In this document: in pieces, positions 1 to 64,000 of the stretch
Position numbering within the stretch: position 1 is the first letter of the stretch
How the letters are laid out: the number at the start of each line of letters is the position of its first letter
Origin: a virus
Length of the DNA stretch: 64,000 nt
Reading direction: 5' to 3' (one strand)
IMG/VR virus record: IMGVR_UViG_3300031992_000005
Coordinates: 289,026-353,025 of that record
The notes under the pieces: model-generated
Seen by the model: the letters and a program-made list of their open reading frames with translations, nothing else
What the model was told of the DNA's origin: nothing
Databases searched by the model: none
Position numbers and translations under genes: made by a program

Positions 1-1
1 A

Positions 2-445
2 AAATCGGAAGGAACTGCTACAAAAAACGGGTTAAAAATTTTAAAGAAAATAGGTGCCAAACCAAAAGATATGGTTGAAGCTAGAAGAGCAGGAAAAGCT
101 GCATTAGAATCTCATTTTAGAGCTAAGGAATTTGATCTAGCTAATAAGGCTATAGAAGACGGTTTAACTAACAAAGAGTATTTAAAACAATTACTTACTG
201 ATAGAAGACGACTCAGAAGAGATTATAGAAAAGCCGTTAGAGGCATTGAAATTTCCGGTAGAACAGGTGCAGAAAGACTTTACGATGCTTCTAAAATGTC
301 TAAGGCTAGAAAAATGGGAAGAGCAGTAAAAGCAAATCTTCTAAAGAATGATACCCTCAGACATGCAGTAATAAAAGCAAATCGAACGGGAGAAAGAGCT
401 AAAAAGAAAATAATAAAAAAAGCATTTAAACAACTAATTAAATAA
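2..445 (+). CDS. Highly basic Arg/Lys-rich small protein; possibly 5'-partial (first in-window ATG at 71)
   Basis: ORF track 71..445. I read codons 2..70 in the same frame and found no stop, so the frame is open to the window edge. Translation is rich in R/K (RRRLRRDYRK, ERAKKKIIKK). The stop TAA shares its last A with the next ATG (TAATG). Confidence 0.5.
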   Translation, partial: KSEGTATKNGLKILKKIGAKPKDMVEARRAGKAALESHFRAKEFDLANKAIEDGLTNKEYLKQLLTDRRRLRRDYRKAVRGIEISGRTGAERLYDASKMSKARKMGRAVKANLLKNDTLRHAVIKANRTGERAKKKIIKKAFKQLIK

Positions 446-849
446 TGATAATTAGACAAAAAGAGTTCGGAAAAAAGACTGCGCGACTAACCAATAGGGA
501 TAAAAACTTTATTAAGAGTCTTGCTGAGGAAAAAGACCATAATAAAGTTTATAATAAACAGTCCTATAGAGCACTCCAGGGTTTTGGCGCTTTAACAGGT
601 GGCGTAGGTGCAGCAGCTTTAATCAAAAAGCTAAGTAAAAGTAAAAAAGCCGGACTAATTGGTGGTGGAATCGCTAGCATTGGTACAGGTATTGCGCTAA
701 ATAAGCCTATTAAAGCTGCTATAGATAGAGCGAATTACAAGGAAGACGTTAAATACGTAAAGCGAAGAGGCGGTTTTATTTTCAGAGATCGTATCGATCG
801 AGACCGTCTAATAGACAAACGTGAAAAAGAATTAAATCATCAAATATAG
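445..849 (+). CDS. Small basic glycine-zipper protein (leader MIIRQKEF)
   Basis: 134-aa ORF. Has a central Gly/Ala-rich hydrophobic stretch (GALTGGVGAAALIKK...AGLIGGGIASIGTGIAL) flanked by charged K/R/D/E segments. Start is coupled to the upstream stop. Confidence 0.6.
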   Translation: MIIRQKEFGKKTARLTNRDKNFIKSLAEEKDHNKVYNKQSYRALQGFGALTGGVGAAALIKKLSKSKKAGLIGGGIASIGTGIALNKPIKAAIDRANYKEDVKYVKRRGGFIFRDRIDRDRLIDKREKELNHQI

Positions 850-1091
850 TTAGAGAAGCGAGGAAGGGGCTCACAAAGTAGGACTTAAAGGGGAAAAGCC
901 GGATCGTTTGTGGTGTCAGTTGCCCGCATCAGTAAGTATCATAAAGTAAAAAATTTAGAAAAAAAATCACATTTTTAAATGAGATTTCTTTAAATAAAAT
1001 TAGAACTAATTCTTACTTTAAAAAAAATGTCAAAGGAAAGTACGAATTAGAATTAAACATAACACAAATCCTTTGACTCATTTAATGAAAT

Positions 1092-1604
1092 ATGTTGATT
1101 AAAAGAAGAGTTTATTTTTCGGCAATAGATGAAGAAACCGGAGAAGAAAGATTATTTAGTACTAACACTATTATGTCAGAAGAAGACTACCTTAAGACAT
1201 TTTCTGATACATTAGAACAAAGAGAGTATGGTTTGAAATCTAAGGCACTAGCACTGGTTGCTCCTGGTGCTTATCAGGCAAAAGAAGCTGCTAAGTATGG
1301 ATACGACGATGAAAATGAGTATAAGAAGGTAAGAGGCAAGTATGCATTAAAGGGTGCTTTTGCTCCTGGCGTTTCTACTTATATGAAGAAAGCGGCAGAA
1401 AAGATGCACAAAGAGGGTAAGTCTACAGAAGAGATTCGCGAATTTCTAGAAAATAAGGGCAAATACCATAACAATGCTCGAGTAGCTGCAGGTATAGGTG
1501 AAGCACTTACTGGTAGTATGGGTGGAATTGGTCATGCTGCTGCTACGGCTGTAGGTGCATACGATGCACTGGAGAAGAGTAGAAAGAAATTCAATAAAGA
1601 TTAA
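1092..1604 (+). CDS. Small charged protein with C-terminal glycine-zipper segment (leader MLIKRRVYF)
   Basis: 170-aa ORF. C-terminus reads ARVAAGIGEALTGSMGGIGHAAATAVGAY. The N-terminal leader resembles those of neighbouring genes. Confidence 0.6.
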   Translation: MLIKRRVYFSAIDEETGEERLFSTNTIMSEEDYLKTFSDTLEQREYGLKSKALALVAPGAYQAKEAAKYGYDDENEYKKVRGKYALKGAFAPGVSTYMKKAAEKMHKEGKSTEEIREFLENKGKYHNNARVAAGIGEALTGSMGGIGHAAATAVGAYDALEKSRKKFNKD

Positions 1605-1679
1605 AATTGAATTAACCTAAGAATTACCCTTCTAGCTGAGTAATATATAGAATAACAGATCAATATTTAGTTTCATTGG

Positions 1680-1720
1680 GGGAATTAGGGTACATGTAAG
1701 TTATATCCTAATTCCCTTTC
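1680..1720 (+). terminator. Stem-loop, possible terminator after 1092..1604
   Basis: Perfect 10-bp inverted repeat: GGGAATTAGG (1680-1689) pairs with CCTAATTCCC (1707-1716), with a 17-nt loop. Followed only by a short TTT. Confidence 0.4.
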
Positions 1721-1731
1721 ACGAACAAAAA

Positions 1732-2118
1732 ATGGTAATATTAAGAAATAAATTTATTCATCTTCCTTGGACAAAAAATAATATTAATCTCTTTAAAAGA
1801 AAGGACAATCTTCTTTGTCATGCGAGAATAGGGAAGGACATTGATGGGGTTATTCTTACAAAGAATAATTTACTTGTTGGATATATTGCCTGGTCAAAAG
1901 AGTATATTATAGCTCTAGAAGTAATGCCTGAGTGGAGAAAACAAGGAATTGCAACATACTTAATTTCCTTATCTCCTGTTCAGAGACTTACCGTAAATAA
2001 AAATAACAATGAGGCTATAAAACTTTACCTAGATCTTGGATTCAGAGTAATTAAAGAAGATAATAGAATTCTCTATATGGAAAACATTAACGCAGATAAA
2101 AAATGCGGAAAAAATTAA
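1732..2118 (+). CDS. GNAT-family N-acetyltransferase
   Basis: Acetyl-CoA binding motif A-like segment EVMPEWRKQGIATYLISL, then NNNEAIKLYLDLGFRV, typical of the GNAT fold C-terminal half. 128 aa, the normal GNAT size. Confidence 0.7.
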   Translation: MVILRNKFIHLPWTKNNINLFKRKDNLLCHARIGKDIDGVILTKNNLLVGYIAWSKEYIIALEVMPEWRKQGIATYLISLSPVQRLTVNKNNNEAIKLYLDLGFRVIKEDNRILYMENINADKKCGKN

Positions 2119-2229
2119 TAAAAACAGATAAATATATGGGCTTCTCAGATTGGGAAGACTCGGAAAAATATCATGTTACTTATGCGTGGTGTATTGTTCC
2201 AGGAACTACATGGAGAGATGACATAAAGA

Positions 2230-2412
2230 ATGGATTTATATATAAAAACGATGGAAGTAAATGATGGTTTTTCTAACGGATTAGGGGGAGATACCTTAAT
2301 AGAATCGTTCTATAATAAAATAAAATTAACTATGGGGGACTGGGAATTCCCACTAAAAAATAGCAAAGATTTAAAAGGAGTTGATAATTCCTCGAAAGAA
2401 AATAGGGAATAA
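2230..2412 (+). CDS. Hypothetical small ORF (weak call)
   Basis: 60-aa ORF only, no motif. A second short ORF (ATG ~2137, about 42 codons) overlaps it, so this gap may hold gene remnants. Confidence 0.2.
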   Translation: MDLYIKTMEVNDGFSNGLGGDTLIESFYNKIKLTMGDWEFPLKNSKDLKGVDNSSKENRE

Positions 2413-2476
2413 ATTACTCTAATACACTAAATACCAGATATAAATCTGGCAAAAAATATTAATAAAACAATTCAGG

Positions 2477-3463
2477 ATGTCATTAATAGTTAGATTGAAA
2501 AGAAAGATGTTTGCTTGGAATGACAATAAAGCAAACACTTATGAGTATTGCCTAAGAAATCCAGATAAGGATGAAAATGCCCAAAGAATAAAGGGGATGG
2601 AAGAAAAATATCCTGAAGAGACCGCTAGATTAAAAGAAAAATTGAAAGATCCTAACTTCACTACAAATAATACAAAAGCTAATAATAGTCAGAGGAATTC
2701 CTATTATGAAAATTATAAAGCGACAACTCCAGAAGGAATAAAGGTAGATAAGGATCTTAAAAGTGGTTTAGATAGTCTTAATAAACAGGCAAGAAAAGAA
2801 AATAAACAACTACTAAAAGCTATTCAAAGAAAAAAGAAAATAGCTAATATTGCAGGTATTGGAGGAGGAATTGCTGCAGCAGCAGGTTTAGGATATGGCC
2901 TAAAGAAAGCTCATGATAATAAAAAAGCTTGGGAAGAAGAGAAAAAGAATATTAAAGTAACTGATCCTTCTGGGAAAAAATTGACCCAAGAAGAACAAGA
3001 CTATTTCAGAGGCAAGGAAACAAATAGTCAAAAAAATAGCCGCAAAGGTACTTCAAGTAGAATTCTTGGAGCTACGGGAGCCGCAGGAAGCATGCTCGGA
3101 GTTGTTAGAGGCAAGAAAATAATAGATGGAGCTAATGATACAATACTTAGGCACATGGACCGTATTAGTAAAGAACAAAACCTAGTTAATAGTGTTAAAG
3201 GTAAAATCAATGCTGATGTTGCTGCAGTCCAAAATAAATATATGCAAAAAATAGCTAATAAATCTATCAGCAAACGAGCAGCTGCTGAACGTTTACAAAA
3301 AAGAGTTTTGAAAAAGGTAAATAAAAGTATGATAGGCGGTGTTTCTGCAGGATTATTAGGCGGTGCAGCATTAGCAGCTATGTATAATACTAATAAAAAG
3401 ATTAAGAACGAGCGTCTTAATTCTAAAAGAAGATTGGCAGCTTTACAGAAAAGTGAAGCATAA
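2477..3463 (+). CDS. Basic glycine-zipper protein, paralog A (leader MSLIVRLKRK)
   Basis: 328 aa. Shares an identical first 10 aa and the block IAGIGGGIAAxAGLxYGLKKAHDNKKAWEEEKK with 3479..4321. Has three Gly/Ala hydrophobic segments separated by K-rich regions. Confidence 0.7.
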   Translation: MSLIVRLKRKMFAWNDNKANTYEYCLRNPDKDENAQRIKGMEEKYPEETARLKEKLKDPNFTTNNTKANNSQRNSYYENYKATTPEGIKVDKDLKSGLDSLNKQARKENKQLLKAIQRKKKIANIAGIGGGIAAAAGLGYGLKKAHDNKKAWEEEKKNIKVTDPSGKKLTQEEQDYFRGKETNSQKNSRKGTSSRILGATGAAGSMLGVVRGKKIIDGANDTILRHMDRISKEQNLVNSVKGKINADVAAVQNKYMQKIANKSISKRAAAERLQKRVLKKVNKSMIGGVSAGLLGGAALAAMYNTNKKIKNERLNSKRRLAALQKSEA

Positions 3464-3478
3464 AAGAAAATTAACATT

Positions 3479-4321
3479 ATGTCATTAATAGTTAGATTGA
3501 AAAGAAAGTTGTTTGCTGCTTGGAATGAAAATCTCAGAACCGTATACGAACATGCATTAGATAACCAGGATAAAGAAGCTGAAAGAGAATATAGGTCATT
3601 GTTAGAGGAGAGATTCCCTAAACAAACATCTGGTATAAAAGATACGAGGAGATTCGTTAAAGACGTAAAAGACTCTTTTAGAGACATAGATAAGGCAGCA
3701 AGAAAAAAGAATAAGCGACTACTCAAAGTGGCTAAAGCAGCTAAAATTGCAGGTATTGGAGGAGGAATTGCAGCTGGAGCGGGATTAGCATATGGCTTAA
3801 AGAAAGCTCATGATAATAAAAAAGCTTGGGAAGAAGAGAAAAAAGGAATAACGGATCCCAATAAAATAAATTCACTGAAAGAGAGCAAAGATCAGAAAAA
3901 AAATAGACAACTGGGTGAAGGGGCTATTGTAACTGCAGGAACACTTGGTGGTGCATTAACAGGTGCAGCTATCGTAGGTAGACAAAAAGCTAGAGCAGAT
4001 AAGCTATATGATAGAAAATTCGATATCTACGGAAAGAAGATGCTCGAACGACATAAAAAATTTGATAGTTATGCAAGATCTTCACCATATGGCGTTGATA
4101 GGATAATAGATGCTGACAGCAAATTTGTGAATAAGCTATCTCAAGATTGGCGAAGTAAAGGTCTAGCTCTTGATCGACTAAATAGAAAGATAGGTAAAAA
4201 AGCTCCTGGTAAAGTACTAAAAGCTGCAGGATTAGGTTTAGCTGGAGGTGCTGCATTGGCTACTATGTATGGTATTAATCAAAAAGTTGCCAATGAAAAG
4301 AAAAACTCCACGAACAAATAA
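3479..4321 (+). CDS. Basic glycine-zipper protein, paralog B (leader MSLIVRLKRK)
   Basis: 280 aa. Tandem paralog of 2477..3463 with the same leader, the same central block and the same C-terminal GGAALAxMY motif. Confidence 0.7.
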   Translation: MSLIVRLKRKLFAAWNENLRTVYEHALDNQDKEAEREYRSLLEERFPKQTSGIKDTRRFVKDVKDSFRDIDKAARKKNKRLLKVAKAAKIAGIGGGIAAGAGLAYGLKKAHDNKKAWEEEKKGITDPNKINSLKESKDQKKNRQLGEGAIVTAGTLGGALTGAAIVGRQKARADKLYDRKFDIYGKKMLERHKKFDSYARSSPYGVDRIIDADSKFVNKLSQDWRSKGLALDRLNRKIGKKAPGKVLKAAGLGLAGGAALATMYGINQKVANEKKNSTNK

Positions 4322-4359
4322 AAAATTGTACAAAAAATAAACAATAAATACACTAAATT

Positions 4360-4773
4360 ATGATTATACTAAGAACTAAAACTTATTCACGATTAGAAGA
4401 TGAAGATTATCGTGATAAAATGTATGAAAAGAAGAGAGGCGTTAAGCACGCAAAGGCAACCGGTGCACTGGTAGGAGCCGGATTTGGAGCAAGTCTAGGT
4501 GGAACACTTGGTAGTGCAGCAGGTGGTAGAGGTGCACTAATTGGTGCCGGTATAGGAGGAGTTGCCGGAGGTGTAGGTGGTTATCATCTAGGCAGGAAAG
4601 AAAAAGATAGAGTTGAAAAAGAAGTTGCCAGAAAGCTAGATCGTTATGAAAATGCTAACGAAAAGGATAGAGCTTATTTGAGAAGAAAAGAGGAAAAGGA
4701 TGAAGAGATGGCACTTCGTAAACAGCAGGTAGCTGCTCAGACTCAAATGGCGATGAATTCTTATAGATGGTAA
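4360..4773 (+). CDS. Glycine-zipper protein (leader MIILRTKTY)
   Basis: 137 aa. Contains a 45-aa GxxxG-type run (GALVGAGFGASLGGTLGSAAGGRGALIGAGIGGVAGGVGGYHLG) followed by a charged coiled-coil-like tail. Confidence 0.65.
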   Translation: MIILRTKTYSRLEDEDYRDKMYEKKRGVKHAKATGALVGAGFGASLGGTLGSAAGGRGALIGAGIGGVAGGVGGYHLGRKEKDRVEKEVARKLDRYENANEKDRAYLRRKEEKDEEMALRKQQVAAQTQMAMNSYRW

Positions 4774-4811
4774 ATTTAAAACAAACTAATTAAGAAAAAT
4801 TAAAGGTAAAG

Positions 4812-4843
4812 TAAGAGTAGGCGTCTAAAGTACCCTACTCTTA
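4812..4843 (+). terminator. Stem-loop between glycine-zipper battery and tail module
   Basis: 10-bp inverted repeat: TAAGAGTAGG (4812-4821) pairs with CCTACTCTTA (4834-4843), with a 12-nt loop. No T-run follows, so a terminator function is uncertain. Confidence 0.3.
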
Positions 4844-4874
4844 TCCCAAACAAAATTAATCAAAATTAACGAAA

Positions 4875-5630
4875 ATGAATATAGATGTTTCATTGTTACC
4901 TAGCGGAGGCATTGGGTATAATTTTCCCAGTGTGGTAATTAAGCCTCTCAATTTCTTAGAGATTACGCAATACTTATCTAACCTACCAGGGGAGGATGAT
5001 CCGTTAGGACGTTACCTATTCGATATGAACATGCTGAGGGATGATGATCCTAATATAGAAAATTGTTATATTATGGATATAGACTTTCTCATCTTCTATA
5101 AAAAGTTATGTACTGTCAGTGAAGACTTATCTTATCAAATTGAAGTTAGTTGTCCACATTGCGGTGCTACAATAAAGAAGACCATTTCCTTTGATAAGGA
5201 TGTTCATTTCAAACAGATTGACCCTAATATTATGAATGGGGCCAAGATAGAACTAAATGGTCATCATTACGATACTATTGTTCCTACATACAAAGACTTT
5301 ATGAAAGTTTTTTCACTTTATCTTAGGTATAGAAAAATACAAGATCTAAAGATGATTAAAACGATTGCTCTTATTAAAGACTTTGATGTACAGGGAAATC
5401 AGATCGAAGATGACGTATTACACGCAAAGCATAACGACATTACCCTTCTTATGGCTCTAAGAGACCTCTATTATGATAGAGTGGAACCAGTAGAGTTATT
5501 TTGTCCTAAATGCGATAAGCCCGAAGAAAGGAGGAGTGTGACAGTGAGTCTTGAAGGTCTCATTGTCGATTTCTTTCGAGAGCTCTATGTCAATAGCCCA
5601 ATTGATGGAACTAAAATTCTTTTTAAATAA
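4875..5630 (+). CDS. Zinc-ribbon protein; candidate tail assembly chaperone (positional)
   Basis: 251 aa with two CxxC pairs (C93/C96 in SCPHCG; C210/C213 in FCPKCD). Lies immediately upstream of the tape-measure gene, where chaperones normally sit. Confidence 0.45.
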   Translation: MNIDVSLLPSGGIGYNFPSVVIKPLNFLEITQYLSNLPGEDDPLGRYLFDMNMLRDDDPNIENCYIMDIDFLIFYKKLCTVSEDLSYQIEVSCPHCGATIKKTISFDKDVHFKQIDPNIMNGAKIELNGHHYDTIVPTYKDFMKVFSLYLRYRKIQDLKMIKTIALIKDFDVQGNQIEDDVLHAKHNDITLLMALRDLYYDRVEPVELFCPKCDKPEERRSVTVSLEGLIVDFFRELYVNSPIDGTKILFK

Positions 5631-5631
5631 A

Positions 5632-5868
5632 ATGTTAAAAGCGGATAATATAGAATATTATACGTTAGATGCATTAATTAAACTTAGAAAAGTCTATGAC
5701 GAATTCTTAAGCAACAGTGATGGTGTAGATCCAGATTTTCCACTCATGAAGTTTGGAAATGGTGAAAAGAAAATCGCAGGTGTTAATAAGGCAAAGATAG
5801 AATTAGAGAACCAAGAACGTGGAATAGAGGAGCCACTGGGCATGAATAATTTCCTCAATAAACGATAA
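5632..5868 (+). CDS. Small protein between chaperone candidate and tape measure (possible second chaperone ORF or frameshift extension)
   Basis: The ORF track opens this frame at a TTG (5551). The first ATG in the frame is at 5632, 2 nt after the upstream stop. The frame is +1 relative to 4875..5630. Confidence 0.4.
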   Translation: MLKADNIEYYTLDALIKLRKVYDEFLSNSDGVDPDFPLMKFGNGEKKIAGVNKAKIELENQERGIEEPLGMNNFLNKR

Positions 5869-5870
5869 AT

Positions 5871-8800
5871 ATGGCTAATAACAATCAAAATCAGCCAAAG
5901 AAAGACGAATCCTACGCTAACTATCAACAGGCAGGTCAGCAATTGCTTCAAATGAATGCTGAAAGACAGAAGAACATAGCTCTTCAGAGACAGGCTAATG
6001 CCAATCAGCAAGGGACTACTGAATTACTGTCACAAGCGGGCGCAATGGCAACTATGGGAGGAGGTGGTGCAGCAATAAATCCACAGACTCAAGCTATGTT
6101 AAGGAAATATGGCTATGGTCAGCCTAAGGTACAAAGGGCTCAAGGTAGAGAAGTAAAAATTGTTCCGAATAATATTGTTATTAATAACAACTATAACACA
6201 GTATCCAATAACAATGTTATTCCTCAACAAGGTGGTGGGAATGACGCTGCTAATAGTCAGAGTAGATTCAAGACTTGGATTAGTGGGATTTTTGCTAGAC
6301 AGAAAGAGGAAACTGCTAAGAGAGACCGAGAATATCAAAAGCAAGAGTGGGCTATCGGTAAGAGCACTAATAGAATGCTCAGACAGATGACTGATGCTGG
6401 CCGTAATGTAGCAAATGCAATAAATCCTAGAAATTTAGGTTCTTCTTTAGGTGGTCAAATAAAAACACTGCTCTTCCTATTTGGTATGAGATTTTTGTCT
6501 AAGAACTGGACTAAAATCTTGGATATAACTACTACCATAACTGGATATATAAAAGAAGGATTGGCCTTTTTTGGTATAGGTGATGAAACTAGAGTAAAAG
6601 CCCTAGCAGCACAAGGTAAGGATTTTCGAGGCAGATTTATTTCATTTTTCACTGAACCTGCTAGAGCCAGGGATGGAAAAACTACAGTAATCAGTCTCAT
6701 GAGGGAAATGATACAAAGCTTTGGAGATTACATTAAGACTTTCATTGAAGGTCAGATGGAACTTCGAGGTATCGCCATGAGAAGTATCAAATTCCCAAAA
6801 ATAGACTTTAAACCTGCAGATTCGTCTGGTTGGAATCCATTAGCTAGTGCTATAAATAGTGCAATATCTAGTTTAGGTGATTCGTTGACAAATGCTCTTT
6901 CTGGCATGGGAACCTACATTGGTGATATATTTACTGCCTTTGTAAATCCTAAAGCTGGTGCAAGAAGAGCAATTGTTTCTAATGTTAGAAACTTAGGTAC
7001 AGAAAATTCAAGAAAAAATCAGGAATACTATAGAAATGTAAATAGATTTACTGCAGTCAATGTATGGGATGGCGATAAAGCAAATGGTTGGGCAGTAAAT
7101 GCTGGAGACGCAGCGAATGAATTAGTAGGAGAAGATTATTATGATGCAGCGAATCATAGATACTTAAAGGGTAGTAGAAGATACGCACTCTTGGAGAATG
7201 CTCTAGAAGGTAATAGGTTAAGAAATACAGCTGGTTCTCAAATTAGCCAAGGTCGAGACTTGTTAGGTGCTATTAATAATGCGAAAACACATGGTAGAAT
7301 AGATACTGCTAGATTTGCAAGTGGTGTATCTAGACTCTATGAAGCAGCTAAGGAAAATGAAAATGGCGTAGTAGTTGACCAGGAATTTGTAAATACACTG
7401 ATTGGAGAGAAACTAAAGAGAGATCTTACCTCAACTAGGGACTTAGTACCTGTTAAGATGAAGTATGTCGTAGCTGACCTAGATGCTTCAGAATACGGAA
7501 ATCGAGGTTCAGAGTTATATAAGGAGGCTGCTGGAACTTCAGATGACTTGTTAGTTGGAAAAGTTCCATTATTAGGTTGGGGATTAAATGTAGCTACCGC
7601 AGGTATACAAAAATTAGGGAATTCACTTGCTACTCACCTTAATTCTAAAAAACTAATATTAGTTCCTGAATCAGATCCTAGACCTGCAGTTACTAAGATT
7701 AAGGATGTTTGGGGTGCTAATACAACTGGTGATGTAAAAGACCTAGGAAAACCTGTCAGTACTTATTACCGATTGACTCCAACTGCCATAGAGAAGATAA
7801 TGCAACACCGCATTAGTAAGGACGCAGATATAGATAACTATGAAACATTCTTACCAGGTGTTGATAAGTTCTTAGTTCGTGCAGGTGGTGGAGAAGCAGC
7901 AGTTAATAAAAAATGGAGTGAAAGCCAGAAGAAAAACCTTCAGTTTACTCAAGAGCGTTTTGGAGGTAATCAGCGAGATTATGATATTACAAGCGGTTTT
8001 AATGAAATAAGACGTATTGAACTTGCTGAACAAAAATTACGATCTAAGATGGAGAATCATCCATTTATGGGTTATGTTAATCGTGCTGTTAATAATGCAG
8101 AAAAACTGGTTAATAAAGGAGTTGAAGGTGTTAATAACGTTGTAAGGTGGTTTGGTACAACAGATCTTGGTAGAAATCTTGCAACTGAGAGAGTTACTAA
8201 TAAAACTGTTAGAGCTAATGCCCAAAGAATAATGGATTTCCTCATTAATGAGGGTGGATTTACTCCAGATCAAGCGATAGGAATTCTTGGAAACTTGTAT
8301 ATAGAATCAGGCAGATCCCTCAGTCCACGAGCAATAAATCCCAACGATAGTGGAAAAAGGTCTGTAGGCCTAGCTCAATGGAGAGACGATCGTGATAAGG
8401 CTCTTCAACAATTTGCTTCCAGTCGAGGAAAATCTTGGGATGATTTCGATACTCAGCTAGAGTTTCTTCTATGGGAACTTGGGAACAAAGAAAGAGCTGC
8501 AAACAATGCCGTTAGAAAATCGAATAATTTCCAGGAAGCTGCATATGCTTGGAGACTTTTTGAGAGATATGATGGCTGGGATACTGGCGGAAGAACTACG
8601 GGCTTGCATAAAGAACGACAGAAGGCCGCTTGGTCTATGTATAATATGCTCAAGAACGATGGATACTTTGAAGGAAAGAGATTAAGTGTTAATGGTTCTA
8701 CAAGTAATGACGGCAGTGATCTAATGAATTCAAATATACCAGAAGGCTCTATCTTCATATCTACTGCACGCCCTGGAGCAAATACTTCGGGCGGATACAA

Positions 8801-11465
8801 TTATTATAATTCACCTGGATCGTTCTCTATGCCTTCTACAGCAGCTGCTCCAAGCAATAATGGCTATTACTTACCATTACAGAATAACTCTATGGTTATA
8901 ACTTCACCTTTTGGTAATCGTGCAGATCCCGTTAATAAAGGTAAAGTACAATTTCATAAAGGTATCGATATTCGAGCTAATAATGAGAATATTTACGCCA
9001 CAGAGAACGGAGGTAGAGTTGTTAAGGTAAACAATAATGCTGGCTCTGGTGGTGGAAAGTCTGTAACAGTAGAGTATGATCGTGGTAACGGTAATAAAAT
9101 ACAAACCACCTATAGACACTTATCTAGCATTGGTGTACGAGAAGGTGAAGGTGTTCAGGCAGGTCAACAATTAGGTGTATCAGGAAATACTGGTCGTAGA
9201 TCAACAGCACCACACTTACATTTCGAAGTTAGTACTATAGATAGTAACGGCAATTCACAAAAGGTAGATCCTACTGCATATCTTGCAGATATAAGTCAGG
9301 CAGGAGGATTATCTTTGAATATGTCTTATAAAAACGGAAGTGGAGGTATAGTAGTAAATGGTAGTTCTGAATCTATTTTCGAAAATGATACTATTGAACG
9401 CCCTTTCGGTAAAGAAGATATCAAAACTGAAAAAGAACTAAAGCAACAAGAGGTAAAATCAGCCGTTGCTAGAGAAGCAATGAGGGTTTGGGAAAAATAT
9501 CCGGAACTAAAAGAAGCTTTTGATGATTATGATCATTTCGAAAATTATTGGATTACAAAAGGTCCTAGTAAAAGAAAAAAGCTAATGAAAGGCTATATGG
9601 CTTATCATAATCATAAAAAAGCCATTGATGCAGACCCGAACCTATCTAAGTTAGGCGTACATCATTTTGCTGAAATATGGGCTAGTAAATCAACAGAACC
9701 TTGGGAAGTGATAAACAGAGCTGAACAAGGTCGACAGTTTGAAAAGATAGAAGAAGGTGCTGATGCTTTTGCAAAGAAAATAGAAGAACAATCGAAAGAC
9801 ACTCTTTGGATAAGAAATGATTATAAGAGAGGTTCGGACAAAAAATGGAAAGATGAAGTAGATGCTATAGGAGAAAGCGGGGCCTACAAGAGACTTTATA
9901 AGGATATTCTAGAGGGAAGAAAAGGCTCTGGTTATGATGATAAGATAGCAGCATCTATTCTATTTGGAGATGATTATAATAAATTACGAGAAGAGCTAAA
10001 CGATACTAACACAGCTATTACTAATGCAAAGTACAGAGGCATTAATCACGACAAGGAAATTACGAAGAAAGACTTCCTGCAAAAAAAGTTAAGAAATTTT
10101 GAACAATCTGCATATAACTATACAACGCTAGCAAATAATGAAAGTAAATCTAAGAGAAAACAACTCTTTTCACAAAATCAAAAAATAGCCCAAATAAAAA
10201 ATCAAATTTTAAGTTATGAGGAGGAGAGAAAAGCTATTACTGCAAAAGCTGAAAGACAACTACTTAATTGGCCTAACATGACTGCAGAAGAGATTAATGA
10301 GCTAGAATTAAATACTGTAGCAGATATTGCTTGGATCAATGATAAGCAGGATAGTCTCCGACAACAACTATATAAGATAATGGATGGGCTAGGTGAAGAT
10401 CAAGAGGAGTTTAAAATCAAGCTAGAGCAAGAAATTAAATTACAAACAAAGACAGGAGAAGAACTTTGGGGTGAATTTAATAATATTATGGATAGCGGTA
10501 AATCTCAGATAGAGGCATTAGGTGAAATGATGCGTGAGTATGGAAAAGAAGTTCTTGAAAAAATGAGGAATGAATTAGCAAAAACTATAACATTCTTCCA
10601 AGATCATGAACTTACTGAAAACATGTTCGATCCTAATTATAATCCTACTGCACAATTAACCGCCCTTGAAAAAATACAAGAACAGAAGAAAGCTTTAGTC
10701 GAAGAATATGGATCTTGGACAAAAGTTCTAGACGATAAAAGAATTCCACTTGAACTTGCGGAAAAAAATATAAAACAAAACGCTGCAAATGTTCAAGTTA
10801 CTATTCAAGGTAATCAAGCTCTATCTGAAAATGGATTGGCTGAACCTATAAAAAATGCAGATGAACTCAATACAAAAGCACAGGGAGTAATTAATAAAGT
10901 TGATAAGCTCTCTAATAGAAAAACCACTATGGAAATACTTCCAAAAGGTTGGGGAGGAACTGGGTATGATGAAAATTATACAAGTAATAAGCCAGATGAA
11001 AAACCAGTCTTTACGTCTAAATATTATAATTCCGGATACATTGATGAGAAAACTGGTAAGATAAATGGTCCTCTGACAGATTCCTCAGGATTTAATAAAA
11101 AGAGAAAAACGCCAGTCAAACTATCTAGTGGTAAAACTGTAGGAGGCTATACTGAACCGGGTAATCCACTAACCCCTTCTGGATATGTCCTTCACAAAGA
11201 TGAGTTTGTAGTTAATTCTAAGTCTCTGAAAAACCCATTGATTAGTGATATTGTCCGAGCAATTGATGTTTATCAGGGAACTAATAAGGACTCAGTTAAG
11301 ACACCAATCTCTAAAGAATCGATATTAACTGCAGAATCTTCAAAAATTACTGCAATTAACACCGCAGAAACAAATGCTAGATTAGAGCAGTTAACTCAAG
11401 CTGTATTAAATTTAGGAAGAAGTGGAGGAACACCAAAAACTAAAGTTCCTTCTTATACACCATGA
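5871..11465 (+). CDS. Tail tape-measure protein with embedded muralytic domains
   Basis: 1864 aa, directly upstream of the baseplate genes. Has an N-terminal hydrophobic segment (IKTLLFLFGMRFL), a long coiled-coil-like C-terminal half, and two enzymatic domains listed separately. Stop overlaps the next start (ATGA). Confidence 0.75.
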   Translation: MANNNQNQPKKDESYANYQQAGQQLLQMNAERQKNIALQRQANANQQGTTELLSQAGAMATMGGGGAAINPQTQAMLRKYGYGQPKVQRAQGREVKIVPNNIVINNNYNTVSNNNVIPQQGGGNDAANSQSRFKTWISGIFARQKEETAKRDREYQKQEWAIGKSTNRMLRQMTDAGRNVANAINPRNLGSSLGGQIKTLLFLFGMRFLSKNWTKILDITTTITGYIKEGLAFFGIGDETRVKALAAQGKDFRGRFISFFTEPARARDGKTTVISLMREMIQSFGDYIKTFIEGQMELRGIAMRSIKFPKIDFKPADSSGWNPLASAINSAISSLGDSLTNALSGMGTYIGDIFTAFVNPKAGARRAIVSNVRNLGTENSRKNQEYYRNVNRFTAVNVWDGDKANGWAVNAGDAANELVGEDYYDAANHRYLKGSRRYALLENALEGNRLRNTAGSQISQGRDLLGAINNAKTHGRIDTARFASGVSRLYEAAKENENGVVVDQEFVNTLIGEKLKRDLTSTRDLVPVKMKYVVADLDASEYGNRGSELYKEAAGTSDDLLVGKVPLLGWGLNVATAGIQKLGNSLATHLNSKKLILVPESDPRPAVTKIKDVWGANTTGDVKDLGKPVSTYYRLTPTAIEKIMQHRISKDADIDNYETFLPGVDKFLVRAGGGEAAVNKKWSESQKKNLQFTQERFGGNQRDYDITSGFNEIRRIELAEQKLRSKMENHPFMGYVNRAVNNAEKLVNKGVEGVNNVVRWFGTTDLGRNLATERVTNKTVRANAQRIMDFLINEGGFTPDQAIGILGNLYIESGRSLSPRAINPNDSGKRSVGLAQWRDDRDKALQQFASSRGKSWDDFDTQLEFLLWELGNKERAANNAVRKSNNFQEAAYAWRLFERYDGWDTGGRTTGLHKERQKAAWSMYNMLKNDGYFEGKRLSVNGSTSNDGSDLMNSNIPEGSIFISTARPGANTSGGYNYYNSPGSFSMPSTAAAPSNNGYYLPLQNNSMVITSPFGNRADPVNKGKVQFHKGIDIRANNENIYATENGGRVVKVNNNAGSGGGKSVTVEYDRGNGNKIQTTYRHLSSIGVREGEGVQAGQQLGVSGNTGRRSTAPHLHFEVSTIDSNGNSQKVDPTAYLADISQAGGLSLNMSYKNGSGGIVVNGSSESIFENDTIERPFGKEDIKTEKELKQQEVKSAVAREAMRVWEKYPELKEAFDDYDHFENYWITKGPSKRKKLMKGYMAYHNHKKAIDADPNLSKLGVHHFAEIWASKSTEPWEVINRAEQGRQFEKIEEGADAFAKKIEEQSKDTLWIRNDYKRGSDKKWKDEVDAIGESGAYKRLYKDILEGRKGSGYDDKIAASILFGDDYNKLREELNDTNTAITNAKYRGINHDKEITKKDFLQKKLRNFEQSAYNYTTLANNESKSKRKQLFSQNQKIAQIKNQILSYEEERKAITAKAERQLLNWPNMTAEEINELELNTVADIAWINDKQDSLRQQLYKIMDGLGEDQEEFKIKLEQEIKLQTKTGEELWGEFNNIMDSGKSQIEALGEMMREYGKEVLEKMRNELAKTITFFQDHELTENMFDPNYNPTAQLTALEKIQEQKKALVEEYGSWTKVLDDKRIPLELAEKNIKQNAANVQVTIQGNQALSENGLAEPIKNADELNTKAQGVINKVDKLSNRKTTMEILPKGWGGTGYDENYTSNKPDEKPVFTSKYYNSGYIDEKTGKINGPLTDSSGFNKKRKTPVKLSSGKTVGGYTEPGNPLTPSGYVLHKDEFVVNSKSLKNPLISDIVRAIDVYQGTNKDSVKTPISKESILTAESSKITAINTAETNARLEQLTQAVLNLGRSGGTPKTKVPSYTP
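8211..8651 (+). other. Phage-tail-lysozyme-like domain inside the tape measure (approximate bounds)
   Basis: The motif string GILGNLYIESGRSLSPRAINPNDSGKRSVGLAQWRDDRDKALQQF...DTQLEFLLWEL matches the GNxxxES...GxxQW...R pattern of the tail lysozyme family. Confidence 0.6.
8862..9285 (+). other. Peptidase M23 (LytM-type) domain inside the tape measure (approximate bounds)
   Basis: HxxxD motif (HKGIDIRA) and HxH motif (PHLHFEV), with the intervening GxxVxxGQxLGxSGNTG segment typical of M23 endopeptidases. Confidence 0.8.
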
Positions 11466-12685
11466 CAAGTAAAGAAATTAACTATAGCAATGGAGCTGAC
11501 TTAGGCGATGGAGTTTCTGGTTTCTATTATGATAGCCAGTTGAATCTTGAAACTATGTCAGCTTCTCTTCACCCAAATTCCATCCTAGACAAAGATGGAA
11601 TAAAATGGATATCTATACCAACAGATGAACAGGAATCTACGGATAATCAAATATACAGTGACACTAGAGTAACAACCAAAACAGAGGAACAATACCCATA
11701 TAGAGAGAAGCCTATTTGTAAAGCCATAATAAATGAAGAATTTCAAGTATCAATTGCCAATACTTATACGGGTTTTGGTGAAGATTTTATAGGCGGACTC
11801 TGGAGTAACCTAAAACCACTTGCACCATATGCCGGCGAAGCTGCAAAGTTCCTTGCAGATATAGCCAATCAAACGGAAAATTACTTTGCCGACAAAGTAG
11901 GTGAAGGCAAAAATATGAGCGAAAATGGAAATAAAGCCCTAAGTGCCTTTCTTAGTGTTATGAGGAATGCCTCAAATTTTGCTGGTCAGGCTGGGGATTA
12001 TTTAAACAGATCATTGGTAGTTCAAGGTAGTAGATTTTCTTATTACAATGGTACTGGTATTGATTTTGGTAATCTGGTTATGAAATTTACAGTATTCTCG
12101 GGATTTCATACTGTGGATGAATATGATGGGGAGAATCACAAGGTTATCAAAAAGGTTATTGAGTATAATAGTGTATATAATCAAATTGCTGAAATTCTTC
12201 CATATGTAATAGGTGAATTTGTTCCTATAACGGACATAACGAAGAATTCTTCAGAGGAGGTAAAGCAGTTTGTCAGTGAATTCGCATCCTGGCAAATGCC
12301 GCCTGGTGGATATGTACCTTACTACAAGGACGTAGATACTGTTCACCCAGGAACGCTAAAACTTAGACTAGGCCCTTACTTTTCAGTAGAAAATCTTGTT
12401 ATTAAATCCGCTCAGTTTACTTACTCTAAGGCTATGTCAAAAAATCCTACATATAGGGGTGATTCAAAAATATCTAAGGATACTCAAAATTATCTAGTAC
12501 CATTATCCTGTGAGGTATTATTAAATCTAAGCCCTATTACTAAGCACTCAAGACAATCTCTTGAAAGATATATAAAGGGAACTTCCTCTAGAGGTACTAA
12601 GAAAATTTTAGAGGGAAAAATGGAAGATAGTCTTAGTAAAATAGAAGAAAGAACAAACGACATATCTAAGATTAGTAGAATTTAA
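11462..12685 (+). CDS. Tail/baseplate-associated protein (position of Mu gp43-type protein)
   Basis: 407 aa, translationally coupled on both sides (ATGA; TAATG). The call is purely positional, between the tape measure and the LysM-like/hub genes. Confidence 0.35.
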   Translation: MTSKEINYSNGADLGDGVSGFYYDSQLNLETMSASLHPNSILDKDGIKWISIPTDEQESTDNQIYSDTRVTTKTEEQYPYREKPICKAIINEEFQVSIANTYTGFGEDFIGGLWSNLKPLAPYAGEAAKFLADIANQTENYFADKVGEGKNMSENGNKALSAFLSVMRNASNFAGQAGDYLNRSLVVQGSRFSYYNGTGIDFGNLVMKFTVFSGFHTVDEYDGENHKVIKKVIEYNSVYNQIAEILPYVIGEFVPITDITKNSSEEVKQFVSEFASWQMPPGGYVPYYKDVDTVHPGTLKLRLGPYFSVENLVIKSAQFTYSKAMSKNPTYRGDSKISKDTQNYLVPLSCEVLLNLSPITKHSRQSLERYIKGTSSRGTKKILEGKMEDSLSKIEERTNDISKISRI

Positions 12686-12993
12686 TGTTTACCAAGTCAT
12701 CTAAAATAAATTCTAGTAGAACAGATTTTTCAAACTATATTGAAGGATTTGATGTATATAATGCGAGGGTCTTTGACTTAATGAAAGAATATGATGACCA
12801 GCGTGTTCTCTACAAGATTACAACAAAAAGCTACAGACCTGATCTCATAGCAAAAGATATTTATGGAAGTACTGATTATCTTCCATTTCTTCTGATTGCA
12901 TGTGCATCAGGTCTTAGTTATTATACAAAAGGAAATACTATCAGTATTTTCCCAAAAGATATTATTGATAAAGTTATTGCCAGGTTAGCATGA
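12685..12993 (+). CDS. LysM-like small tail protein (P2 gpX-like)
   Basis: 102 aa. The segment YRPDLIAKDIYGSTDYLPFLLIACASGL...GNTISIFP resembles the gpX/LysM pattern (D-x-I-A-x-x-x-Y-G ... G-x-x-I-x-I-P). Sits just before the hub gene. Confidence 0.45.
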   Translation: MFTKSSKINSSRTDFSNYIEGFDVYNARVFDLMKEYDDQRVLYKITTKSYRPDLIAKDIYGSTDYLPFLLIACASGLSYYTKGNTISIFPKDIIDKVIARLA

Positions 12994-14132
12994 GGATAGA
13001 AACGTCACATAAAATTTCAGTATTCTTTAGTCCTTGGTTTGGTGAAACTCCAGATGATGCTGGCGATTTTAGTTTTACAAAACTACATCTATATGAAGAA
13101 TTAGGTGGTAGTATTGCCTATGGAGACATAGACCTAGTATCTCTAGGTACTGACAGAGCAAACGAGCTCCTACAAAAACAAAGAACTGGAGTAATACAAA
13201 TTGAACAAGAGGAAAGAGTTTCTTATAATATTCCAGTCTGTATTACAAAAGTATCTATGTATAGTAATTTAATTTCGTTAGGTTTTGTTTGTTGTAAATC
13301 AAAAGATTTCTTCTCTAAGAGAAAAACAGATACCTTAGAAATGGATATCTCAAGTGCTATACAGAATCTCTATTCTGGGAATAGTGATATTAGGTGTGAA
13401 TCTGATGTTCAAGGAAGTTTGAAATTTTATCAACAAATGGAAACTGACTTAAGTCTTTTGACTAGGTTATGTTATTCCTATAAAAAAGATTCTATCTTTG
13501 GCCTGGGTTGGAATGGATTAGTTATAAAAGAAACTTTTGGCGAGAAGAATAGTAAAGGGAATAAAGAACCTGATGAAAATATGATTCTCCCATTAGATGC
13601 AGAAGTTTTCCAAAAAGAGGAAAGAACTGAAACTTATTATCCACAAAACTATAAACCCCCAGTTAATGTTTGGGAAGACACTGAAGGAAAAATAGCCACA
13701 CAGGATTATACTCAGGATGAGCCTATTAATCCAAGGGTCATAATGAAGCAGACAGAAAATGGTATGCAAACTTTAATGATGCATAAGGATTATTACCAAA
13801 TGCACGAGAATTATACATACAATACTAATTTTATGGCCACTAAGATGTACTCTTCTATAAAAGTTGTTGATCCGATTGCTATTCCTAAATATATGCTAGG
13901 AGATGTAGTAGAAGTAGATAAACAAAGTCTTAAGGCTGATAATCTAAATTGGCCTGTTAAGTACTACTTAGTTAAATCAAATGAATTCTTCATATCAATA
14001 GACGGTTCTCAGTTTGTTGATGAGAATGGTGCTAATTTCTCATGGACATCAACTCTCTTAGGACTAGAGGAAATTGATGGTACGGTTGCTATTGGTAGTG
14101 AAGAAGATCCAAGGGATAAAGAAGAAAAATGA
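12990..14132 (+). CDS. Baseplate hub protein (P2 gpD / Mu gp44 / T4 gp27-like)
   Basis: 380 aa, in the canonical position and of canonical size between the LysM-like protein and the spike. ATGA overlaps on both sides. Confidence 0.5.
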   Translation: MRIETSHKISVFFSPWFGETPDDAGDFSFTKLHLYEELGGSIAYGDIDLVSLGTDRANELLQKQRTGVIQIEQEERVSYNIPVCITKVSMYSNLISLGFVCCKSKDFFSKRKTDTLEMDISSAIQNLYSGNSDIRCESDVQGSLKFYQQMETDLSLLTRLCYSYKKDSIFGLGWNGLVIKETFGEKNSKGNKEPDENMILPLDAEVFQKEERTETYYPQNYKPPVNVWEDTEGKIATQDYTQDEPINPRVIMKQTENGMQTLMMHKDYYQMHENYTYNTNFMATKMYSSIKVVDPIAIPKYMLGDVVEVDKQSLKADNLNWPVKYYLVKSNEFFISIDGSQFVDENGANFSWTSTLLGLEEIDGTVAIGSEEDPRDKEEK

Positions 14133-14824
14133 AAAAGAATTTTGGAGTAATAAAAAAAGTGATCGACCCGGATTTATTTACAGTTGAGGTAGACATTCCG
14201 GGCGAAAATGAAGCGCTTAGAGCTTTTCCAAAAAGAGGAGAAGTGGATGAACCTAGGGTGGGCGATGTCGTTTGGTTAGAGGAAGTTGACCCACTCTATC
14301 ATTCATACTACCTTTATGAGAAATTGAAGGAAAATAACTTCATCGGAATAAGAGCTCGTGGAAAAGTACTTAGACTTAGTTCAGATGAGATATCAGTTGG
14401 CATTTTCGATCCATCTGACGAGTCATGGTATGATAAGCAAGACGGGGCCGATCCAACACCAGAGCCAACATCATGGATCAAGCTAGACAAGGACGGTAAC
14501 ATTGATATTAATGGGGAGAAAAATACTACCATTAATATAAAAGGTAATGTTACTATCAACGTAGATGGAGATGCAAAGATCGACGTAAAAGGTAATGCTG
14601 AAACTAACGTAGGTGGAGATTCAAAATTAACTGTTTCAGGGGACACTGAAATTAAATCACCTAATGTGAAGATTAATAGTTCTTCTCAAGTTCAGATTAC
14701 TGGAGGTGGATCATTTAACATGAGAGGTACTGCATCACCTAGTGTGAATGGACCAATGAATTGTCTTAAAATGTGCGTTTTTAGTGGAGCCGTACATGGC
14801 TCAGATACTTGTACAGGAATTTAA
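14129..14824 (+). CDS. Baseplate central spike (gpV / gp45 / gp5-like)
   Basis: N-terminal OB-like segment (GVIKKVIDPDLFTVEVDIPGE...PRVGDVVWLEEVD). Then beta-helix-like repeats (INIKGNVTINVDGDAKIDVKGNAETNVGGDSKLTVSGDTEIKS) and a Cys/His-containing tip (NCLKMCVFSGAVHGSDTC). Confidence 0.65.
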   Translation: MKKNFGVIKKVIDPDLFTVEVDIPGENEALRAFPKRGEVDEPRVGDVVWLEEVDPLYHSYYLYEKLKENNFIGIRARGKVLRLSSDEISVGIFDPSDESWYDKQDGADPTPEPTSWIKLDKDGNIDINGEKNTTINIKGNVTINVDGDAKIDVKGNAETNVGGDSKLTVSGDTEIKSPNVKINSSSQVQITGGGSFNMRGTASPSVNGPMNCLKMCVFSGAVHGSDTCTGI

Positions 14825-15838
14825 AATATAGATTATGCTATTAAATAATATAGAAGTAAAAATACTATCTACTGCCAAATTAATAGATGTATATAACAAT
14901 AATTTTCCTGAGGATTTTTTAATGAAAAACGTCATTTACTGTATACATAATGAAGTAAATGGAAAAAATTATATAGGGCAAACTATAAAAGTTAAAGATA
15001 GATTTAGTAGAACTTATGTCGGTCACTTTAAGGACTATGATAGGTTTATTAATGGAGAAATTAATGAAACTCGAGCTCTATATAGGGCTTGGAAAAAATA
15101 CGGACTAGAATCGTTCACTGTTTTTGTTATTGATGTAGGTTCTAACAGAGAGGAATTAAATAAAAAGGAAATTTACTGGATAAAAACACTACATACTTGC
15201 GTTAAAGATTCAGAATGTTTTGGATATAACTTAACATGGGGTGCTGATGATATGAGCGTTACTTGTAGGGAATCTATTCAAAGATCTCTGGAGACAAGGA
15301 AGAATATGTATGGAGATTATTTTCCCAAATGCCACACTCAAGAAGCCTATAAAAAAGGAGACGAGACTAAAAAAGATAGGTATGGTTATACTGGATTTAT
15401 CAATGCATTTACGCCAGAAGCTAATTCAAAAAGAAAGCAAACTAATCTAGAAAGATATGGAACTTTACATGGGCCTAATATGTCTAAAGAGGCTATCAAT
15501 AAGATGGTAGAAAAGAAAATAGATAAATATGGAGACCCTATGGGAGTTTGCAATACTCCAGAGAATCGAGAAAAAGCAAAAAAGAATTCAAGAATTACAA
15601 GAATATTTAATTCAATCTCTCGGAACTTAAATCTTCTTAAAGAAAAAGGTATCGACATTCAAAGTTGGGAACAGTATAGCTCGTATATGATCCATAGATA
15701 TCATAGTGTCAATCGTACAAACCTTCATCTAGAAAAGATAATGGAAAATATTACAGATCTTAGGTCAGATAGAAGGTGGTCAACTACTTATGAAAAGATA
15801 TTTGTAGAATCTATAAACAAGTAAAAAATTACAGAACA
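14825..15838 (+). mobile_element. Free-standing homing-endonuclease insertion in the baseplate operon
   Basis: The GIY-YIG gene interrupts the otherwise canonical spike to gp25-like gene order, with only 10-nt and 14-nt flanking spacers. Confidence 0.55.
14835..15824 (+). CDS. GIY-YIG homing endonuclease (seg/I-TevI-like)
   Basis: Has VIYCIHNEVNGKNYIGQT (GIY...YIG), downstream R/H (DRFSRTYVGH) and ELNKKEIYWIKTL. The C-terminal half has repeated K-x-x-x-(R/K)YG helical units (KDRYGYTG, LERYGTLHG, IDKYGDPMG), plausibly DNA-binding. Confidence 0.8.
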   Translation: MLLNNIEVKILSTAKLIDVYNNNFPEDFLMKNVIYCIHNEVNGKNYIGQTIKVKDRFSRTYVGHFKDYDRFINGEINETRALYRAWKKYGLESFTVFVIDVGSNREELNKKEIYWIKTLHTCVKDSECFGYNLTWGADDMSVTCRESIQRSLETRKNMYGDYFPKCHTQEAYKKGDETKKDRYGYTGFINAFTPEANSKRKQTNLERYGTLHGPNMSKEAINKMVEKKIDKYGDPMGVCNTPENREKAKKNSRITRIFNSISRNLNLLKEKGIDIQSWEQYSSYMIHRYHSVNRTNLHLEKIMENITDLRSDRRWSTTYEKIFVESINK

Positions 15839-16342
15839 ATGATGACTATAAGTTCAATGGCAGACCACATAATCAGTAGTATAAATAAAACAACTGACCC
15901 TGCCACTGCAAATAATAGCTTTTATAGTGCCCTTTGTAGTTACGTAGAAGCAAATGCAGAAGTATATTATTCCTGGAAAGCAGCACTTACTAGTCCACCC
16001 TATTCGGTAGACCCAGTAGTAGTTATAAAACCCACTATTAAGACGAGTGGTACTTTAACTCCATCTGGGGCAACAGATCCTGGGGAGGCCATGAGTATAT
16101 TTACACAGACATTAAATGCTAATATAGCAACATGGACAATGGTTTGGCCACCGGGTTTTACATTAACTCCTTGTTTTATACTGCCGTCGGTTACAATAAC
16201 TCCATCTGGTGCCACTGATCAGAAATCTGCAATGGAGGCTGTCTGTGCACAAATTATAGCAGGGATATTATTAGCGACCCCTGCAGCTACTGGATCACAT
16301 GCATCTTTTGTAGGGGCTGCCACTTTTACAAGCATATCTTAA
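15839..16342 (+). CDS. Baseplate-module protein of unknown function with internal 47-aa duplication
   Basis: 167 aa, Ala/Thr/Pro/Ser-rich. Contains the repeat TLTPSGATDPGEAMSIF / TITPSGATDQKSAMEAV (nt 16058 and 16199, 141 nt apart). Confidence 0.5.
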   Translation: MMTISSMADHIISSINKTTDPATANNSFYSALCSYVEANAEVYYSWKAALTSPPYSVDPVVVIKPTIKTSGTLTPSGATDPGEAMSIFTQTLNANIATWTMVWPPGFTLTPCFILPSVTITPSGATDQKSAMEAVCAQIIAGILLATPAATGSHASFVGAATFTSIS

Positions 16343-16343
16343 T

Positions 16344-16670
16344 ATGAAATACTTACTCAGTACTGGAAGAAGTACTACAAAAATAGAAAAATACATCCTA
16401 GACTTAATTAGACTACACATGAGTATTCAGCCAGGAGATATTCCTTTTTCTGATGCAGGTTTCAATTTTATTCTAACCGACGTTAAGAAAGATCAAGCTG
16501 CCAGAGAAATTAAGTCTAGGATAACTAGTCTCATTGAAAGAATAGGCTCTAGATTCAAGGGAATTAGTATTAATTTAACCAACTTAGCCATAGTGGATGA
16601 GACTAGGGCTGAAGTTACAATAAGTATTGATGATTACAGTGATACTTATTCAATTAACTTATATGATTAA
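16344..16670 (+). CDS. Baseplate wedge protein, gp25 / gpW-like
   Basis: 108 aa. The segment HMSIQPGDIPFSDAGFNF matches the T-x-x-G-E-R-x-x-x-P-x-F-G region of the GPW_gp25 family. Lies directly upstream of the J-like gene (TAATG coupling). Confidence 0.6.
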   Translation: MKYLLSTGRSTTKIEKYILDLIRLHMSIQPGDIPFSDAGFNFILTDVKKDQAAREIKSRITSLIERIGSRFKGISINLTNLAIVDETRAEVTISIDDYSDTYSINLYD

Positions 16671-18364
16671 TGAAAACAATTCAAGATTACATAGACCGTT
16701 ATAGCACTGTAGCAAAAAACCTTGGATATAAAGGAGATGGAGTAGATGTATTAATACAGTTATTGGCAAATGCATCTTATATCAGTGAAGTAGAAAATAT
16801 ATCCTATGTAACGGAAGCTTCATTGGAGAAAGCCACTCTCCTTAATTCAAAGATTCAGCATTGTGTAGATAACATGTATTCCGTATTTAGAGGTTCTTGT
16901 CCGAGAGTGGTTCTGAACATTAAGCCTACTAAATATATAGCCTTAAATCCATACGATCTCATCATTTCCTCTAATAACTTCAATGTATATTATCTTGGTT
17001 ATTTTACTGAAAAGCCAGATGAAGATAAAGAAGAAACTCCTGGACAAGGTGAAGAGACGGATAAAGGAGTTATCAACGAAATTACAGATACGAGTGGAAA
17101 TGTCATTGATATAACTAATGGAACTGAGACTACTCCAGATGAAGGAGAGGATGAGGAAGGAGATGATAGCAGTACTACTTCAGATATCTCTGGTGTTTGG
17201 GTTTATAATAGAACATTCTACTGCGATCCTGCACTAACAGATAAAGATACTCAGGTTATTATAGGTTTTATAGCTCCAAAAAGAACAGGAGAGAACTTAA
17301 CAATAGATACAACAATAGGTGAAACAAATACCTATTATGTAGATTGTCCTGTAAATAACCTAAGTGATGATATGTATATTAAAATAGGTAATGAGATAGT
17401 ACCTAGGACAAGAATTTTTGCAGAACATATTCTAAATACTGGTGGAAAGAAAAGAATTTTTGATCTAACTCTACCATCATTTGGTTCAAGATTATATCTT
17501 GCAAATTTCTACAAAGATGCTCAAGGAAGAGATAGTAGAGCAGTAGAAGGTATTGATACGAATACAAAAGTATTTGCTCAATACTTTGGATATTCTACTC
17601 TGGATGAATATAATGAACCAGAACTGAAAAGAATTCAATTACGTGGTGCAGAATTAATGCCATTCAGTGAGGAATTCTTGAGAGCAAATTGTTTAACTCA
17701 ATTAAATACTGGAATTTGTTATATAGATGCTACTCCAAGAGATGGATTAAACACTATTCATTACAAGGCTAACAGAGATAGATATGTAAGTAGCATTATT
17801 AGAAGTAACTCTGATATTGGTGTTGTCCTAGAAGAATGCTACCCAGAAATTGTAAGAACAGGAGGTACAAATTATCTATTTGTTGCTAGTAGTGCAGAAT
17901 CTAGAAATAGCTCAGTTACTATATTTTATATACCAAAGGTTGATGAAATATACTTAACTTCTGATCAAATTAGAAAATTTGCTGAAGATTACAGAGCATA
18001 CTACATTATCACTAGTACTATTACAGTAACACCTGGAGAGAAATACTATGCCTATTTCAATATAGACCTAGAACTATTCCAATCACTAAGTTCTGATAAT
18101 TTTGATCAAACTATTGGAGAAGATATCTTAAAAGTTTCTTACGGAGAGAAATTTAATGTTAAGTTCGATGAAAGTACTTTAAAAGAGATAGAGTCTTTAA
18201 TCAGTAAACTATCTAATGTTAAAAAAATATCTAGCCTATCTGTTACATTTACTGATAGTAGTGGTAGAACAGCAGATGTGTCCAGTCTTGATCCAGGTAG
18301 AATATATTATATTATAAAATATTCGATCAGAACCACTGTATCTCAAACTATAAATAATATATGA
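16670..18364 (+). CDS. Baseplate J / gp6-like wedge protein
   Basis: 564 aa in the canonical position after the gp25-like gene. The N-terminal region fits J-like proteins loosely. Contains an acidic low-complexity insert (EKPDEDKEETPGQGEETDKG...DEGEDEEGDDSS). Confidence 0.5.
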   Translation: MKTIQDYIDRYSTVAKNLGYKGDGVDVLIQLLANASYISEVENISYVTEASLEKATLLNSKIQHCVDNMYSVFRGSCPRVVLNIKPTKYIALNPYDLIISSNNFNVYYLGYFTEKPDEDKEETPGQGEETDKGVINEITDTSGNVIDITNGTETTPDEGEDEEGDDSSTTSDISGVWVYNRTFYCDPALTDKDTQVIIGFIAPKRTGENLTIDTTIGETNTYYVDCPVNNLSDDMYIKIGNEIVPRTRIFAEHILNTGGKKRIFDLTLPSFGSRLYLANFYKDAQGRDSRAVEGIDTNTKVFAQYFGYSTLDEYNEPELKRIQLRGAELMPFSEEFLRANCLTQLNTGICYIDATPRDGLNTIHYKANRDRYVSSIIRSNSDIGVVLEECYPEIVRTGGTNYLFVASSAESRNSSVTIFYIPKVDEIYLTSDQIRKFAEDYRAYYIITSTITVTPGEKYYAYFNIDLELFQSLSSDNFDQTIGEDILKVSYGEKFNVKFDESTLKEIESLISKLSNVKKISSLSVTFTDSSGRTADVSSLDPGRIYYIIKYSIRTTVSQTINNI

Positions 18365-18987
18365 ACATATTTATCCCGAAATATTTAAGAGAGCGAGTAA
18401 AAATAATAGACCAGCTCTATAATATGATTAGGGCATATTATGAAGAATATTCTCAAACAAAAGAGGAAGATAGTTTTGATCAATTTAGATTCAGTCGAAG
18501 AAATGACTACGTAGTTAGATTTCTGGATTATGTAATTCCAACAAAATACATAACAACTGAAGTTAATGGAGAAACTATAACAGTAGAAGATAAGACTACT
18601 AGAGAAACAGCTCTAAATTATCTCAGCAAGTTATTTTATAGTGTAAAGGGAACTTATAAAGTATTAGATTATCTTATTGACTATAATATCTTAAATGCTG
18701 ATGAAAATTGGTGGAATCTGAATAGCCTCAATAACAATAAAGTAGATATTTCCTATACGGCCAGAAGTATTGACATTAAAGTCGATAAATTACCTGACGG
18801 ATTAGATAGAGAATTATACTGTGATTACTTAGAGAAATTCTTATGTGCTCTCTTATATTTTGAATTTCTAACGATAAACATTGGCAAGATGAGTACCTCC
18901 ATGTCAGAAAAAACAGAAGTTTATCTTAATAGAGGACAATCATTTTATCAAGCCTTTGAAATAAATGCAGAGGAGGTAGAATTATGA
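18361..18987 (+). CDS. Baseplate/tail protein (P2 gpI / Mu gp48 position)
   Basis: 208 aa with ATGA overlaps on both sides. Positional call only. Confidence 0.35.
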   Translation: MNIFIPKYLRERVKIIDQLYNMIRAYYEEYSQTKEEDSFDQFRFSRRNDYVVRFLDYVIPTKYITTEVNGETITVEDKTTRETALNYLSKLFYSVKGTYKVLDYLIDYNILNADENWWNLNSLNNNKVDISYTARSIDIKVDKLPDGLDRELYCDYLEKFLCALLYFEFLTINIGKMSTSMSEKTEVYLNRGQSFYQAFEINAEEVEL

Positions 18988-20831
18988 GAATAACCTATCC
19001 AGGAGCAACAAATAATATTCCTCGATTTACTACGTTAGATAAAGTAATTCTATCTGGAGGAGAAGGCTTAGATAACTTAACTTTATACTACGGAAGTGAT
19101 ACTAGCCTCTTAGACTTAGATGACTTCAATGAATATGGTTGGGAATTCTTAGTAAAGAAATATAGATATAACTCTTTCTGTCCACTAGGTCTTTTAACTA
19201 CTCATGACAAAAAAGAGGTCGTAGGTTATAAGTCAACCGATATAGAAAACGTTAGTAAATGCTTTTTCCCATCTTTAGTAGAAGAGGAAGATACAACAGA
19301 GGGGGATCTTATTCAGTATTTTGGAACATTATCAGTGGGAAGACAAAAACTCACTATGATAAGAATTCCTCCAGGATACTCTAATGCTGACATTCAGGAT
19401 ACAACTGATGAAAATCCTAGTAAGATAAACATTGAGTTTGAGGATAATGAGATCAAGTATTATAAAATAATCTGGTTTATCCTGACCCCAGGTGAAAAAA
19501 ATAGATTAGTTGATATTAACCTATCCTATATCTCCTGGGAAATTAGCAATAATCCTTTCAGAAATCAAGATAAGTATCTTCTTAGAGAAGAAGACAAGTT
19601 TGATATTGTTCATAACATAGATGTTGTAGAGAATATTGGAACAGTTTCTAACCCTCATTGGTTAGACCAAAGCTCAGGTACTATAATAGGTAACAGAAAT
19701 ACCAGCTCTCACCCACTTTTAGATTTAATTTGTAATTATTATAGGAATAATACTGATTGGGACGAGAACGTTTCTTATAAACGAGGCCAAGTTTGTTCGT
19801 ATAACAATAATACCTGGATATCCTTAGAAAACAATAATAGGGGAAATAATCCCATCTTCAGTAACTTATGGTCATTAGAGAGCTTATTCTCCAAGGATTT
19901 TACAATATCTAGAGCAGTAGTTACTACTAGACTGGAAGTGGATAATGAAACCGTTGATTATGGAGAAGTTACACCTACTATCCTAATTGCTACAACTTCT
20001 ATAGAAGAGTATGAGCTGACTATATACTGTAGAAATGGATACGTGCCCTCTACTATAGAGAACGATCAAACAAAGGAGGTGATTGATCTCACTGGAGGTG
20101 ATCCTGATGGTACCTCTATGTATTATTGGGATGCTTATACATCAGGGAATGGATTTTGTAAAGTTATTATTCCTACATCTTTTGTTGAACATGCAGAGGA
20201 AATTATAATAACTTATAAACAATTTGTAGCTGAATGTTTATCCTTCTATGAGAATACCAATACCAACACTACTACAGTTAGAGGATATGATATTTTCCAT
20301 ATTGGGGACATAGTCACTTTAAATTTCAACCTGGATTCTGGGAAAATTATAAAGGATATCCTAGTTGAGTGTACGGTAAATCAGAATGTAATAAAAACAG
20401 AAGTATTGCCAGTACCCGATGAATCCTCTGATGAACCAAATAAATATACCTTAACAGACTTTGAGATTAAATATCCAGCAATTTATCGCATTACTTGTAG
20501 ATATATTGAGTCTGAATATTATACATTTAAGGTTCTTGAACATGAGGGATTCTTTGTAGATAGTATGACAAAGAAGACGCCTATTAATAATGTAGAAGTA
20601 GTTACGTTTAGTTTCTATCCAGAGGATGGTAGGTTTAGTAACTTTACTATAAACATTAAAGAGGGAGATACGCCTTATGTTAATTGGCCAGTCGACAATG
20701 AACCTAATCCTGGTAGTGTACTCATTGATGACACAATTTCTCTGAAATATATAAAAGATAAATGTTTCCAATTAATCTTTGGAGAACCGTCAAATAATTA
20801 TACTATAACATTCAATAAAAATGATAATTAA
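18984..20831 (+). CDS. Tail fibre / receptor-binding protein with CBM5/12-like motif
   Basis: 615 aa, first gene after the baseplate wedge genes. The segment DWDENVSYKRGQVCSYNNNTWISLENNNRGNNPIFSNLWSL (nt ~19750-19880) matches the W..Y..GD.V.Y.G..W......G..P....W carbohydrate-binding pattern. A GGAGG Shine-Dalgarno lies upstream. Confidence 0.5.
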   Translation: MRITYPGATNNIPRFTTLDKVILSGGEGLDNLTLYYGSDTSLLDLDDFNEYGWEFLVKKYRYNSFCPLGLLTTHDKKEVVGYKSTDIENVSKCFFPSLVEEEDTTEGDLIQYFGTLSVGRQKLTMIRIPPGYSNADIQDTTDENPSKINIEFEDNEIKYYKIIWFILTPGEKNRLVDINLSYISWEISNNPFRNQDKYLLREEDKFDIVHNIDVVENIGTVSNPHWLDQSSGTIIGNRNTSSHPLLDLICNYYRNNTDWDENVSYKRGQVCSYNNNTWISLENNNRGNNPIFSNLWSLESLFSKDFTISRAVVTTRLEVDNETVDYGEVTPTILIATTSIEEYELTIYCRNGYVPSTIENDQTKEVIDLTGGDPDGTSMYYWDAYTSGNGFCKVIIPTSFVEHAEEIIITYKQFVAECLSFYENTNTNTTTVRGYDIFHIGDIVTLNFNLDSGKIIKDILVECTVNQNVIKTEVLPVPDESSDEPNKYTLTDFEIKYPAIYRITCRYIESEYYTFKVLEHEGFFVDSMTKKTPINNVEVVTFSFYPEDGRFSNFTINIKEGDTPYVNWPVDNEPNPGSVLIDDTISLKYIKDKCFQLIFGEPSNNYTITFNKNDN

Positions 20832-22599
20832 TGACAAGAGTAATAAGGGATTTTACCTTTACTCTGATGAAGTACAATTTGAGAAAGGAGATTTTGTAGT
20901 ATATGATGGGATTATATACATGCCCAAAGCTAATGTGATGGGAAAAAATCCTGTTGACTACAATGAACTCTATGATATATACTTAGGAGAGAACATAGCT
21001 GACTTAGAAGGAAAAGACTTTGCATCCTATATAAAAGGTGCAGGTCCAGATAAATTAGTAACAGCATACTCCGTCGGTAAGATATTAAATTCCTTTATAA
21101 CAGGTTTTGATGAAAAAGGAATCATAAATAATGAAATTACTGCAGATTCAGTTACTCACCTAAGAGATTATTTCGGAGAAGAGACCACTTTGCTGGCAAG
21201 AACTAATCCACTGGATGCTGTAATGGCTGCCCCAGAACTAAATAACTGCATCTTTAAAGTAGATAGACGTGTAGTTCAAGATTTGTTTGGGACATCACAA
21301 TTACAATTCACTAGTAGCTATATTCTTCTTAAGCAGTACACTTACATGGATAGAGAAGCTTCTCCTACTGGTCCCGCCGAATATATCCGAGTACAAGAAC
21401 TAGTAGATGAGGAAACAGGTCTTACTAAATGGAGATATTCAACAAGTTCGAATAACTACGATTCAAGTATAGACTGGAACAGTGTTAATGCTAATGAGAA
21501 AGTCCTAGAGACAATCGATGAAATTATTAACTATTATCGTAATAAGCTAATCTCTTTTGAGAAGGAAAAAGCTGCAATGAAGAGTAATTTCAGATTTGTG
21601 GAAGTTCCTTTTGAATATGATAATGCTAATGGTATACTTAATGTTGATCATAAAGCTTTTCCAGGACTATACAATAAAACTTTTACTGGAATTGCAGAAA
21701 ATTACCCAATAACCATTGCAGTCAGTTGTTCTGTTCGAGAGTCTGCAGTAAGAGAAATGGCATCACTTACTGTTAACCTTGGGAGAATTATTCAGATGGG
21801 AATAGAAAGTACTGAGACCTATAAATTAACTAATACTTGTAGTTTAAGAATTACCTATAAGAGTTCAGTTATTGAATTTGCTTCAATTGGAGATTGTAGA
21901 GTTGAAAATATATATGCTAGAGGCTATGTAGAAAGTTCTTTAAATGCTACGAATAGTAATTCAATACAGATCAACTTAACTTGCTACGACACTGAAGAGG
22001 GTCAAAATACCTCTAACAGTTTAATGGGGCATACCTTTTTAATCCCTCTAGACTATGGTTCACTAGGTTTGGATGAAGATATCATAAGAAGTGGTACTTT
22101 GATATTCAAAGGAAGATTAAAGTATTTTAATGATTACTTTAATGATACCGGTTGGGGTGGAGTGGTTCAAACTTTCCAACTGTCAATACCAATATCTGAT
22201 ATATTTAGAGTCCCAGACGAGGCTACTTCGAATAGCCCATATATTCCAAACTCCGCCGATGGTAGTTTATCTGATGGAAATATGACTTGGGTATCTATGA
22301 TAAATGGAGGTAATAGATTTAATGCTATGGTATTTATTAGTAAAAGCCATGAAGATTCTAGATACGACCAATACTTAAAGGATGATGATACTGAATATAT
22401 TTGTATAATACCTACTAAGTATAATCCATATGAACCTACTGATATAACTACTGCAGGTGATTATAGAGTTATACCAGGAGGATTTCAGATACCTGCAAAT
22501 GCTAGTGACGTTAATTTGGCGCTAGAACGTGCAAATACAGAAAGAAGAACCATGACTTGTGAAATAAGTACAGATCAAGTATATTGTTTACTATCATGA
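20821..22599 (+). CDS. Tail fibre-like structural protein
   Basis: 592 aa. The N-terminus FEKGDFVVYDGIIYMPKANVMGKNPVDYNELY is a second CBM5/12-like short motif. Lies within the fibre operon. Confidence 0.45.
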   Translation: MIINDKSNKGFYLYSDEVQFEKGDFVVYDGIIYMPKANVMGKNPVDYNELYDIYLGENIADLEGKDFASYIKGAGPDKLVTAYSVGKILNSFITGFDEKGIINNEITADSVTHLRDYFGEETTLLARTNPLDAVMAAPELNNCIFKVDRRVVQDLFGTSQLQFTSSYILLKQYTYMDREASPTGPAEYIRVQELVDEETGLTKWRYSTSSNNYDSSIDWNSVNANEKVLETIDEIINYYRNKLISFEKEKAAMKSNFRFVEVPFEYDNANGILNVDHKAFPGLYNKTFTGIAENYPITIAVSCSVRESAVREMASLTVNLGRIIQMGIESTETYKLTNTCSLRITYKSSVIEFASIGDCRVENIYARGYVESSLNATNSNSIQINLTCYDTEEGQNTSNSLMGHTFLIPLDYGSLGLDEDIIRSGTLIFKGRLKYFNDYFNDTGWGGVVQTFQLSIPISDIFRVPDEATSNSPYIPNSADGSLSDGNMTWVSMINGGNRFNAMVFISKSHEDSRYDQYLKDDDTEYICIIPTKYNPYEPTDITTAGDYRVIPGGFQIPANASDVNLALERANTERRTMTCEISTDQVYCLLS

Positions 22600-23450
22600 C
22601 AAAAAGACTTACAATAATATCTCAGGGCAAGAAGGATAGTGGCTTATACATTAATAATGGAAATATTTCTTATATTTCAGATAATAAAGTAGTTACCCTC
22701 AATAACTACCCAAGTAATGAAAAGCCACTCTTCTTATCCGAACTTTCTAAGAGACTAAAATATAGAAATTGGTGTATGCCAGAAACAAAGGCTGTAGGTC
22801 GAATCTTATCTCCGGCCACAAATGGAGGTGGAGGAAACGGAAGACGTCCATTTATGAAAATTACCTATGTATTATCTATAATAAAAAATGGACTTTCTTA
22901 CAATAAACTGGACACTACCAATAATGTAAAGAACCTCTCTTGGAACGAAGAGGAAGAGGAAATATTGAAAACACCAATAACAGACCTCTCAGAAGAATTT
23001 AGCTCAGGTGAAGAGCTAAAAAAATTATTAGAACTACAAAAAACTGTTCAGGAAATGAAAGAAACTGATGGTAAAACCTTCTATAATTCCTCTAAGATTA
23101 TAGTAGACTTTCTTAGTAAATCCATTTCTATTGACCTGATGACAGACGATTCATATACAAATACAGTAAGCCTAGTCCCTATTATAGAATACCAAAAGAC
23201 TCCAGGTCTTACTGCAAAGGCAGATCTTAGCATAAAATACTCAAAGGGAAATGAAACATGTGCTAGTGACCTGACATTTGAGGCATTTAGATATATTGGC
23301 TCAACACTTAGTACAAAAAATTATGTTAGAGATATAAACTCTGAAGTACTGGTTGAGTATTTAGATGGAGTAATTAGGGTTATTCCAAAGTCCTCACAAA
23401 TAAATGAATGTATTATTAGTAACTGTGTTGTAACATATGGCTGTCTCTAA
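22584..23450 (+). CDS. Structural-module protein, unknown function
   Basis: 288-aa ORF. A more likely start is the ATG at 22596 (MTKRLT), which forms an ATGA overlap with the upstream stop. Confidence 0.45.
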   Translation: MFTIMTKRLTIISQGKKDSGLYINNGNISYISDNKVVTLNNYPSNEKPLFLSELSKRLKYRNWCMPETKAVGRILSPATNGGGGNGRRPFMKITYVLSIIKNGLSYNKLDTTNNVKNLSWNEEEEEILKTPITDLSEEFSSGEELKKLLELQKTVQEMKETDGKTFYNSSKIIVDFLSKSISIDLMTDDSYTNTVSLVPIIEYQKTPGLTAKADLSIKYSKGNETCASDLTFEAFRYIGSTLSTKNYVRDINSEVLVEYLDGVIRVIPKSSQINECIISNCVVTYGCL

Positions 23451-25368
23451 AGTAACTGAACTTCTAGGTACTAAGAGTCTCAGTAGTAGCGATAGGCTTT
23501 TTGTCTATAATTCAAAGGCATTTACTAATGAAGCTATCGTAGCTGCACTTGGTTTTAGTGAGAGTATAGGAAAATTACTTTCCGAGGCTCCTACAACTAG
23601 TACAATAGATGACTTCTATGTTCTTCTAGAAGCTACTGGTGCATTTGAGACTCTAGAAAAAGAAGAAACTCCTGAAGGAGATTCTACAACTCCATCTCCC
23701 CTGTCATTTATATATAGAAATAATCCTCTTAGTGTAGTCAGTGGCTACGGATTTGATACTATTATCTACTTAAGAGGTCAACAAATTATTGGATTTACAG
23801 TTCTCCTAAACCCTGTTGGAGCAACTATAACAACTAAAGGACAATCTTATTACTCACTTAGTAAAGATTACACCATAGATGAGGTTCATATAACAATATC
23901 TACTGATAAAAACAATGATATTGTAGAAATTGACTCTGAAAAACTTGTATTATATCATAAAGTAGAAAGCCAGGCTAGAATAACTAAACCCACTGGTTAT
24001 GTTACTGACCCAACGTACGAAACTAGGAGAAGTAATTATAGAATTGGAGTAAATTCACTACTGAAAAGTACTTCGCCCCTAGAAGTATTTACTGATGCTA
24101 GTATGTTAAGGCATGATAAAAATGAATTTACTTTATCAAAACTAGAGATTATTCGTGGGATAACTCTAGATGAAATGTATGAAGATTTTGTTAATAAGCA
24201 AGTTGGTTTATATAAAGGAGATATAGTATTGTATCTTTGGGAAAATAAAACTTCGACTAATAACAAAATAAACTACACGATACTATCCCTTACTAAATCA
24301 ATGGGGGAATTATCTGAAAATACTGCTTTAGATAATTCACCTATTACCTATACTTCTAGCCTAAAAGATCTGACCACTGGAAAGTATGTATCTACCGACT
24401 GTATGTGTACTCTCCCTGAATTTGACTCCGAAGATCCTATCAAAAGATTAGTTGAATTCCAGGGACCTTATGCTAAAGTAGAATTAACCTCTGGAGAAAC
24501 TAGGATTTTTGATATAACAAAACAAGGTTCTCCTAAGTATAGTGGTTTTAATTACGACAGAGGTTGGGTAATAAAAGAAAAAACTTTTACGGGTAGAATT
24601 ATAACAGTTAGTTGGAATGATGTAGACAAAATCTGGGAAGATAGTAGTGATGCAGTAACTGGCAATTATTATGAAAATGTTGACTTAATTCCAGGTACAG
24701 CAACTTCTAGAATAAAAGAGTATAATGTAACTTTTTTAACAGACTTTGTCTTAGACAATAAAGGAAAGTTAATTAAAAACACTTCTTGGCAGTCAATGGA
24801 TAAAGCAAGAGAAGATTTTCCTCAATTAACAAATTCCTATGCAGATCTAACAATCGCCTTAGGTAAGCACGAAGGTTCCAGGATCGTGCAAAGAATAGGC
24901 GATTGGATAAAAGTATATTTCTCTGATAATAAAACTTACCTATATACAAATATGAGAACTTGTGTTTTGGTTGGTAAGGAAGAAATAGAACCTATTGTCA
25001 TCAATAGCAGTTCTTTAATGACTGTAGAGACATTAGATAGAGAAACTTATACATATACCCTTTGTAGAAATAAAGGAAATTTTATAACAAAAAACTTAGC
25101 AAAAAGATTATTCGGGTGGTCTAGTGAATCAAATATAACAATGAATAGTGACTTTATTCACGGCACCTGGGAAATAATCAAACATGAAGACCTAATATTT
25201 ACCATGAACACTGGTAATGTTTCAGATTCCCCATTTATCTTAGGGAAAGGGTTTTTAAATAGATATCGACGAAACGTTATTCCAAGATCTCTAGAAAACT
25301 TAAAGATAATAGGAGCAGTTGAAGGTCTTATTTTTTATGAACAAGAAAATATAGTTAATCTCTTATGA
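23437..25368 (+). CDS. Structural-module protein, unknown function
   Basis: 643-aa ORF in an unbroken co-directional operon. No motif recognised. Confidence 0.45.
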   Translation: MAVSKVTELLGTKSLSSSDRLFVYNSKAFTNEAIVAALGFSESIGKLLSEAPTTSTIDDFYVLLEATGAFETLEKEETPEGDSTTPSPLSFIYRNNPLSVVSGYGFDTIIYLRGQQIIGFTVLLNPVGATITTKGQSYYSLSKDYTIDEVHITISTDKNNDIVEIDSEKLVLYHKVESQARITKPTGYVTDPTYETRRSNYRIGVNSLLKSTSPLEVFTDASMLRHDKNEFTLSKLEIIRGITLDEMYEDFVNKQVGLYKGDIVLYLWENKTSTNNKINYTILSLTKSMGELSENTALDNSPITYTSSLKDLTTGKYVSTDCMCTLPEFDSEDPIKRLVEFQGPYAKVELTSGETRIFDITKQGSPKYSGFNYDRGWVIKEKTFTGRIITVSWNDVDKIWEDSSDAVTGNYYENVDLIPGTATSRIKEYNVTFLTDFVLDNKGKLIKNTSWQSMDKAREDFPQLTNSYADLTIALGKHEGSRIVQRIGDWIKVYFSDNKTYLYTNMRTCVLVGKEEIEPIVINSSSLMTVETLDRETYTYTLCRNKGNFITKNLAKRLFGWSSESNITMNSDFIHGTWEIIKHEDLIFTMNTGNVSDSPFILGKGFLNRYRRNVIPRSLENLKIIGAVEGLIFYEQENIVNLL

Positions 25369-28300
25369 TAGTAGAATTTGAGAATAAATTTAAAGTTGAA
25401 TTAAAAACACCCGGAAATTCTTTTAAGCTCTGTACTTATCGTCTAGGGTCTGGTAATGACATCTCTAACTATTTTCAGTTTGAGTCCTTATGGGATCCAG
25501 ATACTAGGATTCTGAATATGGCTCTAGACTTAAGTTTCCTCAGAAAAGATTTAGTTACTGATATTGATAGAACCTCCGACCTAACTATAGCCGAAAGCTG
25601 TACATACATTGATGTCTATTATTCTGATTTAAATGATAATATCATTGGCCTAGCCTTTAAGTTAAAAGGGGATAATGAGAATGATCCACTAAACTTATGC
25701 TCATTTGAAGCAGGAAGAGAAATAACTGACCCTACTTTCTGGAGGAACATGAACTATATTAACCTAAGACTTCCAAAGGATACTAAGGCTAATATAGAGA
25801 CCCTTGAGATTAATGAGAATACTGATTTTCTGGAACAATTAACGTCAACTGAAGGAATCAATACCTTCCTCGTAGAAGGAAATAAAGAGAATGATACTAT
25901 ATTAACTAAGAACTCTTTTGCCAAACATGTTAGAAACACTATATCTAAAAATAACTTCTCCCCAATGTATTTAGACTATTTCGGAGAAAAAGTTCTAGAT
26001 ATAGAAACATTCAAATACTATAAAAAGATAGTAATTACATGTGTAGGTCCAGCAAAAGTAGAAACTCTTGAAAACGGTACAGTAACTTGTAGTGTTAATA
26101 ATAGATCTTCTGTTGCAATTAAGGGTTACTGTTTATTCGATAAGTACCAAGTCATCAATGATGAATATACTCTGATTGAAGAAAACTTGAGAGAAGATCT
26201 TAGTAAAACAACATTAGTTAGGTTAATCGGTGGAATAGAAACATCTGACAATGTTGGAATAGAAATAGATCAATCGGGGAAACAGATAAACATTGATGAT
26301 GTAGATGGAGTTAATTCCGAGATAAATATTGCAGCAAAACTTACCTTCACCAATAAGTTAGGGGAAGAGAAAGAGGAGATTACTATAGTTTCAAACATAG
26401 TACAGATTAATCTATTCTTCTCTTGGTATATCGAATATTTTACTTCATATACTCAAAAGGATGATTCAGGAACAAGTCATCCAGTAATACTGTTCGACAC
26501 CACAAAAGAAAATGCTGGCTGGACAGAAGGATATAGAAGTGACGCAGATGAAGAAAATACTCCAGGTACGATCTTAGTTTATTCTAGTAAAAGAATTCCA
26601 GAAACTGGCATTAACGTCACTGCGGATGAGGGTGGTAGCAAACAAGGTATATTCGAGAGTTACTTCAGTGTAGAAATCGAAGATAGAGGTTTTAGTGAAG
26701 AAGCCGACAAGTTCATCTATGCAATAAAAATAAAAACTAAGCTAGAGAATACGGAGGATATTTGGTGCCCAATTGACCCATCAACTAAAGAGTCTACTCT
26801 AATCTTAATGAATATCAATATTGGTGAGTCAATACAGGAAGGTGAAGTTTCTGCACAGTTCTATTGCGTTCAAAGAGTAATCTCTCCATTAACAATAGGT
26901 AGAGCTGAGGTTAAGATAAAAGAACAAGACAACAGTAGATCTTATACCTGGATAGAGAATGGAGTTACTGAACTAACTTTCGAGAGTGGTCTTGGCTTAA
27001 CTTCACTGGATGGTTTATTTGTTTGTAACCCTAAGATAGGATATGAGCTTTGGGAAGTTATTTTAGACGATGAAGCCACTAAGAATCTAATATCTTATAA
27101 CGTAAAGAATAATATTGAGACCTTTGGTGCAACACCTAAGGAAGATAACGAAATATTCTTCTATTCAAGAAGAAACTCCGAGCTTATTGAAAGAACATTA
27201 GGAACCATAACCTTTAAGAGAATTAATAACGAAACTAAAAGTTATGACAATAGCTATTGGCAGGATAGGATATACGGAGATGAATCTAACTGCGCAACGA
27301 TAACTTTAAAAAGAGACGCACTAGATTCTGACAGTCTTTGGAATGTTAGAAGTAGTACACCATACTCTTACTCTGATCCATTAGAAGGAGTTTCCAGACG
27401 ACTATATATTTTAAGTGATCAAGAAACTCAAAGTTTTACTATTGAGAGCTCTCAGAGTTTGCTCAATCACCTCAGTGTTACCCTATGTAATTATGTAGAA
27501 ACTCCTCCTGAAGGTTCTGGAATATATGCGGAAACATCTGAAGAACGAGAGGGGTTAGTAACAGAATTTAATAAATACTTTAGAGTAGGAGAAGCTAATA
27601 GTAATAACGGTAATGTAGGTATTAAATATTCTGCTGATACATTATCTGCCACTATTACATTAAAAGCTATTAACCAAGATGAATACGATTGGCAACCTAA
27701 ATGTAATAATGGAAAACCAATCCGAGTAAAAATATCCTACGGTTCAGAAGATGAATCTGATCCTCTTCTCGGAAGAGCTGAAACTTTCTATGCTATCGTT
27801 AGACCATCTTTTGCAGGAACAGATATAACATTCAGAGATACTAATTGGACTGATGAAGAGTATCCTATAATGGAAGAGTATACTTTCCCAGAAACTGGAG
27901 GAAATTTGCCAACCTATGTAGTAGCTCCAGTGGAAAGTGGAAGCGTCGGCGTATTTGATCATTGGATCGTTCTAAAGAAGGATCCCGAAATAACAGTCAA
28001 GTTCCAAGGAAAACCAGATGAAGGATCTGTTAACTACTCTTGCCTTCTTATAACAAAAGCACAACAGTCAATTTGGCCAGCACTTGGTTTACTAACAGAA
28101 ATTTCAACTAAATCTAAGTCAGAGGATTCACTTTCTAGAGATTTTGATGACTTAGTTATCAGAAGAGCTGCAGGTGATTATGATAACATAGTTGAGTTTT
28201 ATAGTGATTGGTTAAATCAAGTTTGTGATCATAGTAGCTCAAGACTCAAGTTAAGCCTTGGAGGAGCCGCTGAAAGTAAAACAGTAAAAGTATCCTATGA

Positions 28301-31300
28301 ATGCGGAGGAGAAGACAATGAATCTATAGAAATGCATAATGATTCATTATTACCTCTCAGAGAAATTGGTATTTATCGTCTTAGAATTAAGTGTGAGCAT
28401 CCATTCCGCGTTACCTTAGTAGATAACAATGAAGAGAGAAGTAGTATAGGCTTTTATGATTCAGCCAATGATATCATAAAAAGATCTACTATGCTTGACA
28501 TAAATACCTATGATAATTTCGTCGGTACAGAAGTTGACCTCCTATTCCTAGGTCATGAAAACGACGAAGATAGTTTCTCTAAAAGTAATCCTACCCTAGA
28601 ACTAAAAACTAGAATACAAGTAACAAACCTATATGATAATACGTCTGTTAGTTTTGGTTTAGAAAGAACTTACTATAAAGTAGTAAGTGAAGAGAATTTT
28701 GAAGGATGGAAGGAAGTATTATATTCAAAAATCACTGCAATTGATCCAAGAACCTATAATATTTTCCTACCAGTAAATTCAAATGATGCTCTTCTTAAGT
28801 ATACGTCAGCCATAGAAACTTTGAGAACTGTAGCCGGTCATAATGGAATTACTTGGACAAGAACTATAAAAGATAAGCCCAATTTTTCTAAGGACTTATA
28901 TTACAGAAATCTTAGTTATGTAAATAGTCAAAATGCTGAAACTAATATTCCTGGACATGGATATAAGTATAATAGCTTAGATGTATCTGTGGGTCTTATT
29001 TCAAATATCGGAAATAGTTATCCAATTAAATGTTTTGGTGAGATTGAGCTAAGATACCAAGGAGACTATCTCGGAGAATACAAAACATATTACTTTTATA
29101 AACTCTTAGATGTTCCTACTGCAACTATAAAAACTACTTCAGAAGATACTTCTATTCCAGGTTTAGTTATTCCTTACAATAGGTCAAGTGCAACCGTAGA
29201 AATAGAGCTACCTAATAATGGTAATTATAGGCTATTTTTCCAAAGAGCAGAAACGGCAGTAGAAACTGAGATAGCTAAGGATGATGATACCCTAGTTCCT
29301 ATTACTGGCTCAACTACGTTAGACTTCTTTCCTATATCCGGAAGAAATAATGCATTCTCTGTATCTATTCAGGATATTAATAATACTGCAATAACTTTTT
29401 TAGGAACATTATATGCTAAAACGTTTGTAGATAAAAATAGTTTTGCGATAGATCAAAATGGAGAACCTCTAGTATTTTCTGAACAAGAGGAAGTAAATAG
29501 AATAGCTGGAGTAAGTACATCTAATATTGTTAGTGTATATTGGGGAAATGGTGAAGGCGTAGCTGATTATATTAGTGGCAATTACTCATTACTATCCAGA
29601 CAAGGAGAAACCAGAACCTTTATAATTCATAGAGCGGATGGAAGAATTAGTCAAAGTGAAATTGAAACCATAATGACTAATTATAAAAGTATCTTAGGAT
29701 CATTCTACTTTAATGGACAAGTATATGAAGGCTATAATATAGAGTGGAAAAGATTACTAGATCAAGCTCTCCAATGTGGTAATGGAGTAAATCAGATATA
29801 TACCTATTCAAATAATAATTATATTAAGCTATCAGATAGTATCTATTATGACTTTGATATAAATATTCGAAGAAATCCATCTTCGTTTGCAAAGTTTAAA
29901 TACTTACAAGAATTAAGAGGAAATTATAATCCTGGTGGAGATTCTATTGGACTTAATAAAACAATCATAATCGATAACGATAATGATTTAAAGATTCCAA
30001 TCGCACAGGAATGTTGGGAAAAAGGTATTGTTGCTAGAAGATTGGATGCTAATCGTCAGACTTTTACTTACCTTAAAAACGATACCACAATCACCACAGG
30101 AAGATACTTATACTTGGGAGAACAAAATAAGACTGTTAATATACTAGCTGGTGCTACGGACAAACATGTATACCTAGAAATATATTCCGTCCAACTCCCT
30201 GCAAAAAATATAGATACTACTTACGATGTAGTAGATGTAACAGCAGGAGATGAAGAAGGAAGACTTCTCCGAAGTATCTTAAGTGAATACGGAGACGGAT
30301 TGACAATAGAGTATGATGAGTATATGGGTATTGAAGTTGAAAAGTCTGTTTCTGCATTTACTGAAGTAAGTGATAATGATTATAGAATATACTTAGATAT
30401 CACTCTTCCTGAAAATAACTCTTTCTATAATTATGGTGATGATGAAAGTGAGTATGAAACTATTACTGACAGCTCCTATGGACCCTACGAGATAAGAGTG
30501 ACTGATGGAGATTATAATAGTGTAACTTACTATATCTACGTCAGCCCTAGGAAAGAACTTAGCTTAGACTTATATCAAGGACTCGCAGAGTATGATGATG
30601 TAGATAATTACTATATTGGACCTAATGACATAAAGGTTAAAACAGTCTTACTCAGTTCAAACGGAGATTTGTTCAGTATTATAGGTGAAAATATCAAGAA
30701 TCATGAAATTAAGTTATTTTCCCAAGATTACTTCTATGCAGTTACTAATGCCACTGACGATATGATCAGGCGGGGATTTTCAGTAAAATGTGATGAGCTA
30801 AGGGATGATGAATCATCTCCTTTCTGGAAATCACCTTATCCTGGTGAATATAAGTTCAAATATAATGTAACCATACCTACTGAACAAAGTGTCACAGACC
30901 CATATGACCCAAATACTTTCTACGCTTACGACGAAAATGTTAGTGGTAATCTAAAGGAGAAAAAGATATCATATACTCTTTTCCCTAACAGAGGCGTAAA
31001 TGTAGACTTAAATAATAGGTTTGAATATGAATTCGTAAGTGAATATACAGTAGGTAGTGATAGAAAAAGAATTTATAAAATAAAGTCAGTCAATCTTGGA
31101 GTTAGTAAAATATGGTCTCCATATAAAGAAGACTTATACTCTTCTATAGAAGTTCCGAAAGTAGATAGTAATGGCATTATTGCTGCAAGACGTACTGGTA
31201 CAGCTCCTGACTATACCTACAACAATGAGGTAGAAATAGTTGATGGAAATCCAACAAATAAGAAAGAAGAATTTCTTACTGGAATAATTGGTACAACAAT

Positions 31301-32534
31301 AAGAATCCAAAAACAAGGAAGTGGAACATACATGCCAGTGACAAATGGAATTTATAGAATGAAATTAACCCTATCAATCGGAAATGCCAGAAAATCTAAG
31401 GGAGTGAGCCTTTGGGGTTATCATGGACACTGTAATATTCGACTTTCTACTCCAAGATCTCCATTCTTAAGTGTGAAACTCTATTCAGATACAATGTCTG
31501 CTCCTGGAATATATAACCTACTACCTAGTCCAATAACGGAGAAGTATGTATTATATGAACATGGATTAGATACTAATAGTTCTTATAATGGGGTTCCACT
31601 AGGAGATCCAAGCGAATTTAAAAACTTCTATCAACCTGATTTTGAAACAGTATTATCTGCGAATTCTGACATATACACAGACACTCGTAATGGAACGGAA
31701 GTATATTGTATAGATATGGATAATACTATTACTATTAACTATACTGCAAGTAGTACTTTCAAAAACCGAATCTTCTCTAAATATGGATTCCTGGGTGGAT
31801 TCTTAATAAACAAGGTGACAAGAATTGAGTTCATTCATTATAGTGGTAGTAACACAGGTAGTTTCAATCTCTACAATAACTCTACATTATTCTACGGAGA
31901 TACGCATATAGAAGAGCGTATTCACTATGTTCAGGGAAATTCTAAAACTGGATTAGTACTAACCCCACTTAGCCCTACTACTGGATTAAGCGAAAGATAT
32001 ACATTATATCACACGGGGGATGATCCTACAACAGTAGTAAGAAGCCTTCCTGCAGGTGAGTTGTTCTTTGCGATGACTAAGAAAATTTACCGAGATCACC
32101 TAGAAAATACAACCTTAAGGAGGAGAGTTAGAAGTGATAATCCTTGTACCATTAATTTCCTTAAGTGTTTCAAATCATATGATCCAGGGATAGTTGTTAT
32201 AAATGACGCAAATCCTACAAGTCCATCAGATAATTTTGAAGAAACCTATACCTCGGCCATAATTAATGGTAGAAATGGTGACTCTGAATATGGAACAATC
32301 TACATTAGAGACATTATCACTGAGAAGAATGTAGGTACTAAGGTCTATGATGAATTAGGTCGTCCAGGAATTTTCTTAGATATTCCTAAATCAAAGTTTA
32401 CTAACATAGGTAATAATATCTACGAATACGTAACAGATGAAATATATCTTAGTGATTTTATAACATTCAATAATGGTGATACATATAGTACACCTAAATC
32501 TCCAATAAGAATAAAAATACGAATTAAACTATAA
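25365..32534 (+). CDS. Giant (2389 aa) virion-module protein, unknown function
   Basis: Uninterrupted 7.2-kb ORF. ATGA overlap upstream, and the stop is followed 1 nt later by the next ATG. No catalytic or repeat motif recognised by eye. Confidence 0.6.
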   Translation: MIVEFENKFKVELKTPGNSFKLCTYRLGSGNDISNYFQFESLWDPDTRILNMALDLSFLRKDLVTDIDRTSDLTIAESCTYIDVYYSDLNDNIIGLAFKLKGDNENDPLNLCSFEAGREITDPTFWRNMNYINLRLPKDTKANIETLEINENTDFLEQLTSTEGINTFLVEGNKENDTILTKNSFAKHVRNTISKNNFSPMYLDYFGEKVLDIETFKYYKKIVITCVGPAKVETLENGTVTCSVNNRSSVAIKGYCLFDKYQVINDEYTLIEENLREDLSKTTLVRLIGGIETSDNVGIEIDQSGKQINIDDVDGVNSEINIAAKLTFTNKLGEEKEEITIVSNIVQINLFFSWYIEYFTSYTQKDDSGTSHPVILFDTTKENAGWTEGYRSDADEENTPGTILVYSSKRIPETGINVTADEGGSKQGIFESYFSVEIEDRGFSEEADKFIYAIKIKTKLENTEDIWCPIDPSTKESTLILMNINIGESIQEGEVSAQFYCVQRVISPLTIGRAEVKIKEQDNSRSYTWIENGVTELTFESGLGLTSLDGLFVCNPKIGYELWEVILDDEATKNLISYNVKNNIETFGATPKEDNEIFFYSRRNSELIERTLGTITFKRINNETKSYDNSYWQDRIYGDESNCATITLKRDALDSDSLWNVRSSTPYSYSDPLEGVSRRLYILSDQETQSFTIESSQSLLNHLSVTLCNYVETPPEGSGIYAETSEEREGLVTEFNKYFRVGEANSNNGNVGIKYSADTLSATITLKAINQDEYDWQPKCNNGKPIRVKISYGSEDESDPLLGRAETFYAIVRPSFAGTDITFRDTNWTDEEYPIMEEYTFPETGGNLPTYVVAPVESGSVGVFDHWIVLKKDPEITVKFQGKPDEGSVNYSCLLITKAQQSIWPALGLLTEISTKSKSEDSLSRDFDDLVIRRAAGDYDNIVEFYSDWLNQVCDHSSSRLKLSLGGAAESKTVKVSYECGGEDNESIEMHNDSLLPLREIGIYRLRIKCEHPFRVTLVDNNEERSSIGFYDSANDIIKRSTMLDINTYDNFVGTEVDLLFLGHENDEDSFSKSNPTLELKTRIQVTNLYDNTSVSFGLERTYYKVVSEENFEGWKEVLYSKITAIDPRTYNIFLPVNSNDALLKYTSAIETLRTVAGHNGITWTRTIKDKPNFSKDLYYRNLSYVNSQNAETNIPGHGYKYNSLDVSVGLISNIGNSYPIKCFGEIELRYQGDYLGEYKTYYFYKLLDVPTATIKTTSEDTSIPGLVIPYNRSSATVEIELPNNGNYRLFFQRAETAVETEIAKDDDTLVPITGSTTLDFFPISGRNNAFSVSIQDINNTAITFLGTLYAKTFVDKNSFAIDQNGEPLVFSEQEEVNRIAGVSTSNIVSVYWGNGEGVADYISGNYSLLSRQGETRTFIIHRADGRISQSEIETIMTNYKSILGSFYFNGQVYEGYNIEWKRLLDQALQCGNGVNQIYTYSNNNYIKLSDSIYYDFDINIRRNPSSFAKFKYLQELRGNYNPGGDSIGLNKTIIIDNDNDLKIPIAQECWEKGIVARRLDANRQTFTYLKNDTTITTGRYLYLGEQNKTVNILAGATDKHVYLEIYSVQLPAKNIDTTYDVVDVTAGDEEGRLLRSILSEYGDGLTIEYDEYMGIEVEKSVSAFTEVSDNDYRIYLDITLPENNSFYNYGDDESEYETITDSSYGPYEIRVTDGDYNSVTYYIYVSPRKELSLDLYQGLAEYDDVDNYYIGPNDIKVKTVLLSSNGDLFSIIGENIKNHEIKLFSQDYFYAVTNATDDMIRRGFSVKCDELRDDESSPFWKSPYPGEYKFKYNVTIPTEQSVTDPYDPNTFYAYDENVSGNLKEKKISYTLFPNRGVNVDLNNRFEYEFVSEYTVGSDRKRIYKIKSVNLGVSKIWSPYKEDLYSSIEVPKVDSNGIIAARRTGTAPDYTYNNEVEIVDGNPTNKKEEFLTGIIGTTIRIQKQGSGTYMPVTNGIYRMKLTLSIGNARKSKGVSLWGYHGHCNIRLSTPRSPFLSVKLYSDTMSAPGIYNLLPSPITEKYVLYEHGLDTNSSYNGVPLGDPSEFKNFYQPDFETVLSANSDIYTDTRNGTEVYCIDMDNTITINYTASSTFKNRIFSKYGFLGGFLINKVTRIEFIHYSGSNTGSFNLYNNSTLFYGDTHIEERIHYVQGNSKTGLVLTPLSPTTGLSERYTLYHTGDDPTTVVRSLPAGELFFAMTKKIYRDHLENTTLRRRVRSDNPCTINFLKCFKSYDPGIVVINDANPTSPSDNFEETYTSAIINGRNGDSEYGTIYIRDIITEKNVGTKVYDELGRPGIFLDIPKSKFTNIGNNIYEYVTDEIYLSDFITFNNGDTYSTPKSPIRIKIRIKL

Positions 32535-33248
32535 ATGTTCGATACAATATTTAATAGATTCAAGGACATCTGCAATACGATAGTTACAGTTGAGCAGAAG
32601 ATTGGATTTAGAAGCTTCAGACGTTACGTTATAATCCTTGTAGCAGCAGTTGTAGTATTGAAGTTCTCAACTTTTACTAAGTCAACGGTTGAGTTCTTCG
32701 TTAATATGGTTGAAGAGTTACATGGAGAAAAAATGAGAATTCGTGACGAACTCATGTCTGAACTTAGACCAATCTTAACTGAGTTCCGTGCTACAACAGA
32801 AGCTGACCGAATCCTATATTTTGAATATCATAATTCAGAAGATAATCTTGATGGAATTCCTTTCAAGTTCTTTGACCTTATGATGGGAAATAGTAGATTT
32901 GGTATTCCTGAAGTTCCCGGGCCAGTTTATAAAGATGTAGGGTCCTCTTTATACACAAATCTCTTTGATGATATAGGGGAAGGTAAAATCTTACACTGTT
33001 CAGGGGCAAAAGATATAGAATTTAGACAAACTTATGGTGGTGTCTTTGAATTTATAAATGAGACCGACTACTCTAGGCAACAGGTAATATTTAGTATTCC
33101 TGGGGTAAGAACACCAATAGGATTCATAATTCTAGAATGGATGTCTGACACAATTGATATTAACCTCAGGGAGGAAATATATCCTGCAGTTAATGTATAT
33201 ATACCTAGAATAAATGCTCTCTTAACATCAGCTAAAAATAAACTGTAA
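32535..33248 (+). CDS. Protein with N-terminal transmembrane/anchor helix, unknown function
   Basis: 237 aa. Has a hydrophobic segment YVIILVAAVVVLKF near the N-terminus. Last gene before a strong terminator. Confidence 0.5.
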   Translation: MFDTIFNRFKDICNTIVTVEQKIGFRSFRRYVIILVAAVVVLKFSTFTKSTVEFFVNMVEELHGEKMRIRDELMSELRPILTEFRATTEADRILYFEYHNSEDNLDGIPFKFFDLMMGNSRFGIPEVPGPVYKDVGSSLYTNLFDDIGEGKILHCSGAKDIEFRQTYGGVFEFINETDYSRQQVIFSIPGVRTPIGFIILEWMSDTIDINLREEIYPAVNVYIPRINALLTSAKNKL

Positions 33249-33282
33249 AAACTCTGTTGGGAGAACTTAAAACTCTTATTAG

Positions 33283-33326
33283 GGAAAGAATAGATTGAAT
33301 GATAACGTCTATTCTTTCCTTTTTAT
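33283..33326 (+). terminator. Rho-independent terminator
   Basis: 12-bp perfect stem: GGAAAGAATAGA (33283-33294) pairs with TCTATTCTTTCC (33308-33319). Followed by TTTTTATT. Confidence 0.7.
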
Positions 33327-33340
33327 TCTAAAAATATAAT

Positions 33341-35020
33341 ATGAAAACTGAAAGAAGAATACAGATTTCAAGAAGTAAGTATATAGAAGAATCCAGAGCA
33401 ACTGCTATCCTACGCCTGAATAGATATGAATTTAGGAAAGGAGAACTTGTTACTGTCATCTATAAGAAACCTGAAGATTTCATGTCCCGCTTCAATAATC
33501 AAATTGATGGGGTGACTATCGTTGGTAATCTGGAGTATGGTAGTAATCCAGGGCTTGGGGCTCTCATAGCCGTTGGTATAGCTAATGGAAAGGGAGAGAA
33601 ATACTATAGACTTATTAGCGGAGGAGGCGTAGTTAAAGTTAGAGGTGTACTTGAATATCTTGCTGATGTAGCCCTCCTAACAAATGCTATTAACCTAGAT
33701 GTAGGAGAGGTTTATGTTTGTAAGAGTGATGGAGACGGAAAATGGTATTACGTATACAAGCCAAAAGACTCTGACGAGCGTGTCCTAGAACCTATCACAG
33801 GCGGACCTTATATCTTCCTTGATACAGGAACGGGTTATAGATGGTTTTACAGTGGAGACTTCAATGAAGGTACACAAGACTGTAAACGAGAAGATGATTT
33901 CTTAGCAGGAGCAAAGACTCAAAAAATCCTAGAGACGCTCCTAACAAGTAATCTAAAACTAAACTTAGAATCTCTTAGTGGTGATACTATTAATCCTGGA
34001 GATGAAGGGAATCCACTAATATTCAAAGCCTCTGCTTCAGATGAAACAAGCGGAGAAAATCTAACGGAAAAATGCAAATTCTACATTATTGTAGATGGAC
34101 AAGAAAGAGAAATTACTCTTGATAGTGACGGAAGATTTACTATTCCAGGGAATTTCTTAGGAGAAGATGATACTGATAAAACAATAACTGTTATTGCTAA
34201 ATATGGTATCGTCGATGATTATTATACTGAAATAAAAAATACATACACTATCTTCAAGGGATTTGAAGTATATTTCTTCAAAGTAGAGAAAGATGAATTA
34301 CCACCAGGCAATGCGTCTTCTTACGAAATAGTTAACAAACTACAGGGAATTGAACCAGTTATTAGGAAAAAAGAAAATATAAGTTGGGATGATATCATTC
34401 TGAATTACCAAAGAACTGGTGTTGCATTCCCTTCTATTTTTGGAAATATAAGTCATATCTATGATGATAATGGACTAGATTATATTAGAACCTACACAGC
34501 CTATTCAATAACTCTGAATGGAGAAGATTATACTGTATTCATTAAAGATGACCCAGTTCAGATAGATTCATTCTATCAGGAATATAGTTTTGATAGAGCC
34601 TCTCAGGATGAAAATGAAGAAGAGCTTAATGTAAACACCTTAAAAGAACTTCTCAATTCATGGAACAGTAGAAATGGAGCACAGGGTCTTCTGATGCTGA
34701 ATAATTATGGCAGAATTCCCGAAAGAATCTTTGATAATATTAGCATTGAGCAAGCTTTTCCTGTCATAAGGGGATTTGTAGAAGAAGCTCCTACCAGTGG
34801 AATGGTAACCGGAGATGTTTATTACCTAACGGGACAGAAAAAGCTCTTTACTGCTACTAGCCCATCTAATGGGGTATTATCAGACCTATCAACAAAAACA
34901 ATATACTATTATAATGGAAAATTATATATTGTTAATAAATCAGGAGGATTAGGCCCAATTAGTAGTGAATCAGATAATATGACTTCTAGAGTAATTAATA
35001 GTATTGTAGATATATTTTAA
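33341..35020 (+). CDS. Fibre-like protein carrying a module shared with 50328..51257
   Basis: 559 aa. The segment LNYQRTGVAFPSIFGNISHIYDDNGLDYIRTYTAYSITLNGEDYTVFI aligns with LNYQKVCAAFPAYLGDVESIKDANGFEYIDSYTKTTLDIGGITYNVYV in 50328..51257. Confidence 0.5.
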   Translation: MKTERRIQISRSKYIEESRATAILRLNRYEFRKGELVTVIYKKPEDFMSRFNNQIDGVTIVGNLEYGSNPGLGALIAVGIANGKGEKYYRLISGGGVVKVRGVLEYLADVALLTNAINLDVGEVYVCKSDGDGKWYYVYKPKDSDERVLEPITGGPYIFLDTGTGYRWFYSGDFNEGTQDCKREDDFLAGAKTQKILETLLTSNLKLNLESLSGDTINPGDEGNPLIFKASASDETSGENLTEKCKFYIIVDGQEREITLDSDGRFTIPGNFLGEDDTDKTITVIAKYGIVDDYYTEIKNTYTIFKGFEVYFFKVEKDELPPGNASSYEIVNKLQGIEPVIRKKENISWDDIILNYQRTGVAFPSIFGNISHIYDDNGLDYIRTYTAYSITLNGEDYTVFIKDDPVQIDSFYQEYSFDRASQDENEEELNVNTLKELLNSWNSRNGAQGLLMLNNYGRIPERIFDNISIEQAFPVIRGFVEEAPTSGMVTGDVYYLTGQKKLFTATSPSNGVLSDLSTKTIYYYNGKLYIVNKSGGLGPISSESDNMTSRVINSIVDIF

Positions 35021-35023
35021 ATT

Positions 35024-38000
35024 ATGGCAGAGGATACAAAATTACAAGGAACGAACATTGCCTCAAGAATTGTACCATTCGATTCTCAGGATACCTTTCC
35101 TACCCACGAAGCCTTCTATGGTAGAGGTGGTTATAGAACAGTAGAGGACATTGCAAGCCGAGATGCCATTCCAGAACAACGACTGGAAGAGGGTATGCTT
35201 GTGTACTGTAAAAATGACCCTACTGGCGTTCATACTTATAGATATATGGGTATGAAAGAAGGAACTAATACACGTATTTGGAAAGAATTGAAGCTAGAGG
35301 GAACTGGAGTGCCTATCTATACTAATGCCAACGTCGAGGAGATGAGAGAAGCTGGTGTTAACGTAGATGAAATGGATTACATAACTATTCCAGACGACGA
35401 TGATATTGAGGGTGAGGTAACAAATAAAACTTATGAAACCACACAAAATGGTACTTATGTTGACATTCTATTCAAGGCACTTAGAGCATTACAATCCGAG
35501 GTTGCAAAACTTAAAAACTCGTTCCTTTATGGTATTGAGTCTTATAGCGGAACTGATACAGCAATGGCGGCTATAAGTGAAGAACTTGAAGAAGCCATAG
35601 CAGAAGAACCTCTTTGGGCAGTAGAAGAAGATGGACTTAGCAGCGTGTATGATTTGTTTGAAGCAGCCCCAGAAGCAATTCCAGCTGAATTTGAAGCAAG
35701 AGAGTCTAGTACTGTAGTTGCAACAGAAGATCATACCGGCGGACGATACTACGTTACAATCGACAGCCCTATAAATATTCCAGTCACATGGAATGCGATC
35801 GAAAGAAGTGAGATAGGTAAAATAACCGATAGTAAACTATTTCTCTATCTAACTACTACTGGAGAGAATAATGCGGGGCTAAAATACGTTGTACATATTC
35901 AAGAGGACAGATTAGATGGAACCTCTAGAGAAATAGACTTCGACCTAAGACCATTAATAACTAGTGGTAGTATTACATCTAGTAGTAAGGTATACAATAC
36001 TTTAATTGTTATCAGTAGAAAACAAAAAGTAGCTACTTCTGCCAAAACAGATGAGGAGGGAAATATTTTACCACCTACTACCGAATATTATGGAAGTAAT
36101 TTCATTTGGATAAGTGTATCAGACCCAGTTACAAATTCAACCATAAAGGAGGGATATTGGAAAGATAATACCATTTACGATGATCTTACCCAAGTCGATG
36201 AAGATACAGTATTTTACGATGGCATCCTTTCCTTAAGATCCGTTGATTTTTATAGTACTGTAATCTCTAAATTTCACCTCTACTCCAAGTATCAAGATTT
36301 CACTAAAGGCGTAATACCTAGTAAACCATCAGATGATACTTGGAAATTTAAAGCTGCCCATATTACTATTAGGTCAGTTGATACTTTTGAAACATTAAAA
36401 GAGCTCAAAGATAAATTATTAAATAATGAATTAATATTAGTAGAGAGCTCATATACATTATATATAAAAATAGATAATAAACTTGTTGCTATCGGCAGTC
36501 AATCTTCTCCAGGTGGAGGAGGGTCTAGCGAAGACGGAGGTAGTAGCGAAGATGAAGATACTGGTATGACAAAAACAGAAATTATTCAATGGCTAAGTGA
36601 AAACGGAATAGTCGTTACAGAAAATGGAGGAGATCTTGTTCTTAATGATGTTGCGGACATAACATTTAAGCATGAGGGTACTGGGAAAACCTTCAAATTT
36701 ACCGTTAATGAAAACGGTGAACTTGAAAGTCAGGAAATCCCCGATAAAACAATAAGCGAAGATTTAAAAGATTATACTCTCAAGGGAGACATGAATCTTC
36801 GAGGTTTTATTGCACAATATAGACTAAGAAGTAATGTCAATCAGACAGGTAATGCTAAACTAAAGAGTGATAGATTAAAAATTGGTTCATTCTATGCACC
36901 TCTTAGTGGAGATGTTGTTCATGGATGTACTCACTCATTTATTGAGTTAGAAAATACTTCGGATATAGATATTCCATTGAAAGGAATTTATCTACATGTA
37001 ACTAAACCCGCGATTAATTCCTCAGGTGACGTAGTCCAAAACATATATAGTCTAGAATTAACAGGTATTATTCCATCTGGAGGAACTTATTTAATAAGAG
37101 GCGCAAGACATGCAGAAGATGATGATGCTAATGCTTTTATAAAAGTAAAAACTTACGATCAAGAGTGGTATGTAGACAGCCCTACTGATAGTGATAAGAA
37201 AGAATTACTTTCTCTAGAGATATTAGAAGATATTAATTACGGAGCTTCAGGAAATCCATATGGTCACGGTATTTGTCTAACTTATGGAAACTCTGGTTTT
37301 ACTGGAGGAGATGGTGATAAAGTAGGACCTAGAACACAATTAGTTCGCGGAACTATAGCAAACGAAAAGTTTGACAGTGTTACAATCATTGAATCCGGTG
37401 CATTGAAAAACAAAGAGGACTACCCTTATTGCTATCATAAAAACTTCATAGATGGTATATGTTACTATTTTGCAGTAAAATCAGGTAACTCTCCATATTG
37501 GGCAACTAATGCTATCGGTAAAAATGACGACAAGAGGACAATGTCTAATGTTATGTATAGAAATATGTTCGAACTTGATCCAGCTAATCAAGCCTATCAA
37601 GCATTGAATTCAAAAGATAGTTCAAGAAGAAGATGGGATAAGAACGGAACCGATGTTCAATTACTGGACTTATCTAAAGAATATATTTCTTTCCCAAAAA
37701 CAGAAGACATCTACCCTTTATCTAAGTTTACTCCAAAAGCTTCTTGGGAACATCGCAATGTATGTACAGATAAATCTAAGCTTGATCCTAACAAACCAAA
37801 TATGGTAACTTGCTCCTTTGGTATTAATATCTATACCACTAGATGCTTTAACTGGATCTCCTTAGGATATTTTGATGAATACATTTGGATAAAGAAAACG
37901 AAGGTTGGAAATAATTCTGTTAATGAGTCATGGAAAAGATTTGAATCTTACAAGGAAATAAGTGAGGAAACAGCTAACGCCAGCACTTATCCACGTAGAA

Positions 38001-39970
38001 AGGAATTTAACGTGACTGTAAACAATGCTATATATGCCAGAATAACTGGAAGATTTCCTGCTGACAATAGTTTCTATACCGCACATAAGGTTATCATTGA
38101 TATTACAGAAAATCCAGTTAGTACCAACCCAGAGGAGTATACCTATATAGTAGGTAGAGCAGATAAGAACGGTAACCCTGATCCAGAACATACTTCTAGA
38201 GAACAAACCTTTACTTTATACCCAACTAGTTATACAACCAAGATCTATCAGATTACTGACCAACAGGGATTTCACTGGATAGAGTATCAAGTCTGGGCAG
38301 CAGCTGCAGATAAGCTCAATGAAGTAATAGCAAGCGAAGTAGCAAGTTCCAATATAATACCTATTCTTGTTAATACTGGTGATATGACTCAGAATGGTAC
38401 TCGTATTAACGAATGGTTCGATTATTATCAGGCTGGTAGAAATCTATTCGATCACCTAGAACAAATGAACTGTGTGGGTAATAATGACTTATGTAACACT
38501 GATATAAATGCGCTAGGTACTGGAGATGATGAAGGTAAATCTAACTCCTACTATTTTCATGTATTCTATTGCTATGAAGTAGATGTTACTAATAATATTC
38601 CCGTTCCACTATGTTCAGGTAGGAATGATGAATTCGATCCTAAATATATACCATCCCTATATTACTTTGATTCAACTACTGATAGATTTTTAGTTATAAA
38701 TAGTGAACTTACATCAGCCACTTCAAAGAACTGGTTTAAATTGATTCCTGACAATAATAGTAATACTAAATACATCAATATTTATACAGGTTGGGAATTT
38801 GATACTAGTAATCCAGTAGTTCAGCATTACTATGGAGATGATTTTGTCCCTGTGTATAAAATAGTCTGGAATATATTAAATGATGCAAGAACTAAAGGAA
38901 AAAAGACTATAGCAATCTGTCATGAAATGCCATTTACAGTTATTACCCATGCATCACTTGCCACAGGATCTGGTAATGAATTAGTAGATAGATCAATTAG
39001 CTCTTCTAAACTTGTAGGCAGTCACTTAAACCAGATACATGCAAAAGAGTTAAGTAGCTCAGAGGGTAATGGTTATACAATGAAGGGTACTTACTGGTTC
39101 AGTAGACTATTAGAATACTTTGACGTTAAATTAGTTATAGGTGGTCATAAGCATACATATGCATGTACTTATCCTATTAGAGAAAACTATAATTACCTAG
39201 TAGATGGTAATATGGTAAATAGTTTAACCAATAAGATGGTAATGACGGAAGATACTCTAAAAGAGGATCCAATGATCGTATTCGATGGCCAAACATCATC
39301 AAGTATAAAAAGAAATTTAACTAGATTCCCATATATAAAGAAAGATGATTTCGTAAGTCCTACGAATGATTCTAATCACTTCTTCCCTTCTACTAATCTA
39401 TACTCAGTAGGCGGAGGAGTAGCTTATGTAGAGGACCTTAACGTAAATTCAAATAATTTTGTTGGAGGAAATTTCTATAAGATAGTTCAGGGTCAATTCG
39501 TTGCAGCAGACACCTTTACGCAGGGTACAACTTATTACAAAAAGTTGACTGATTTTGATACTTTTGATGGTATTGTATATTTCATGTGTCAAGCTACTGG
39601 ATATAAACTAAAGTCTAATAAAGAATTGCCATCAATTTTCCAAACCTTCTCAAAAATAATTCCAAAGACAGATAATGCAGCTGGAGGAGATTCACCTAAT
39701 AATAATCAATTACGTCCAATGTTTGCTAAGATAACGGTACAAAATGGTTCTTACAGTATAACCCTTTGTAGACTAGAAAACATTATGACTGAAAGAGAAG
39801 ATCAAGGTTATAAATTTACTCAGACTGCATATGGAAAATCAGCTATCAAAATTAGTAATCTAGTAGTTAATTCTACAAATAATTATGGAGATTGGATAGA
39901 CGAAGACAATACTGATTATTCTACTCCAGAAAGTAGAGTTCTATTTAATAATAGTTATTTTACTGATTAA
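35024..39970 (+). CDS. Giant (1648 aa) fibre-like protein with lamin-tail-like and metallophosphoesterase-like domains
   Basis: Has an N-terminal module plus a short coiled coil (ALRALQSEVAKLKNSF), a Gly/Ser/acidic linker (PGGGGSSEDGGSSEDEDTG) and the two domains listed separately. Confidence 0.6.
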   Translation: MAEDTKLQGTNIASRIVPFDSQDTFPTHEAFYGRGGYRTVEDIASRDAIPEQRLEEGMLVYCKNDPTGVHTYRYMGMKEGTNTRIWKELKLEGTGVPIYTNANVEEMREAGVNVDEMDYITIPDDDDIEGEVTNKTYETTQNGTYVDILFKALRALQSEVAKLKNSFLYGIESYSGTDTAMAAISEELEEAIAEEPLWAVEEDGLSSVYDLFEAAPEAIPAEFEARESSTVVATEDHTGGRYYVTIDSPINIPVTWNAIERSEIGKITDSKLFLYLTTTGENNAGLKYVVHIQEDRLDGTSREIDFDLRPLITSGSITSSSKVYNTLIVISRKQKVATSAKTDEEGNILPPTTEYYGSNFIWISVSDPVTNSTIKEGYWKDNTIYDDLTQVDEDTVFYDGILSLRSVDFYSTVISKFHLYSKYQDFTKGVIPSKPSDDTWKFKAAHITIRSVDTFETLKELKDKLLNNELILVESSYTLYIKIDNKLVAIGSQSSPGGGGSSEDGGSSEDEDTGMTKTEIIQWLSENGIVVTENGGDLVLNDVADITFKHEGTGKTFKFTVNENGELESQEIPDKTISEDLKDYTLKGDMNLRGFIAQYRLRSNVNQTGNAKLKSDRLKIGSFYAPLSGDVVHGCTHSFIELENTSDIDIPLKGIYLHVTKPAINSSGDVVQNIYSLELTGIIPSGGTYLIRGARHAEDDDANAFIKVKTYDQEWYVDSPTDSDKKELLSLEILEDINYGASGNPYGHGICLTYGNSGFTGGDGDKVGPRTQLVRGTIANEKFDSVTIIESGALKNKEDYPYCYHKNFIDGICYYFAVKSGNSPYWATNAIGKNDDKRTMSNVMYRNMFELDPANQAYQALNSKDSSRRRWDKNGTDVQLLDLSKEYISFPKTEDIYPLSKFTPKASWEHRNVCTDKSKLDPNKPNMVTCSFGINIYTTRCFNWISLGYFDEYIWIKKTKVGNNSVNESWKRFESYKEISEETANASTYPRRKEFNVTVNNAIYARITGRFPADNSFYTAHKVIIDITENPVSTNPEEYTYIVGRADKNGNPDPEHTSREQTFTLYPTSYTTKIYQITDQQGFHWIEYQVWAAAADKLNEVIASEVASSNIIPILVNTGDMTQNGTRINEWFDYYQAGRNLFDHLEQMNCVGNNDLCNTDINALGTGDDEGKSNSYYFHVFYCYEVDVTNNIPVPLCSGRNDEFDPKYIPSLYYFDSTTDRFLVINSELTSATSKNWFKLIPDNNSNTKYINIYTGWEFDTSNPVVQHYYGDDFVPVYKIVWNILNDARTKGKKTIAICHEMPFTVITHASLATGSGNELVDRSISSSKLVGSHLNQIHAKELSSSEGNGYTMKGTYWFSRLLEYFDVKLVIGGHKHTYACTYPIRENYNYLVDGNMVNSLTNKMVMTEDTLKEDPMIVFDGQTSSSIKRNLTRFPYIKKDDFVSPTNDSNHFFPSTNLYSVGGGVAYVEDLNVNSNNFVGGNFYKIVQGQFVAADTFTQGTTYYKKLTDFDTFDGIVYFMCQATGYKLKSNKELPSIFQTFSKIIPKTDNAAGGDSPNNNQLRPMFAKITVQNGSYSITLCRLENIMTEREDQGYKFTQTAYGKSAIKISNLVVNSTNNYGDWIDEDNTDYSTPESRVLFNNSYFTD
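36856..37115 (+). other. Lamin-tail-domain (LTD)-like segment (approximate bounds)
   Basis: LKIGSFYAP...HSFIELENTSDIDIPLKGIYLHV...YSLELTGIIPSGGTYLIRGA fits the LTD pattern (xFVELxNxxxxxVDLxGWxL ... IxPGGYxVI). Confidence 0.45.
38236..39180 (+). other. Calcineurin-like metallophosphoesterase domain with GNND in place of GNH(D/E) (approximate bounds)
   Basis: Ordered motifs: ITDQQG, NTGDMTQNG (GDxxxxG), VGNNDL (the GNHD/E position with His replaced by Asn), ICHEMPF, IGGHKHTY (GHxH). Confidence 0.6.
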
Positions 39971-39975
39971 ATTTT

Positions 39976-42900
39976 ATGAAAAGACCTAATAAAAATAGTG
40001 CCACAAATGGTAATATCGTTTTCGACGACGATATTACCATGACTGGTACGAATAAAGCGTTTGGGAAAGATCTCCATAGCGCGATGGAGAACCTTTGGTC
40101 AAGAACAGCTAAATTAGAAAATTACCTAAAATGGATCTATAAATACGGCGGCGTAGGTGGAACCGGCGGTGGAGGAGAGACTGCTACATCATATACAGTC
40201 TATGCAGAACTTAATCATAGGAAAGTTGTAGAAGATCCTACTGCATTTATCAACCTAGGTTCATCAGGTACTTTTCCACTTTTAATAAAAATTTCAAAAC
40301 CAGGTGGAGCATCTTATAAAGTAAACTGTACTTTTACAGATAATACTGGATCTATTATAAACACTATTAATGAAACATTAAACCTGGATAATAGTTATAC
40401 GTTAGAAAGAGTTGTAAATATTTCTAAAAATGGTGTACTAAATATAAAAGTTACTGATAGTATCTATAATGAAACTACACCACTCTCCACTAGATATATT
40501 ACTGACCCATACAGATTTACGGGAGATTTAATAAATAATAGTGGTCGTGCATACTCAAATGAAATTTTTACGTCAGATATATTATCCAATGGACTATATC
40601 TAAGACTAAATTACCAGATATCAGTAGCGACTGAAGTATCCTATAAATTAAAAGTAACAACTCCTAAGTTAACTTTTAATAGCGAAGGCTTCACTGCGAT
40701 GGAAGACTTAATAGTATCCAATACAGAGGAGGGTGATTATATAATTGATATTATACAGTTTCTGAGAAAATTTGATTACGGCCTTACCGAGTCTAACTCA
40801 GGTAATTATAGTATTTCTGTCGAACTTCAAACAAAGATAGTTGGAGATCTAGAAACAAATTCTTATACTCCACTAAAGACGCCAATCTCTTTTACTATCG
40901 TTCCAAAAACACTATACCTACTAGTACAGTCTACTTCAGGTACACTATATCAAGTAGAACAAGAACCTGACTCAGTATCTACTGACGATCTATTCTCACC
41001 TGGTAGTATAACTTTTAAAGTTAAACCTTATTTTGAAAACGTTATAGGAAAAAGCTGTACTATCGACTATAAATTAGGAGATGAATTCGAATGGCAAACT
41101 ATTTCAACTAACCTAAGAGATACCCAACAAATAACTATATATTCTACCAGACCTGGAGAGAATAGTATATCATTTGTTCTGAAATACGATAATAAAAAAT
41201 ATCCTACCCAAGAGCAATCCAATGTTGGTGAAGGTACCTACTATTTTTATATAAAAAATTCTACCTTTGACGGAGGCTGGTGGCATCAATTTGAGAAAAA
41301 TACAGATAGACCTTTCTACGATGACCTAAACCATTACTTCAAAGTAACAGAGTGGTCACCAGAATTTAACCCGTTTAATGCTACGTTCGGTAGAAATCCA
41401 ATAAAACAAACAGTAAATAAATCTCCTGTAACTTTAACGAATTTAACCTGTCCTACTGGATCTGACGGTTTTAATACGATAGTTAATATTGGTATTGAGT
41501 ATAATACTATAAATGAAGATGGTGCACCAATACTAAAAATAACTGCATATGACGATACTGAATTAACACTTTATCAAAACAGAATTACCCTTGGGGCAAA
41601 TTCCATTGAAGACGATAGATTATTCATTCCAAAAACAGACTACAGCTCTTTTACTGGATTAAATAATACAGAGGACTATCACTTAATTTCTATTGTAAGT
41701 AGGCAAGTAAAGAAGTTAGGAAATACTGATAATCGTGGTAGAGAAGTAATTATTTACATAGATGGAGTCATTGAGGCTTGTTTTAAAACATTCCTTTATA
41801 GTCCAGGAACCCCATCAAATAACTTAACCGTAAAGGATATAAGTCTATATAGCGTCAACGCAAATTTCAACTTATTTGATATAGCATACTTCAGTCCAAT
41901 CGAGTCTAAGGTAAGTACGGAATATTATATTCCAGAAGATGTTACAATTTATCAATATTACTTGAAATATAAGGAAACACTCTTAAGCAAAACACTTACT
42001 GAAGAGGAAATTAACTTGCTGACTTACTACGACAATATTGATTTTAATCCAGAAAACGGAGACATTTTCTGTTCTGAGGATGCTATGAATAATATAGCGA
42101 GAAACCTCAATGTCCCTGTAATGGCTATTCTAGTAGATGATAATAAAAACGGTAATTATAAAGATTTATTAGGTGGCTATTATCTAGAGTCGAGTACAGA
42201 AGAACTTGAAACAAAAGCTACTTTAAAGTGGAGTGGATTAAAGGGAAAAACTTCGTTAACTGATATAAGCTTTCCAAATAGAACCATAAGTAACACAGGT
42301 AGTTATATAGACTGGACAAGTAATATCCATTTTTATGTAAAAATACAGGGTTCATCTACAAAGGGATATCATATTAAGAATTACACGCTTACCTTAAAAG
42401 ATGATGAAAACCTATATATTCCGTTGTTTTCACCAAACTTTAAAAATAACGACACAACTACATTTCTCCCTGAACACTCATTTACTCTAAAAGCCGACGT
42501 AGTAGATTCCAGTCACTCTAATAATACTTCTATTGGAAATTTTGTTAATGACATCACTACTAAATTCAAAACAAGCCCTACTTCAGTGGATGATGCCTTC
42601 TCTGGATACATAAAAAACTGTTTGACAGGTTTTCCTTTTCTAATTTTCATGAAATTCATCGACCCAAACAAGTCGCCTGATGCTCAAGATGAAAATTACT
42701 ACTATCATGGAGTATATAATTTTAACTTAGGTAGAGAATCCGAGTATAACCTGGGCTATAAAGATTACAATGTCTTCTGTGATAGTAACGGAAAAAGTAT
42801 ACTAGAAGATGCACCAGATTCTGGTGGATTTTCATTTCACATGGTCACTAAGTCCAGTAGTGTTGTAAAAAATGGAGTAATTACTGCAGAAATTCAAGGA

Positions 42901-45900
42901 AACAGCTCATTTCTAGACTTTTCACAATTTGATGAATCATTATTGTTCCAGAATGACAGTGTCTCTGACGAAAACGTAACTACCATGTTCGGTAAAATTA
43001 CAGATGAAAATCCGGACGTATCCTATATCAGAGGAGAAAACCTACAAAATCAAGATGCAAGAAATATCTTACAAAGATTTGTAGAAAAAGTAACCTATGC
43101 GGGTGGTTATGTCTTCACTCAGCTAAAGAAAACCTTTAGTGACGATGGGAGTGCAGGAGTCTTATATGGTTACGGATCTAAGCCCCCACAAGGTTATAAA
43201 GCAGTTGGTAAGATAAAAGTTTGGAATGAAGATTTAGGTGAAATAGAAGAAAAAACCCTTCCATTAAACCAAGTCCCTAACTATCGACACCAATTTATTA
43301 GAACAGTCAGTGGAATTACGCCAAAAGCTGGTTTAACCAGACCAGGTACACTAAATGACCTCATGGATTTGGTTAGAAAAGACGAAAATGATCCTGATGC
43401 TGGAATTCCTTTACTAGACTTTGACAGCGTAAGTGAATATTATACTATCTGTATGGCATTTGGTTTGATAGACTCTGTCCAAAAGAATCTTACATTAAAA
43501 ACATGGACCGCAGATAAGGAGAGCGGACTTGGTACTTTTTATGTAGCATTCTACGACATGGATACTTGCTTAGGAATTGATAATGCTGGAAAGAAAGTGA
43601 ACTACACTGCATTCTCTGATTATTGGACAAAGAATGAATCAGAATCAGATGGAACAAGTACTAGTGAAACAACCTCAAGTGGAACCGTAAGTTATAAAAC
43701 AATTACACCAATTTCAGCTACAGTCTACAGAGACTATTCCCCTTCTGGAGGAGAATACTTCGACGTTGCTAGTTCCTACCTATTTGCGATACCTAAATAC
43801 GCAACTTATATTGCAGGAAAACTTAATCTTAATGCAAGCGATAGTGCGTTTACAGAAAAAATTACAAACTGGCCAAGGCAACTCTGGGAAAAGTGGAGAT
43901 CGAGAAGAAATCCGTCGGATCATAAAATAGGTTGTCTAGAATCCGCTGACTATTTTATAAAGACTTATTTCTCTAATAACTTAGGATCAGTTGGCATTCC
44001 ATTGATTAATGCAAATTACAGAGCAAAATATTTAGTTCAATTGTACTATTCAGGTGATACTACAAATTCTAAAGATGAACTTGGTAAGTTTAATGGAACA
44101 CGCATCGCTAGAGTAAAAGAGTGGTTAAATAATCGTCTTCACCTCCTAGATGCATATTTTAACATAGCAAGAGGTGTAAATAATCCTATAATGTTCTATA
44201 GAGAATGTAATGAGGAAATAGATGGAGAAATGCAGACATTCTATAAGTATACTTCTACGGAAGAAGATACTAGCGCAGACCATTATATGTCAGAACCTAC
44301 TATTTCAGAATACACGTCCGCTACTAACCCAGATGTTTATATAAACTCGGATATTTTTGATAAGCTTTCTCTACAATCAAGTATACCTTTTGTCGTTACT
44401 GTACGTGCTAAAGAAAACTCACCTCTTATTATAACATGTGCAAACTGGACGAAGAGATATCTTATTGGTGGTAATAATTATTATCAAATCCCAGTCCCTG
44501 TATCAGGAACCCAGGCATATAGATTATTAGGTTCAAAAAACTGGACCTATATGGACAGTATTAATGGATTTCACTTAGATGGTACATTTTATATAAACAC
44601 TCAATATATAGATCAACTTGTGGGAGATGATAATTCATCAGAGGCGAAAGAACTGACCTTTGATAATAGCGCTACCGATAATATCCTTATGCCTTCATTG
44701 AAGACAATCAGTTTAACTAGTCCTAAATATAAAGGTACACTTAAATTAGTTGGTACAAACTATACTAACTTAGGTACAATTGATTTAAGTAATTCTAGAA
44801 TAGGTTTAAACATGCAAAACACTACTTGTACGGAACTTAATCTATCTAACGTAAATGGGTCAAATAATCAGTATAATATAGTGGATTGTCTAAATCTTTC
44901 AAAAATTACAATCGTGAGTGCCTATATGTCCTCGCTAATAATAAAGCCTATCCATCCAGATATTATTACTAAAAACTGTGAAACAAGCTTTGGTAAGGTA
45001 ACTAGTAGTAATGTAATTAACCTAGCAAATATTACACCTACTACTTCCAATAATCAAAACACTCCTTTTGGAAAAACAGGCTCTGGATTTTATCTAAAAA
45101 ATACTCATATTCGTGAAATAAATATATCGAATACTAAAATTAATGAAGATAGATCCAGAATAGAGATTGATGGAGACGACACCTTGTATAGCATAACGAT
45201 TGCAGGATTTTCGGTGGTTGTGATAAAGAATTGTCAGAATCTTAATAAGATAAACATATCCGACCCTGAAGCAGGTATTGGTGGCGATAAGCTGAGAAGA
45301 CTATGTATTCAAAATTGTGGTAATGCTGGTACAGACTTAACTATAAATTCTACAGAAAGAGGACATCTGAATTTAACGGATTTCTCTGACCTAAACTTTG
45401 TGAATTTTAGAGAATGTACCAACATAACTAGCATTGAGTTTAGCAATACAGGGGTTTATCTGGACTATGACGCTTTCTATTCCGACAGTAATCTAAGTAC
45501 CATTGATGGAAAAGCCTATATAATAGGTACTACTACCACTGGAACAAGGATCAGACCTACCTTCTATCTTTGTAAAAACTTTAAACTAACGAAAAGTAAT
45601 GGAACTACTTGCTGTGATTTATTTGTCATAGAACAAGCAGTATCTCTTAATAGTACATTCTCTATTGGAAATAGTATTTCAAAAGAAGGCGAAGGAAAAA
45701 TAACACGAACTTTGGCTAAAACATTTATAGAAAGAATCCCAACAAATAACAACATTACCGATATAACCAACATGTTTTGTGGAAATAGAATTGAGTATAA
45801 TGAAACACTATTAGTTAGTGACATAAAATCTACGAAAAACTACATAGACATGTCGGTTTTTAAGAAAGTAACAAACGTAAGTGGGGCTTTTAACTATAAT

Positions 45901-48627
45901 TTGATTAGTGCTTGGCATCCTAAATGGTTCTCATTCGGAGCAGACGTCGATACCATTAATTCCTTTGAAAACTACATGGGTAGAGAGACTTCTACTACAG
46001 TTACCACAGTAATGAATGTTTTCTATGATATTATAGAAAAAATTAGAACAATAGGAGCAAATAACGCCAATACCTCTGGATACCAGTATGTTAGATTAAA
46101 GATAATCTCGGATAATAAAAGCAATCCTACAGTCATAGACCATTTTAAAGCATCTGACTTCTTCTTCCCAAGTAAAGAAGAAACAACACGTTACCCTACT
46201 AAGGTAGAGACCCTACAGCTCATTAGTTTTAGTGGTGATGCTATAGTAGATTTTAGTGGTTTGTTTAGTTACGGACATTGGAATAGTCTAAATACGATCT
46301 ATAGATTTGAATTTGAAACTACCAATACAAGCGGAAATAGTATTAGAGTAAATAATATTATGGGCTTAGACGGTCTATTCAATCTTGGATATCTTGAAGT
46401 AACCTTGCCTCCTTTAGAAGGAGGTATTTTGGACTCTTTTAGAGTAGATTTCGATTCTCCGTTAACAATTACCAGTAGATTGGATGGTTTAACTTATACA
46501 GGACAAACTTTTATTGATCTATATGGTTTTGTAGCTTGGGAAAATTACAGAGGCAAGACTGTAGATTTCTTTAGAAGAGAATATACTTCAAGTGGATACT
46601 CAGATTGGGATGAGGGTAACTTCACAATAAGAAAGTACATATCCTACGATAACTTTAAAAGTCTGTGTGGAATACTATTTAACAGTAATTGTAATTGGAC
46701 CGGATTTAGTAACCTATTTAGAAATTGTACAGTCGTGGCTAGTCCAGATCAGCACGTTGTTATAGAACTTACTGATAAAGATACTAGTGAAGATGATAGT
46801 TTAAGCATGACGGGGGTTAAGTCAATTAATTCAATGTTTGATAATTTCCGTATCATCAGAAAACAACCTGGCTACACTATTACAAAGGAAGATTTAGTTG
46901 ATAGCAATTATTTAGAAAGTGAATACGTAGAATTTAACTATGATAGACTATTAGGTATCTTTCCAAGCCTGACAAGTGCTGCTTTTGCGTTTAGAAACGT
47001 GAAATTTAAAAGAGCATTGCCAATTGATTTTTGGAGGAAAAGGAAAAAAACAACTGAAGACGTTTATATAAAAATAGATGATAGTGGGTTGGATATATAT
47101 CAAAGTCCTGATGAAAACTATTTTAATAATGAAGTTTTAGGAAGATATTTTAAAAAAGCCACGCTATACACGTATAGTTATAACCTAGATTTAGAAAACC
47201 TACAGAGCTGTTTTTATAATACTAAGTGGTTTTATGGAATAGAAAATGGAGAGACTATTCAGGCTAAAAACTTTAATCCAGAACAACTAAGTGATGTTCC
47301 TAAAAACTCAATAGTTATTGATTCTACTGGAGAAGTTATAGATGAGGTTGGCTACTACTATTATAAGTTGGCAAGTGGAAGTAACAATGCCGAAATTGGC
47401 GGCACTATTACAAAAATCTATTATTGGACACTTACAAAGCAAGTAAATGGTCTGGAATCATCTACGGAATTCTCTGACATAGCAGAATTAACTCCAGAAT
47501 CTAATCCTGAGGGTATAGGAGAATATGTAGAAGAGTGTACAATAAACGGATCGGGAGACACTATTAAGAACTACTCAGTATCAAATACTGCTAACGCCAT
47601 TAGTAGATCCTTCATTGCACCAGATATCCTTTATCCAATAAAACCTAACTGTTCACTTAGAAACACGTTCTATTCAGATGGTTCAGATTCAATGGAGGGA
47701 TTGATTCCTAAAAATCTATTAAAAAATTCAACTTCACCTAATATTAACGGATTATTGACTAACCAATCCATTATTCCTAGGAAAATAGGCGTTCTTGAAC
47801 AGACTGACTCGTCAAATCCTCCTAAAGTGGAAAGAGTTAGCTATTATACATTCGTTCCCGAGAACTTTACTCGAATAACATCATTAGAGGGCGCATTTAA
47901 GTTTAAAATACTATTACCTAATAGTAGCACAGAAAGTGGTGATACTATTTCATACAGTAAATACTACATATTGCTGAATACTTCTTTTAAGAATAATAGG
48001 TCAAGTATTACAGCTTTCAGAAATCCTTTCCCAGAATACTGCATAGATGGTGACAATACAACGGTGGGACTCTGGAGAACTAGTACGAATGGATGGTATA
48101 ACACTGCGAATACTTCATATGATAAAGTCCTCTACTACGGTTTAATGTATAACCCAGAATACGATACTAATGGTGTTTTGGTAGGAGGTTCGGAAGGTAT
48201 TGATATTTCAACCAGTGGATTTAGAAATGCAACCTTCGACAATATGTTAACAGCTGGAGGAACGAGTAATAAAGGTAAAGGTACTGTAATAATGAGATAC
48301 TTAACAGGTTATTTATTTAGTTATAATACAACACTAAACCAAATCAAGAGAGCTGCAACCAGTTCTTCTAGTTCGACTCTTAATCCTATATTTGGTACTT
48401 TCTATCATTATCAGTATCAAAATTGTGAAAACTTTACTAACAAAGCACTAATTCTTCCAGGAATAACGGGACAGCCAGGAGCATTTAATAATAGTAACTT
48501 TATAGCATTCAGTTATGACTTTTTAGTACATAAATCACAATTACCTCAAGGAAATAAGAATAATTATGACGAGTTTATAAAAAGTTCTGACCCTAATGCA
48601 AAAGTCGTACTATATCCTCGAGATTAA
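39976..48627 (+). CDS. Giant (2883 aa) fibre-like protein with CotH-kinase-like region and leucine-rich repeats
   Basis: N-terminal coiled coil (MENLWSRTAKLENYLKWIY) then a poly-Gly linker (GGVGGTGGGGE). Domains are listed separately. Confidence 0.6.
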   Translation: MKRPNKNSATNGNIVFDDDITMTGTNKAFGKDLHSAMENLWSRTAKLENYLKWIYKYGGVGGTGGGGETATSYTVYAELNHRKVVEDPTAFINLGSSGTFPLLIKISKPGGASYKVNCTFTDNTGSIINTINETLNLDNSYTLERVVNISKNGVLNIKVTDSIYNETTPLSTRYITDPYRFTGDLINNSGRAYSNEIFTSDILSNGLYLRLNYQISVATEVSYKLKVTTPKLTFNSEGFTAMEDLIVSNTEEGDYIIDIIQFLRKFDYGLTESNSGNYSISVELQTKIVGDLETNSYTPLKTPISFTIVPKTLYLLVQSTSGTLYQVEQEPDSVSTDDLFSPGSITFKVKPYFENVIGKSCTIDYKLGDEFEWQTISTNLRDTQQITIYSTRPGENSISFVLKYDNKKYPTQEQSNVGEGTYYFYIKNSTFDGGWWHQFEKNTDRPFYDDLNHYFKVTEWSPEFNPFNATFGRNPIKQTVNKSPVTLTNLTCPTGSDGFNTIVNIGIEYNTINEDGAPILKITAYDDTELTLYQNRITLGANSIEDDRLFIPKTDYSSFTGLNNTEDYHLISIVSRQVKKLGNTDNRGREVIIYIDGVIEACFKTFLYSPGTPSNNLTVKDISLYSVNANFNLFDIAYFSPIESKVSTEYYIPEDVTIYQYYLKYKETLLSKTLTEEEINLLTYYDNIDFNPENGDIFCSEDAMNNIARNLNVPVMAILVDDNKNGNYKDLLGGYYLESSTEELETKATLKWSGLKGKTSLTDISFPNRTISNTGSYIDWTSNIHFYVKIQGSSTKGYHIKNYTLTLKDDENLYIPLFSPNFKNNDTTTFLPEHSFTLKADVVDSSHSNNTSIGNFVNDITTKFKTSPTSVDDAFSGYIKNCLTGFPFLIFMKFIDPNKSPDAQDENYYYHGVYNFNLGRESEYNLGYKDYNVFCDSNGKSILEDAPDSGGFSFHMVTKSSSVVKNGVITAEIQGNSSFLDFSQFDESLLFQNDSVSDENVTTMFGKITDENPDVSYIRGENLQNQDARNILQRFVEKVTYAGGYVFTQLKKTFSDDGSAGVLYGYGSKPPQGYKAVGKIKVWNEDLGEIEEKTLPLNQVPNYRHQFIRTVSGITPKAGLTRPGTLNDLMDLVRKDENDPDAGIPLLDFDSVSEYYTICMAFGLIDSVQKNLTLKTWTADKESGLGTFYVAFYDMDTCLGIDNAGKKVNYTAFSDYWTKNESESDGTSTSETTSSGTVSYKTITPISATVYRDYSPSGGEYFDVASSYLFAIPKYATYIAGKLNLNASDSAFTEKITNWPRQLWEKWRSRRNPSDHKIGCLESADYFIKTYFSNNLGSVGIPLINANYRAKYLVQLYYSGDTTNSKDELGKFNGTRIARVKEWLNNRLHLLDAYFNIARGVNNPIMFYRECNEEIDGEMQTFYKYTSTEEDTSADHYMSEPTISEYTSATNPDVYINSDIFDKLSLQSSIPFVVTVRAKENSPLIITCANWTKRYLIGGNNYYQIPVPVSGTQAYRLLGSKNWTYMDSINGFHLDGTFYINTQYIDQLVGDDNSSEAKELTFDNSATDNILMPSLKTISLTSPKYKGTLKLVGTNYTNLGTIDLSNSRIGLNMQNTTCTELNLSNVNGSNNQYNIVDCLNLSKITIVSAYMSSLIIKPIHPDIITKNCETSFGKVTSSNVINLANITPTTSNNQNTPFGKTGSGFYLKNTHIREINISNTKINEDRSRIEIDGDDTLYSITIAGFSVVVIKNCQNLNKINISDPEAGIGGDKLRRLCIQNCGNAGTDLTINSTERGHLNLTDFSDLNFVNFRECTNITSIEFSNTGVYLDYDAFYSDSNLSTIDGKAYIIGTTTTGTRIRPTFYLCKNFKLTKSNGTTCCDLFVIEQAVSLNSTFSIGNSISKEGEGKITRTLAKTFIERIPTNNNITDITNMFCGNRIEYNETLLVSDIKSTKNYIDMSVFKKVTNVSGAFNYNLISAWHPKWFSFGADVDTINSFENYMGRETSTTVTTVMNVFYDIIEKIRTIGANNANTSGYQYVRLKIISDNKSNPTVIDHFKASDFFFPSKEETTRYPTKVETLQLISFSGDAIVDFSGLFSYGHWNSLNTIYRFEFETTNTSGNSIRVNNIMGLDGLFNLGYLEVTLPPLEGGILDSFRVDFDSPLTITSRLDGLTYTGQTFIDLYGFVAWENYRGKTVDFFRREYTSSGYSDWDEGNFTIRKYISYDNFKSLCGILFNSNCNWTGFSNLFRNCTVVASPDQHVVIELTDKDTSEDDSLSMTGVKSINSMFDNFRIIRKQPGYTITKEDLVDSNYLESEYVEFNYDRLLGIFPSLTSAAFAFRNVKFKRALPIDFWRKRKKTTEDVYIKIDDSGLDIYQSPDENYFNNEVLGRYFKKATLYTYSYNLDLENLQSCFYNTKWFYGIENGETIQAKNFNPEQLSDVPKNSIVIDSTGEVIDEVGYYYYKLASGSNNAEIGGTITKIYYWTLTKQVNGLESSTEFSDIAELTPESNPEGIGEYVEECTINGSGDTIKNYSVSNTANAISRSFIAPDILYPIKPNCSLRNTFYSDGSDSMEGLIPKNLLKNSTSPNINGLLTNQSIIPRKIGVLEQTDSSNPPKVERVSYYTFVPENFTRITSLEGAFKFKILLPNSSTESGDTISYSKYYILLNTSFKNNRSSITAFRNPFPEYCIDGDNTTVGLWRTSTNGWYNTANTSYDKVLYYGLMYNPEYDTNGVLVGGSEGIDISTSGFRNATFDNMLTAGGTSNKGKGTVIMRYLTGYLFSYNTTLNQIKRAATSSSSSTLNPIFGTFYHYQYQNCENFTNKALILPGITGQPGAFNNSNFIAFSYDFLVHKSQLPQGNKNNYDEFIKSSDPNAKVVLYPRD
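42108..44160 (+). other. CotH-like (atypical kinase fold) region (approximate bounds)
   Basis: Ordered matches to CotH landmarks as I recall them: YVKIQGSSTKGYHIKNYTLTLKDDE (R-G-N-S-S ... K-K-S-Y-k-l), FTLKADVVDSSHSNNTSIGNFV, FPFLIFMKF...YYHGVYNFNLGRE (v-N-G-x-Y-x-G-l-Y), GTFYVAFYDMDTCLG (y-x-W-D-x-D-x-x-f-G). Confidence 0.5.
44698..45535 (+). other. Leucine-rich-repeat region (BspA-like, approximate bounds)
   Basis: Successive ~22-25-aa units ending in L/I-x-L/I-x-x-N/C. Examples: LKTISLTSPKY, LGTIDLSNSRI, CTELNLSNVNG, LSKITIVSAYM, IREINISNTKI, LNKINISDPEA, LRRLCIQNCGN, HLNLTDFSDLNFVNFRECTNITSIEFSN. Confidence 0.55.
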
Positions 48628-48646
48628 TCTAACTAAACATTAAGCA

Positions 48647-49738
48647 ATGCCAAGTTATATAGGAACAAATTTCGCATATGATGCCAAAGACTTCCTAGAT
48701 GACCGTATATCAAAGGCTCGCAGTAAGGCAGACTTGAAGAACTGGGACACTGATGTTCCAGAGGGATTTGAGATCTGTCTCTGCGAGTCCCCTGATACGG
48801 GAGGAGTCTGGTATTATTATGATTCAACAAAGAGCTTGGAAGAAACTGGGCATTGGATTCCTAGGGTATCTAGTAGCAGTGAGAATTACGTAAGTGATAA
48901 TCAAGCTGCTAGTATTTCCCTAGTCCAATCCGTAGTTGATTCAAGTCTCTCAGATTTTAAAAGTAAACCAACGATAAAGGATATTAAGGTTATTGGTACT
49001 AATCCAGTGGAAGTAGGAAGTACTGGGCCACAACAGAAATTACAATGGGCAATCGAATATTCTAAGCTAACCTGGAGTGCAGATACGTCTGGTACTGTTA
49101 GGTGGAAATTAGAGAAAGACGAAAGCTCTGATATACAGCCACAGTCTATTACAATTACAGAAAATGGAGTTGTTGCCGCTACCTTAGCAGAAAATAGTAC
49201 TAGTTTCGCAACCACTACTTCTCCAAATTATTGGATAAATAATTTTAATCTTAATGGGAGTAGTACGTTAAAAACAGGAGAAGTAAAAAGTTTCACCTAT
49301 AACGTAAGTTATGTAATAAAAGACCTAGGTATTACACTATCTGGAGGAGCAACTTATTATGTAAGACTTAGAAGATATCGTGGATTAGCTAAGGGAGATA
49401 GTTTAAGAGGTATAGTAGTAGGAAATACTTATGATTATTACAGTAGTAATGGCCCTTTTGTATATAACGTAAGCAAAAGCAGTGACCTTAATGAAGGATA
49501 TAGCTCCTGGAATGTAACCTTTAATTGTAATGGTGGATATCACCCTTACTTTCTTATTCCTGTAGCTAATTATGGCAGTGTCATTCCAGAAAATACAAAA
49601 ATGAATGTTGGTGGTTTTGACATGACTGATTTTACAGTAAAGAGCATCAATATAATTAATCAGCATGGAGTGACTGAGCCTTATTACCTACTATATCTAA
49701 ACAACGAACAGAACGGTACTTTAACAATAAAATATTAA
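48647..49738 (+). CDS. Fibre-like protein sharing N-terminal module with 51248..52588
   Basis: 363 aa. N-terminus NFAYDAKDFLDDR...VPEGFEICLCESPDTGGVWYYY parallels NISYQGKQPNFSRD...LDEGHISLCLETGKRYIFY. Confidence 0.5.
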   Translation: MPSYIGTNFAYDAKDFLDDRISKARSKADLKNWDTDVPEGFEICLCESPDTGGVWYYYDSTKSLEETGHWIPRVSSSSENYVSDNQAASISLVQSVVDSSLSDFKSKPTIKDIKVIGTNPVEVGSTGPQQKLQWAIEYSKLTWSADTSGTVRWKLEKDESSDIQPQSITITENGVVAATLAENSTSFATTTSPNYWINNFNLNGSSTLKTGEVKSFTYNVSYVIKDLGITLSGGATYYVRLRRYRGLAKGDSLRGIVVGNTYDYYSSNGPFVYNVSKSSDLNEGYSSWNVTFNCNGGYHPYFLIPVANYGSVIPENTKMNVGGFDMTDFTVKSINIINQHGVTEPYYLLYLNNEQNGTLTIKY

Positions 49739-49741
49739 TTT

Positions 49742-50335
49742 ATGTTAGTAATTTTAGATCCAGCGCACGGAAGCAATGTATCTGGTAAATGTAGTCCAGA
49801 TAAGAAATTAAGAGAATATCTTTGGTCCAGAGAAATGCTGGGGAGAATAGAGAAGAGATTAAAAGCTGTTGGAATTGATTCTGTCTGGGATTGGACAGGA
49901 ACAACTGAACCTGGCCTGACAAAGAGATGTACCTTAGCTAATGCTATCGCTAAGAATCACTCGGGTAAATCAATCTTTATCTCTTTTCACGTTAATGCAG
50001 CAGGAAGTGATGGAAAATGGCATACAGGCAAAGGATGGGAAATTTATGTTTCCAATAATGCCAGCTCATCTTCCAAAAAGCTTGCTTCATATATAGCAAA
50101 TGCTGCCAAAGCAACAGGTCTTAAGATAAGAACAGAAGATCCTGGCCGCTTATATAAAGTTGCTAGGTTTACTGTTCTGCAGAAAACTTCCATGCCAGCT
50201 GTTTTGGTTGAAAACTTATTCCAGGATAATAAGGAAGAAGTTGATTACCTATTAAGTGAAAAAGGAAAAAATACTCTAACAGAAATTGTAATTAAAGGAG
50301 TATGTGATTACTTTGGAGTAGAATATCATGAGTAA
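49742..50335 (+). CDS. N-acetylmuramoyl-L-alanine amidase (Amidase_3 family) lysin
   Basis: VILDPAHG (Zn ligand His), SFHVNAAGS (second His), PAVLVENLFQDNKEEVDYL (Glu ligand plus the conserved tail). 197 aa, the size of a single catalytic domain. Confidence 0.85.
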   Translation: MLVILDPAHGSNVSGKCSPDKKLREYLWSREMLGRIEKRLKAVGIDSVWDWTGTTEPGLTKRCTLANAIAKNHSGKSIFISFHVNAAGSDGKWHTGKGWEIYVSNNASSSSKKLASYIANAAKATGLKIRTEDPGRLYKVARFTVLQKTSMPAVLVENLFQDNKEEVDYLLSEKGKNTLTEIVIKGVCDYFGVEYHE

Positions 50336-51257
50336 AACAATACAAGTTATAAGTCAAGGAGGAGTAGATATTTTTCCTGCTACGGTAGTTGATGGAGTTG
50401 GATTTGAGCCCGCTAGATGTTCATTATCCAAACTCCTCGACACCTATAATGTTTCAACTCTTTGGCCATTGGAGGAAGGTTATTATACAATAGGAACCGC
50501 AGTAACAGTTCTAGAGGATAACCTAGAATCTTCTCAAAAGATTCCTGGAACTAAAGTGGGATTCCTAAACTCTAATGGCTCTTATGAAGAGTGGGAATAT
50601 TTCGGCGGCAACTTTGCATTTACAAATACTAGTGGATGGAAACGAGTAGATTCTATGGTACTACAGGATCTCCTAGATACCGTGTATCCCTTAGAATCTA
50701 CTATATCAGCATCAATTGACCTCGTTGGAGTAGGGGAATCTTTACAAGGAAGACTCTCTTGGTCTGTTAGTAGAGGAGGAGCTGATGTAAGTGGAGCCGC
50801 AGTGAAGAAATTAAATGGTGCCGTAGTAGATGAAACAGATGGAAAAAATTTAACACTCTTCTCTAATACTAATAAGACTGATGCATATACATTTTCTGCC
50901 ACATATCAGGGAGTTGAAAGTACTAGTACAGTAGAAATAGCTTATGTACACAAAAGCTACGTAGGTTTAATTAATGCAGATATTGAAGAGCCTACCGAAA
51001 ACCAAGTAACAGGACTAGACAGCTATACTATAAAAGAAACAAACTTCTCAAGAACATTCCCTAACCTAAATTATCAGAAAGTATGTGCAGCATTTCCCGC
51101 ATACCTAGGAGATGTAGAGTCTATAAAAGATGCCAATGGATTTGAGTACATTGACTCCTATACTAAAACAACTCTAGACATAGGCGGAATAACTTATAAT
51201 GTCTATGTCCTAACTAATGCAACGACAATTACAAACTTTACACAAGTATGGCTCTAA
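50328..51257 (+). CDS. Fibre-like protein with C-terminal module shared with 33341..35020
   Basis: 309 aa. See the alignment given for 33341..35020. Overlaps the amidase stop by 8 nt. Confidence 0.5.
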   Translation: MSKTIQVISQGGVDIFPATVVDGVGFEPARCSLSKLLDTYNVSTLWPLEEGYYTIGTAVTVLEDNLESSQKIPGTKVGFLNSNGSYEEWEYFGGNFAFTNTSGWKRVDSMVLQDLLDTVYPLESTISASIDLVGVGESLQGRLSWSVSRGGADVSGAAVKKLNGAVVDETDGKNLTLFSNTNKTDAYTFSATYQGVESTSTVEIAYVHKSYVGLINADIEEPTENQVTGLDSYTIKETNFSRTFPNLNYQKVCAAFPAYLGDVESIKDANGFEYIDSYTKTTLDIGGITYNVYVLTNATTITNFTQVWL

Positions 51258-52588
51258 AAATAGGTGATAATATAAGTTATCAAGGTAAACAACCCAATTT
51301 TTCCAGGGATACATTTACAGAGCTTCAAGAAATGGTAAGATTTCCTGAAACCTCCCTAGATGAAGGCCATATTTCTTTGTGCCTAGAAACTGGAAAACGT
51401 TATATCTTCTATTCCACGAATACGATAGATCCTGTTCTTGGAAGATGGAGATTAGTTGTTGACACTGCATTGGACGCCACCTCTGAAAATCCTGTACAAA
51501 ATAAAGTTATATATCAAAAATTTCAAGACCTAGAAACAAATACCAGCGATTCTCATACTGAGCTAGAGCAAAGGGTTATTGATAATGAATTAGTAAACTC
51601 TGCCAGCTTAAATGACCTAAATGATAGGCTGAATGATACCGAAGAAGTCTTAACTACTGCAATAAATGAAATTAAGTCGGACTTAGATACAGAATATACG
51701 ATAAACGGTCATCCCCTGAATGAAAAATCTATAAATCTTACTGCAGAAGATATAGGACTTGGTAATTATGCTGACTATACAAATCCCCTTGACTTACCTA
51801 TTTCGAGAGCTACACAAGAGGCTCTTACTACAAAAGTTGATAAGGTAGAAGGAAGTAGATTAATTACAGAAACAGAAGCTACTCAACTTGCTAATCACCT
51901 AGAAGATAATAATAACCCTCACCAAGTTACAAAAAGTCAACTAGGTCTTGGCAGCTATCCAGAGAATCCACTAGACCTTCCTATCTCAACTGCTACACAA
52001 AATGCTCTTAATGATAAACTTCCTAAGACTGCAAAAGTAAATGGTCACACTTTCTCCACCGATTCAATACCAGAGATTACACTAAGTAAAGCTGATGTTG
52101 GCCTAGGTAGTGTTAATAATACCGCAGACCTAAATAAACCAGTGTCACTTGATACTCTGGCTGCTCTTGATAAAAAAGTTGATAAGGTAGAAGGTAGTAG
52201 ATTATTAACCAGTGAAGAAGCTGAAATAATTGCTGGAATAGAAGATAACGAAAAAGTTACTGCTGCAGCATTAATCGACTTAGAAAATAGGAAAGTTGAT
52301 AAGGTAGATGGAGGTAGATTAATCAATGAAGAAGAAATAGCTAAGATAGCAGGTTTAGCTAAGAAAGAGAAAGTAATTGCTGCCGCTTTGGTTGACCTAG
52401 AAGAGAAAAAAGTCGATAAAGTTGAGGGAAGTAGACTTATTAATGAAGACGAAATAGAAGAAATCGCCGGAATTAAGGATACTGAAAAAGTTGTAGCAAA
52501 TGCAATCCTAGACCTTAATGAAAGACTAGTTGCTCAGGAAAGAATTCTACCCATTACACACGAAATGATAGATTATATGATGCTATGA
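51248..52588 (+). CDS. Tail fibre protein with phage tail-fibre repeats
   Basis: Repeated GLGxxxNxxDLxKPxSxxTxxAL motifs (LGNYADYTNPLDLPISRATQEAL; LGSYPENPLDLPISTATQNAL; GLGSVNNTADLNKPVSLDTLAAL) plus 39-aa tandem repeats. Confidence 0.7.
   Translation: MALKIGDNISYQGKQPNFSRDTFTELQEMVRFPETSLDEGHISLCLETGKRYIFYSTNTIDPVLGRWRLVVDTALDATSENPVQNKVIYQKFQDLETNTSDSHTELEQRVIDNELVNSASLNDLNDRLNDTEEVLTTAINEIKSDLDTEYTINGHPLNEKSINLTAEDIGLGNYADYTNPLDLPISRATQEALTTKVDKVEGSRLITETEATQLANHLEDNNNPHQVTKSQLGLGSYPENPLDLPISTATQNALNDKLPKTAKVNGHTFSTDSIPEITLSKADVGLGSVNNTADLNKPVSLDTLAALDKKVDKVEGSRLLTSEEAEIIAGIEDNEKVTAAALIDLENRKVDKVDGGRLINEEEIAKIAGLAKKEKVIAAALVDLEEKKVDKVEGSRLINEDEIEEIAGIKDTEKVVANAILDLNERLVAQERILPITHEMIDYMML
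52172..52522 (+). repeat. Three tandem 117-nt (39-aa) coding repeats in the fibre gene
   Basis: The GTTGATAAGGTAGA-type unit starts at 52178, 52295 and 52412 (spacing 117 nt). An isolated copy lies at 51836. The peptide unit is KVDKVEGSRL(I/L)xxEEx(E/A)xIAGxxxxEKVxAAALxDLExx. Confidence 0.85.
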
Positions 52589-53040
52589 AACTAATAGGCG
52601 CTGGTTTAAAAGTAACAAGTCCCGCTGGATTATGGGAATATCCACAATTAATTGGGGCTTCTGTTAAGATTGCAAGTAAGTCTGTAAGTAGTGGATTCTT
52701 TGCTGTAGATTCAGAGGATATCTATACAATAAAAGAAATTGGTTTTAGAATATCTAAGTATGGTAAATCCTATACAGTGGTTACATTAAATGAACTACCT
52801 GGAAAAGAATTTGCTTGGAAAGACTTAGAAATAATAGGTCTCCCATTCTGTATATACTGTCCCGCCATTTGTGGAGGATTTTGCTGTGGAGGAGCTATCT
52901 GTGGCTATAACATAGGTAACATCCCAGGAGAACACGAAATTAATGTTGCCGATTATGACAACTTTGAGAGAGTTAATGAAGGTGGATATATGTATAGAAT
53001 CTATGGATATGGAGACAGCGGTGTAAAAAATAAAGAATAA
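52585..53040 (+). CDS. Small protein with dense Cys cluster; positional candidate for fibre assembly factor
   Basis: 151 aa, ATGA-coupled to the fibre gene. Has six Cys within 19 residues (CIYCPAICGGFCCGGAICG). Confidence 0.4.
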   Translation: MKLIGAGLKVTSPAGLWEYPQLIGASVKIASKSVSSGFFAVDSEDIYTIKEIGFRISKYGKSYTVVTLNELPGKEFAWKDLEIIGLPFCIYCPAICGGFCCGGAICGYNIGNIPGEHEINVADYDNFERVNEGGYMYRIYGYGDSGVKNKE

Positions 53041-53042
53041 AT

Positions 53043-53073
53043 AGGTGTATCTCCAATAAAAGGGGATACACCT
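53043..53073 (+). terminator. Stem-loop after 52585..53040
   Basis: 12-bp stem with one G-U pair: AGGTGTATCTCC (53043-53054) pairs with GGGGATACACCT (53062-53073), with a 7-nt loop. No T-run. Confidence 0.35.
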
Positions 53074-53092
53074 CTCCTAAGAAATATTAAAC

Positions 53093-53362
53093 ATGAAGAC
53101 TTATCAGAAAACAAAGTGGGTGGATAATAAGACACCAGTTAATGCTAAGAACCTAAATAAAATAGAAGATGCTATTAGTGACCTATATGACTCTATGGGT
53201 AACGGAAATGCCGTACAGTCACAGACAGTAAAGAAACTAGAATGGGTTACAGGAACAGTAGAAGAACCTGAAGATAATGTCCTCTATTTTATTTTATCAG
53301 AAGAAACAGGAAAACTATCTTCAATCCAAATCGGATCGAACACAATATATACGGTTGAATAA
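53093..53362 (+). CDS. Short fibre-associated protein
   Basis: 89 aa. The N-terminus KTKWVDNKTPVNAKNLNKIEDAISDL matches the W-x-D-x-x-x-(V/I)-x-A-x-x-(L/M)-N-x-I-E motif I recall at N-termini of prophage fibre proteins. Confidence 0.4.
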   Translation: MKTYQKTKWVDNKTPVNAKNLNKIEDAISDLYDSMGNGNAVQSQTVKKLEWVTGTVEEPEDNVLYFILSEETGKLSSIQIGSNTIYTVE

Positions 53363-53790
53363 TGGCAAATACAGAATACAGATTAGACTATGAAGGACTT
53401 TCCTACTTTTGGAATAAACTGAAAACTTATATCGGTGATCAGACTGGAGAACTAGAAGCTGCACTGGAGGATACTCTTGAAGCTATCAATACGTTAAAGT
53501 CTGGGGTAGAAACACATGAAAATACTGATACAGTAATTGCTTCTCTGACACCAAATGTTTTACATACCTGGGGAGAAATTACCTCATTAACAATACAAGC
53601 ATTAGCTACTCCTACGGACAACACTAGATATAATGAATATATGATACAGTTTTCCAGTGGCTCTACCGCAACCGTTCTCGACTTTCCACCAACATTAACG
53701 TGGCTGGGAGGAGTACAACCTACTACGAGAGCAGGAAAAACATATCAAATTAGTATAGTAAATAACTTAGCCGTAATGGGAGAATTTTAA
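53362..53790 (+). CDS. Structural-module protein, unknown function
   Basis: 142 aa, TAATG-coupled to the upstream gene. Confidence 0.4.
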   Translation: MANTEYRLDYEGLSYFWNKLKTYIGDQTGELEAALEDTLEAINTLKSGVETHENTDTVIASLTPNVLHTWGEITSLTIQALATPTDNTRYNEYMIQFSSGSTATVLDFPPTLTWLGGVQPTTRAGKTYQISIVNNLAVMGEF

Positions 53791-53816
53791 TTATGAAAAA
53801 TTTTAACAGCTATAGA

Positions 53817-53826
53817 GGGGGGGGGG
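53817..53826. repeat. G10 homopolymer tract in an intergenic region
   Basis: Counted directly: four G at 53817-53820 and six at 53821-53826. I noticed no other homopolymer G/C run of comparable length (not exhaustively scanned). Confidence 0.9.
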
Positions 53827-53872
53827 AAAATTTAAATCCCTATAATAGTCATTCCCTAGAAGGGAGGACTAT

Positions 53873-54097
53873 ATGAGCGAGTTTAGAAGAAGATTGTTAG
53901 CGGCAAATGCACCTTATAGGCTCATAGACTATATCGTTAATAGCAATCAGAGCTCACGAATAATTACTAACTGTGCGCCATTAGACGACAATAACTATAA
54001 GTTTGAAGTTGATTGTTATGTAGAAGCAAGAGATACAAGCAGAGAATGGGGTATAATTTTTGCCAATGCTGGTACTGATACAGTAAATAAAAAGTGA
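53873..54097 (+). CDS. N-terminal part of a split gene (ends at in-frame TGA)
   Basis: 74 aa, preceded by a strong Shine-Dalgarno (GGGAGG, 5-nt spacer). In the same frame as 54125..54472. Confidence 0.5.
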   Translation: MSEFRRRLLAANAPYRLIDYIVNSNQSSRIITNCAPLDDNNYKFEVDCYVEARDTSREWGIIFANAGTDTVNKK

Positions 54098-54124
54098 CGC
54101 GTAAATTTTAATAATAGTAATAAT

Positions 54125-54472
54125 ATGTTAAGAGCATTACTAAATTCAAATTCTAGTCAAAATGTATATATTAGTAATGGCACCAGTTATGTAGGAAAAA
54201 GACTGTTTATCACATTAACACCAACACAATTTAAGGTAAATAATCAAATAGCAAATGCATCTAGTAATAAAGGTGGAACTTGGATTGCAGATAATTTTAT
54301 GCAAATAAATGAAGATACAACCAATGCTCCTATAATAAGATACTATGCTATAAATGCATATTATAACAATAATCTCATTCACCAATATAAACCTTGCATT
54401 ACATCTAATGGTATATATACAATGGTTGATGTAATAAATAATTATATATGTGAAGTTAACGGTAATGCTTAG
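54125..54472 (+). CDS. C-terminal part of the same split gene
   Basis: 115 aa. 54125 minus 53873 is 252 nt, so the frames match. Only the TGA at 54095-54097 and nine sense codons separate the two ORFs. Confidence 0.5.
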   Translation: MLRALLNSNSSQNVYISNGTSYVGKRLFITLTPTQFKVNNQIANASSNKGGTWIADNFMQINEDTTNAPIIRYYAINAYYNNNLIHQYKPCITSNGIYTMVDVINNYICEVNGNA

Positions 54473-54549
54473 AGCGGTAACTAAACTCATACACCCTCAA
54501 TAGGCTTAACATTAATTAAAAGCGATTTATTATAAATAATAACAATAAA

Positions 54550-55269
54550 ATGATTGGAAATTATAAAATAGACTTATCCAATGAACATCAGCCAGAGATA
54601 CAATTAATAGGTACCTCAGGTAAATATAATACCTGGCGAATATACTTCTTAGTAGAAGAACTTGAGCCTAGAGTAGAGACAAAGACCGTCTATGAAGAGG
54701 TTCATACAGGTATACCGGAGCCAGAACCAAATGTTGATTCATCTTTTGACGGTTCAGAGGATAAAACAGTTGTATCATCATCTTGGGACTTAGGAGAAAC
54801 TCATACAGTATCAAGAGTTATTGAATATACTGTAAGAACATTTAAGGCTAAGTATGTTGATGTAGAAAAACACATTAGCATAACAAATCCAGACCCAGTT
54901 GAACTCCTGAAGGAAGTCATGTTTGCCCAAATTGATGTATATGATAAGAGTGAAGAAGTAAATAGTTTCTTCCTAAATGGGGCTAAAGTTTGGCTAGATA
55001 AAGATACTAGGGTTGGTCTCATGAATAGTATTTCTATTCAGAAACAGATGGGAATGGAAAGTACCACACTTTGGCTTAATACAACGCCCTTCACATTAAA
55101 TTGTGCCCTAGCATTACAATTACTAGGGGCCTTAGAAATATATGCTTGTGAATGTTTCAATAAAACCGCAGAGCATAAACTAGGAGTACAACTATTAAGT
55201 ACCTTGGATGAAGTTGCTTCTTATGATTTCAAACAAGGTTACCCAGAAAAATTAAACTTAACAGTATGA
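54550..55269 (+). CDS. Hypothetical protein with C-terminal DUF4376-like region (recollection-level call)
   Basis: 239 aa. The C-terminal FFLNGAKVWLDKDTRVGLMNSI...TTLWLNTTPFTLNCALALQLLGALEIYACECFNKTAEH...YDFKQGYPEKL resembles a domain common in phage and prophage tail-region proteins. Confidence 0.35.
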   Translation: MIGNYKIDLSNEHQPEIQLIGTSGKYNTWRIYFLVEELEPRVETKTVYEEVHTGIPEPEPNVDSSFDGSEDKTVVSSSWDLGETHTVSRVIEYTVRTFKAKYVDVEKHISITNPDPVELLKEVMFAQIDVYDKSEEVNSFFLNGAKVWLDKDTRVGLMNSISIQKQMGMESTTLWLNTTPFTLNCALALQLLGALEIYACECFNKTAEHKLGVQLLSTLDEVASYDFKQGYPEKLNLTV

Positions 55270-55775
55270 TAACTACAATAGCCTCCTTTATTATATTTAT
55301 CCTATATATAATTTATATCTTATTGAAGGCTAAAGAAATTCCTATTTCAGTATCCAGAACATACTATTACTTAACATGGAAACCAGCTTTTACTCTCATA
55401 ATATGGCTCGTTGGTCTATTACTCCTCCCAGAATTTATGGATGCAGCTAAAAATGCTCCCACACAGGTTATACCATTTGCTACTATCTTTGGTGTGTTCT
55501 TAGTGGGTGCTTCTCCACAAATTCTAGAGGATAAGGCTGAAAAACAGGTACATATGATAGGAGCTGGCCTAGCAGGAATATTCTCCCAACTATGGGTTAT
55601 GTTATATGGAAACCAATTATTTCTATTTGATTGGATATTACCTGGAGCGATACTATTCTGGACACTAGGGAAGAAAAAAACTAATAACCTAGAGGAAGAA
55701 TTAGATAAATTTAAATTCACCTTCTGGGTTGAATTAATATGTTTCATTAATATTTACCTCAGCTTATTATGTTAA
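55266..55775 (+). CDS. Multi-pass membrane protein
   Basis: 169 aa with about 5-6 hydrophobic helices (IASFIIFILYIIYILL, FTLIIWLVGLLLLP, FATIFGVFLVGA, IGAGLAGIFSQLWVMLY, WILPGAILFWTL, FWVELICFINIYLSLL). Confidence 0.55.
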   Translation: MITTIASFIIFILYIIYILLKAKEIPISVSRTYYYLTWKPAFTLIIWLVGLLLLPEFMDAAKNAPTQVIPFATIFGVFLVGASPQILEDKAEKQVHMIGAGLAGIFSQLWVMLYGNQLFLFDWILPGAILFWTLGKKKTNNLEEELDKFKFTFWVELICFINIYLSLLC

Positions 55776-56053
55776 ATAAAATATTAGATTTTCTTGGAAC
55801 TATTCCACAGAGTAAAATTCTACATTTTACTGCAGGATTGATAATATTTCTCATTGTATATGGAATAGGAAATCTCTTGGGTTTTATAAATATAAACCAC
55901 GCTAGGGTTATAGCCCTAGTATCAGTAGTTATAATAGGAACCTGGAAAGATTGGTACTATGATAAGAAATTTGGGAGAAAGTCAGATTGTTGTGAAATGA
56001 CAGCTACCGATATAGGTGGTTTTGCTGGACTAATAATTAGCTATCTCTTATAA
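55769..56053 (+). CDS. Small 3-TM membrane protein; holin candidate
   Basis: 94 aa. Hydrophobic helices: ILHFTAGLIIFLIVYGIGNLLGF, VIALVSVVIIGTW, IGGFAGLIISYLL. Charged loop: KDWYYDKKFGRKSD. Confidence 0.4.
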   Translation: MLNKILDFLGTIPQSKILHFTAGLIIFLIVYGIGNLLGFININHARVIALVSVVIIGTWKDWYYDKKFGRKSDCCEMTATDIGGFAGLIISYLL

Positions 56054-56063
56054 AAATTACTTG

Positions 56064-56095
56064 GGTAATCCTAGGGAAATTACTCTGGGATTACC
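56064..56095 (+). terminator. Strong stem-loop after the membrane-protein genes
   Basis: 13-bp stem with two G-U pairs: GGTAATCCTAGGG (56064-56076) pairs with CTCTGGGATTACC (56083-56095), with a 6-nt loop. No clear T-run. Confidence 0.35.
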
Positions 56096-56133
56096 TTAAT
56101 TCCTTACGTGTGTATTATAAAATTTCAAGAAAC

Positions 56134-56865
56134 ATGAAAACAGAAAAATTATTAATTGTACCAGATGTTCATGGAAGAACGTTTTGGAAAGAACCAGTTT
56201 ACAAGTGGAATGGAGACATCGTATTTCTTGGCGATTATCTAGACCCTTATCCAGACGAAGATATTAGCTTCAATACAGCTCTTCGCGGATTAAGAGATAT
56301 AATTGAATTAAAAGAAGCAAATCCGAGTAGAATTACGCTTCTCTTAGGAAATCACGATATTCATTACATCTGGGAAGAAGCTCCAGTCAGCACAAGATTT
56401 TCGAGAATGTTCGAAGACGAAGTAGCTACTTTATTCAATGATTATCGTCCAGATTTTCAAGTAGCGAAGATGATTGAACAGGACGGCAAATTCTTTCTCC
56501 TTACTCATGCTGGTCTAGTCAAGGGCTGGTTTGATCAGAATGAATTGACTGTACCTGAGAAGACCGAGATAGAAGATATGCTAAATAGGATGGCAGAGAC
56601 TAGTAAGGGAAAAGCGATGCTCAGTCAAGTAGGTTATAGTAGATGGGGAGACTCTCCGTTTGGAGGACCAATGTGGGCAGATTTCTTTGAAGATCACCTG
56701 GATTATCCTATCATACCTGATATATATCAGATTGTAGGTCATACGGGTAGTGTTTATGGATATGACGAACAGGCTTGTATGAAAAAGAACATTGCCTGCA
56801 TTGACAGGAGAAAAGCGTATATATTAGAAGGAGGAAAATTAAAAAATGCTACTGGAGAAAACTGA
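56134..56865 (+). CDS. Ser/Thr-type metallophosphatase (lambda PPase / ApaH-like)
   Basis: Motifs in order: VPDVHG, FLGDYLD, LLGNHD, LTHAG, VGHT. The ORF track starts at a GTG (56110); I prefer the ATG at 56134 (MKTEKLLIVPDVHG). Confidence 0.8.
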   Translation: MKTEKLLIVPDVHGRTFWKEPVYKWNGDIVFLGDYLDPYPDEDISFNTALRGLRDIIELKEANPSRITLLLGNHDIHYIWEEAPVSTRFSRMFEDEVATLFNDYRPDFQVAKMIEQDGKFFLLTHAGLVKGWFDQNELTVPEKTEIEDMLNRMAETSKGKAMLSQVGYSRWGDSPFGGPMWADFFEDHLDYPIIPDIYQIVGHTGSVYGYDEQACMKKNIACIDRRKAYILEGGKLKNATGEN

Positions 56866-57106
56866 AGGATGTGTATGTTGGGGTAGGTATGTAGATGATA
56901 AATCCCTCGAAGAATTATCAGAAGAAGAGAAAAATAATTTACTTCAAGTCTTAAAAGATCAATTAACTTTAAGCGACTTAAATGAAGTATTTGACTTAAT
57001 CTTAGATAATCATTATACAGATTACGAATCCGACGACAAACCATGTGAATGCTGCGGAGATTACGTATGCACATGGAAACTTGAAATAAAAAACCTAGGG
57101 AATTAA
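56846..57106 (+). CDS. Small acidic Cys-containing protein
   Basis: 86 aa. Has N-terminal GCVCWG and C-terminal KPCECCGDYVC, a possible metal-binding knuckle. Overlaps the phosphatase gene end by 20 nt. Confidence 0.4.
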   Translation: MLLEKTEGCVCWGRYVDDKSLEELSEEEKNNLLQVLKDQLTLSDLNEVFDLILDNHYTDYESDDKPCECCGDYVCTWKLEIKNLGN

Positions 57107-57124
57107 TCCCTAGGTAATTTTTTT
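57094..57124. terminator. Bidirectional terminator between convergent genes
   Basis: CCTAGGGA (57094-57101) pairs with TCCCTAGG (57107-57114), with a 5-nt loop. A-run upstream (ATAAAAAA) and T-run downstream (TAATTTTTTT). Sits at the stops of 56846..57106 (+) and 57103..57786 (-). Confidence 0.6.
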
Positions 57125-57786
57125 AATCTTCCTTTAACATAAATAATCATTCCGTCATTTTCGGCTAAACTATCTCTCTTTTCAATAAATTTTGTAGGTA
57201 AATTAGAAATAGTTCCCAAGAACTTCGGACAATAGCACTGAAGAAATCTTATAAGTGGTGGAGTATACTCATTCACTTCCCTACCCACATCATGAATATA
57301 CATAGACAATACACAACCATTATATCTCGACATAGGGAATTGAAAATCTATATAAGGTAAATGCTCCTTACCACCAGTAACTTCACTTTTGTAATAAATC
57401 CTATCAGTACAACAACTAGTTATAGTATTTTCCGCAATATTAATAACAATTGGTTTCTCTATCGTACTATGGGGCATGAAGAGCAATAATTCAAATTTAA
57501 GCTTATGAATAGAAACATAAAATTCTGAACTCTTATCATAGATTATAGTAGCGCCTAATTTAATTATTCTCATCAAGATATCATCAGTTGAAACTGCAAT
57601 TCTATCTTCCGTAAGGAGAAACCAATCCATTGATTCTAGGAATTTCTCTAATCCTAATATATCATTGTCAGTTAATTTACGGCTAACTACATATGTCTTT
57701 TCTATTTTAGCCAAGTTTACCCTACTTAACATATTCTTACACATATGTAGAGAATATGTAACACTAACCTTAAATGACGAACTCAT
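57103..57786 (-). CDS. Paralog-array gene 8 (family 1), unknown function
   Basis: 227 aa. N-terminal module AKIEKTYVVSRK...MDWFLLTEDRIAVSTDDI aligns with the ORFs at 57770, 58378 and 61257. Confidence 0.6.
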   Translation of the reverse strand: MSSSFKVSVTYSLHMCKNMLSRVNLAKIEKTYVVSRKLTDNDILGLEKFLESMDWFLLTEDRIAVSTDDILMRIIKLGATIIYDKSSEFYVSIHKLKFELLLFMPHSTIEKPIVINIAENTITSCCTDRIYYKSEVTGGKEHLPYIDFQFPMSRYNGCVLSMYIHDVGREVNEYTPPLIRFLQCYCPKFLGTISNLPTKFIEKRDSLAENDGMIIYVKGRLKKLPRD

Positions 57787-58381
57787 TGCAACCTCCTCTA
57801 AAATATATTCTAAACTGTTCTGGAATTATAGGAGAATGTGCTAGGATTACATTATAACACTTACTCTTCAAGAAATTAGGACATACCTTATATAGCATAC
57901 TAAGTATACCTAAACAGGTAAAACTATACTTTTCCCTTATTTGATTATAATCAGAGTAACCATCAACAAAATAATACTCTGCTTTTACACCACTATCAAT
58001 TCCAGTATGATGTAAGAACCAATAATCACCAAAGCCGTCATCCTTAAAAAATACTCTGGGAAATTGTTCCTTATATCCTTCAGTATCTAAATACCAGATA
58101 TCTGAAAGTATATCATCTAAGAGACTAACTTCTGGAGTAACATAATATGTTTTTGTAGAAGTCAGGAATATAAAATTCCCTGGCATCCAGTCAAGCCGAT
58201 TAGCCTGACATAACCAATCATCCACATTTATTGCCACTTTATCATCCTTGTAGATAAACCACTTGATATCTTTAGATGTTAAGTGCTCCGTTAACTTAAA
58301 TATATCTTGGAACTCAGTATTATAAAATGCAGTAGTTACAAAATATACTTCCTGAATATCTGCCAAAAGTAATTCTATCAT
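57770..58381 (-). CDS. Paralog-array gene 7 (family 1), unknown function
   Basis: 203 aa. ADIQEVYFVTT...IKWFIYKDDKVAINVDDW. Confidence 0.6.
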   Translation of the reverse strand: MIELLLADIQEVYFVTTAFYNTEFQDIFKLTEHLTSKDIKWFIYKDDKVAINVDDWLCQANRLDWMPGNFIFLTSTKTYYVTPEVSLLDDILSDIWYLDTEGYKEQFPRVFFKDDGFGDYWFLHHTGIDSGVKAEYYFVDGYSDYNQIREKYSFTCLGILSMLYKVCPNFLKSKCYNVILAHSPIIPEQFRIYFRGGCNEFVI

Positions 58382-59019
58382 AGTTCTATTTCTTCTCCAT
58401 CAAATATCGCTTCTACATCCTTTGTGAAGATTTCTTGACTTAATCCAAACAAAGAGGCCGTCAACCTTGATGCTATATAAGCATAATCATCTGGCAATTC
58501 ATCTGAATTTAAGTCCTGGTGCCTACATATAACTTGTTTAGTATACCCATCACCTACTTCCATAAAAGATCGTATCTTAAAATGTTCATCATTGAACAAA
58601 GAAACATTTCTTGATGGCACAGATACATAGGTCTTTTCCATCTTAGAAAAATCTGACATAACATGGATTTCTTCGACACTGCTTTTAGGATCCTCTTTAT
58701 GAATTAAATCATAAAGATTTTTCCAAATGTATTCACCCTGATAATATTTTCCACTAATCCCAATAACTAATTGAATAGGTCCACAAATATCCCAAATATA
58801 TCTGGACTTTTCAGAAAGTGAACTGATTAATTTATAGTTTCTTAACCGAGTAATATCACCTGCTGTAATAGCAACTCTATCACTCTTACTCAAGAACCAC
58901 CTAGCACCAACAAGATCAAGTGCATCACACCTGTAAGTTAATGCACCGTAATCTCTATACCTTTGAAGTAAGAAATAAGTTTCTATCTCTTCTTTTGCTC
59001 TAAAGTTTATCATTATCAT
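58378..59019 (-). CDS. Paralog-array gene 6 (family 1), unknown function
   Basis: 213 aa. EEIETYFLLQR...ARWFLSKSDRVAITAGDI. ATGA overlap with the next gene. Confidence 0.6.
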   Translation of the reverse strand: MIMINFRAKEEIETYFLLQRYRDYGALTYRCDALDLVGARWFLSKSDRVAITAGDITRLRNYKLISSLSEKSRYIWDICGPIQLVIGISGKYYQGEYIWKNLYDLIHKEDPKSSVEEIHVMSDFSKMEKTYVSVPSRNVSLFNDEHFKIRSFMEVGDGYTKQVICRHQDLNSDELPDDYAYIASRLTASLFGLSQEIFTKDVEAIFDGEEIEL

Positions 59020-59536
59020 GATGTAATGGGTTTACTAAATCTAATAATTCAAAGAAATTAAAAATATTTAAAGGTAATGAACTGGCAGGAATCGTGATTA
59101 GAGGATACGATGATGTATAATCAGCTCTCACAGCAGTATCCGATATCCTATTCTCTAGGTATACTCGATACTCATATAATAACGAGATTTGACAACCAAT
59201 ATAATCCTGTTTCGCAAAAAAGTTATTTATATCAAGATTAGTATGAACTAACTTTTCCTCTCCATTAGTACTAATTAGGATAAGGTGTCGTATATATACA
59301 CTTTTAATTAGTAAACTTTGAATTATATCTGGGATTATTGCCTTCAACTGTATATAGTGAATCGCAGAAATCATGATAACATCCGGATCATATTCAATTC
59401 CACCTGAATAAGGAATACCTAATTTCTCCAATTCCATGGCGAAATTAAACTGATGTTCATCCTTATCTTTGCCATGAAATCTCATTTCAATAAACGAATT
59501 TCTTCTATGTTTATCTAAAATAATTTCTTCTTCCAT
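59000..59536 (-). CDS. Paralog-array gene 5 (family 2), unknown function
   Basis: 178 aa. DKHRRNSFIEMRFHGKDKDEHQFNFAMELEKLGIPYSGGIEYDPDVIMISAIHYIQL. Confidence 0.65.
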   Translation of the reverse strand: MEEEIILDKHRRNSFIEMRFHGKDKDEHQFNFAMELEKLGIPYSGGIEYDPDVIMISAIHYIQLKAIIPDIIQSLLIKSVYIRHLILISTNGEEKLVHTNLDINNFFAKQDYIGCQISLLYEYRVYLENRISDTAVRADYTSSYPLITIPASSLPLNIFNFFELLDLVNPLHHDNDKL

Positions 59537-60132
59537 AGTCTATACCCTTCTCGTCTTTTCATGTACGATTTATAAAACTCAGTGTCTAGTATACCTAATC
59601 TATACATACTTAAGAAAGCATAGACATCCATATTTGTCTCTACACTATTAAAGATCGTGTCTGGAGTTATGGCAGCCTTAAGTTCCTGACCAACCTCTCG
59701 ATATATAACAGTTGCCTTGTTATTACTAATATCTACCCAATAAGAAGTTACTACATTTAGATCTACTATTATAAACTTACCTGTTGCACGATATGCACTA
59801 ATGAAAAAATCCCAATCTACAACTTCGCTTTCATCATCCTTCAAGTAAAAATGTTCAACTTTTACATCCAAAGGAATTTTCTTATACTCTGGATATATAC
59901 TACATAACTGTATATAATTAACCATAGATATAACTATAGCATCTGGATTATATACAATTCCGCCTGAATAAGAAATTCCCAATTTCTCTAAGTCCTCTAC
60001 CAGACCTAATTGCATGACATCTTTACTTTTTCCCGTAAATATAAATCTAATATAGTAAGGCCTTCTAAATTTATCTATAAGGATACTTCCTATAGATTCA
60101 GGCATTAATAAGTATTTTTCTGCTCTATCCAT
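59515..60132 (-). CDS. Paralog-array gene 4 (family 2), unknown function
   Basis: 205 aa. DKFRRPYYIRFIFTGKSKDVMQLGLVEDLEKLGISYSGGIVYNPDAIVISMVNYIQL. Confidence 0.65.
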   Translation of the reverse strand: MDRAEKYLLMPESIGSILIDKFRRPYYIRFIFTGKSKDVMQLGLVEDLEKLGISYSGGIVYNPDAIVISMVNYIQLCSIYPEYKKIPLDVKVEHFYLKDDESEVVDWDFFISAYRATGKFIIVDLNVVTSYWVDISNNKATVIYREVGQELKAAITPDTIFNSVETNMDVYAFLSMYRLGILDTEFYKSYMKRREGYRLWKKKLF

Positions 60133-60704
60133 TCTTCACCTAAGATATCAAGGTTTAATAGATCTCGATAAACTTTCTCAAATGTTACTCTCATTGAGAA
60201 TATACGTAAATTGTTGTGAACTTTAATTATCTCAGACTTACGAAAATCATCCTCGTAATACTTAATAATATATCTTCCTGCGCATGCTCCCCAAAGATAA
60301 ACCCTAAACGTTACTCTAACAGTTTTATTATCCTTAGTTCCAAGTTTAATTGATTGACTAATTTCAATAAAACATTCATCTGCAAAATAATTTCCCAGAC
60401 TACATGAAAGTCTAAAAGGTATCTCAACATTGTTCACTAGGTCTATCTTACAGTAACTAATATCTACTGTTAAAGCAGGAGAGCTTAAGATCATTAATTT
60501 ATATTTAGGTAACAGTTCTCTAAGTTGAATATAATTCACCGTAGATAACATAATAGTGTCTGGATCTTCATCAATTCCATTTGAGTACCCAATTCCTAAT
60601 TTCTCTAAGTCACCTACAAATGAAAGTTGAGCGGGATCTTTACACTCACCACTAAACTTTAGCTTAACATAAGAATTTCTCCTACAACTATCTAATTGTA
60701 CCAT
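60105..60704 (-). CDS. Paralog-array gene 3 (family 2), unknown function
   Basis: 199 aa. DSCRRNSYVKLKFSGECKDPAQLSFVGDLEKLGIGYSNGIDEDPDTIMLSTVNYIQL. Confidence 0.65.
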   Translation of the reverse strand: MVQLDSCRRNSYVKLKFSGECKDPAQLSFVGDLEKLGIGYSNGIDEDPDTIMLSTVNYIQLRELLPKYKLMILSSPALTVDISYCKIDLVNNVEIPFRLSCSLGNYFADECFIEISQSIKLGTKDNKTVRVTFRVYLWGACAGRYIIKYYEDDFRKSEIIKVHNNLRIFSMRVTFEKVYRDLLNLDILGEEWIEQKNTY

Positions 60705-61273
60705 ACATATCTTTCATGTATTATTTCTGAAAATTTATCGCATAATACGTCAAATCTCAGAAGATCACTTAAAATAGAAAAAGGCAACTCCTCAATATGT
60801 TCTGGTAAAATCTGATCAACATATTTTACACCTGTATCACCACCTTTTCTCAGAATATGCTTAGATTTACCCTTACTTAAGTCAATCCAATATGAGTCTA
60901 TCTCTCCTTCATCACAAATAATATAATTCTGCAATGCTTTGTAACGTCTTAATTTACTTTCCAACTTAAAAGGAACCTCAACGTTATTGATATAATCGAT
61001 AGAACAAAACCCTAATATTGAAAAATCACCCCACAACTTCGTACGATAGCATTGAACTAGCTCTCTTATCTGAAGATAATGAACCGTAGATAACATAATA
61101 GTATTCGGATCGTAAACAATGCCCCCTGAATAGGGTATACTATACTTTTCCAGGACTCCAGCAAAGTATAGTTGATTCTCCTCCTTCTTAAATTTCAACT
61201 TAATATAAGAATTTCTCTTAAACTGATCTATTAACACGTAATTATTATTCCCAACATTAATTGCAGCAGTCAT
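60692..61273 (-). CDS. Paralog-array gene 2 (family 2), unknown function
   Basis: 193 aa. DQFKRNSYIKLKFKKEENQLYFAGVLEKYSIPYSGGIVYDPNTIMLSTVHYLQI. Confidence 0.65.
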   Translation of the reverse strand: MTAAINVGNNNYVLIDQFKRNSYIKLKFKKEENQLYFAGVLEKYSIPYSGGIVYDPNTIMLSTVHYLQIRELVQCYRTKLWGDFSILGFCSIDYINNVEVPFKLESKLRRYKALQNYIICDEGEIDSYWIDLSKGKSKHILRKGGDTGVKYVDQILPEHIEELPFSILSDLLRFDVLCDKFSEIIHERYVWYN

Positions 61274-61895
61274 TGTAAACTATCTCGTAATTAAACTTAA
61301 TGGGTATATCTCTTACACGTCCATTTAAATAATTAGACCCAAGTATATCTAGGTGAACCTTTGCCTGCTCGAACCCAAGCTTGTTATTTTCATTAGCATT
61401 AAATTCAGCCAACTTTCGTGTACTTCCTCCTTCATACGAAAAGAAAATATCGTCTGTCAAAGTTATAATAAAATTTTCTTTGATATATTTATAATTAATT
61501 ATATCTCGAATACTATAATATTCAATTGATCTTATAGATTCATCAGGTAACGATAAATTACGAGTTAGATCTAAAGATAGCTTACCTTTTTGTTGATTTG
61601 CTATAACACGTAATAGTCCCTCCTCCGCAGAAGGATAACTTAGGTAACCCTTACCTCTAAAATCTATCAATAACTCCCTATTACACAGGGGTAATGGTAA
61701 ATTTCCCCAAAGATAAGGATCACTTATGTATTTATGTGTAGGTATTAATATATACTTTTCATCCCTCGATAAACTCCAGGGGAACTGATAAATATCAAAC
61801 TCTTCTGTAATTGCTATTAACCGAGGATAATTATTTTTAGTTTCAATTGCAAAAAATGACTCTAAAATTTCTTCTCGTTTTAATTCTACTACCAT
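61257..61895 (-). CDS. Paralog-array gene 1 (family 1), unknown function
   Basis: 212 aa. EEILESFFAIET...FPWSLSRDEKYILIPTHKY. First gene of the minus-strand block. Confidence 0.6.
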   Translation of the reverse strand: MVVELKREEILESFFAIETKNNYPRLIAITEEFDIYQFPWSLSRDEKYILIPTHKYISDPYLWGNLPLPLCNRELLIDFRGKGYLSYPSAEEGLLRVIANQQKGKLSLDLTRNLSLPDESIRSIEYYSIRDIINYKYIKENFIITLTDDIFFSYEGGSTRKLAEFNANENNKLGFEQAKVHLDILGSNYLNGRVRDIPIKFNYEIVYNDCCN

Positions 61896-61927
61896 AAATA
61901 TTATAAATAATTAACATAAATAAGGGA

Positions 61928-62962
61928 ATGAAACCCTTACTACTGTACTATAAATTTCAAGCTATTATGTTAAAATCTACAGAACCAAAGTATTCCTATG
62001 GCGATATTTTTATTAAGCCAGCAGTACTCAGTGACGTCAAGCATAGAATTGATTGTCACGCTTACACTAGTGAAGGATCTCTCCCTATTTTTACAGCACC
62101 TATGGATACTGTAGTTGGGAAGAACTCCTTTAACATTTGGAAAGAAAATAAGATTATTCCCATTTATCCAAGAACTATTTCTTATTCTGAAAGAATTCGC
62201 TTTATGGAAAATGGTGACTGGACTAGTTTTGGGTTAGATGAATTTGTACAACTAACCACGAGCTATAATAAAGAACTGAAAGGAAAGATTCTAATTGAAA
62301 TGGCTAATGGTCACCTGGAAGATCTTTATAAAATTGCAGGTGAAGCAAAAGAAAAGTTTCCTAACCTAACTTTAATGGTAGGAAATATAGGAAATGCTGA
62401 AACTTACAACATAGCCTGTGATTGTGAGATTGATTATATCAGACTTGGTATTGGCGGTGGATCTGGATGTATTACTGCGACACAAACTGGTATACATTAT
62501 CCAATGGCAAGCTTAATACATGAAGCAGCAAGTAGAAAAATGATGAGGTTACAAGGTTTTCGTACAAAAATCATAGCCGACGGAGGAATTAGGAGCTATA
62601 AAGATATCTGCGTAGCTCTTGCCTTAGGTGCGGATTATGTAATGATTGGCGGATTATTATGCGGATTAAAAGAATCTGAAGCACCAATCATTGAAAACGA
62701 AGATGGATCCCTCTCAAAGAAATTCTATGGCATGGCATCTAGAGAAGGACAGACTGCTATGTATGGATCAAAAATAAAAACAGTTGAAGGAAAATCTAAA
62801 CTTGTACCTATAACAGGAACTATTCCTGGATGGGTTGAGAATGCTACTGATTACATTAGATCTATGATGTCTTATATTGGGGCAAAAAACTTAGAGGAAA
62901 TATATGAAAAGGCAGAATGTATAATAGGATCACAGGATACGCTCAACCGAATTAATAAGTAA
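61928..62962 (+). CDS. guaC: GMP reductase-like enzyme (IMPDH/GMPR family)
   Basis: Collinear with E. coli GuaC as I recall it. GIGGGSGCITATQTG matches GIGPGSVCTTR (catalytic Cys loop). IADGGI matches VSDGGC. GADYVMIGGLLCGLKES matches GADFVMLGGMLAGHEES. FYGMAS matches FYGMSS. No CBS insert. The ATG at 61967 (MLKSTEPKYSYGDIFIKP) may be the true start. Confidence 0.8.
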   Translation: MKPLLLYYKFQAIMLKSTEPKYSYGDIFIKPAVLSDVKHRIDCHAYTSEGSLPIFTAPMDTVVGKNSFNIWKENKIIPIYPRTISYSERIRFMENGDWTSFGLDEFVQLTTSYNKELKGKILIEMANGHLEDLYKIAGEAKEKFPNLTLMVGNIGNAETYNIACDCEIDYIRLGIGGGSGCITATQTGIHYPMASLIHEAASRKMMRLQGFRTKIIADGGIRSYKDICVALALGADYVMIGGLLCGLKESEAPIIENEDGSLSKKFYGMASREGQTAMYGSKIKTVEGKSKLVPITGTIPGWVENATDYIRSMMSYIGAKNLEEIYEKAECIIGSQDTLNRINK

Positions 62963-63017
62963 CCTCTCAATGCCTTATTAAAAGTAAACTAGTATTAATT
63001 TTAATTAGGAAAAGGTT

Positions 63018-63518
63018 ATGAAAATAGAAGAAAAGAAACTACCGGTTTTTCTCCCGGTTGTACAAAAGAAAGAGAAAAAGACAAGGAAGTTAATTAAACT
63101 TCGCCAACTGATGGCGGGTATTAATTACATCGAACTCCCAGGATTTCCTGGATTCGTTCCAACTTATATCGGGGAGATAACCCTCTCATTCAAGGAGGCG
63201 TCTTCGATTTTTGGATCGAAAAAATTTCAGTTCAAGATTAATAAAGAAGGAAGGGTAGAGTGTGGATACACCACAGCCGAAGATGTAGAAATGTACCACT
63301 ACCCAATCAATGAAGGTTTTCGCAAACCAGTAGACATTGACTTGTTTGCGAAAAAAGATGAATTTGAAACCTCCGAATACGAGTTTGATAGTATAACGTC
63401 GAACGTATTTCGGAGACACCAAGTAAAGAAGTTTGAAATGCCAGTTAATGTAAAAGTTAACGGCTATATCGAAGAAAAGATCATTATTGTGAAAATCCGT
63501 CACAATAACATGATCTAA
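63018..63518 (+). CDS. Hypothetical protein
   Basis: 166-aa ORF with an upstream purine-rich Shine-Dalgarno-like AGGAAAAGG. Followed by a terminator. No motif recognised. Confidence 0.5.
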   Translation: MKIEEKKLPVFLPVVQKKEKKTRKLIKLRQLMAGINYIELPGFPGFVPTYIGEITLSFKEASSIFGSKKFQFKINKEGRVECGYTTAEDVEMYHYPINEGFRKPVDIDLFAKKDEFETSEYEFDSITSNVFRRHQVKKFEMPVNVKVNGYIEEKIIIVKIRHNNMI

Positions 63519-63533
63519 TACAGTACTATAAAA

Positions 63534-63566
63534 AGATGTACCCTAAAAAGTACGTCTTTTTTTTAT
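63534..63566 (+). terminator. Rho-independent terminator
   Basis: AGATGTAC (63534-63541) pairs with GTACGTCT (63550-63557), 8 bp with one G-U. 8-nt loop, then TTTTTTT(T)ATTTT. Confidence 0.65.
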
Positions 63567-63720
63567 TTTATGCAAAAAATCGCGGCTGTCGGTGTGGCAT
63601 GAATAATGGCCCCTTCGGGGATAAAACTGAAGATATTATATATAATAATATTAAGATAAATGCATTCCATAGGGATCTCTCCTTTCAGTCAAGATCCACT
63701 CCAGCTAAAGCTGGGAACTT

Positions 63721-64000
63721 AAAATTATTTTAATCAATATTTTAACCTAAATTTGGAAATTTATATATATAACCATTAACAGTAGTAAAAATTGCATAAA
63801 ATTATTTTAATCAATATTTTAACCTAAATTTGGAAATTTATATATATAACCATTAACAGTAGTAAAAATTGCATAAAATTATTTTAATCAATATTTTAAC
63901 CTAAATTTGGAAATTTATATATATAACCATTAACAGTAGTAAAAATTGCATAAAATTATTTTAATCAATATTTTAACCTAAATTTGGAAATTTATATATA
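63721..64000. repeat. Perfect 77-bp tandem direct repeats, at least 3.6 copies, truncated by the window end
   Basis: The unit AAAATTATTTTAATCAATATTTTAACCTAAATTTGGAAATTTATATATATAACCATTAACAGTAGTAAAAATTGCAT starts at 63721, 63798, 63875 and 63952. The copies looked identical on direct reading. Confidence 0.9.

Follow-up and report, generated by a model that had tools for sequence, protein, structure and literature searches.

The window analyzed here, a 64,000-nucleotide stretch of viral DNA, contains a complete open reading frame (ORF) on the plus strand (nucleotides 35024..39970) that encodes a 1648-residue tail-fibre-type protein with a lamin-tail-like domain (LTD) and a purple acid phosphatase (PAP)-like metallophosphoesterase. 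The ORF begins with an ATG codon, ends with a single TAA stop codon and is translated in the standard genetic code without internal in-frame stops. The N-terminal region forms a conserved small β-domain (35108..35398; residues ~29–125; pLDDT ~85) that is presumed to be an attachment module. Residues 29–118 match phrog_23630 (E = 3.2e-5), a family of unknown function that is the sole match of the protein in a PHROGs search, and the domain is 42% identical to the N-terminus of DAC16 gp85 from a Bacteroides phage. The β-domain is followed by a helical segment or coiled coil (35456..35593; residues ~145–190), modelled as two helices (residues 145–170 and 180–189) and presumed to be a trimerisation region. 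At the equivalent position, Pfam Collagen_trimer is matched above the cut-off in the homologue P0115 and below it in P0026 and DAC16 gp85. The next domain is a lectin- or CBM-like jelly-roll β-sandwich (35621..36298; residues ~200–425; pLDDT 85–90), whose weak Foldseek matches (E 1e-4 to 1e-3) are receptor-binding domains of botulinum toxins and CBM22/16/11, legume lectin and PL7 folds. A flexible linker rich in Gly, Ser, Asp and Glu, SQSSPGGGGSSEDGGSSEDEDTG, lies further downstream (36497..36565; residues 492–514; pLDDT <50). The single intact ORF, the fibre-type N-terminus, the coiled coil and the acidic/Gly linker had all been proposed in a preliminary description of this DNA, and these features bear each of them out.

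The LTD-like region adopts an Ig fold with an extension (36857..37468; residues ~612–815). Pfam LTD (PF00932) matches residues 638–697, in agreement with the position of the previously proposed LTD-like segment (~36856–37115), but the score (E = 0.006, 17.3 bits) falls below the cut-off of 34.3. The same region matches LTD in all eight homologues that were scanned (E = 8e-7 to 4e-4), with scores of 21–30 bits that are likewise under the cut-off. In Foldseek searches with the AlphaFold model, the region matches the Ig folds of lamins A/C and B1 (probability 0.98–0.99, E ~1e-3). The segment thus stands by its position, its recurrence in homologues and its fold, and falls short only of the Pfam threshold. 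The typical fusion partners of LTDs are phosphoesterases and nucleases that are secreted or associated with the envelope, and the combination of an LTD with a calcineurin-like phosphoesterase is already described as a bacterial architecture (Mans et al. 2004), so the pairing itself is not new. In the bacterial LTD–hydrolase fusions, which include ExeM, the LTD is N-terminal to an extracellular or envelope phosphoesterase, as it is here. However, those proteins are cellular, carry signal peptides and are not embedded in a fibre, and their catalytic motifs are canonical or belong to other superfamilies.

The C-terminal two-thirds of the protein was modelled with AlphaFold (residues 600–1648; pLDDT 83.5, pTM 0.88). 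The top PDB matches of the model in Foldseek are plant PAPs (E 2.5e-13 to 1e-9; TM 0.65 on the target); a PAP such as that of kidney bean (1KBP/2QFP) combines an FN3-like N-terminal domain with a catalytic domain. These alignments extend over ~700 columns and exceed the catalytic domain alone. Lmo2642 (E = 3e-4) and SMPDL3A (E = 0.014) are matched more weakly, and PDB sequence searches with the full protein and with the family profile returned no matches. The predicted equivalent of the PAP N-terminal domain is an FN3-like domain at 37799..38233 (residues ~926–1070). Pfam Pur_ac_phosph_N has no match in the target itself but is above the cut-off in two distant homologues, phage G gp352 (E = 8.6e-13) and L015 (E = 1.6e-9), which also pass Metallophos (E ~1e-12) and contain matches to Mtd_N, a fibre domain, and to LTD (E 8e-7). 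As modelled, the catalytic module is PAP-like, with the FN3-like domain preceding the catalytic domain.

The predicted binuclear metallophosphoesterase catalytic domain occupies 38234..39223 (residues ~1071–1400) and is identified by its Pfam profile, its invariant motifs and its PAP fold. Pfam Metallophos (PF00149) matches residues 1073–1379 (E = 9.6e-5) at 23.3 bits and passes its curated cut-off of 21.5; homologues score 22–49 bits. The calcineurin-like phosphoesterase that had been placed at ~38236–39180 is therefore confirmed, and the four motifs quoted for it, GDMTQNG, VGNNDL (38474–38491), CHEMPF and GGHKHTY, were located at residues 1119, 1151, 1299 and 1373, respectively. The remaining C-terminal region (39224..39967; residues ~1401–1648) is rich in β-structure in the model and includes a strand, MCQATGYKL-SNKELPS, with invariant alignment columns. 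In gp352 and L015, which are compact homologues, an MCQATGYKL-type motif lies ~35 residues past GHxH, and the region may extend the catalytic domain in the manner of PAPs.

A variant active site across the family

The catalytic domain contains five motifs: D1079-Q-Q-G, G-D1120-M-T-Q1123, G-N1153-N1154-D, H1300-E and G-H1375-K-H1377. In the third motif (38477..38488; residues 1152–1155), the His of the canonical GNH(D/E) reads Asn, as had been noticed earlier. GNND is invariant in all 121 aligned homologues. Of 144 additional representatives of 50% clusters, 133 have it as well and the remaining 11 give no match to the motif pattern. It is accompanied by DQQG, GDxxQ, HExP and GHxH, which are invariant or nearly so in the 121 relatives, the loci from metagenome-assembled genomes (MAGs), the 144 representatives and gp352. 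Phage G gp352, which is only 17% identical to the target, carries the same variant set (VTDQQGW, GDIAQNA, CVGNNDL, LIHESSY and CGHHHCYH). Judged from these alignments, the Asn is not a chance replacement and GNND is a family trait.

The substitution is one of three that are coordinated and family-invariant. DxH is replaced by DQQ, the Arg of GDxxDR or the Tyr of GDxxY is replaced by Gln, and GNH is replaced by GNN, so that both the DxH His and the GNH(D/E) His are absent family-wide. The family shows no variation at the metal-ligand motifs D1079, G-D1120, G-N1153, H1300 and G-H1375-x-H1377. A functional site is argued for because every metal-ligand position is strictly conserved. The metal center would be intact, with D1079, D1120, N1153, H1300, H1375 and H1377 as predicted ligands, and an amide ligand from Q1081 and/or Q1123 would replace the usual His or Tyr.

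PAPs are the closest structural relatives and, like the target, lack the His of motif I. Motif order and the Foldseek match equate D135, D164, N201 and H286 of kidney bean PAP with D1079, D1120, N1153 and H1300 of the target. A local hhalign alignment between the two proteins covers the GHxH strand only and pairs H1375 with H323 and H1377 with H325; the reference sequence of kidney bean PAP was checked against 2QFP. In this motif comparison, six of the seven metal-ligand positions of PAPs are unchanged, and Gln takes the place of the seventh, the Fe(III) tyrosine. The PAP motifs GDLSY, which provides the Fe(III) tyrosinate, and GNHE correspond to GDMTQ and GNND in the target, and the target lacks the second-shell histidines of PAPs (H295 and H296), for which the family consensus has no conserved counterpart. 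Past the motifs, no sequence similarity between PAPs and the target is detectable. PAPs are monoesterases.

Published mutagenesis and natural variants indicate what such a pattern of substitutions may mean. In CthPnkp, the DxH His, the Arg and the GNH His are dispensable for the Mn-dependent diesterase activity, whereas the monoesterase activity requires them, and the H264N mutation even stimulates bis-pNPP hydrolysis. Replacement of the CthPnkp DxH His by Gln or Asn lowers the diesterase activity relative to the Ala mutant, and Gln at this position is thus not obviously favourable in the target. The GNH(D/E) His is also replaced naturally, as in the target, by Asn in MJ0936, an active diesterase, and by Cys (GNCD) in the YfcE subclass, which has diesterase without monoesterase activity. 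Enzymes of the YfcE/MJ0936 type hydrolyse diesters and not monoesters or cyclic nucleotides. They share only the GNH His substitution with the target: they are cytoplasmic single-domain proteins of ~180 residues that belong to Metallophos_2 and retain the DxH His, whereas the 1648-residue target lacks the DxH motif, has a PAP-like fold and gives no Metallophos_2 match at E ≤ 1. Because the three residues on which phosphomonoester hydrolysis depends in other metallophosphoesterases are lost in this family, the domain is probably a metal-dependent phosphodiesterase rather than a phosphatase or a dead domain.

Phage relatives and the downstream giant protein

The target is a protein of a jumbo gut phage. 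The region that encodes it is collinear with a ~340-kb phage contig (JGI Ga0558721_00098), and a megablast search of 20 kb of the window against phage genomes gave no match. The closest relative of the protein is 59% identical, and further relatives occur in Crassvirales, Lak megaphages, Bacteroides DAC phages and Bacillus phage G. A scan of GTDB genomes found 11 loci with the same phage gene pair and no clear cellular homologue. All 11 lie on contigs of 14–400 kb from metagenome-assembled or binned genomes and are taken to be phage contigs. Public records annotate the crAss-like relatives as 'phosphatase' and the phage G relative as 'metallophosphoesterase'. The protein is therefore a new member of an already annotated, uncharacterised family and is less novel than the preliminary description assumed. 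The crAss002 paper, Yutin 2021 and the main text of the phage G papers yielded no analysis of the family and no virion proteomics or cryo-EM of it, and the epsilon-crAss paper and the B. cellulosilyticus Crassvirales preprint yielded no analysis or virion proteomics.

The Crassvirales 'phosphatase' proteins (cr124_1 gp20, cr7_1, crAss002 gp19 and that of IAS virus) are encoded in the tail region and resemble the target in homology, motifs and partner gene, as do the unannotated homologues of Lak megaphages and DAC16 gp85. The homology extends over the full length or from the LTD to the catalytic domain at 30–40% identity, and the motifs DQQG, GDxxQ, GNND, HExP and GHKH are identical to those of the target. 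In each case, a giant partner is encoded directly downstream. The target comes from another phage lineage and uses the standard code, in contrast to the cr124_1, Lak-A1 and some of the MAG homologues, which contain many in-frame TAG codons; in the recoded phages, the partner gene is TAG-recoded too. Abundant in-frame TAG in recoded phages is typical of late genes. Phage G gp352 shares the domain order of the target (Mtd_N, LTD, PAP N-domain and Metallophos) and is likewise followed by a giant protein, gp353, which has a clear CotH kinase domain. It differs from the target in that it has 866 residues, about half the size, without long insertions between the catalytic motifs, and in its Gram-positive host. 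The gene pair of phage G is also remote from the cluster of tail morphogenesis genes and has a diguanylate cyclase and nucleases nearby.

In the window, the target gene lies among genes for a tape-measure-like protein with an M23 peptidase, for an endolysin and for a tail fibre. Its homologue in crAss genomes is located past the capsid and tail genes, and phosphatase domains are carried by tail-spike subunits according to a Crassvirales review. From this tail-region context and the fibre-type domains, we infer that the protein is located on the virion.

The giant protein downstream of the target, a pairing missed in the preliminary description, has 2883 residues (39976..48627, plus strand) and starts 6 nucleotides past the target stop codon. 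In every one of 18 related loci, the gene that directly follows the target homologue encodes a homologue of this giant protein. Residues ~757–1402 (nucleotides ~42244–44181) form a probable diverged CotH-like region. Pfam gave no match to the giant neighbours in the window, and the CotH-like assignment is therefore based on transitive alignments to phage G gp353 and the L015 partner. In gp353, Pfam CotH is matched above the cut-off (E = 3e-16), and the stretch that contains this domain aligns with residues 757–932 and 1154–1205. Residues 788–932 align to the start of CotH in the L015 partner, whose match is weaker, below the cut-off and at a truncated contig end. The cr124_1 partner homologue is annotated as CotH/internalin-like, and Laminin_G and LRR domains are found on partner relatives. 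A homologue search with the CotH-like region found 19 proteins only, mostly fragmentary and without Pfam annotation, and NCBIfam gave no match to either the target or its partner.

Proposed role and alternative explanations

We propose, with moderate confidence, that the target is a tail-fibre or tail-spike protein of a jumbo phage whose PAP-like phosphodiesterase cuts a polymer of the host envelope. A virion-displayed phosphoesterase that acts on phosphodiester-linked surface polymers, as the preliminary description suggested, would be the best reading of the domain order, which runs from the putative attachment domain and trimerising helix through the lectin/CBM-like jelly-roll, the acidic/Gly linker and the LTD Ig domain to the PAP-like module. 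The enzyme would cut phosphodiester bonds in the polymer, for which a phosphate-bridged capsular or teichoic-acid-like glycan, a phosphorylated LPS substituent and possibly extracellular DNA are candidates. The LTD and the jelly-roll would keep the fibre on that polymer, and the phage would bind and cut its way towards the cell surface, probably with the target in complex with the downstream giant CotH-like protein, which would bring LRR and lectin domains. Virion enzymes with unrelated folds offer a precedent, namely the phi29 appendage gp12, a β-helix, and the glycerophosphodiesterase of the Lactobacillus phage Ld17 baseplate, a GDPD TIM-barrel. Both cut teichoic-acid phosphodiesters and serve adsorption, the role proposed here. 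Their activity was demonstrated experimentally, and their hosts are Gram-positive.

Little is known of how crAss-like, Lak and other large gut phages recognise their receptors, and very few of them are culturable. The family and its constant giant partner are common to these groups and are a strong candidate for a host-recognition or envelope-breaching device. No phosphodiester-containing receptor is known in the hosts concerned, which counts against the proposal. If the domain is an active phosphodiesterase, this would point towards a surface polymer with phosphodiester bonds as a receptor or barrier in Bacteroidota, and PAP-like enzymes of the GNND type would be a new enzyme class among virion depolymerases. 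The invariant DQQ/GNND site also provides a natural test of the monoesterase versus diesterase specificity predicted by mutagenesis.

The preliminary description had left the choice between a binding module and altered chemistry. Altered chemistry is backed by CthPnkp, MJ0936 and YfcE, and binding only is less likely because, in mutants and natural enzymes, the pattern abolishes the monoesterase and not the diesterase activity. We regard it as unlikely that the domain is a pseudo-enzyme, metal-bound or metal-free, that serves only as a receptor-binding module for a phosphorylated or anionic host-surface ligand. Non-catalytic metallophosphoesterase folds, such as Vps29, do exist, and a pseudo-enzyme would fit the amides that stand in for the PAP tyrosine and for the His residues of DxH and GNH(D/E), the unconserved second-shell histidines and the depressed activity of the CthPnkp Gln and Asn mutants. 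However, the remaining ligands (D, D, N, H, H and H) and the amides are fixed throughout the family, Bacteroidota phages and Bacillus phage G alike, although binding modules are usually the most variable part of receptor-binding proteins, and the natural GNND (MJ0936) and GNCD (YfcE) enzymes are active diesterases.

An extension of the envelope-cutting proposal is that the fibre and the CotH-like giant form a conserved two-enzyme virion machine that reworks a phosphorylated host envelope glycan or lipid at entry and that Crassvirales, Lak megaphages, other jumbo phages and phage G share through horizontal spread. One partner would cleave phosphodiester bonds, and the other would bind or transfer phosphate. 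This extension is speculative and, in our estimate, improbable; if true, it would represent an undescribed class of depolymerase or receptor-modifying system and the first function for phage CotH domains. A CotH-type kinase needs ATP, which is absent outside the cell, and this counts against any model on the virion exterior.

The same ATP requirement, together with the CotH kinase domain of the phage G partner and its weaker counterpart in L015, would suit a pair of packaged or early effectors inside the host, a kinase and a phosphoesterase that act on host or phage targets or degrade defence nucleotide signals. The position of the phage G pair outside the tail cluster is consistent with such a role, and defence-countering phage phosphoesterases are known (EMBO Rep 2025). 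We nevertheless give intracellular action a low probability, well below that of action on the envelope. Homologues of the target bear Mtd_N (just below the Pfam cut-off in gp352 and above it in L015) and Collagen_trimer, the target contains a lectin- or CBM-like jelly-roll, the partner relatives carry Laminin_G and LRR domains, LTDs typically occur in proteins that are secreted or belong to the envelope, the pair lies in the tail region in the window and in crAss genomes, and both genes are TAG-recoded in recoded phages. An anti-defence nucleotide phosphodiesterase was also considered as the primary reading and was rejected on protein size, fibre modules and tail-region context.

It is very unlikely that the LTD and the phosphodiesterase form a virion-borne nuclease that degrades extracellular DNA of biofilm or mucus so that the large virion reaches cells. 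The spread over Gram-negative and Gram-positive hosts would suit such a universal substrate, the LTD of the extracellular nuclease ExeM is needed for full DNA degradation in vitro (it is dispensable for cells on plates) and some metallophosphoesterases are DNA nucleases (Mre11/SbcD and P. putida MPE). However, the fold of the target is nearest to PAPs and not to Mre11 or SbcD, and a Pfam scan of the target detected neither an OB-fold nor any other domain that binds DNA. DNA is also not cut by YfcE, in which the same His is missing, and the jelly-roll and the lectin/LRR partner point to glycans.

Domain organization of the target protein

The target, a 1648-residue fibre-type protein, is encoded by one plus-strand ORF (window 35024–39970) with an ATG start, a single TAA stop and no in-frame stop codon. 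The ORF starts 3 nt past the stop codon of the preceding ORF, ends 5 nt ahead of the following one and is surrounded by a long series of plus-strand genes. All four phosphoesterase motifs quoted in the preliminary description are found in the translation: GDMTQNG at residue 1119, VGNNDL at residue 1151 (nt 38474–38491), CHEMPF at residue 1299 and GGHKHTY at residue 1373. The two domains proposed there, a metallophosphoesterase and a lamin tail domain (LTD), are placed by Pfam where they had been expected. Metallophos (residues 1073–1379) scores above the curated cut-off (E = 9.6e-5; 23.3 versus 21.5 bits), whereas LTD (residues 638–697) falls below it (E = 0.006; 17.3 versus 34.3 bits) and draws its support from fold and from recurrence among homologues.

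The structure of residues 600–1648 was predicted from an alignment with 65 homologues (mean pLDDT 83.5, pTM 0.88). The best PDB matches of this model in Foldseek are plant purple acid phosphatases (PAPs), namely lupin PPD1 and the kidney bean and sweet potato enzymes (E from 2.5e-13 to 1e-9; target-normalised TM about 0.65). The PAP alignments span about 700 columns, more than the catalytic domain would fill by itself, which is compatible with a match that takes in the FN3-like N-domain. Independent sequence support for a PAP-like module comes from two distant relatives, gp352 of Bacillus phage G and the homologue in the MAG locus L015, which pass the Pfam thresholds of Pur_ac_phosph_N (E = 8.6e-13 and 1.6e-9, respectively) and Metallophos (E about 1e-12 each) and each also show matches to LTD and the tail-fibre domain Mtd_N. 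The Ig-folds of lamin A/C and lamin B1 form a separate set of PDB matches (Foldseek probability 0.98–0.99, E about 1e-3), which supports the LTD assignment in the modelled target, and the equivalent region in eight homologues matches LTD in Pfam at E from 8e-7 to 4e-4.

The N-terminal 620 residues are modelled less well (pLDDT 68.6). The model contains a small β domain that matches phrog_23630 (residues 33–125), a long helix where Pfam Collagen_trimer matches in some homologues (residues 145–170), a confident β-sandwich that weakly matches lectin and CBM folds of the jelly-roll type (residues 200–425) and a disordered Gly/Ser/Asp/Glu linker (residues 492–514). The fibre-type module, coiled coil and acidic/Gly linker proposed earlier for this half are essentially right, and a lectin-like domain is to be added.

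Active-site signature and predicted chemistry

The Asn reported in place of the GNH(D/E) His is borne out and, judged from two motif surveys, is a signature of the whole family and no lesion. In an alignment of 121 sequences, the motif columns are invariant or nearly so (motif I, TDQQGF; II, GDxTQ[NS]G; III, VGNNDL; IV, CHEMPF; VI, GGHKHTY), and GNND is present in every sequence. When the catalytic region was searched exhaustively with phmmer against 1.84 billion cluster representatives, only 255 relatives emerged at E ≤ 1e-3; among the 150 matches listed, most are longer than 900 residues. GNND is found in 133 of 144 new representatives, the remaining 11 being without a match to the motif pattern; DQQG occurs in 115 and GHKH in 128. 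Phage G gp352, with 17% identity to the target in the Foldseek alignment, contains VTDQQGW, GDIAQNA, CVGNNDL, LIHESSY and CGHHHCYH.

The target was compared with kidney bean PAP, whose reference sequence was checked against PDB entry 2QFP. Target H1375 and H1377 are paired with PAP H323 and H325 by hhalign alignment of the GHxH strands, and the other correspondences were set by motif order. D1079, D1120, N1153 and H1300 correspond to D135, D164, N201 and H286, Q1123 to the Fe(III) tyrosinate ligand Y167, and N1154 to H202. Six ligand positions are thus kept, one is an amide, and the phosphate-contacting His of PAP is Asn in the target. Q1081 occupies the His position of the generic superfamily motif DxH.

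The DxH His, the GDxxDR Arg and the GNH His, the three 'monoesterase' residues, are all missing from the target. In CthPnkp (Shuman lab), the Mn-dependent phosphomonoesterase needs all three, the Mn-dependent phosphodiesterase works without them, and the H264N mutation, which gives GNN, stimulates bis-pNPP hydrolysis. Like the target, the diesterase MJ0936 of M. jannaschii has a natural Asn at the GNH His position. The GNH His is also replaced in the YfcE subclass (GNCD), which hydrolyses diesters and not monoesters, cyclic nucleotides or DNA. Because all three monoesterase residues are absent, the most economical reading is that the target is a predicted diesterase-only enzyme. The Gln at its DxH His position is a caveat, given that Gln or Asn at this position is worse than Ala in CthPnkp. 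A diesterase-only activity would make the public label 'phosphatase', carried by the homologues in the crAss-like phages cr124_1 and cr7_1, probably inaccurate in detail. The earlier alternative, in which the His replacement leaves a pseudo-enzyme that serves as a binding module, fits fewer observations.

The CotH-like partner and the proposed role

The gene directly 3' of the target encodes the partner, a giant 2883-residue protein (window 39976–48627, plus strand). A partner homologue directly follows the target homologue in 18 of 18 related loci, from crAss-like phages to phage G, with homology at least in the CotH-like region. The window partner has no Pfam match, CotH included, so its CotH-like identity is transitive. 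Its phage G counterpart, gp353, contains Laminin_G_3, a clear CotH kinase domain (residues 640–977, E = 3e-16) and LRRs in Pfam, and the L015 partner contains Laminin_G_3 and the start of CotH, the latter below cut-off. Partner residues 757–932 and 1154–1205 align to the gp353 region that includes the CotH domain, residues 788–932 match the stretch where CotH begins in the L015 partner, and residues ∼757–1402 align overall with the gp353 part containing the domain. In cr124_1, the partner homologue bears the annotation 'spore coat protein/internalin/CotH kinase'. Phage CotH domains have been called unstudied.

In the best-supported reading, the target is a protein of the tail fibre or tail spike on which a PAP-like binuclear phosphodiesterase is displayed; we infer its virion location, metal binding and activity. 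The LTD and the lectin-like jelly-roll would anchor it on the host surface, where it may act jointly with the giant lectin-, LRR- and CotH-like partner. The most plausible substrate candidates are phosphodiester-bridged capsular or teichoic-type polymers, and the nearest functional analogues are teichoic-acid-degrading enzymes of phage tails. A Crassvirales review places phosphatase domains on tail-spike subunits. An intracellular or injected effector pair of target and partner and an eDNA nuclease each fit fewer observations than the displayed phosphodiesterase.

With its closest relative at 59% identity, the target is a new, fairly divergent member of a family already annotated in public genomes. 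The LTD–phosphoesterase architecture is already known from bacteria, where LTDs are fused to calcineurin-like phosphoesterases and nucleases. The invariant DQQ/GDxxQ/GNND signature with its diesterase implication, the PAP-like nature of the module and its invariable association with a CotH-like giant, seen in Crassvirales, Lak phages and jumbo phages as well as phage G, appear undescribed in the literature searched. The proposal should moderately interest specialists in phages and the gut microbiome and is directly testable, as crAss002, DAC16 and phage G are cultured.

Relatives and genomic setting

In tblastn searches of phage genomes, full-length relatives (36–40% identity) are found in two crAss-like phages of the Suoliviridae, cr124_1 and cr7_1, and in all Lak megaphages. 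Matches that extend from the LTD through the catalytic domain were obtained for Bacteroides phages DAC16/19/20/22/23 and SJC03, crAss002 (gp19), IAS virus and one Bohxovirus; the match to phage G gp352 is short yet significant. A GTDB genome scan returned no convincing cellular member, and its matches lie only on metagenome-assembled or binned genome contigs (14–400 kb) with the target–partner pair, taken to be phage contigs.

Between 16 and 60 in-frame TAG codons are present in the target homologues of cr124_1 (14854–26510, partner included), Lak-A1 (15001–19638) and two MAG contigs (L006, 8327–12607; L007, 8633–12634) and in the cr124_1 partner, indicating stop-codon recoding. In comparison, the window target and partner genes (35024–48627) contain no in-frame TAG and both end in TAA, so this part of the window phage seems to be read with the standard code.

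Window 23437–50335 (about 27 kb) is collinear with the 340-kb JGI metagenomic contig Ga0558721_00098, sharing the order 643/646-residue protein, giant, ∼500-residue protein, target, partner, ∼400-residue protein and endolysin; a 237-residue ORF between the giant and the ∼500-residue protein (32535–33248) is without a counterpart on the contig. A jumbo phage of this lineage is therefore the probable source of the window; no DNA-level match is found among the records of the phage collection. The window also contains a tail-fibre gene and encodes a tape-measure-like protein that includes an M23 peptidase domain, which identify the setting as a jumbo-phage tail region.

Two plus-strand genes lie just upstream of the target, encoding proteins of 2389 (25365–32534) and 559 residues (33341–35020) with no Pfam or PHROG match. 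Relatives of the two were detected only on Ga0558721_00098 (30% and 38% identity, respectively), so both are lineage-specific, unlike the target–partner pair. A 1864-residue protein (5871–11465, plus strand) has an internal M23-type metallopeptidase or endolysin-like domain (residues ∼1000–1150) and is similar to tape-measure proteins bearing a lysin domain. A GIY-YIG-type homing endonuclease gene (14835–15824, plus strand; PHROG E = 4e-20) lies amid tail-region genes. Adjacent plus-strand ORFs of 328 and 280 residues (2477–4321) each match phrog_2990, a family of unknown function, and may thus have arisen by local duplication. On the minus strand, eight consecutive overlapping ORFs of 178–227 residues each occupy 57103–61895, and the GC skew changes sign across this block; four of them (59000–61273) are clear paralogues (36–47% identity, E down to 4e-28) in a tandem gene array.

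Follow-up and report, generated by a model that had tools for sequence, protein, structure and literature searches.

Bacillus CotH (PF08757; structures 5JD9 and 5JDA) is a free 42-kDa spore coat protein. It phosphorylates the structural coat proteins CotB and CotG, an activity that shapes coat assembly, and the substitutions D228Q and D251A inactivate the B. subtilis enzyme (PMC7821199). CotH domains have also been reported in large phage proteins, in company with leucine-rich repeats (LRRs) and carbohydrate-binding modules (Benler 2021; Wu 2018; bioRxiv 10.1101/2024.11.15.621889; PMC8008677, PMC5758913), and such proteins have been called 'currently unstudied' (PMC8008677). Three groups of these phage proteins are the closest described systems. 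The first comprises crAss-like phage products (cr7_1 gp22, cr124_1, crAss002 gp20, and IAS virus gp083-081) that carry names such as 'spore coat protein-like', 'internalin-like' or 'transferase'; the RefSeq entry of cr7_1 gp22 reads 'Similar to spore coat protein/internalin/CotH kinase', and 'phosphatase' genes lie directly upstream of it. The second consists of the DGR variable proteins of Bacteroides phages ('domain group 3' in bioRxiv 10.1101/2024.11.15.621889, category f1 in PMC5758913), and the third is the gene pair gp352/gp353 of phage G, whose host is a Gram-positive soil bacterium and whose gp353 is without annotation in its record. The protein type is hence already known in crAss-like phages, although it has received no dedicated study. 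A first-pass annotation of the DNA described here had held that a CotH-like module on a phage fibre was undescribed; this is not so, as such modules are annotated in RefSeq and BFVD and published for large phage proteins.

The window, by which we mean the whole 64,000-nucleotide stretch of viral DNA that was analysed, contains a complete open reading frame (ATG start and TAA stop by ORF call and translation) for a protein of 2,883 aa. An identical protein in a public collection (P0046) is found on five contigs, and the contigs that carry this protein measure 0.2-1 Mb; its source is probably an uncultivated jumbo (>200 kb) phage. We consider it very probable that the product is a distal-tail protein with a divergent CotH-fold domain. 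Its parts follow one another in the order of a Gly-rich motif, about 650 aa of beta-rich sequence, the CotH-type domain, BspA-type LRRs and a C-terminus of about 860 aa, and together with the 1,648-aa gene upstream of it the reading frame forms a two-gene module. The family of CotH tail proteins is large (1,619 clusters at 50% identity); among its best 150 representatives nearly all are 2,400-3,500 aa long and have this layout in common, and more than 140 are near-full-length. The features of the locus are as follows.

5871-11465: tail lysozyme/M23 tape-measure-like protein, 1,864 aa
35024..39970, + strand: partner gene, a fibre-like protein of 1,648 aa with an LTD-like segment and a purple-acid-phosphatase-like metallophosphoesterase
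36935..37114, + strand: LTD-like segment of the partner (residues 638-697), below the Pfam cut-off
38240..39160, + strand: Metallophos domain of the partner (residues 1073-1379), with NTGDMTQ, VGNNDL, CHE and GGHKH
39976..48627, + strand: giant distal-tail multidomain protein (putative fibre/receptor-binding type), complete ORF, 2,883 aa
40129..40176, + strand: N-terminal conserved motif KWIYKYGGVGGTGGGG (residues 52-67)
41413..42090, + strand: beta-rich segment ahead of the CotH core (residues 480-705), with motifs YQN., YHL and YIDG
42079..44178, + strand: predicted CotH-type atypical kinase-fold domain (residues 702-1401), supported by the family profile, the AlphaFold model and BFVD
44383..46050, + strand: BspA-type LRR region (residues ~1470-2025)
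46051..48624, + strand: C-terminal ~860 aa, no Pfam match and no significant structural match in the PDB, least conserved part
49742-50335: Amidase_3 endolysin
51248-52588: tail-fibre-like gene

Searched against the Pfam CotH profile (gathering cut-off 23.8 bits), the window's protein gave no match at E values up to 10, whether it was entered whole, as an 810-aa segment, as each lobe separately or as a construct from which the insert had been deleted. The crAss002 gp20 and DAC16_86 proteins stay below this cut-off as well, no PDB sequence matched the window's protein, and hhalign gave no significant match between the family and a Bacillaceae CotH profile. Such results are what one would see if the resemblance in motifs were coincidental and the region unrelated to CotH, a reading whose probability we put close to nil. 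The Bacillaceae profile is a weak control rather than counter-evidence, since the same profile fails on the Pfam-positive gp353 of phage G. Moreover, three independent relatives that pass Pfam CotH link to the family. The family profile A2 finds P0043 at E 2e-30 (34.0 bits on Pfam CotH, residues 689-944), with an hhalign probability of 99.7% across 688-947, and P0045 at E 2.5e-13 (45.1 bits on Pfam CotH over the matched region); the family HMM aligns to gp353 with 149.7 bits in three collinear blocks, and gp353 itself scores 60.3 bits (E 3e-16) on Pfam CotH.

The structural comparison points the same way. An AlphaFold (AF2) model of the CotH core was of moderate quality (pLDDT 61, pTM 0.72), with pLDDT <50 at core positions 273-324, 355-382 and 391-418, so that the insert between the lobes is partly of low confidence. 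When this model was run through Foldseek against the PDB, the B. cereus CotH kinase structures 5JD9 (E 1.3e-5) and 5JDA (E 1.9e-5) were returned with probability 1.00 and a target-normalised TM of 0.61 as the sole significant matches, the next having an E value of 1.0. Matches among BFVD structures include the cr124_1 'Spore coat protein-like protein' (E 8e-43) and phage 'CotH kinase protein' entries, and the depositors of crAss-like and other phage genomes arrived independently at a CotH annotation. The Pfam-positive relatives and the Foldseek result effectively refute a coincidental resemblance. Residues 702-1401 are thus placed, indirectly and by transitive homology, in the CotH family, and they are predicted by the model to share the CotH atypical-kinase fold; the CotH reading of the first-pass annotation stands by way of these links and not through a direct Pfam match.

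Within the domain, conservation was counted over an alignment of 147 family members, each a cluster representative at 50% identity. The segments concerned are these.

42343..42390, + strand: N-lobe motif IQGSSTKGYHIKNYTL (residues 790-805), with Q791, G792, K801 and N802
42490..42525, + strand: N-lobe motif LKADVVDSSHSNN, with K839, D841, D844, S845 and N850 invariant or nearly so
42499-42525, + strand: VVDSSHSNN (residues 842-850)
42700..42732, + strand: YYHGVYNFNLG (residues 909-919), with G912, Y914, N917 and G919, followed by R920
42796..43395, + strand: family-specific inter-lobe insert of about 130-200 aa (residues ~941-1140)
43462..43488, + strand: predicted catalytic loop GLIDSVQKN, with D1166-x3-K1170-N1171
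43549..43575, + strand: predicted metal-binding motif FYDMDTCLG (residues 1192-1200), with D1194-x-D1196

Four CotH-like motifs had been listed for the interval 42108-44160, and all four are present there in the order given and are invariant or nearly so in the 147 homologs. In IQGSSTKGYHIKNYTL, G792 and N802 are found in 147/147 and K801 in 146/147. The lysine directly after GSS-x (K796), which had been taken for the lysine of this motif, is variable (L37, M33, K30, R27); the conserved one is K801. The QGSST..K801-N802 pattern pairs with RG(A/S)HIR..KKSY of Bacillus CotH in local hhalign comparisons at E 0.12-0.6, values that are not significant alone; K801 and the likewise conserved K839 are candidates for a lysine that contacts ATP. 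K839, D841, S845 and N850 of LKADVVDSSHSNN are each conserved in all 147 members and D844 in 145, and this segment pairs with HLN(S/A)E(F/Y)(M/K)DPSLIRN of Bacillus CotH. YYHGVYNFNLG (G912 147/147, Y914 138/147) pairs with NG..(Q/E)GVY of the CotH domains in phage G gp353 and Bacillus. The inter-lobe insert that follows is absent from Bacillus CotH, is left unaligned in the hhalign comparison with P0043, and is much shorter in gp353, where only ~70 aa lie between the blocks 610-760 and 831-918.

A fifth motif, the fully invariant D1166-S-x-x-K1170-N1171, was absent from the earlier list; D1166, K1170 and N1171 are each conserved in 147/147. By its sequence pattern this loop is likely the equivalent of FDGFVHN of Bacillus CotH (B. 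subtilis D228). FYDMDTCLG, in which Y1193, D1194 and D1196 are found in 147/147 and G1200 in 136/147, pairs locally, at non-significant values in hhalign, with IPWDYDATWG, and its D1194-x-D1196 is predicted to correspond to the WDYD of Bacillus CotH (B. subtilis D251). On the Pfam CotH profile the YDMD of P0043 and P0045 falls at positions ~208-212 and the WDYD of genuine CotH proteins at ~206-219, while the distance from D-x4-N to D-x-D is 28 residues in the window, 22-23 as the family mode, and 23 in 5JD9 (D228..D251). The proposed equivalence to D228 and D251 is based on the pattern and spacing of the motifs, on approximate coordinates along the Pfam profile and on local alignments that fall short of significance, rather than on a superposition. 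Read in this way, by pattern, the catalytic and the metal-binding aspartates appear to be retained: D1166-x4-N1171 and D1194-x-D1196 are intact in 147/147.

The CotH fold might nevertheless serve merely as a non-catalytic binding scaffold within a large receptor-binding fibre. The CotH proteins of Mucorales offer an analogy, being invasins or ligands proposed to bind host GRP78; the phage domain has diverged far from the CotH proteins with proven kinase activity and contains a large insert, and binding modules surround it. However, the D-x3-K-N loop and the D-x-D motif are invariant in 147 representatives that are less than 50% identical to one another, and the two segments that hold them are the conservation maxima of the protein, with 56% and 62% identity against 10-30% elsewhere. 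Invariance of this kind is to be expected of an active site, but hardly of a surface that must follow variable hosts in what it binds, and we consider a purely adhesive role improbable. Given the invariant predicted catalytic residues, their position in the most conserved segments, and a spacing between D and D-x-D that matches D228/D251, we lean towards a catalytically active domain.

On either side of this domain lie segments of other kinds. In the full-length family alignment A3, W53, G58, G59, G61, G64 and G66 of the N-terminal motif KWIYKYGGVGGTGGGG are invariant or conserved to >=90%. The motif also occurs at the N-termini of the fragments P0003-P0014, is without a database match, and may possibly be an element of attachment or trimerisation. 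The beta-rich segment ahead of the core is a candidate ConA/Laminin_G_3-like module. In the window's protein it gave no match in a Pfam search, and its family profile matched neither the LamG region of gp353 nor any PDB sequence; relatives carry Laminin_G_3 at the equivalent site (gp353 with 29.9 bits, above the cut-off; DAC16_86, E 1.1e-4; P0011, E 0.003; P0045, E 0.005). BspA-like LRRs had been proposed for 44698-45535, and the repeats are indeed there, over a wider span of ~44383-46050. Compared with the PDB, the full-length family profile A3 retrieved 4FS7 (E 1.6e-12) and 4GT6 (E 6.9e-9), and all 60 of the matches listed are LRR proteins, LGR4/5 included. The window's protein alone reaches 16 bits (E 0.012) on Pfam LRR_5, below the cut-off of 27.7, and crAss002 gp20 has LRR_4 above its Pfam cut-off. 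The C-terminal ~860 aa gave no match in a Pfam search, and a model of this part (pLDDT 58.7) had no significant structural match in the PDB (best E 0.077). Identity there is 11-26% per 50-aa window, the downstream part at a relative's locus (L007) contains DUF285, and this end of the protein is presumed to bind the ligand.

The partner gene had been described as an LTD/phosphoesterase fibre gene. Its phosphoesterase part, of the calcineurin-like/purple-acid-phosphatase-like type, is borne out by a Pfam Metallophos score above the cut-off (23.3 against 21.5 bits), whereas the score on Pfam LTD (PF00932; 17.3 bits, E 0.006) falls short of the cut-off of 34.3. A sub-cut-off LTD signal recurs upstream of Metallophos in crAss002 gp19 (25.5 bits), DAC16_85 (25.6 bits) and phage G gp352 (29.9 bits); because it does so at the same relative position, the label 'LTD-like' is a reasonable one. 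The GD, GNND, HE and GHxH motifs of the partner are conserved in five homologs, among them crAss002 gp19, DAC16_85, IAS gp084 and phage G gp352, and GNND takes the place of the canonical GNH(D/E) throughout the partner family. Pur_ac_phosph_N is present in gp352 and in the partner at L007.

Of the 18 informative loci, 17 have a homolog of the partner as the gene immediately upstream of the CotH gene, and the pairing spans phages of the crAss-like, Lak and DAC groups as well as phage G; a search for the two-gene pair in other phage genomes, as had been suggested, thus found it widely. We found no discussion in the literature of this tight pairing of the CotH gene with an upstream purple-acid-phosphatase-like gene. 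The assignment to a virion or tail module is likewise upheld by the gene neighbours, the CotH gene being situated between the lysozyme/M23 tape-measure-like gene upstream and the endolysin and fibre-like genes downstream. Its relatives in the loci L007 and L008 come after TMP-Dit-Tal, and those in L007 are then followed by holin and endolysin genes. In the Crassvirales, proteins of this kind are regarded as tail spike or fibre subunits, and tail spikes have been annotated with phosphatase domains (PMC10136315). Gene position suggests that the 2,883-aa protein is a tail fibre or receptor-binding type protein.

Our preferred reading, to which we give a probability of roughly 0.45 across its claims on identity, activity and surface action, is that the CotH domain would be an active Mg/Mn-dependent phosphotransferase and not a relic. 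The LRR and C-terminal modules would hold the fibre on the cell surface, where the kinase-fold domain and the partner phosphoesterase might carry out phosphoryl transfer on an exposed envelope substrate, perhaps a phosphorylated glycan or protein, during adsorption. A surface-directed role is favoured by the flanking LRRs, by the Laminin_G_3 modules and DGR-diversified C-type lectins of relatives, and by the conserved metal motifs of the partner and its near-constant pairing with the CotH gene. The role in host-surface recognition or modification that the first-pass annotation had raised is therefore plausible; that the target of the domain is the host surface, and not some virion or host protein within the infected cell, is a view we hold tentatively. 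Against an extracellular kinase stands the scarcity of ATP outside cells. Furthermore, carriers of the pair range from Bacteroidota phages (crAss002, DAC16, Lak) and a Bacillus phage (phage G) to siphovirus modules with Dit/Tal/Amidase_2. One envelope substrate peculiar to a given host is thus unlikely to serve them all, and this favours a substrate that is intrinsic to the virion or universal.

These last considerations fit a different setting for the pair. Within the infected cell, with its supply of ATP, the CotH domain would phosphorylate itself, partner fibre proteins or further proteins of virion or host, either ahead of tail assembly or in the course of it, and the metallophosphoesterase would reverse or edit the marks. 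Spore CotH, at once a coat component and a kinase that patterns coat assembly, would be an analogous case. The adjoining of kinase-fold and phosphatase-like genes in nearly all informative loci, the persistence of the module across phages whose hosts have different envelopes, and the concentration of conservation in the catalytic segments of an otherwise fast-evolving protein all speak for such a role. Nevertheless, Ser-rich repeat proteins resembling substrates did not come to light, the ligand-binding modules on either side of the enzyme domain are typical of surface-directed fibres, and enzymes of the purple-acid-phosphatase type are extracellular, as are most members of the CotH family outside spores. 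We regard an assembly-time function as rather unlikely, and adhere to action at the host surface as the preferred reading.

The family occurs in very abundant phages of the human gut, including Crassvirales, Lak megaphages and B. thetaiotaomicron phages. With its invariant predicted active site, the pairing and a spread that cuts across unrelated lineages of phage and several host phyla, what had been a vague annotation becomes a hypothesis open to testing, and cultured carriers of the module exist (crAss002/B. xylanisolvens, DAC16/B. thetaiotaomicron and phage G/B. megaterium). If active, the domain would bear on how gut phages contend with phase-variable Bacteroides surfaces and on the role of the many secreted bacterial proteins of the CotH family.

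How does the window's protein compare with the described systems? The crAss-like homologs (2,497-2,622 aa) have the same CotH-then-LRR order, cr7_1 and cr124_1 are ~40% identical to it over the CotH core, and their upstream Metallophos partner is likewise ~40% identical over 94% of its length. The window's phage, however, falls outside the crAss-like group: the remaining large tail proteins that it encodes have no relatives among Crassvirales or other known phages, its tape-measure-like protein carries lysozyme and M23 domains, and it is without the TAG recoding of cr7_1, whose CotH gene contains 60 in-frame TAGs. The DGR variable proteins resemble it in their size (>2,000 aa), CotH active-site motifs (PDB 5JDA), carbohydrate-binding/Laminin_G_3 modules and LRRs, and differ in ending with a C-type-lectin variable region that is diversified by a nearby reverse transcriptase and a template repeat. 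Within the 64-kb window there is no direct repeat involving 46-48.6 kb, no reverse transcriptase was seen among the ORFs scanned, which included only part of the small ones, and the C-terminus of the 2,883-aa protein showed neither a C-type lectin nor another recognisable fold; within the reach of these scans the protein does not look like a DGR target.

Phage G shares the two-gene module and its architecture with the window, gp352 consisting of Mtd_N, LTD (below cut-off), Pur_ac_phosph_N and Metallophos, and gp353 of Laminin_G_3, CotH and LRR. With 2,055 aa, gp353 is shorter, is without most of the inter-lobe insert and, in passing Pfam CotH directly where the window's protein does not, is closer to classical CotH. 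Bacillus CotH itself has in common with the window's domain the predicted fold, the order of the motifs and a D-x4-N followed ~23 residues on by D-x-D, despite ~10% sequence identity and the lack of a direct profile match. Inserts account for the difference in length (~700 aa against ~310 aa), the loop reads DSxxKN in the window's family and DGFVHN in Bacillus CotH, and the free coat protein has its counterpart in a domain embedded in a 2,883-aa tail protein, whose kinase activity is predicted.

Depolymerase tailspikes and tail-associated phosphodiesterases likewise place an enzyme beside binding modules in a distal tail protein. The known envelope-directed tail enzymes are hydrolases, lyases and esterases, which need no nucleotide cofactor, and we know of no kinase-fold domain that has been characterised as an envelope-directed enzyme of a phage tail protein. 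That in many phage tails, those of crAss-like phages, Lak megaphages and phage G among them, an active kinase-fold enzyme and a purple-acid-phosphatase-like partner might add and remove phosphate on host-surface molecules or on the virion's own fibres, and in this way control adsorption, strikes us as distinctly unlikely; were it true, it would be the first kinase known to us in a phage adsorption apparatus, and one widespread in the gut virome. In its genomic position the module does conform to the envelope-directed tail enzymes, whose genes lie, as in the window, between those for the tail tip and those for lysis.

The CotH-type gene forms a single ORF on the plus strand of the window (39976-48627) that begins with ATG, ends with TAA and encodes a 2,883-aa protein without an internal stop. 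An identical protein (P0046) is present in the public protein collection, where five contigs encode it, two of which measure 0.2-1 Mb; searches of phage genomes with the ORF (megablast) and with the N-terminal 110 aa of its product yielded no match. The first-pass annotation had drawn attention to four CotH-like motifs, and all of them were recovered in the order and within the range it had proposed:

42343-42390, plus strand: IQGSSTKGYHIKNYTL, residues 790-805
42499-42525, plus strand: VVDSSHSNN, residues 842-850
42700-42732, plus strand: YYHGVYNFNLG, residues 909-919
43549-43575, plus strand: FYDMDTCLG, residues 1192-1200

Conservation was assessed over 147 aligned family members, one per cluster at 50% identity. 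Residues G792, N802, S845, N850, G912, Y1193, D1194 and D1196 are invariant in all 147 proteins, while K801 and D844 are kept in 146 and 145 of them, respectively; since the four motifs are conserved across this alignment, they are not chance resemblances. The first motif is present as such, but the lysine directly following G-S-S-x (K796) is not conserved. A fifth motif that had been missed, D1166-S-x-x-K1170-N1171, is fully invariant.

Direct searches for a CotH domain failed. Pfam gave no CotH match for the whole protein, an 810-aa segment, each lobe alone or an insert-deleted construct; PHROG likewise gave no CotH, whether queried with the whole protein or with segments, and none was retrieved from the sequences of all PDB chains by phmmer or hmmsearch with the window segment, the family alignment A1 or the homologous protein P0045. 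Comparisons of the family by hhalign with the sequence of the Bacillus cereus CotH kinase 5JD9 (fetched with a B. subtilis CotH sequence serving only as bait) and with a 121-sequence Bacillaceae CotH profile were not significant (E 0.65, 0.12, 0.61 and 0.28); these runs paired QGSST..K with RG(A/S)HIR..KK, LKADVVDSS with LN(S/A)E..DPS, and FYDMD with PWDYD, and a greedy setting (mact 0.01) misaligned the C-lobe. The narrow Bacillaceae profile scores gp353 of Bacillus phage G at -1.8 bits, a protein to which the broad Pfam CotH model assigns 60.3 bits. Because this profile also misses a Pfam-positive protein, the negative hhalign outcome is uninformative and is no evidence against homology.

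Three independent routes nevertheless support the CotH assignment indirectly. A search with the trimmed family profile A2 retrieved the relatives P0043 (E 2e-30) and P0045 (E 2.5e-13), which reach 34.0 and 45.1 bits against Pfam CotH (cut-off 23.8 bits) exactly over the region matching the window family; A2 and P0043 were matched by hhalign at 99.7% probability. Phage G gp353 matches the HMM of the 147-member family at 149.7 bits; the match consists of three collinear blocks that lie inside the Pfam CotH region of gp353 (residues 640-977) or extend slightly past it. Finally, an AlphaFold2 model of residues 702-1401 (pLDDT 61, pTM 0.72) agreed in fold with the CotH structures, as the first-pass reading would have it: its sole significant PDB matches were the two B. 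cereus CotH kinase entries, each at a probability of 1.00 and a target-normalised TM of 0.61 (5JD9, E 1.3e-5; 5JDA, E 1.9e-5; next match, E 1.0). In a viral structure library, the model matched phage G Gp353, proteins entered as 'Spore coat protein H kinase fold' or 'CotH kinase protein', and, at E 8e-43, the 'Spore coat protein-like protein' of cr124_1. We conclude that residues 702-1401 are a divergent member of the CotH superfamily, a reading that stands on the links to P0043, P0045 and gp353 and on the fold, but not on any direct Pfam or PDB-sequence match.

The D228Q and D251A substitutions inactivate B. subtilis CotH (PMC7821199); these two aspartates are 23 residues apart. In 5JD9, the Asp pair with this spacing is formed by the first Asp of FDGFVHN and of WDYD. 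The phage family displays D-S-x-x-K-N followed by Y-D-M-D, with a spacing mode of 22-23 residues and 28 in the window protein; a spacing of 23 was read directly from the sequences of P0043 and P0045. Residues 42-350 of genuine CotH correspond to Pfam profile positions 1-322, which places WDYD near positions ~206-219, and the YDMD of P0043 and P0045 falls near positions ~208-212, in agreement with this placement. Both aspartates have predicted counterparts, by pattern, spacing and Pfam coordinates, in D1166-x4-N1171 and D1194-x-D1196; D1166, K1170, N1171, D1194 and D1196 are kept in 147 of 147 proteins. Two motif-bearing stretches, residues 801-850 (56% identity) and 1151-1200 (62%), are the conservation maxima of the entire 2,883 aa, the remainder showing 10-30%. 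From this pattern we infer a working active site rather than a decayed fold, and hence a CotH domain that is probably active. A purely adhesive, non-catalytic CotH fold is disfavoured by the invariant catalytic residues, and we regard it as improbable.

The BspA-like leucine-rich repeats previously placed at 44698-45535 lie inside a larger LRR region (residues ~1470-2025), to which the matches of the full-length profile A3 map; the 60 PDB matches listed for A3 are all LRR proteins, with 4FS7 (E 1.6e-12) and 4GT6 (E 6.9e-9), both surface proteins of the BspA type, at the top. In phage G gp353, the segment preceding the CotH core contains Laminin_G_3 (29.9 bits), and DAC16_86, P0011 and P0045 give matches below threshold; by analogy, the window segment may be a candidate ConA/Laminin_G_3-like module. 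It has no Pfam match to Laminin_G_3, and its family profile finds neither the LamG region of gp353 nor any PDB sequence. The C-terminal ~860 aa, the least conserved part of the protein, gave no Pfam match, and their AF2 model has no significant PDB match; judged by eye, they give the impression of degenerate DUF285/BspA-like repeats. We also considered the window copy as a DGR target and rejected this: the 64-kb window yielded no pairing of a template with a variable repeat, the scanned ORFs included no reverse transcriptase, and the window copy therefore shows no sign of DGR diversification.

Judged from its gene content, the neighbourhood of the CotH gene is a tail module. Several large proteins encoded upstream have no known relatives, and downstream come an endolysin of the Amidase_3 type and a fibre-like gene that contains internal repeats:

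5871-11465: 1,864-aa protein upstream of the CotH gene, with Phage_lysozyme2 (E 2.6e-28) and Peptidase_M23 (E 4.4e-20)
14835-15824: homing-endonuclease-like ORF inside the structural module (phrog_314/7168, E ~1e-19 to 1e-20)
25365-32534: 2,389-aa ORF just upstream of the two-gene module
51248-52588: tail-fibre-like ORF; its internal repeats, of families D3 and D5, are spaced by 117 nt, and PHROG gives many 'minor tail/tail fiber' matches

The product of 5871-11465 resembles a tape-measure or tail-lysin protein in its predicted domains, a combination of Phage_lysozyme2 and Peptidase_M23 that is typical of phages with Gram-positive hosts. For the 2,389-aa ORF, neither Pfam nor PHROG gave a significant match, and tblastn against 50,697 phage genomes found none either. 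The CotH-type gene comes after TMP-Dit-Tal in two distant relatives, one of which, the siphovirus-like locus L007, additionally has holin and endolysin downstream of the gene; this slot is the usual place of receptor-binding proteins. In L007, a gene for a GIY-YIG homing endonuclease (10964-11620) interrupts the giant gene, leaving a CotH ORF at 8001-10847 and a separate DUF285/LRR ORF at 11905-15999.

Elsewhere in the window, two adjacent paralogous ORFs (2477-3463 and 3479-4321, both phrog_2990) have in common a 110-nt block at 91% identity. Eight consecutive overlapping ORFs of 178-227 aa occupy the minus strand at 57103-61895, where the GC skew flips sign; repeat families D2 and D7 mark at least four of them as diverged paralogs, which are 69-79% identical in nt sequence across a 90-nt block. 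At 61928-62962, a gene of the IMP dehydrogenase/GMP reductase family (E 5e-42) is likely a nucleotide-metabolism auxiliary gene, and a tandem array with a 77-nt unit (63643-64000; four overlapping 127-nt copies, three 100% identical) runs off the window end. None of the 16 large ORFs of the window ends in TAG (10 TAA, 6 TGA). In crAss-like phage cr7_1, gp22 (L001 18099-25592) is terminated by TGA and has TAG in frame 60 times, a codon pattern that indicates reassignment of TAG in that phage.

Directly upstream of the CotH gene lies the partner gene (35024-39970, plus strand; 1,648 aa), previously described as LTD/phosphoesterase; its Metallophos match exceeds the Pfam cut-off, but LTD stays below it, although such sub-threshold LTD matches recur at an equal relative position among partner homologs. 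The GD, GNND, HE and GHxH motifs of the partner are kept in five homologs, and a purple-acid-phosphatase N-terminal domain also occurs in gp352 of phage G and in the partner of L007. Where calcineurin-like and purple acid phosphatases normally carry GNH(D/E), the partner family has GNND (window 38240-39160), a substitution kept by each of the five homologs compared, gp352 among them. A second Metallophos protein (251 aa, 56110-56865, E 6e-6, above cut-off) is encoded a few kb downstream of the module.

The two-gene pair recurs widely, as a search of other phage genomes showed. By tblastn, partner and CotH genes occur in essentially one shared set of about 36 genomes: crAss-like phages of several families (cr7_1, cr124_1, cr52_1, cr60_1, cr107_1, cr109_1, cr113_1, crAss002, IAS virus and a Bohxovirus), B. 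thetaiotaomicron phages of ~170-180 kb (DAC16, 19, 20, 22, 23 and SJC03), all Lak megaphages and Bacillus phage G. The pair is adjacent and co-oriented in every annotated region inspected (cr7_1, crAss002 gp19/gp20, IAS virus, DAC16_85/86, phage G gp352/gp353), and the partner lies directly upstream in 17 of 18 independent loci with enough upstream sequence, the exception being L008. Since the other giant tail proteins of the window have no relatives in these phages, the pair behaves as a mobile module common to otherwise unrelated phages; a crAss-like origin of the window was rejected, given that these giants lack crAss or Lak relatives. Bacterial genomes proved unreliable for host assignment, the matches lying in MAG contigs (bins: Segatella copri, Erysipelotrichaceae, Bacilli, Clostridium) that resemble mis-binned phage genomes. 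Family members reside on 161-kb, 400-kb and 360-kb contigs (L012-L014) binned as Erysipelotrichaceae or Bacilli MAGs, possibly jumbo-phage genomes that were wrongly assigned to low-GC bacteria.

Collectively, a distal-tail protein combines a kinase-fold domain, an invariant predicted active site and flanking binding repeats, and is genetically coupled to a phosphoesterase-bearing fibre-like protein. The reading we prefer, to which we assign a probability of roughly 40%, is that the LRR and C-terminal parts would bind the fibre to the cell surface, and that, during adsorption, the CotH domain and the partner phosphoesterase would take a phosphorylated component of the envelope as their substrate. 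Its main competitor, somewhat less probable in our judgement, is that the kinase might modify proteins of the virion or the host inside the infected cell, ahead of assembly, much as spore CotH acts on coat proteins, and that the phosphoesterase might be its counterpart. Two points favour this competitor: the scarcity of ATP outside cells, and the presence of the module both in siphovirus modules with Dit, Tal and Amidase_2 and in phages of Bacteroides and Prevotella as well as of Bacillus; the different envelope types of these hosts make a single host-specific glycan substrate unlikely.

The first-pass annotation was borne out in fold and architecture, but its claim that a phage CotH module was novel fails, because this kind of protein had already been annotated and described. 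In RefSeq, 'phosphatase' genes precede cr7_1 gp22, which is labelled 'spore coat protein-like protein; similar to spore coat protein/internalin/CotH kinase'; crAss002 gp20 carries the label 'transferase/internalin-J, leucine rich repeat'. CotH-family kinase domains have been noted in phage genomes as 'currently unstudied' (Benler et al., 2021; PMC8008677). In the literature searched, we found no discussion of the almost invariable presence of a purple-acid-phosphatase-like fibre gene beside the CotH gene, of the spread of the pair from Crassvirales and Lak to phage G, of the family size (1,619 clusters), or of the predicted active site as the most conserved part of the protein. With these four features, function becomes directly testable in three cultured phage-host systems, those of crAss002, DAC16 and phage G. 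The window protein is an ordinary member of an annotated family that is abundant and enzymatically intriguing. Phage proteins of at least 2,000 aa with CotH active-site motifs, carbohydrate-binding modules and LRRs have been reported as DGR targets (Wu et al., 2018, PMC5758913; bioRxiv 10.1101/2024.11.15.621889); while the scans showed no DGR signs for the window copy, it has both the CotH motifs and the LRRs in common with them.

Follow-up and report, generated by a model that had tools for sequence, protein, structure and literature searches.

The analysis of a 64-kb window (the whole 64,000-nucleotide stretch of DNA considered here), which belongs to a large uncultivated rumen phage of at least 185 kb, reveals a minus-strand array at 57103-61895 that ORF calling resolves, with exactly these limits, into eight overlapping ORFs. 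The operon's first gene, g1 (61257-61895, 212 aa), which carries an N-terminal module marginally resembling family 1, is followed by the family 2 genes g2 (60692-61273, 193 aa), g3 (60105-60704, 199 aa), g4 (59515-60132, 205 aa), and g5 (59000-59536, 178 aa), and these by the family 1 genes g6 (58378-59019, 213 aa), g7 (57770-58381, 203 aa), and g8 (57103-57786, 227 aa), the last being the operon's final gene and most similar to g7. From g1 to g8, the genes overlap by 17, 13, 28, 22, 20, 4, and 17 nt (7/7 junctions), these overlaps are kept in relatives too, and the g8 stop codon overlaps that of a convergent 86-aa gene by 4 nt. The phage's translation signals look Bacteroidota-like, since the Shine-Dalgarno motif is almost absent.

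The array is the sole credible minus-strand block in the window, as the other minus-strand ORFs of at least 100 aa are nested within long plus-strand ORFs and only at 58-62 kb does GC skew flip, to about -0.25. A bidirectional intrinsic terminator (57084-57124), common to the array and the convergent plus-strand genes, contains a 9-bp stem with 5 GC pairs (57093-57115) that lies between an A-run and a T-run. A preliminary description of this DNA had proposed a single minus-strand block in 64 kb, eight ORFs that all abut or overlap by 4-28 nt, and a bidirectional terminator at the array's end, and it was right on each. The operon is further supported by the conservation of the overlaps, by the single terminator, and by a public contig (L007) whose ends lie 4 nt upstream of the g1 ATG and 15 nt beyond the terminator stem. 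The array is thus a real, conserved, and tightly coupled eight-gene operon.

Control region and genomic neighbourhood

A short divergent control region (61896-61966) separates g1 from a GMP-reductase/IMPDH-like gene that adjoins the array. Such a region had been described with these limits; it is present, but its extent depends on the start of the IMPDH-like gene, with a gap of 32 nt (61896-61927) if that gene starts at 61928 and of 71 nt (to 61966) if it starts at Met14. It contains a hairpin (61919-61941), and position 61899, which lies 4 nt ahead of the g1 ATG, has a TATAAT immediately upstream. Because two public contigs share this 5' end (L005 begins at the same nucleotide as L007), position 61899 is a possible transcription start, a candidate read from contig ends in samples of unconfirmed library type. 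The eight products would be made from one nearly leaderless polycistronic mRNA, probably transcribed apart from the virion genes. The array stands on the strand opposite the tail and lysis genes, beyond the terminator and a Metallophos gene, with tail-fibre-like genes about 5 kb away; a ClpB/ClpC-type AAA+ ATPase of the phage is encoded on the same strand at a distance of about 8 kb.

Two paralog families of unequal clarity

The proposal of a four-gene family 2 sharing an N-terminal module is strongly supported. Mutual similarity among g2-g5 is high (blastp E 1e-17 to 3e-27; hhalign 99%), g2 alone matches g3, g4, and g5 at 3e-27 to 1e-17, and the core motif proposed for the family matches exactly g2-g5 among all six-frame ORFs of the window. 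The module spans approximately residues 13-79 in g2 (nt 61037-61237), 2-71 in g3 (nt 60492-60701), 17-86 in g4 (nt 59875-60084), and 5-74 in g5 (nt 59315-59524). Within about 60 aa it holds eight invariant polar residues (D, R, Q, K, Y, S, Y, Q), several of which sit in a "YSxGI..DPD" loop, and its Gly-rich loop is conserved. The family 2 paralogs share 41-56% identity in the N-module and 21-30% in the remainder, at saturated dS. The C-terminal halves are therefore divergent, as had been claimed, but not unrelated, for when taken alone they are still homologous (g2-g3 E 3e-8; g2-g4 E 1e-5).

Family 1 had been described as g1 together with g6-g8. Of this grouping, g6-g8 are related, though weakly (blastp g7-g8 6e-6, g6-g7 0.004, g6-g8 0.014; hhalign probability 11-37%, with g6 to g7 at 6e-4), and leave-one-out HMM searches of a 742-ORF database recover g6 (E 1e-7) and g7 (3e-5). 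The literal motif given for the family matches g6, g7, and g8 only, and pairwise similarity of g1 to these three is not significant (E 0.2-0.6). In the same 742-ORF search g1 reaches family 1 at E 5e-3, and an extra family-1-like paralog outside the window, p284, which belongs to another operon, aligns with both g1 (hhalign E 1.3e-3) and g6 (2.4e-3). By these comparisons family 1 is real but weak for g6-g8, with g1 joining marginally through p284 and the leave-one-out HMM. The invariant polar residues of the family 2 N-module are absent from family 1.

All eight proteins are 178-227 aa long, soluble, and mildly acidic except g8 (pI 8.4); as had been noted earlier, none contains a TM segment. 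An AlphaFold2 model of g3 reached medium confidence (pLDDT 73.6, pTM 0.72) and predicts a β-α-β-α N-domain followed by an antiparallel β-sheet and C-terminal helices, for which Foldseek returned no fold match in PDB or BFVD. The N-domain weakly resembles ferredoxin-like, ACT, and PII ligand-binding domains, at a target-normalised TM of 0.4-0.6 that is not significant (E >0.1). The prediction for g7, of family 1, was unusable (pLDDT 41), so that an architecture shared by all eight proteins is at most putative.

Distribution and evolutionary history

The preliminary description recognised neither family, and the searches agree with it that they are undescribed. Neither family has a match in Pfam, PHROGs, NCBIfam, PADLOC, PDB sequences, or GenBank phages, and orthologs alone were returned when 1.84 billion proteins were searched exhaustively by HMM and 5.8 billion by word index. 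By these searches, both families appear confined to one phage lineage. Known anti-defence proteins gave no match in Pfam, PHROGs, or NCBIfam, nor a fold match; no HTH family of the Aca regulator type matched the eight products or their immediate neighbours; Bro-N and KilA-N domains gave no Pfam match at E up to 1; and polymorphic-toxin immunity families (Imm/SUKH) gave none in Pfam or NCBIfam. No receptor-binding or fibre fold was matched by Foldseek at E <0.1. ModA and ModB, the ADP-ribosyltransferases of T4, are tandem paralogs of about 200 aa, and an R...YS...E likeness to such enzymes can be seen by eye; neither a Pfam ART family nor an ART structure among the Foldseek matches accompanied it.

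In three diverged phage lineages, about 0.2-0.6 apart in dS, the eight genes all recur as 1:1 orthologs in the same order, with no change in copy number. This orthology, together with whole-gene dN/dS of 0.16-0.48, supports the array as real genes. The flanking genes show lower ratios (0.06-0.13), and dN in the array is 0.04-0.16 vs 0.016 for the IMPDH-like gene, such that the array proteins change 3-10 times as fast in dN as the flanking enzymes, fastest in their C-halves. The strongest constraint falls on the first 65-75 residues or so, and the β-rich C-terminal part evolves 2-3 times faster in dN; between orthologs, dN/dS is 0.06-0.40 in the N-part and 0.16-0.68 in the C-part, always below 1. 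Individual values include 0.31-0.35 for g1 (orthologs 71-99% identical), 0.23-0.24 for g4, and 0.55-0.59 for the C-half of g5. A dN/dS above 1 was not found in whole genes or C-halves, at whole-gene and part-gene level and with few sequences.

These rates bear on the earlier proposal of a constant plus a variable module under tandem diversification. Unequal constraint is present, with the C-halves fastest, but the genes are better described as whole-gene paralogs: no module swapping was found in the array, and the C-domains are inherited vertically. Because the C-halves of g2, g3, and g4 are still homologous, the paralog families are best read as products of old whole-gene tandem duplications and not of swapped modules; paralog dS is saturated, so that no duplication is recent. 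Ongoing diversification is disfavoured by the same saturation, by dN/dS below 1 throughout, and by the lack of swapping. The copy-number turnover predicted among relatives is likewise absent, since three lineages keep the eight genes 1:1. The preliminary description had named a lack of phenotype, combined with a lack of copy-number or sequence diversification, as the outcome that would count against it, and half of this is seen, as copy number is fixed.

Possible roles and comparison with known systems

Our tentative preference, held with less than even confidence, is for non-structural accessory proteins that combine a conserved N-module with diverged C-surfaces and manipulate the host cell (host takeover or counter-defence). 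A non-structural nature is suggested by the position opposite the tail and lysis genes, by the terminator and Metallophos gene in between, by the adjoining GMP-reductase/IMPDH-like gene, and by the lack of a virion-protein family or fold match, and an accessory nature by evolution faster than that of the neighbours together with strict lineage restriction. The conserved N-module may give a function common to all members, for example the binding of a single partner or ligand or the formation of oligomers, and the diverged C-terminal surfaces may give each paralog its own target. Host-cell manipulation during infection would be the likeliest role, with paralogs that probably sub-specialised long ago and are not turning over now. 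An ongoing arms race is disfavoured because copy number is stable, orthology is 1:1, and dN/dS is below 1. Against the host-manipulation reading stand two points: no known anti-defence or takeover protein is similar to the array proteins, and the eight invariant polar residues would suit an enzyme just as well. A role in anti-defence or host takeover is plausible but unproven. A narrower version, which we regard as quite doubtful, is an adaptor-like family with a new fold, in which the N-module would dock one hub, with the ClpB/ClpC-type AAA+ ATPase of the phage itself as an obvious candidate, and each of the eight C-domains would bring in another host protein, such as a component of a defence system, to be inactivated.

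The conserved overlap at every junction, the uniform sizes (178-227 aa), the gene number and order strictly kept in three lineages, and the purifying selection on all eight genes would also suit paralogous subunits of one hetero-oligomeric assembly, held at fixed ratios by translational coupling and serving, for instance, as a replication or assembly scaffold or in a chaperone-like role free of host conflict. We consider this unlikely, given C-halves that evolve unusually fast for tightly packed subunits (dN/dS up to 0.68), an extra family-1-like gene (p284) in another operon, and no oligomerisation signature found. Rather less likely still is an association with the virion, whether as small receptor-binding or adaptor proteins (N-anchor, variable C-domain) or as packaged ejection proteins with the N-module as incorporation signal. 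A conserved N-part with a variable C-part is typical of receptor-binding proteins and T4 internal proteins (PMC11414711, PMC3012670), paralogous head or ejection proteins are frequent in large phages (PMC5694885), and tail-fibre-like genes lie nearby. However, the array runs on the other strand past a terminator, and non-structural genes lie between it and the tail genes; its proteins resemble no fibre, spike, or head protein in fold or family; its C-domains were inherited without swapping; and its N-module is a predicted α/β domain of about 70 aa, not a short targeting peptide.

It is improbable, in our estimation, that the array encodes small enzymes or ligand binders whose invariant polar residues form an active or ligand site and whose paralogs differ in substrate, perhaps tied to the nucleotide-metabolism neighbours. 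The concentration of eight such residues within about 60 aa, including the conserved Gly-rich loop, the adjacent GMP-reductase/IMPDH-like gene, and the weak, non-significant N-domain likeness to ferredoxin-like, ACT, and PII domains are in its favour, but no enzyme family or fold was matched, family 1 does not carry the invariant residues, and the ADP-ribosyltransferase idea found no support in Pfam or Foldseek. We give equally little credence to dispensable lineage-specific orphans with no specific role, kept by weak selection or hitch-hiking: strict lineage restriction and constraint relaxed relative to neighbouring genes would fit, yet all eight genes are intact and in order across dS 0.2-0.6 with dN/dS well below 1, and the paralogs are still intact after duplications so old that dS is saturated.

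As it stands, the array is one more lineage-specific orphan paralog array, a kind common in large phage genomes. In organisation it resembles the host-takeover module of SPO1, a cluster of about 26 small early genes, one of whose products, Gp53, behaves as a ClpCP adaptor-like protein (PMC6873191). Both are dedicated, separately transcribed clusters of small lineage-specific non-structural proteins without an assigned fold in a large phage (lytic in the case of SPO1), the array being a separate transcription unit by virtue of its opposite strand, own terminator, and short divergent control region; handing host proteins to a Clp ATPase is also the kind of mechanism proposed for the array. In contrast, SPO1 genes mostly encode fewer than 100 aa and do not form two paralog families, their early timing was shown experimentally whereas the array is known from sequence alone, and the two share no sequence similarity. 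The T4 internal proteins IPI, IPII, and IPIII and the polymorphic ip loci combine a conserved N-terminal capsid-targeting sequence with a variable remainder, and IPI* blocks GmrSD (PMC3012670). They resemble the array in that several paralog-like genes pair a conserved N-part with a divergent body, one of the T4 proteins acting against restriction, but the T4 signal is a cleaved peptide of about 10-19 residues in late head genes, whereas the array has a domain-sized N-module and lies outside the structural block. The tail spikes TSP1-4 of Ackermannviridae form branched receptor-binding complexes (PMC11414711) and are likewise encoded in tandem, each with a conserved docking domain at the N-terminus and a variable specificity domain at the C-terminus; they are, however, trimeric β-helix proteins of 500-1000 aa from the tail module with horizontally exchanged C-domains, unlike the vertically inherited, opposite-strand array proteins of about 200 aa, which show no such fold.

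If the proteins act on the host, they would represent two new protein families, one with a predicted fold unmatched in PDB or BFVD, as material for counter-defence or host-takeover screens in rumen Bacteroidota phages, for which, to our knowledge, there are almost no experimental models. Poxvirus K3L and the ASFV multigene families are arms-race gene-amplification accordions. A comparable accordion is the amplification of T4 tifA against toxIN (PMC9391042). These accordions, as the array putatively does, consist of host-interaction genes of large DNA viruses arranged as tandem paralogs, but their copy number is recent and variable, whereas that of the array is fixed and its duplications are ancient. 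If the proposed role holds, this ancient, stable, and sub-specialised paralog set would offer a useful contrast to such fast-turnover arrays.

Layout, boundaries and genomic setting of the array

The eight minus-strand genes of the array, transcribed from g1 to g8, were recovered in the ORF scan exactly where the preliminary description had placed them: g1 at 61257-61895 (212 aa), g2 at 60692-61273 (193 aa), g3 at 60105-60704 (199 aa), g4 at 59515-60132 (205 aa), g5 at 59000-59536 (178 aa), g6 at 58378-59019 (213 aa), g7 at 57770-58381 (203 aa) and g8 at 57103-57786 (227 aa). Neighbours, described earlier as abutting or overlapping, overlap at all seven junctions within a range of 4-28 nt (17, 13, 28, 22, 20, 4 and 17 nt from g1 to g8). 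Since every remaining minus-strand ORF of at least 100 aa in the window is nested within a long plus-strand ORF and negative GC skew is confined to 58-62 kb, the array is the window's only credible minus-strand block, which upholds the claim that it is the sole one in the 64 kb. The eight co-oriented, overlapping genes form a real and conserved unit.

The bidirectional terminator proposed for the 3' end was found as an intrinsic terminator acting on both strands (57093-57115), with a 9-bp stem between an A-run on one side and a T-run on the other. Its hairpin is made from the coding ends of both g8 and a convergent 86-aa plus-strand gene, the stop codons of which overlap by 4 nt (57103-57106). 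The 5' end of the array faces an IMPDH/GMP-reductase-like gene (61928-62962; Pfam IMPDH E 5e-42) across a gap of 32 nt, or of 71 nt with a Met14 start, and this region holds a hairpin (61919-61941, AAGGG-TTTCATT-CCCTT) whose loop contains the annotated ATG of the IMPDH-like gene (61928). Because family alignments of this protein begin at Met14 (61967) and its relatives are about 13 aa shorter, the real start may lie at 61967, in which case the hairpin would be intergenic. Promoter consensus scans of the σ70 type and for the Bacteroidota TAnnTTTG motif gave matches no better than chance.

A lead on expression comes from the ends of public contigs that carry the locus. Contig L007 (the same as L016; JGI 3300024345; 4810 bp) starts at window position 61899, immediately behind a TATAAT and 4 nt ahead of the g1 ATG, and runs to 57078, which is 15 nt beyond the terminator stem. 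L005 comes from a different JGI sample and starts at the identical nucleotide 61899; L006 starts 10 nt downstream of it and stops near window 56130, a few nt short of the Metallophos ATG, and L004 and L010 start at a hairpin downstream of p166, a flanking gene beyond g1. As these ends coincide with predicted transcription-unit ends, the contigs are suggested, as a lead only, to be assembled transcripts, from JGI and SRA samples (IMG 3300024337 and 3300024345, runs SRR7633495 and SRR16020858) that may be metatranscriptomes. If L007-type contigs are transcripts, the array would be a single, nearly leaderless polycistronic mRNA of ~4.8 kb.

On its plus strand the window carries the gene for a tape-measure-like protein of 1864 aa that has lysozyme and M23 domains, as well as genes for an amidase and a tail-fibre-like protein, for a Metallophos protein and for small unknowns. 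Three giant ORFs (25365-32534, 35024-39970 and 39976-48627; 2389, 1648 and 2883 aa) lie there too; none of them matches a PHROG, and in Pfam only the 1648-aa protein scores, weakly, as Metallophos. An ORF similar to GIY-YIG-type homing endonucleases (14835-15824; PHROG E 4e-20) forms an insertion between genes of the tail module, and no tRNA genes lie within the window. Only 6 of the 39 plus-strand genes are preceded by a Shine-Dalgarno motif, and the sequence upstream of the genes is rich in A, a pattern that fits, and suggests, a Bacteroidota host, probably a rumen Prevotella or another member of that group. The phage is large, since the array shares a contig of 185,181 bp (ERZ27257202 k141_1331635) with the identical IMPDH-like protein.

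Beyond the IMPDH-like gene, a perfect 77-bp tandem repeat (63720-64000; at least 3.6 copies at 100% identity, running off the window end) lies in the intergenic region between p166 and a 702-aa gene, and each of its units holds TAAATTTG. At the same site L002 carries no repeat and L008 carries two copies of a 143-bp unit, so repeat content varies between strains; candidate explanations for the 77-bp repeat are an origin or iteron, a regulatory array and an assembly artefact. A STIV_B116-like protein is encoded on the array's strand of the same 185-kb contig, beyond the window (L027 18136-18441).

A well-supported and a weakly supported orphan family

The proposal that four consecutive genes form family 2 was borne out by three agreeing lines of sequence evidence, which place g2-g5 in one family beyond doubt: pairwise blastp E-values run from 1e-17 to 3e-27, hhalign of the ortholog profiles gives a probability of 99%, and the core motif reported for the family matches exactly g2-g5 among all six-frame window ORFs. 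The accompanying picture of a constant N-terminal module with a divergent C-terminus stood in part. Conservation is indeed strongest over about 70 residues near the N-terminus (the N-module), where the invariant residues include D5, R9, Y40, S41 and P48 in g3 numbering, but homology can still be detected when the C-terminal halves are compared on their own (g2-g3 E 3e-8, g2-g4 E 1e-5), so the family-2 genes are whole-length duplicates under unequal constraint rather than a constant module joined to unrelated ones.

Family 1, proposed to comprise g1 and g6-g8, is weaker. Its blastp pairs reach E 6e-6 (g7-g8), 0.004 (g6-g7) and 0.014 (g6-g8), its hhalign probabilities are 11-37%, and g1 has no significant pairwise match to g6-g8. 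A further paralog, p284 (284 aa; L002 1869-2723, corresponding to L027 14884-15738), does not lie in the window: it belongs to a second block on the array's strand, reached after the IMPDH-like gene, p166 and then the 702-aa gene. Its first ~60 residues align at the same N-terminal positions to g1 (hhalign E 1.3e-3) and g6 (2.4e-3), and family 1 thus extends beyond the array. Leave-one-group-out HMMs of the N-terminal ~70 residues of the family-1 groups, searched against 742 ORFs, gave E 1e-7 with g6 left out, 3e-5 with g7, 9e-5 with p284, 5e-3 with g1 and 0.06 with g8. On these profile comparisons we accept a divergent family-1 N-module in g6, g7 and g8 and, more tentatively, in g1; the grouping as first proposed holds weakly for g6-g8.

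Between family 1 and family 2 no sequence relation was seen (hhalign E 0.18). The order β-α-β-β-α predicted for the N-modules of both is not evidence of homology, and the resemblance of the g7 N-terminal order to family 2 was given no weight. A C-terminal 'LDILG..aromatic' element, whose regular expression matches only g1, g2, g3 and g4 among all window ORFs, is not claimed as a link between g1 and g2-g4, because an HMM of the segment failed to recover g1.

Both families are undescribed, as had been supposed. Scans of all eight proteins against Pfam, PHROGs, PADLOC and NCBIfam returned nothing significant, PDB sequence profile searches with both family alignments and megablast and tblastn searches of GenBank phages found no match, and in IMG/VR, the JGI metagenomes and the GTDB genomes there was nothing beyond contigs of this same phage. 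Orthologs only were returned by both family profiles in a word-indexed search of 5.8 billion proteins (15 and 14 clusters) and by an exhaustive family-2 hmmsearch of 1.84 billion representatives (5 matches, all orthologs of the array's family-2 genes). When the IMPDH-like neighbour served as an anchor for more distant syntenic phages, its closest outside-lineage relatives proved to be only ~50% identical; they are found in unrelated phage contexts, on phage-like contigs beside nucleotide-metabolism genes, and come without the array.

None of the eight proteins has a hydrophobic segment long enough for a membrane helix, and all except g8 are mildly acidic. An AlphaFold2 model of g3 built from the family alignment (pLDDT 73.6, pTM 0.72) predicts a β-α-β-α N-domain (residues about 11-72, pLDDT 82-91) followed by an antiparallel sheet of several strands and a pair of C-terminal helices. 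Foldseek comparison of this model with PDB and BFVD gave nothing below E 0.1 (best 0.1-0.16), with a weak resemblance of the N-domain only to small ferredoxin-like, ACT or PII proteins. The g7 model (pLDDT 41) was too poor for a fold search.

Old duplications with constraint falling from N- to C-terminus

Family-2 paralogs have an identity of 41-56% within the N-module and of 21-30% over the rest of the protein, their synonymous sites are saturated, and the N-modules are only 69-79% identical at the DNA level. These values indicate that the duplications are ancient and that the N-module has been kept by protein-level selection and not by gene conversion.

The array locus occurs in public assemblies, apparently of rumen samples, in three diverged lineages, namely the window type (L002-L007 and L027), L010, and L008/L009/L017. 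Complete copies always hold eight genes in the same order, as 1:1 orthologs 70-100% identical with overlapping junctions. Nei-Gojobori estimates between lineages give dN/dS of 0.16-0.48 for the array genes versus 0.06-0.13 for the flanking IMPDH-like, p166 and Metallophos genes, and within the array 0.16-0.68 for C-terminal versus 0.06-0.40 for N-terminal parts. Constraint thus falls from the N- to the C-terminus.

The suggestion that the array is an arms-race locus is only partly supported by these comparisons. The families are undescribed and, as expected, fast-evolving, with a dN 3-10 times that of the IMPDH-like gene, but the copy-number variation and positive selection that such a reading predicts were not seen: there is no copy-number turnover in any complete copy across the three lineages, every dN/dS between lineages is below 1, and replacement (non-synonymous) changes are not in excess in the polymorphism among near-identical strains. 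The observation in the preliminary description was mostly right.

Three apparent variants were set aside. In L022 and L023, g5 and g7 seem interrupted, and in L020 (1-2537) the g6 ortholog adjoins bacterial-type 2-hydroxyacid dehydrogenase and aldolase genes. As these are scaffolds or short contigs with scaffold gaps, homopolymer errors or chimeric joins, and the L022 breaks coincide with an N-run and a poly-A stretch, the apparent pseudogenes and the new gene context are likely due to chimeric joins and assembly errors and not real variants.

Possible roles and comparison with known systems

The array products would be non-structural accessory proteins that owe a common function to the N-module, be it docking, oligomerisation or the binding of a ligand, and that differ in specificity through their C-terminal surfaces. 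We tentatively favour proteins that manipulate the host, whether in takeover or counter-defence. That the eight proteins instead build a single hetero-oligomeric complex appears rather unlikely, and a virion-associated role, as receptor-binding adaptors or ejection proteins, somewhat more so.

A narrower proposal is an adaptor-like family feeding host targets to a common hub, for which a Clp-type ATPase of the phage itself would be an example. On the array's strand ~8 kb past the window (L027 19299-21035) lies a gene for a ClpB/ClpC-type double-AAA+ ATPase at least 889 aa long, with AAA_lid_9, AAA_2 and ClpB_D2-small domains. We regard this proposal as doubtful. Small enzymes or ligand binders on the one hand, and dispensable orphan genes on the other, are each improbable.

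In its organisation, the SPO1 host-takeover cluster (PMC6873191) resembles the locus to which we tentatively assign host manipulation. The combination of a conserved N-terminus and a variable C-terminus also occurs in T4 internal proteins (PMC3012670) and in receptor-binding complexes with several spikes (PMC11414711), and tandem paralogs occur in viral multigene families and amplification 'accordions' (PMC9391042). The array shows no homology to these known systems; a short targeting peptide, a fibre fold and an HTH partner are all absent from it, and its copy number does not change. Because it lacks their testable defining features, the array is a new instance of the lineage-specific paralog arrays of large phages, a familiar phenomenon whose component protein families are here new.
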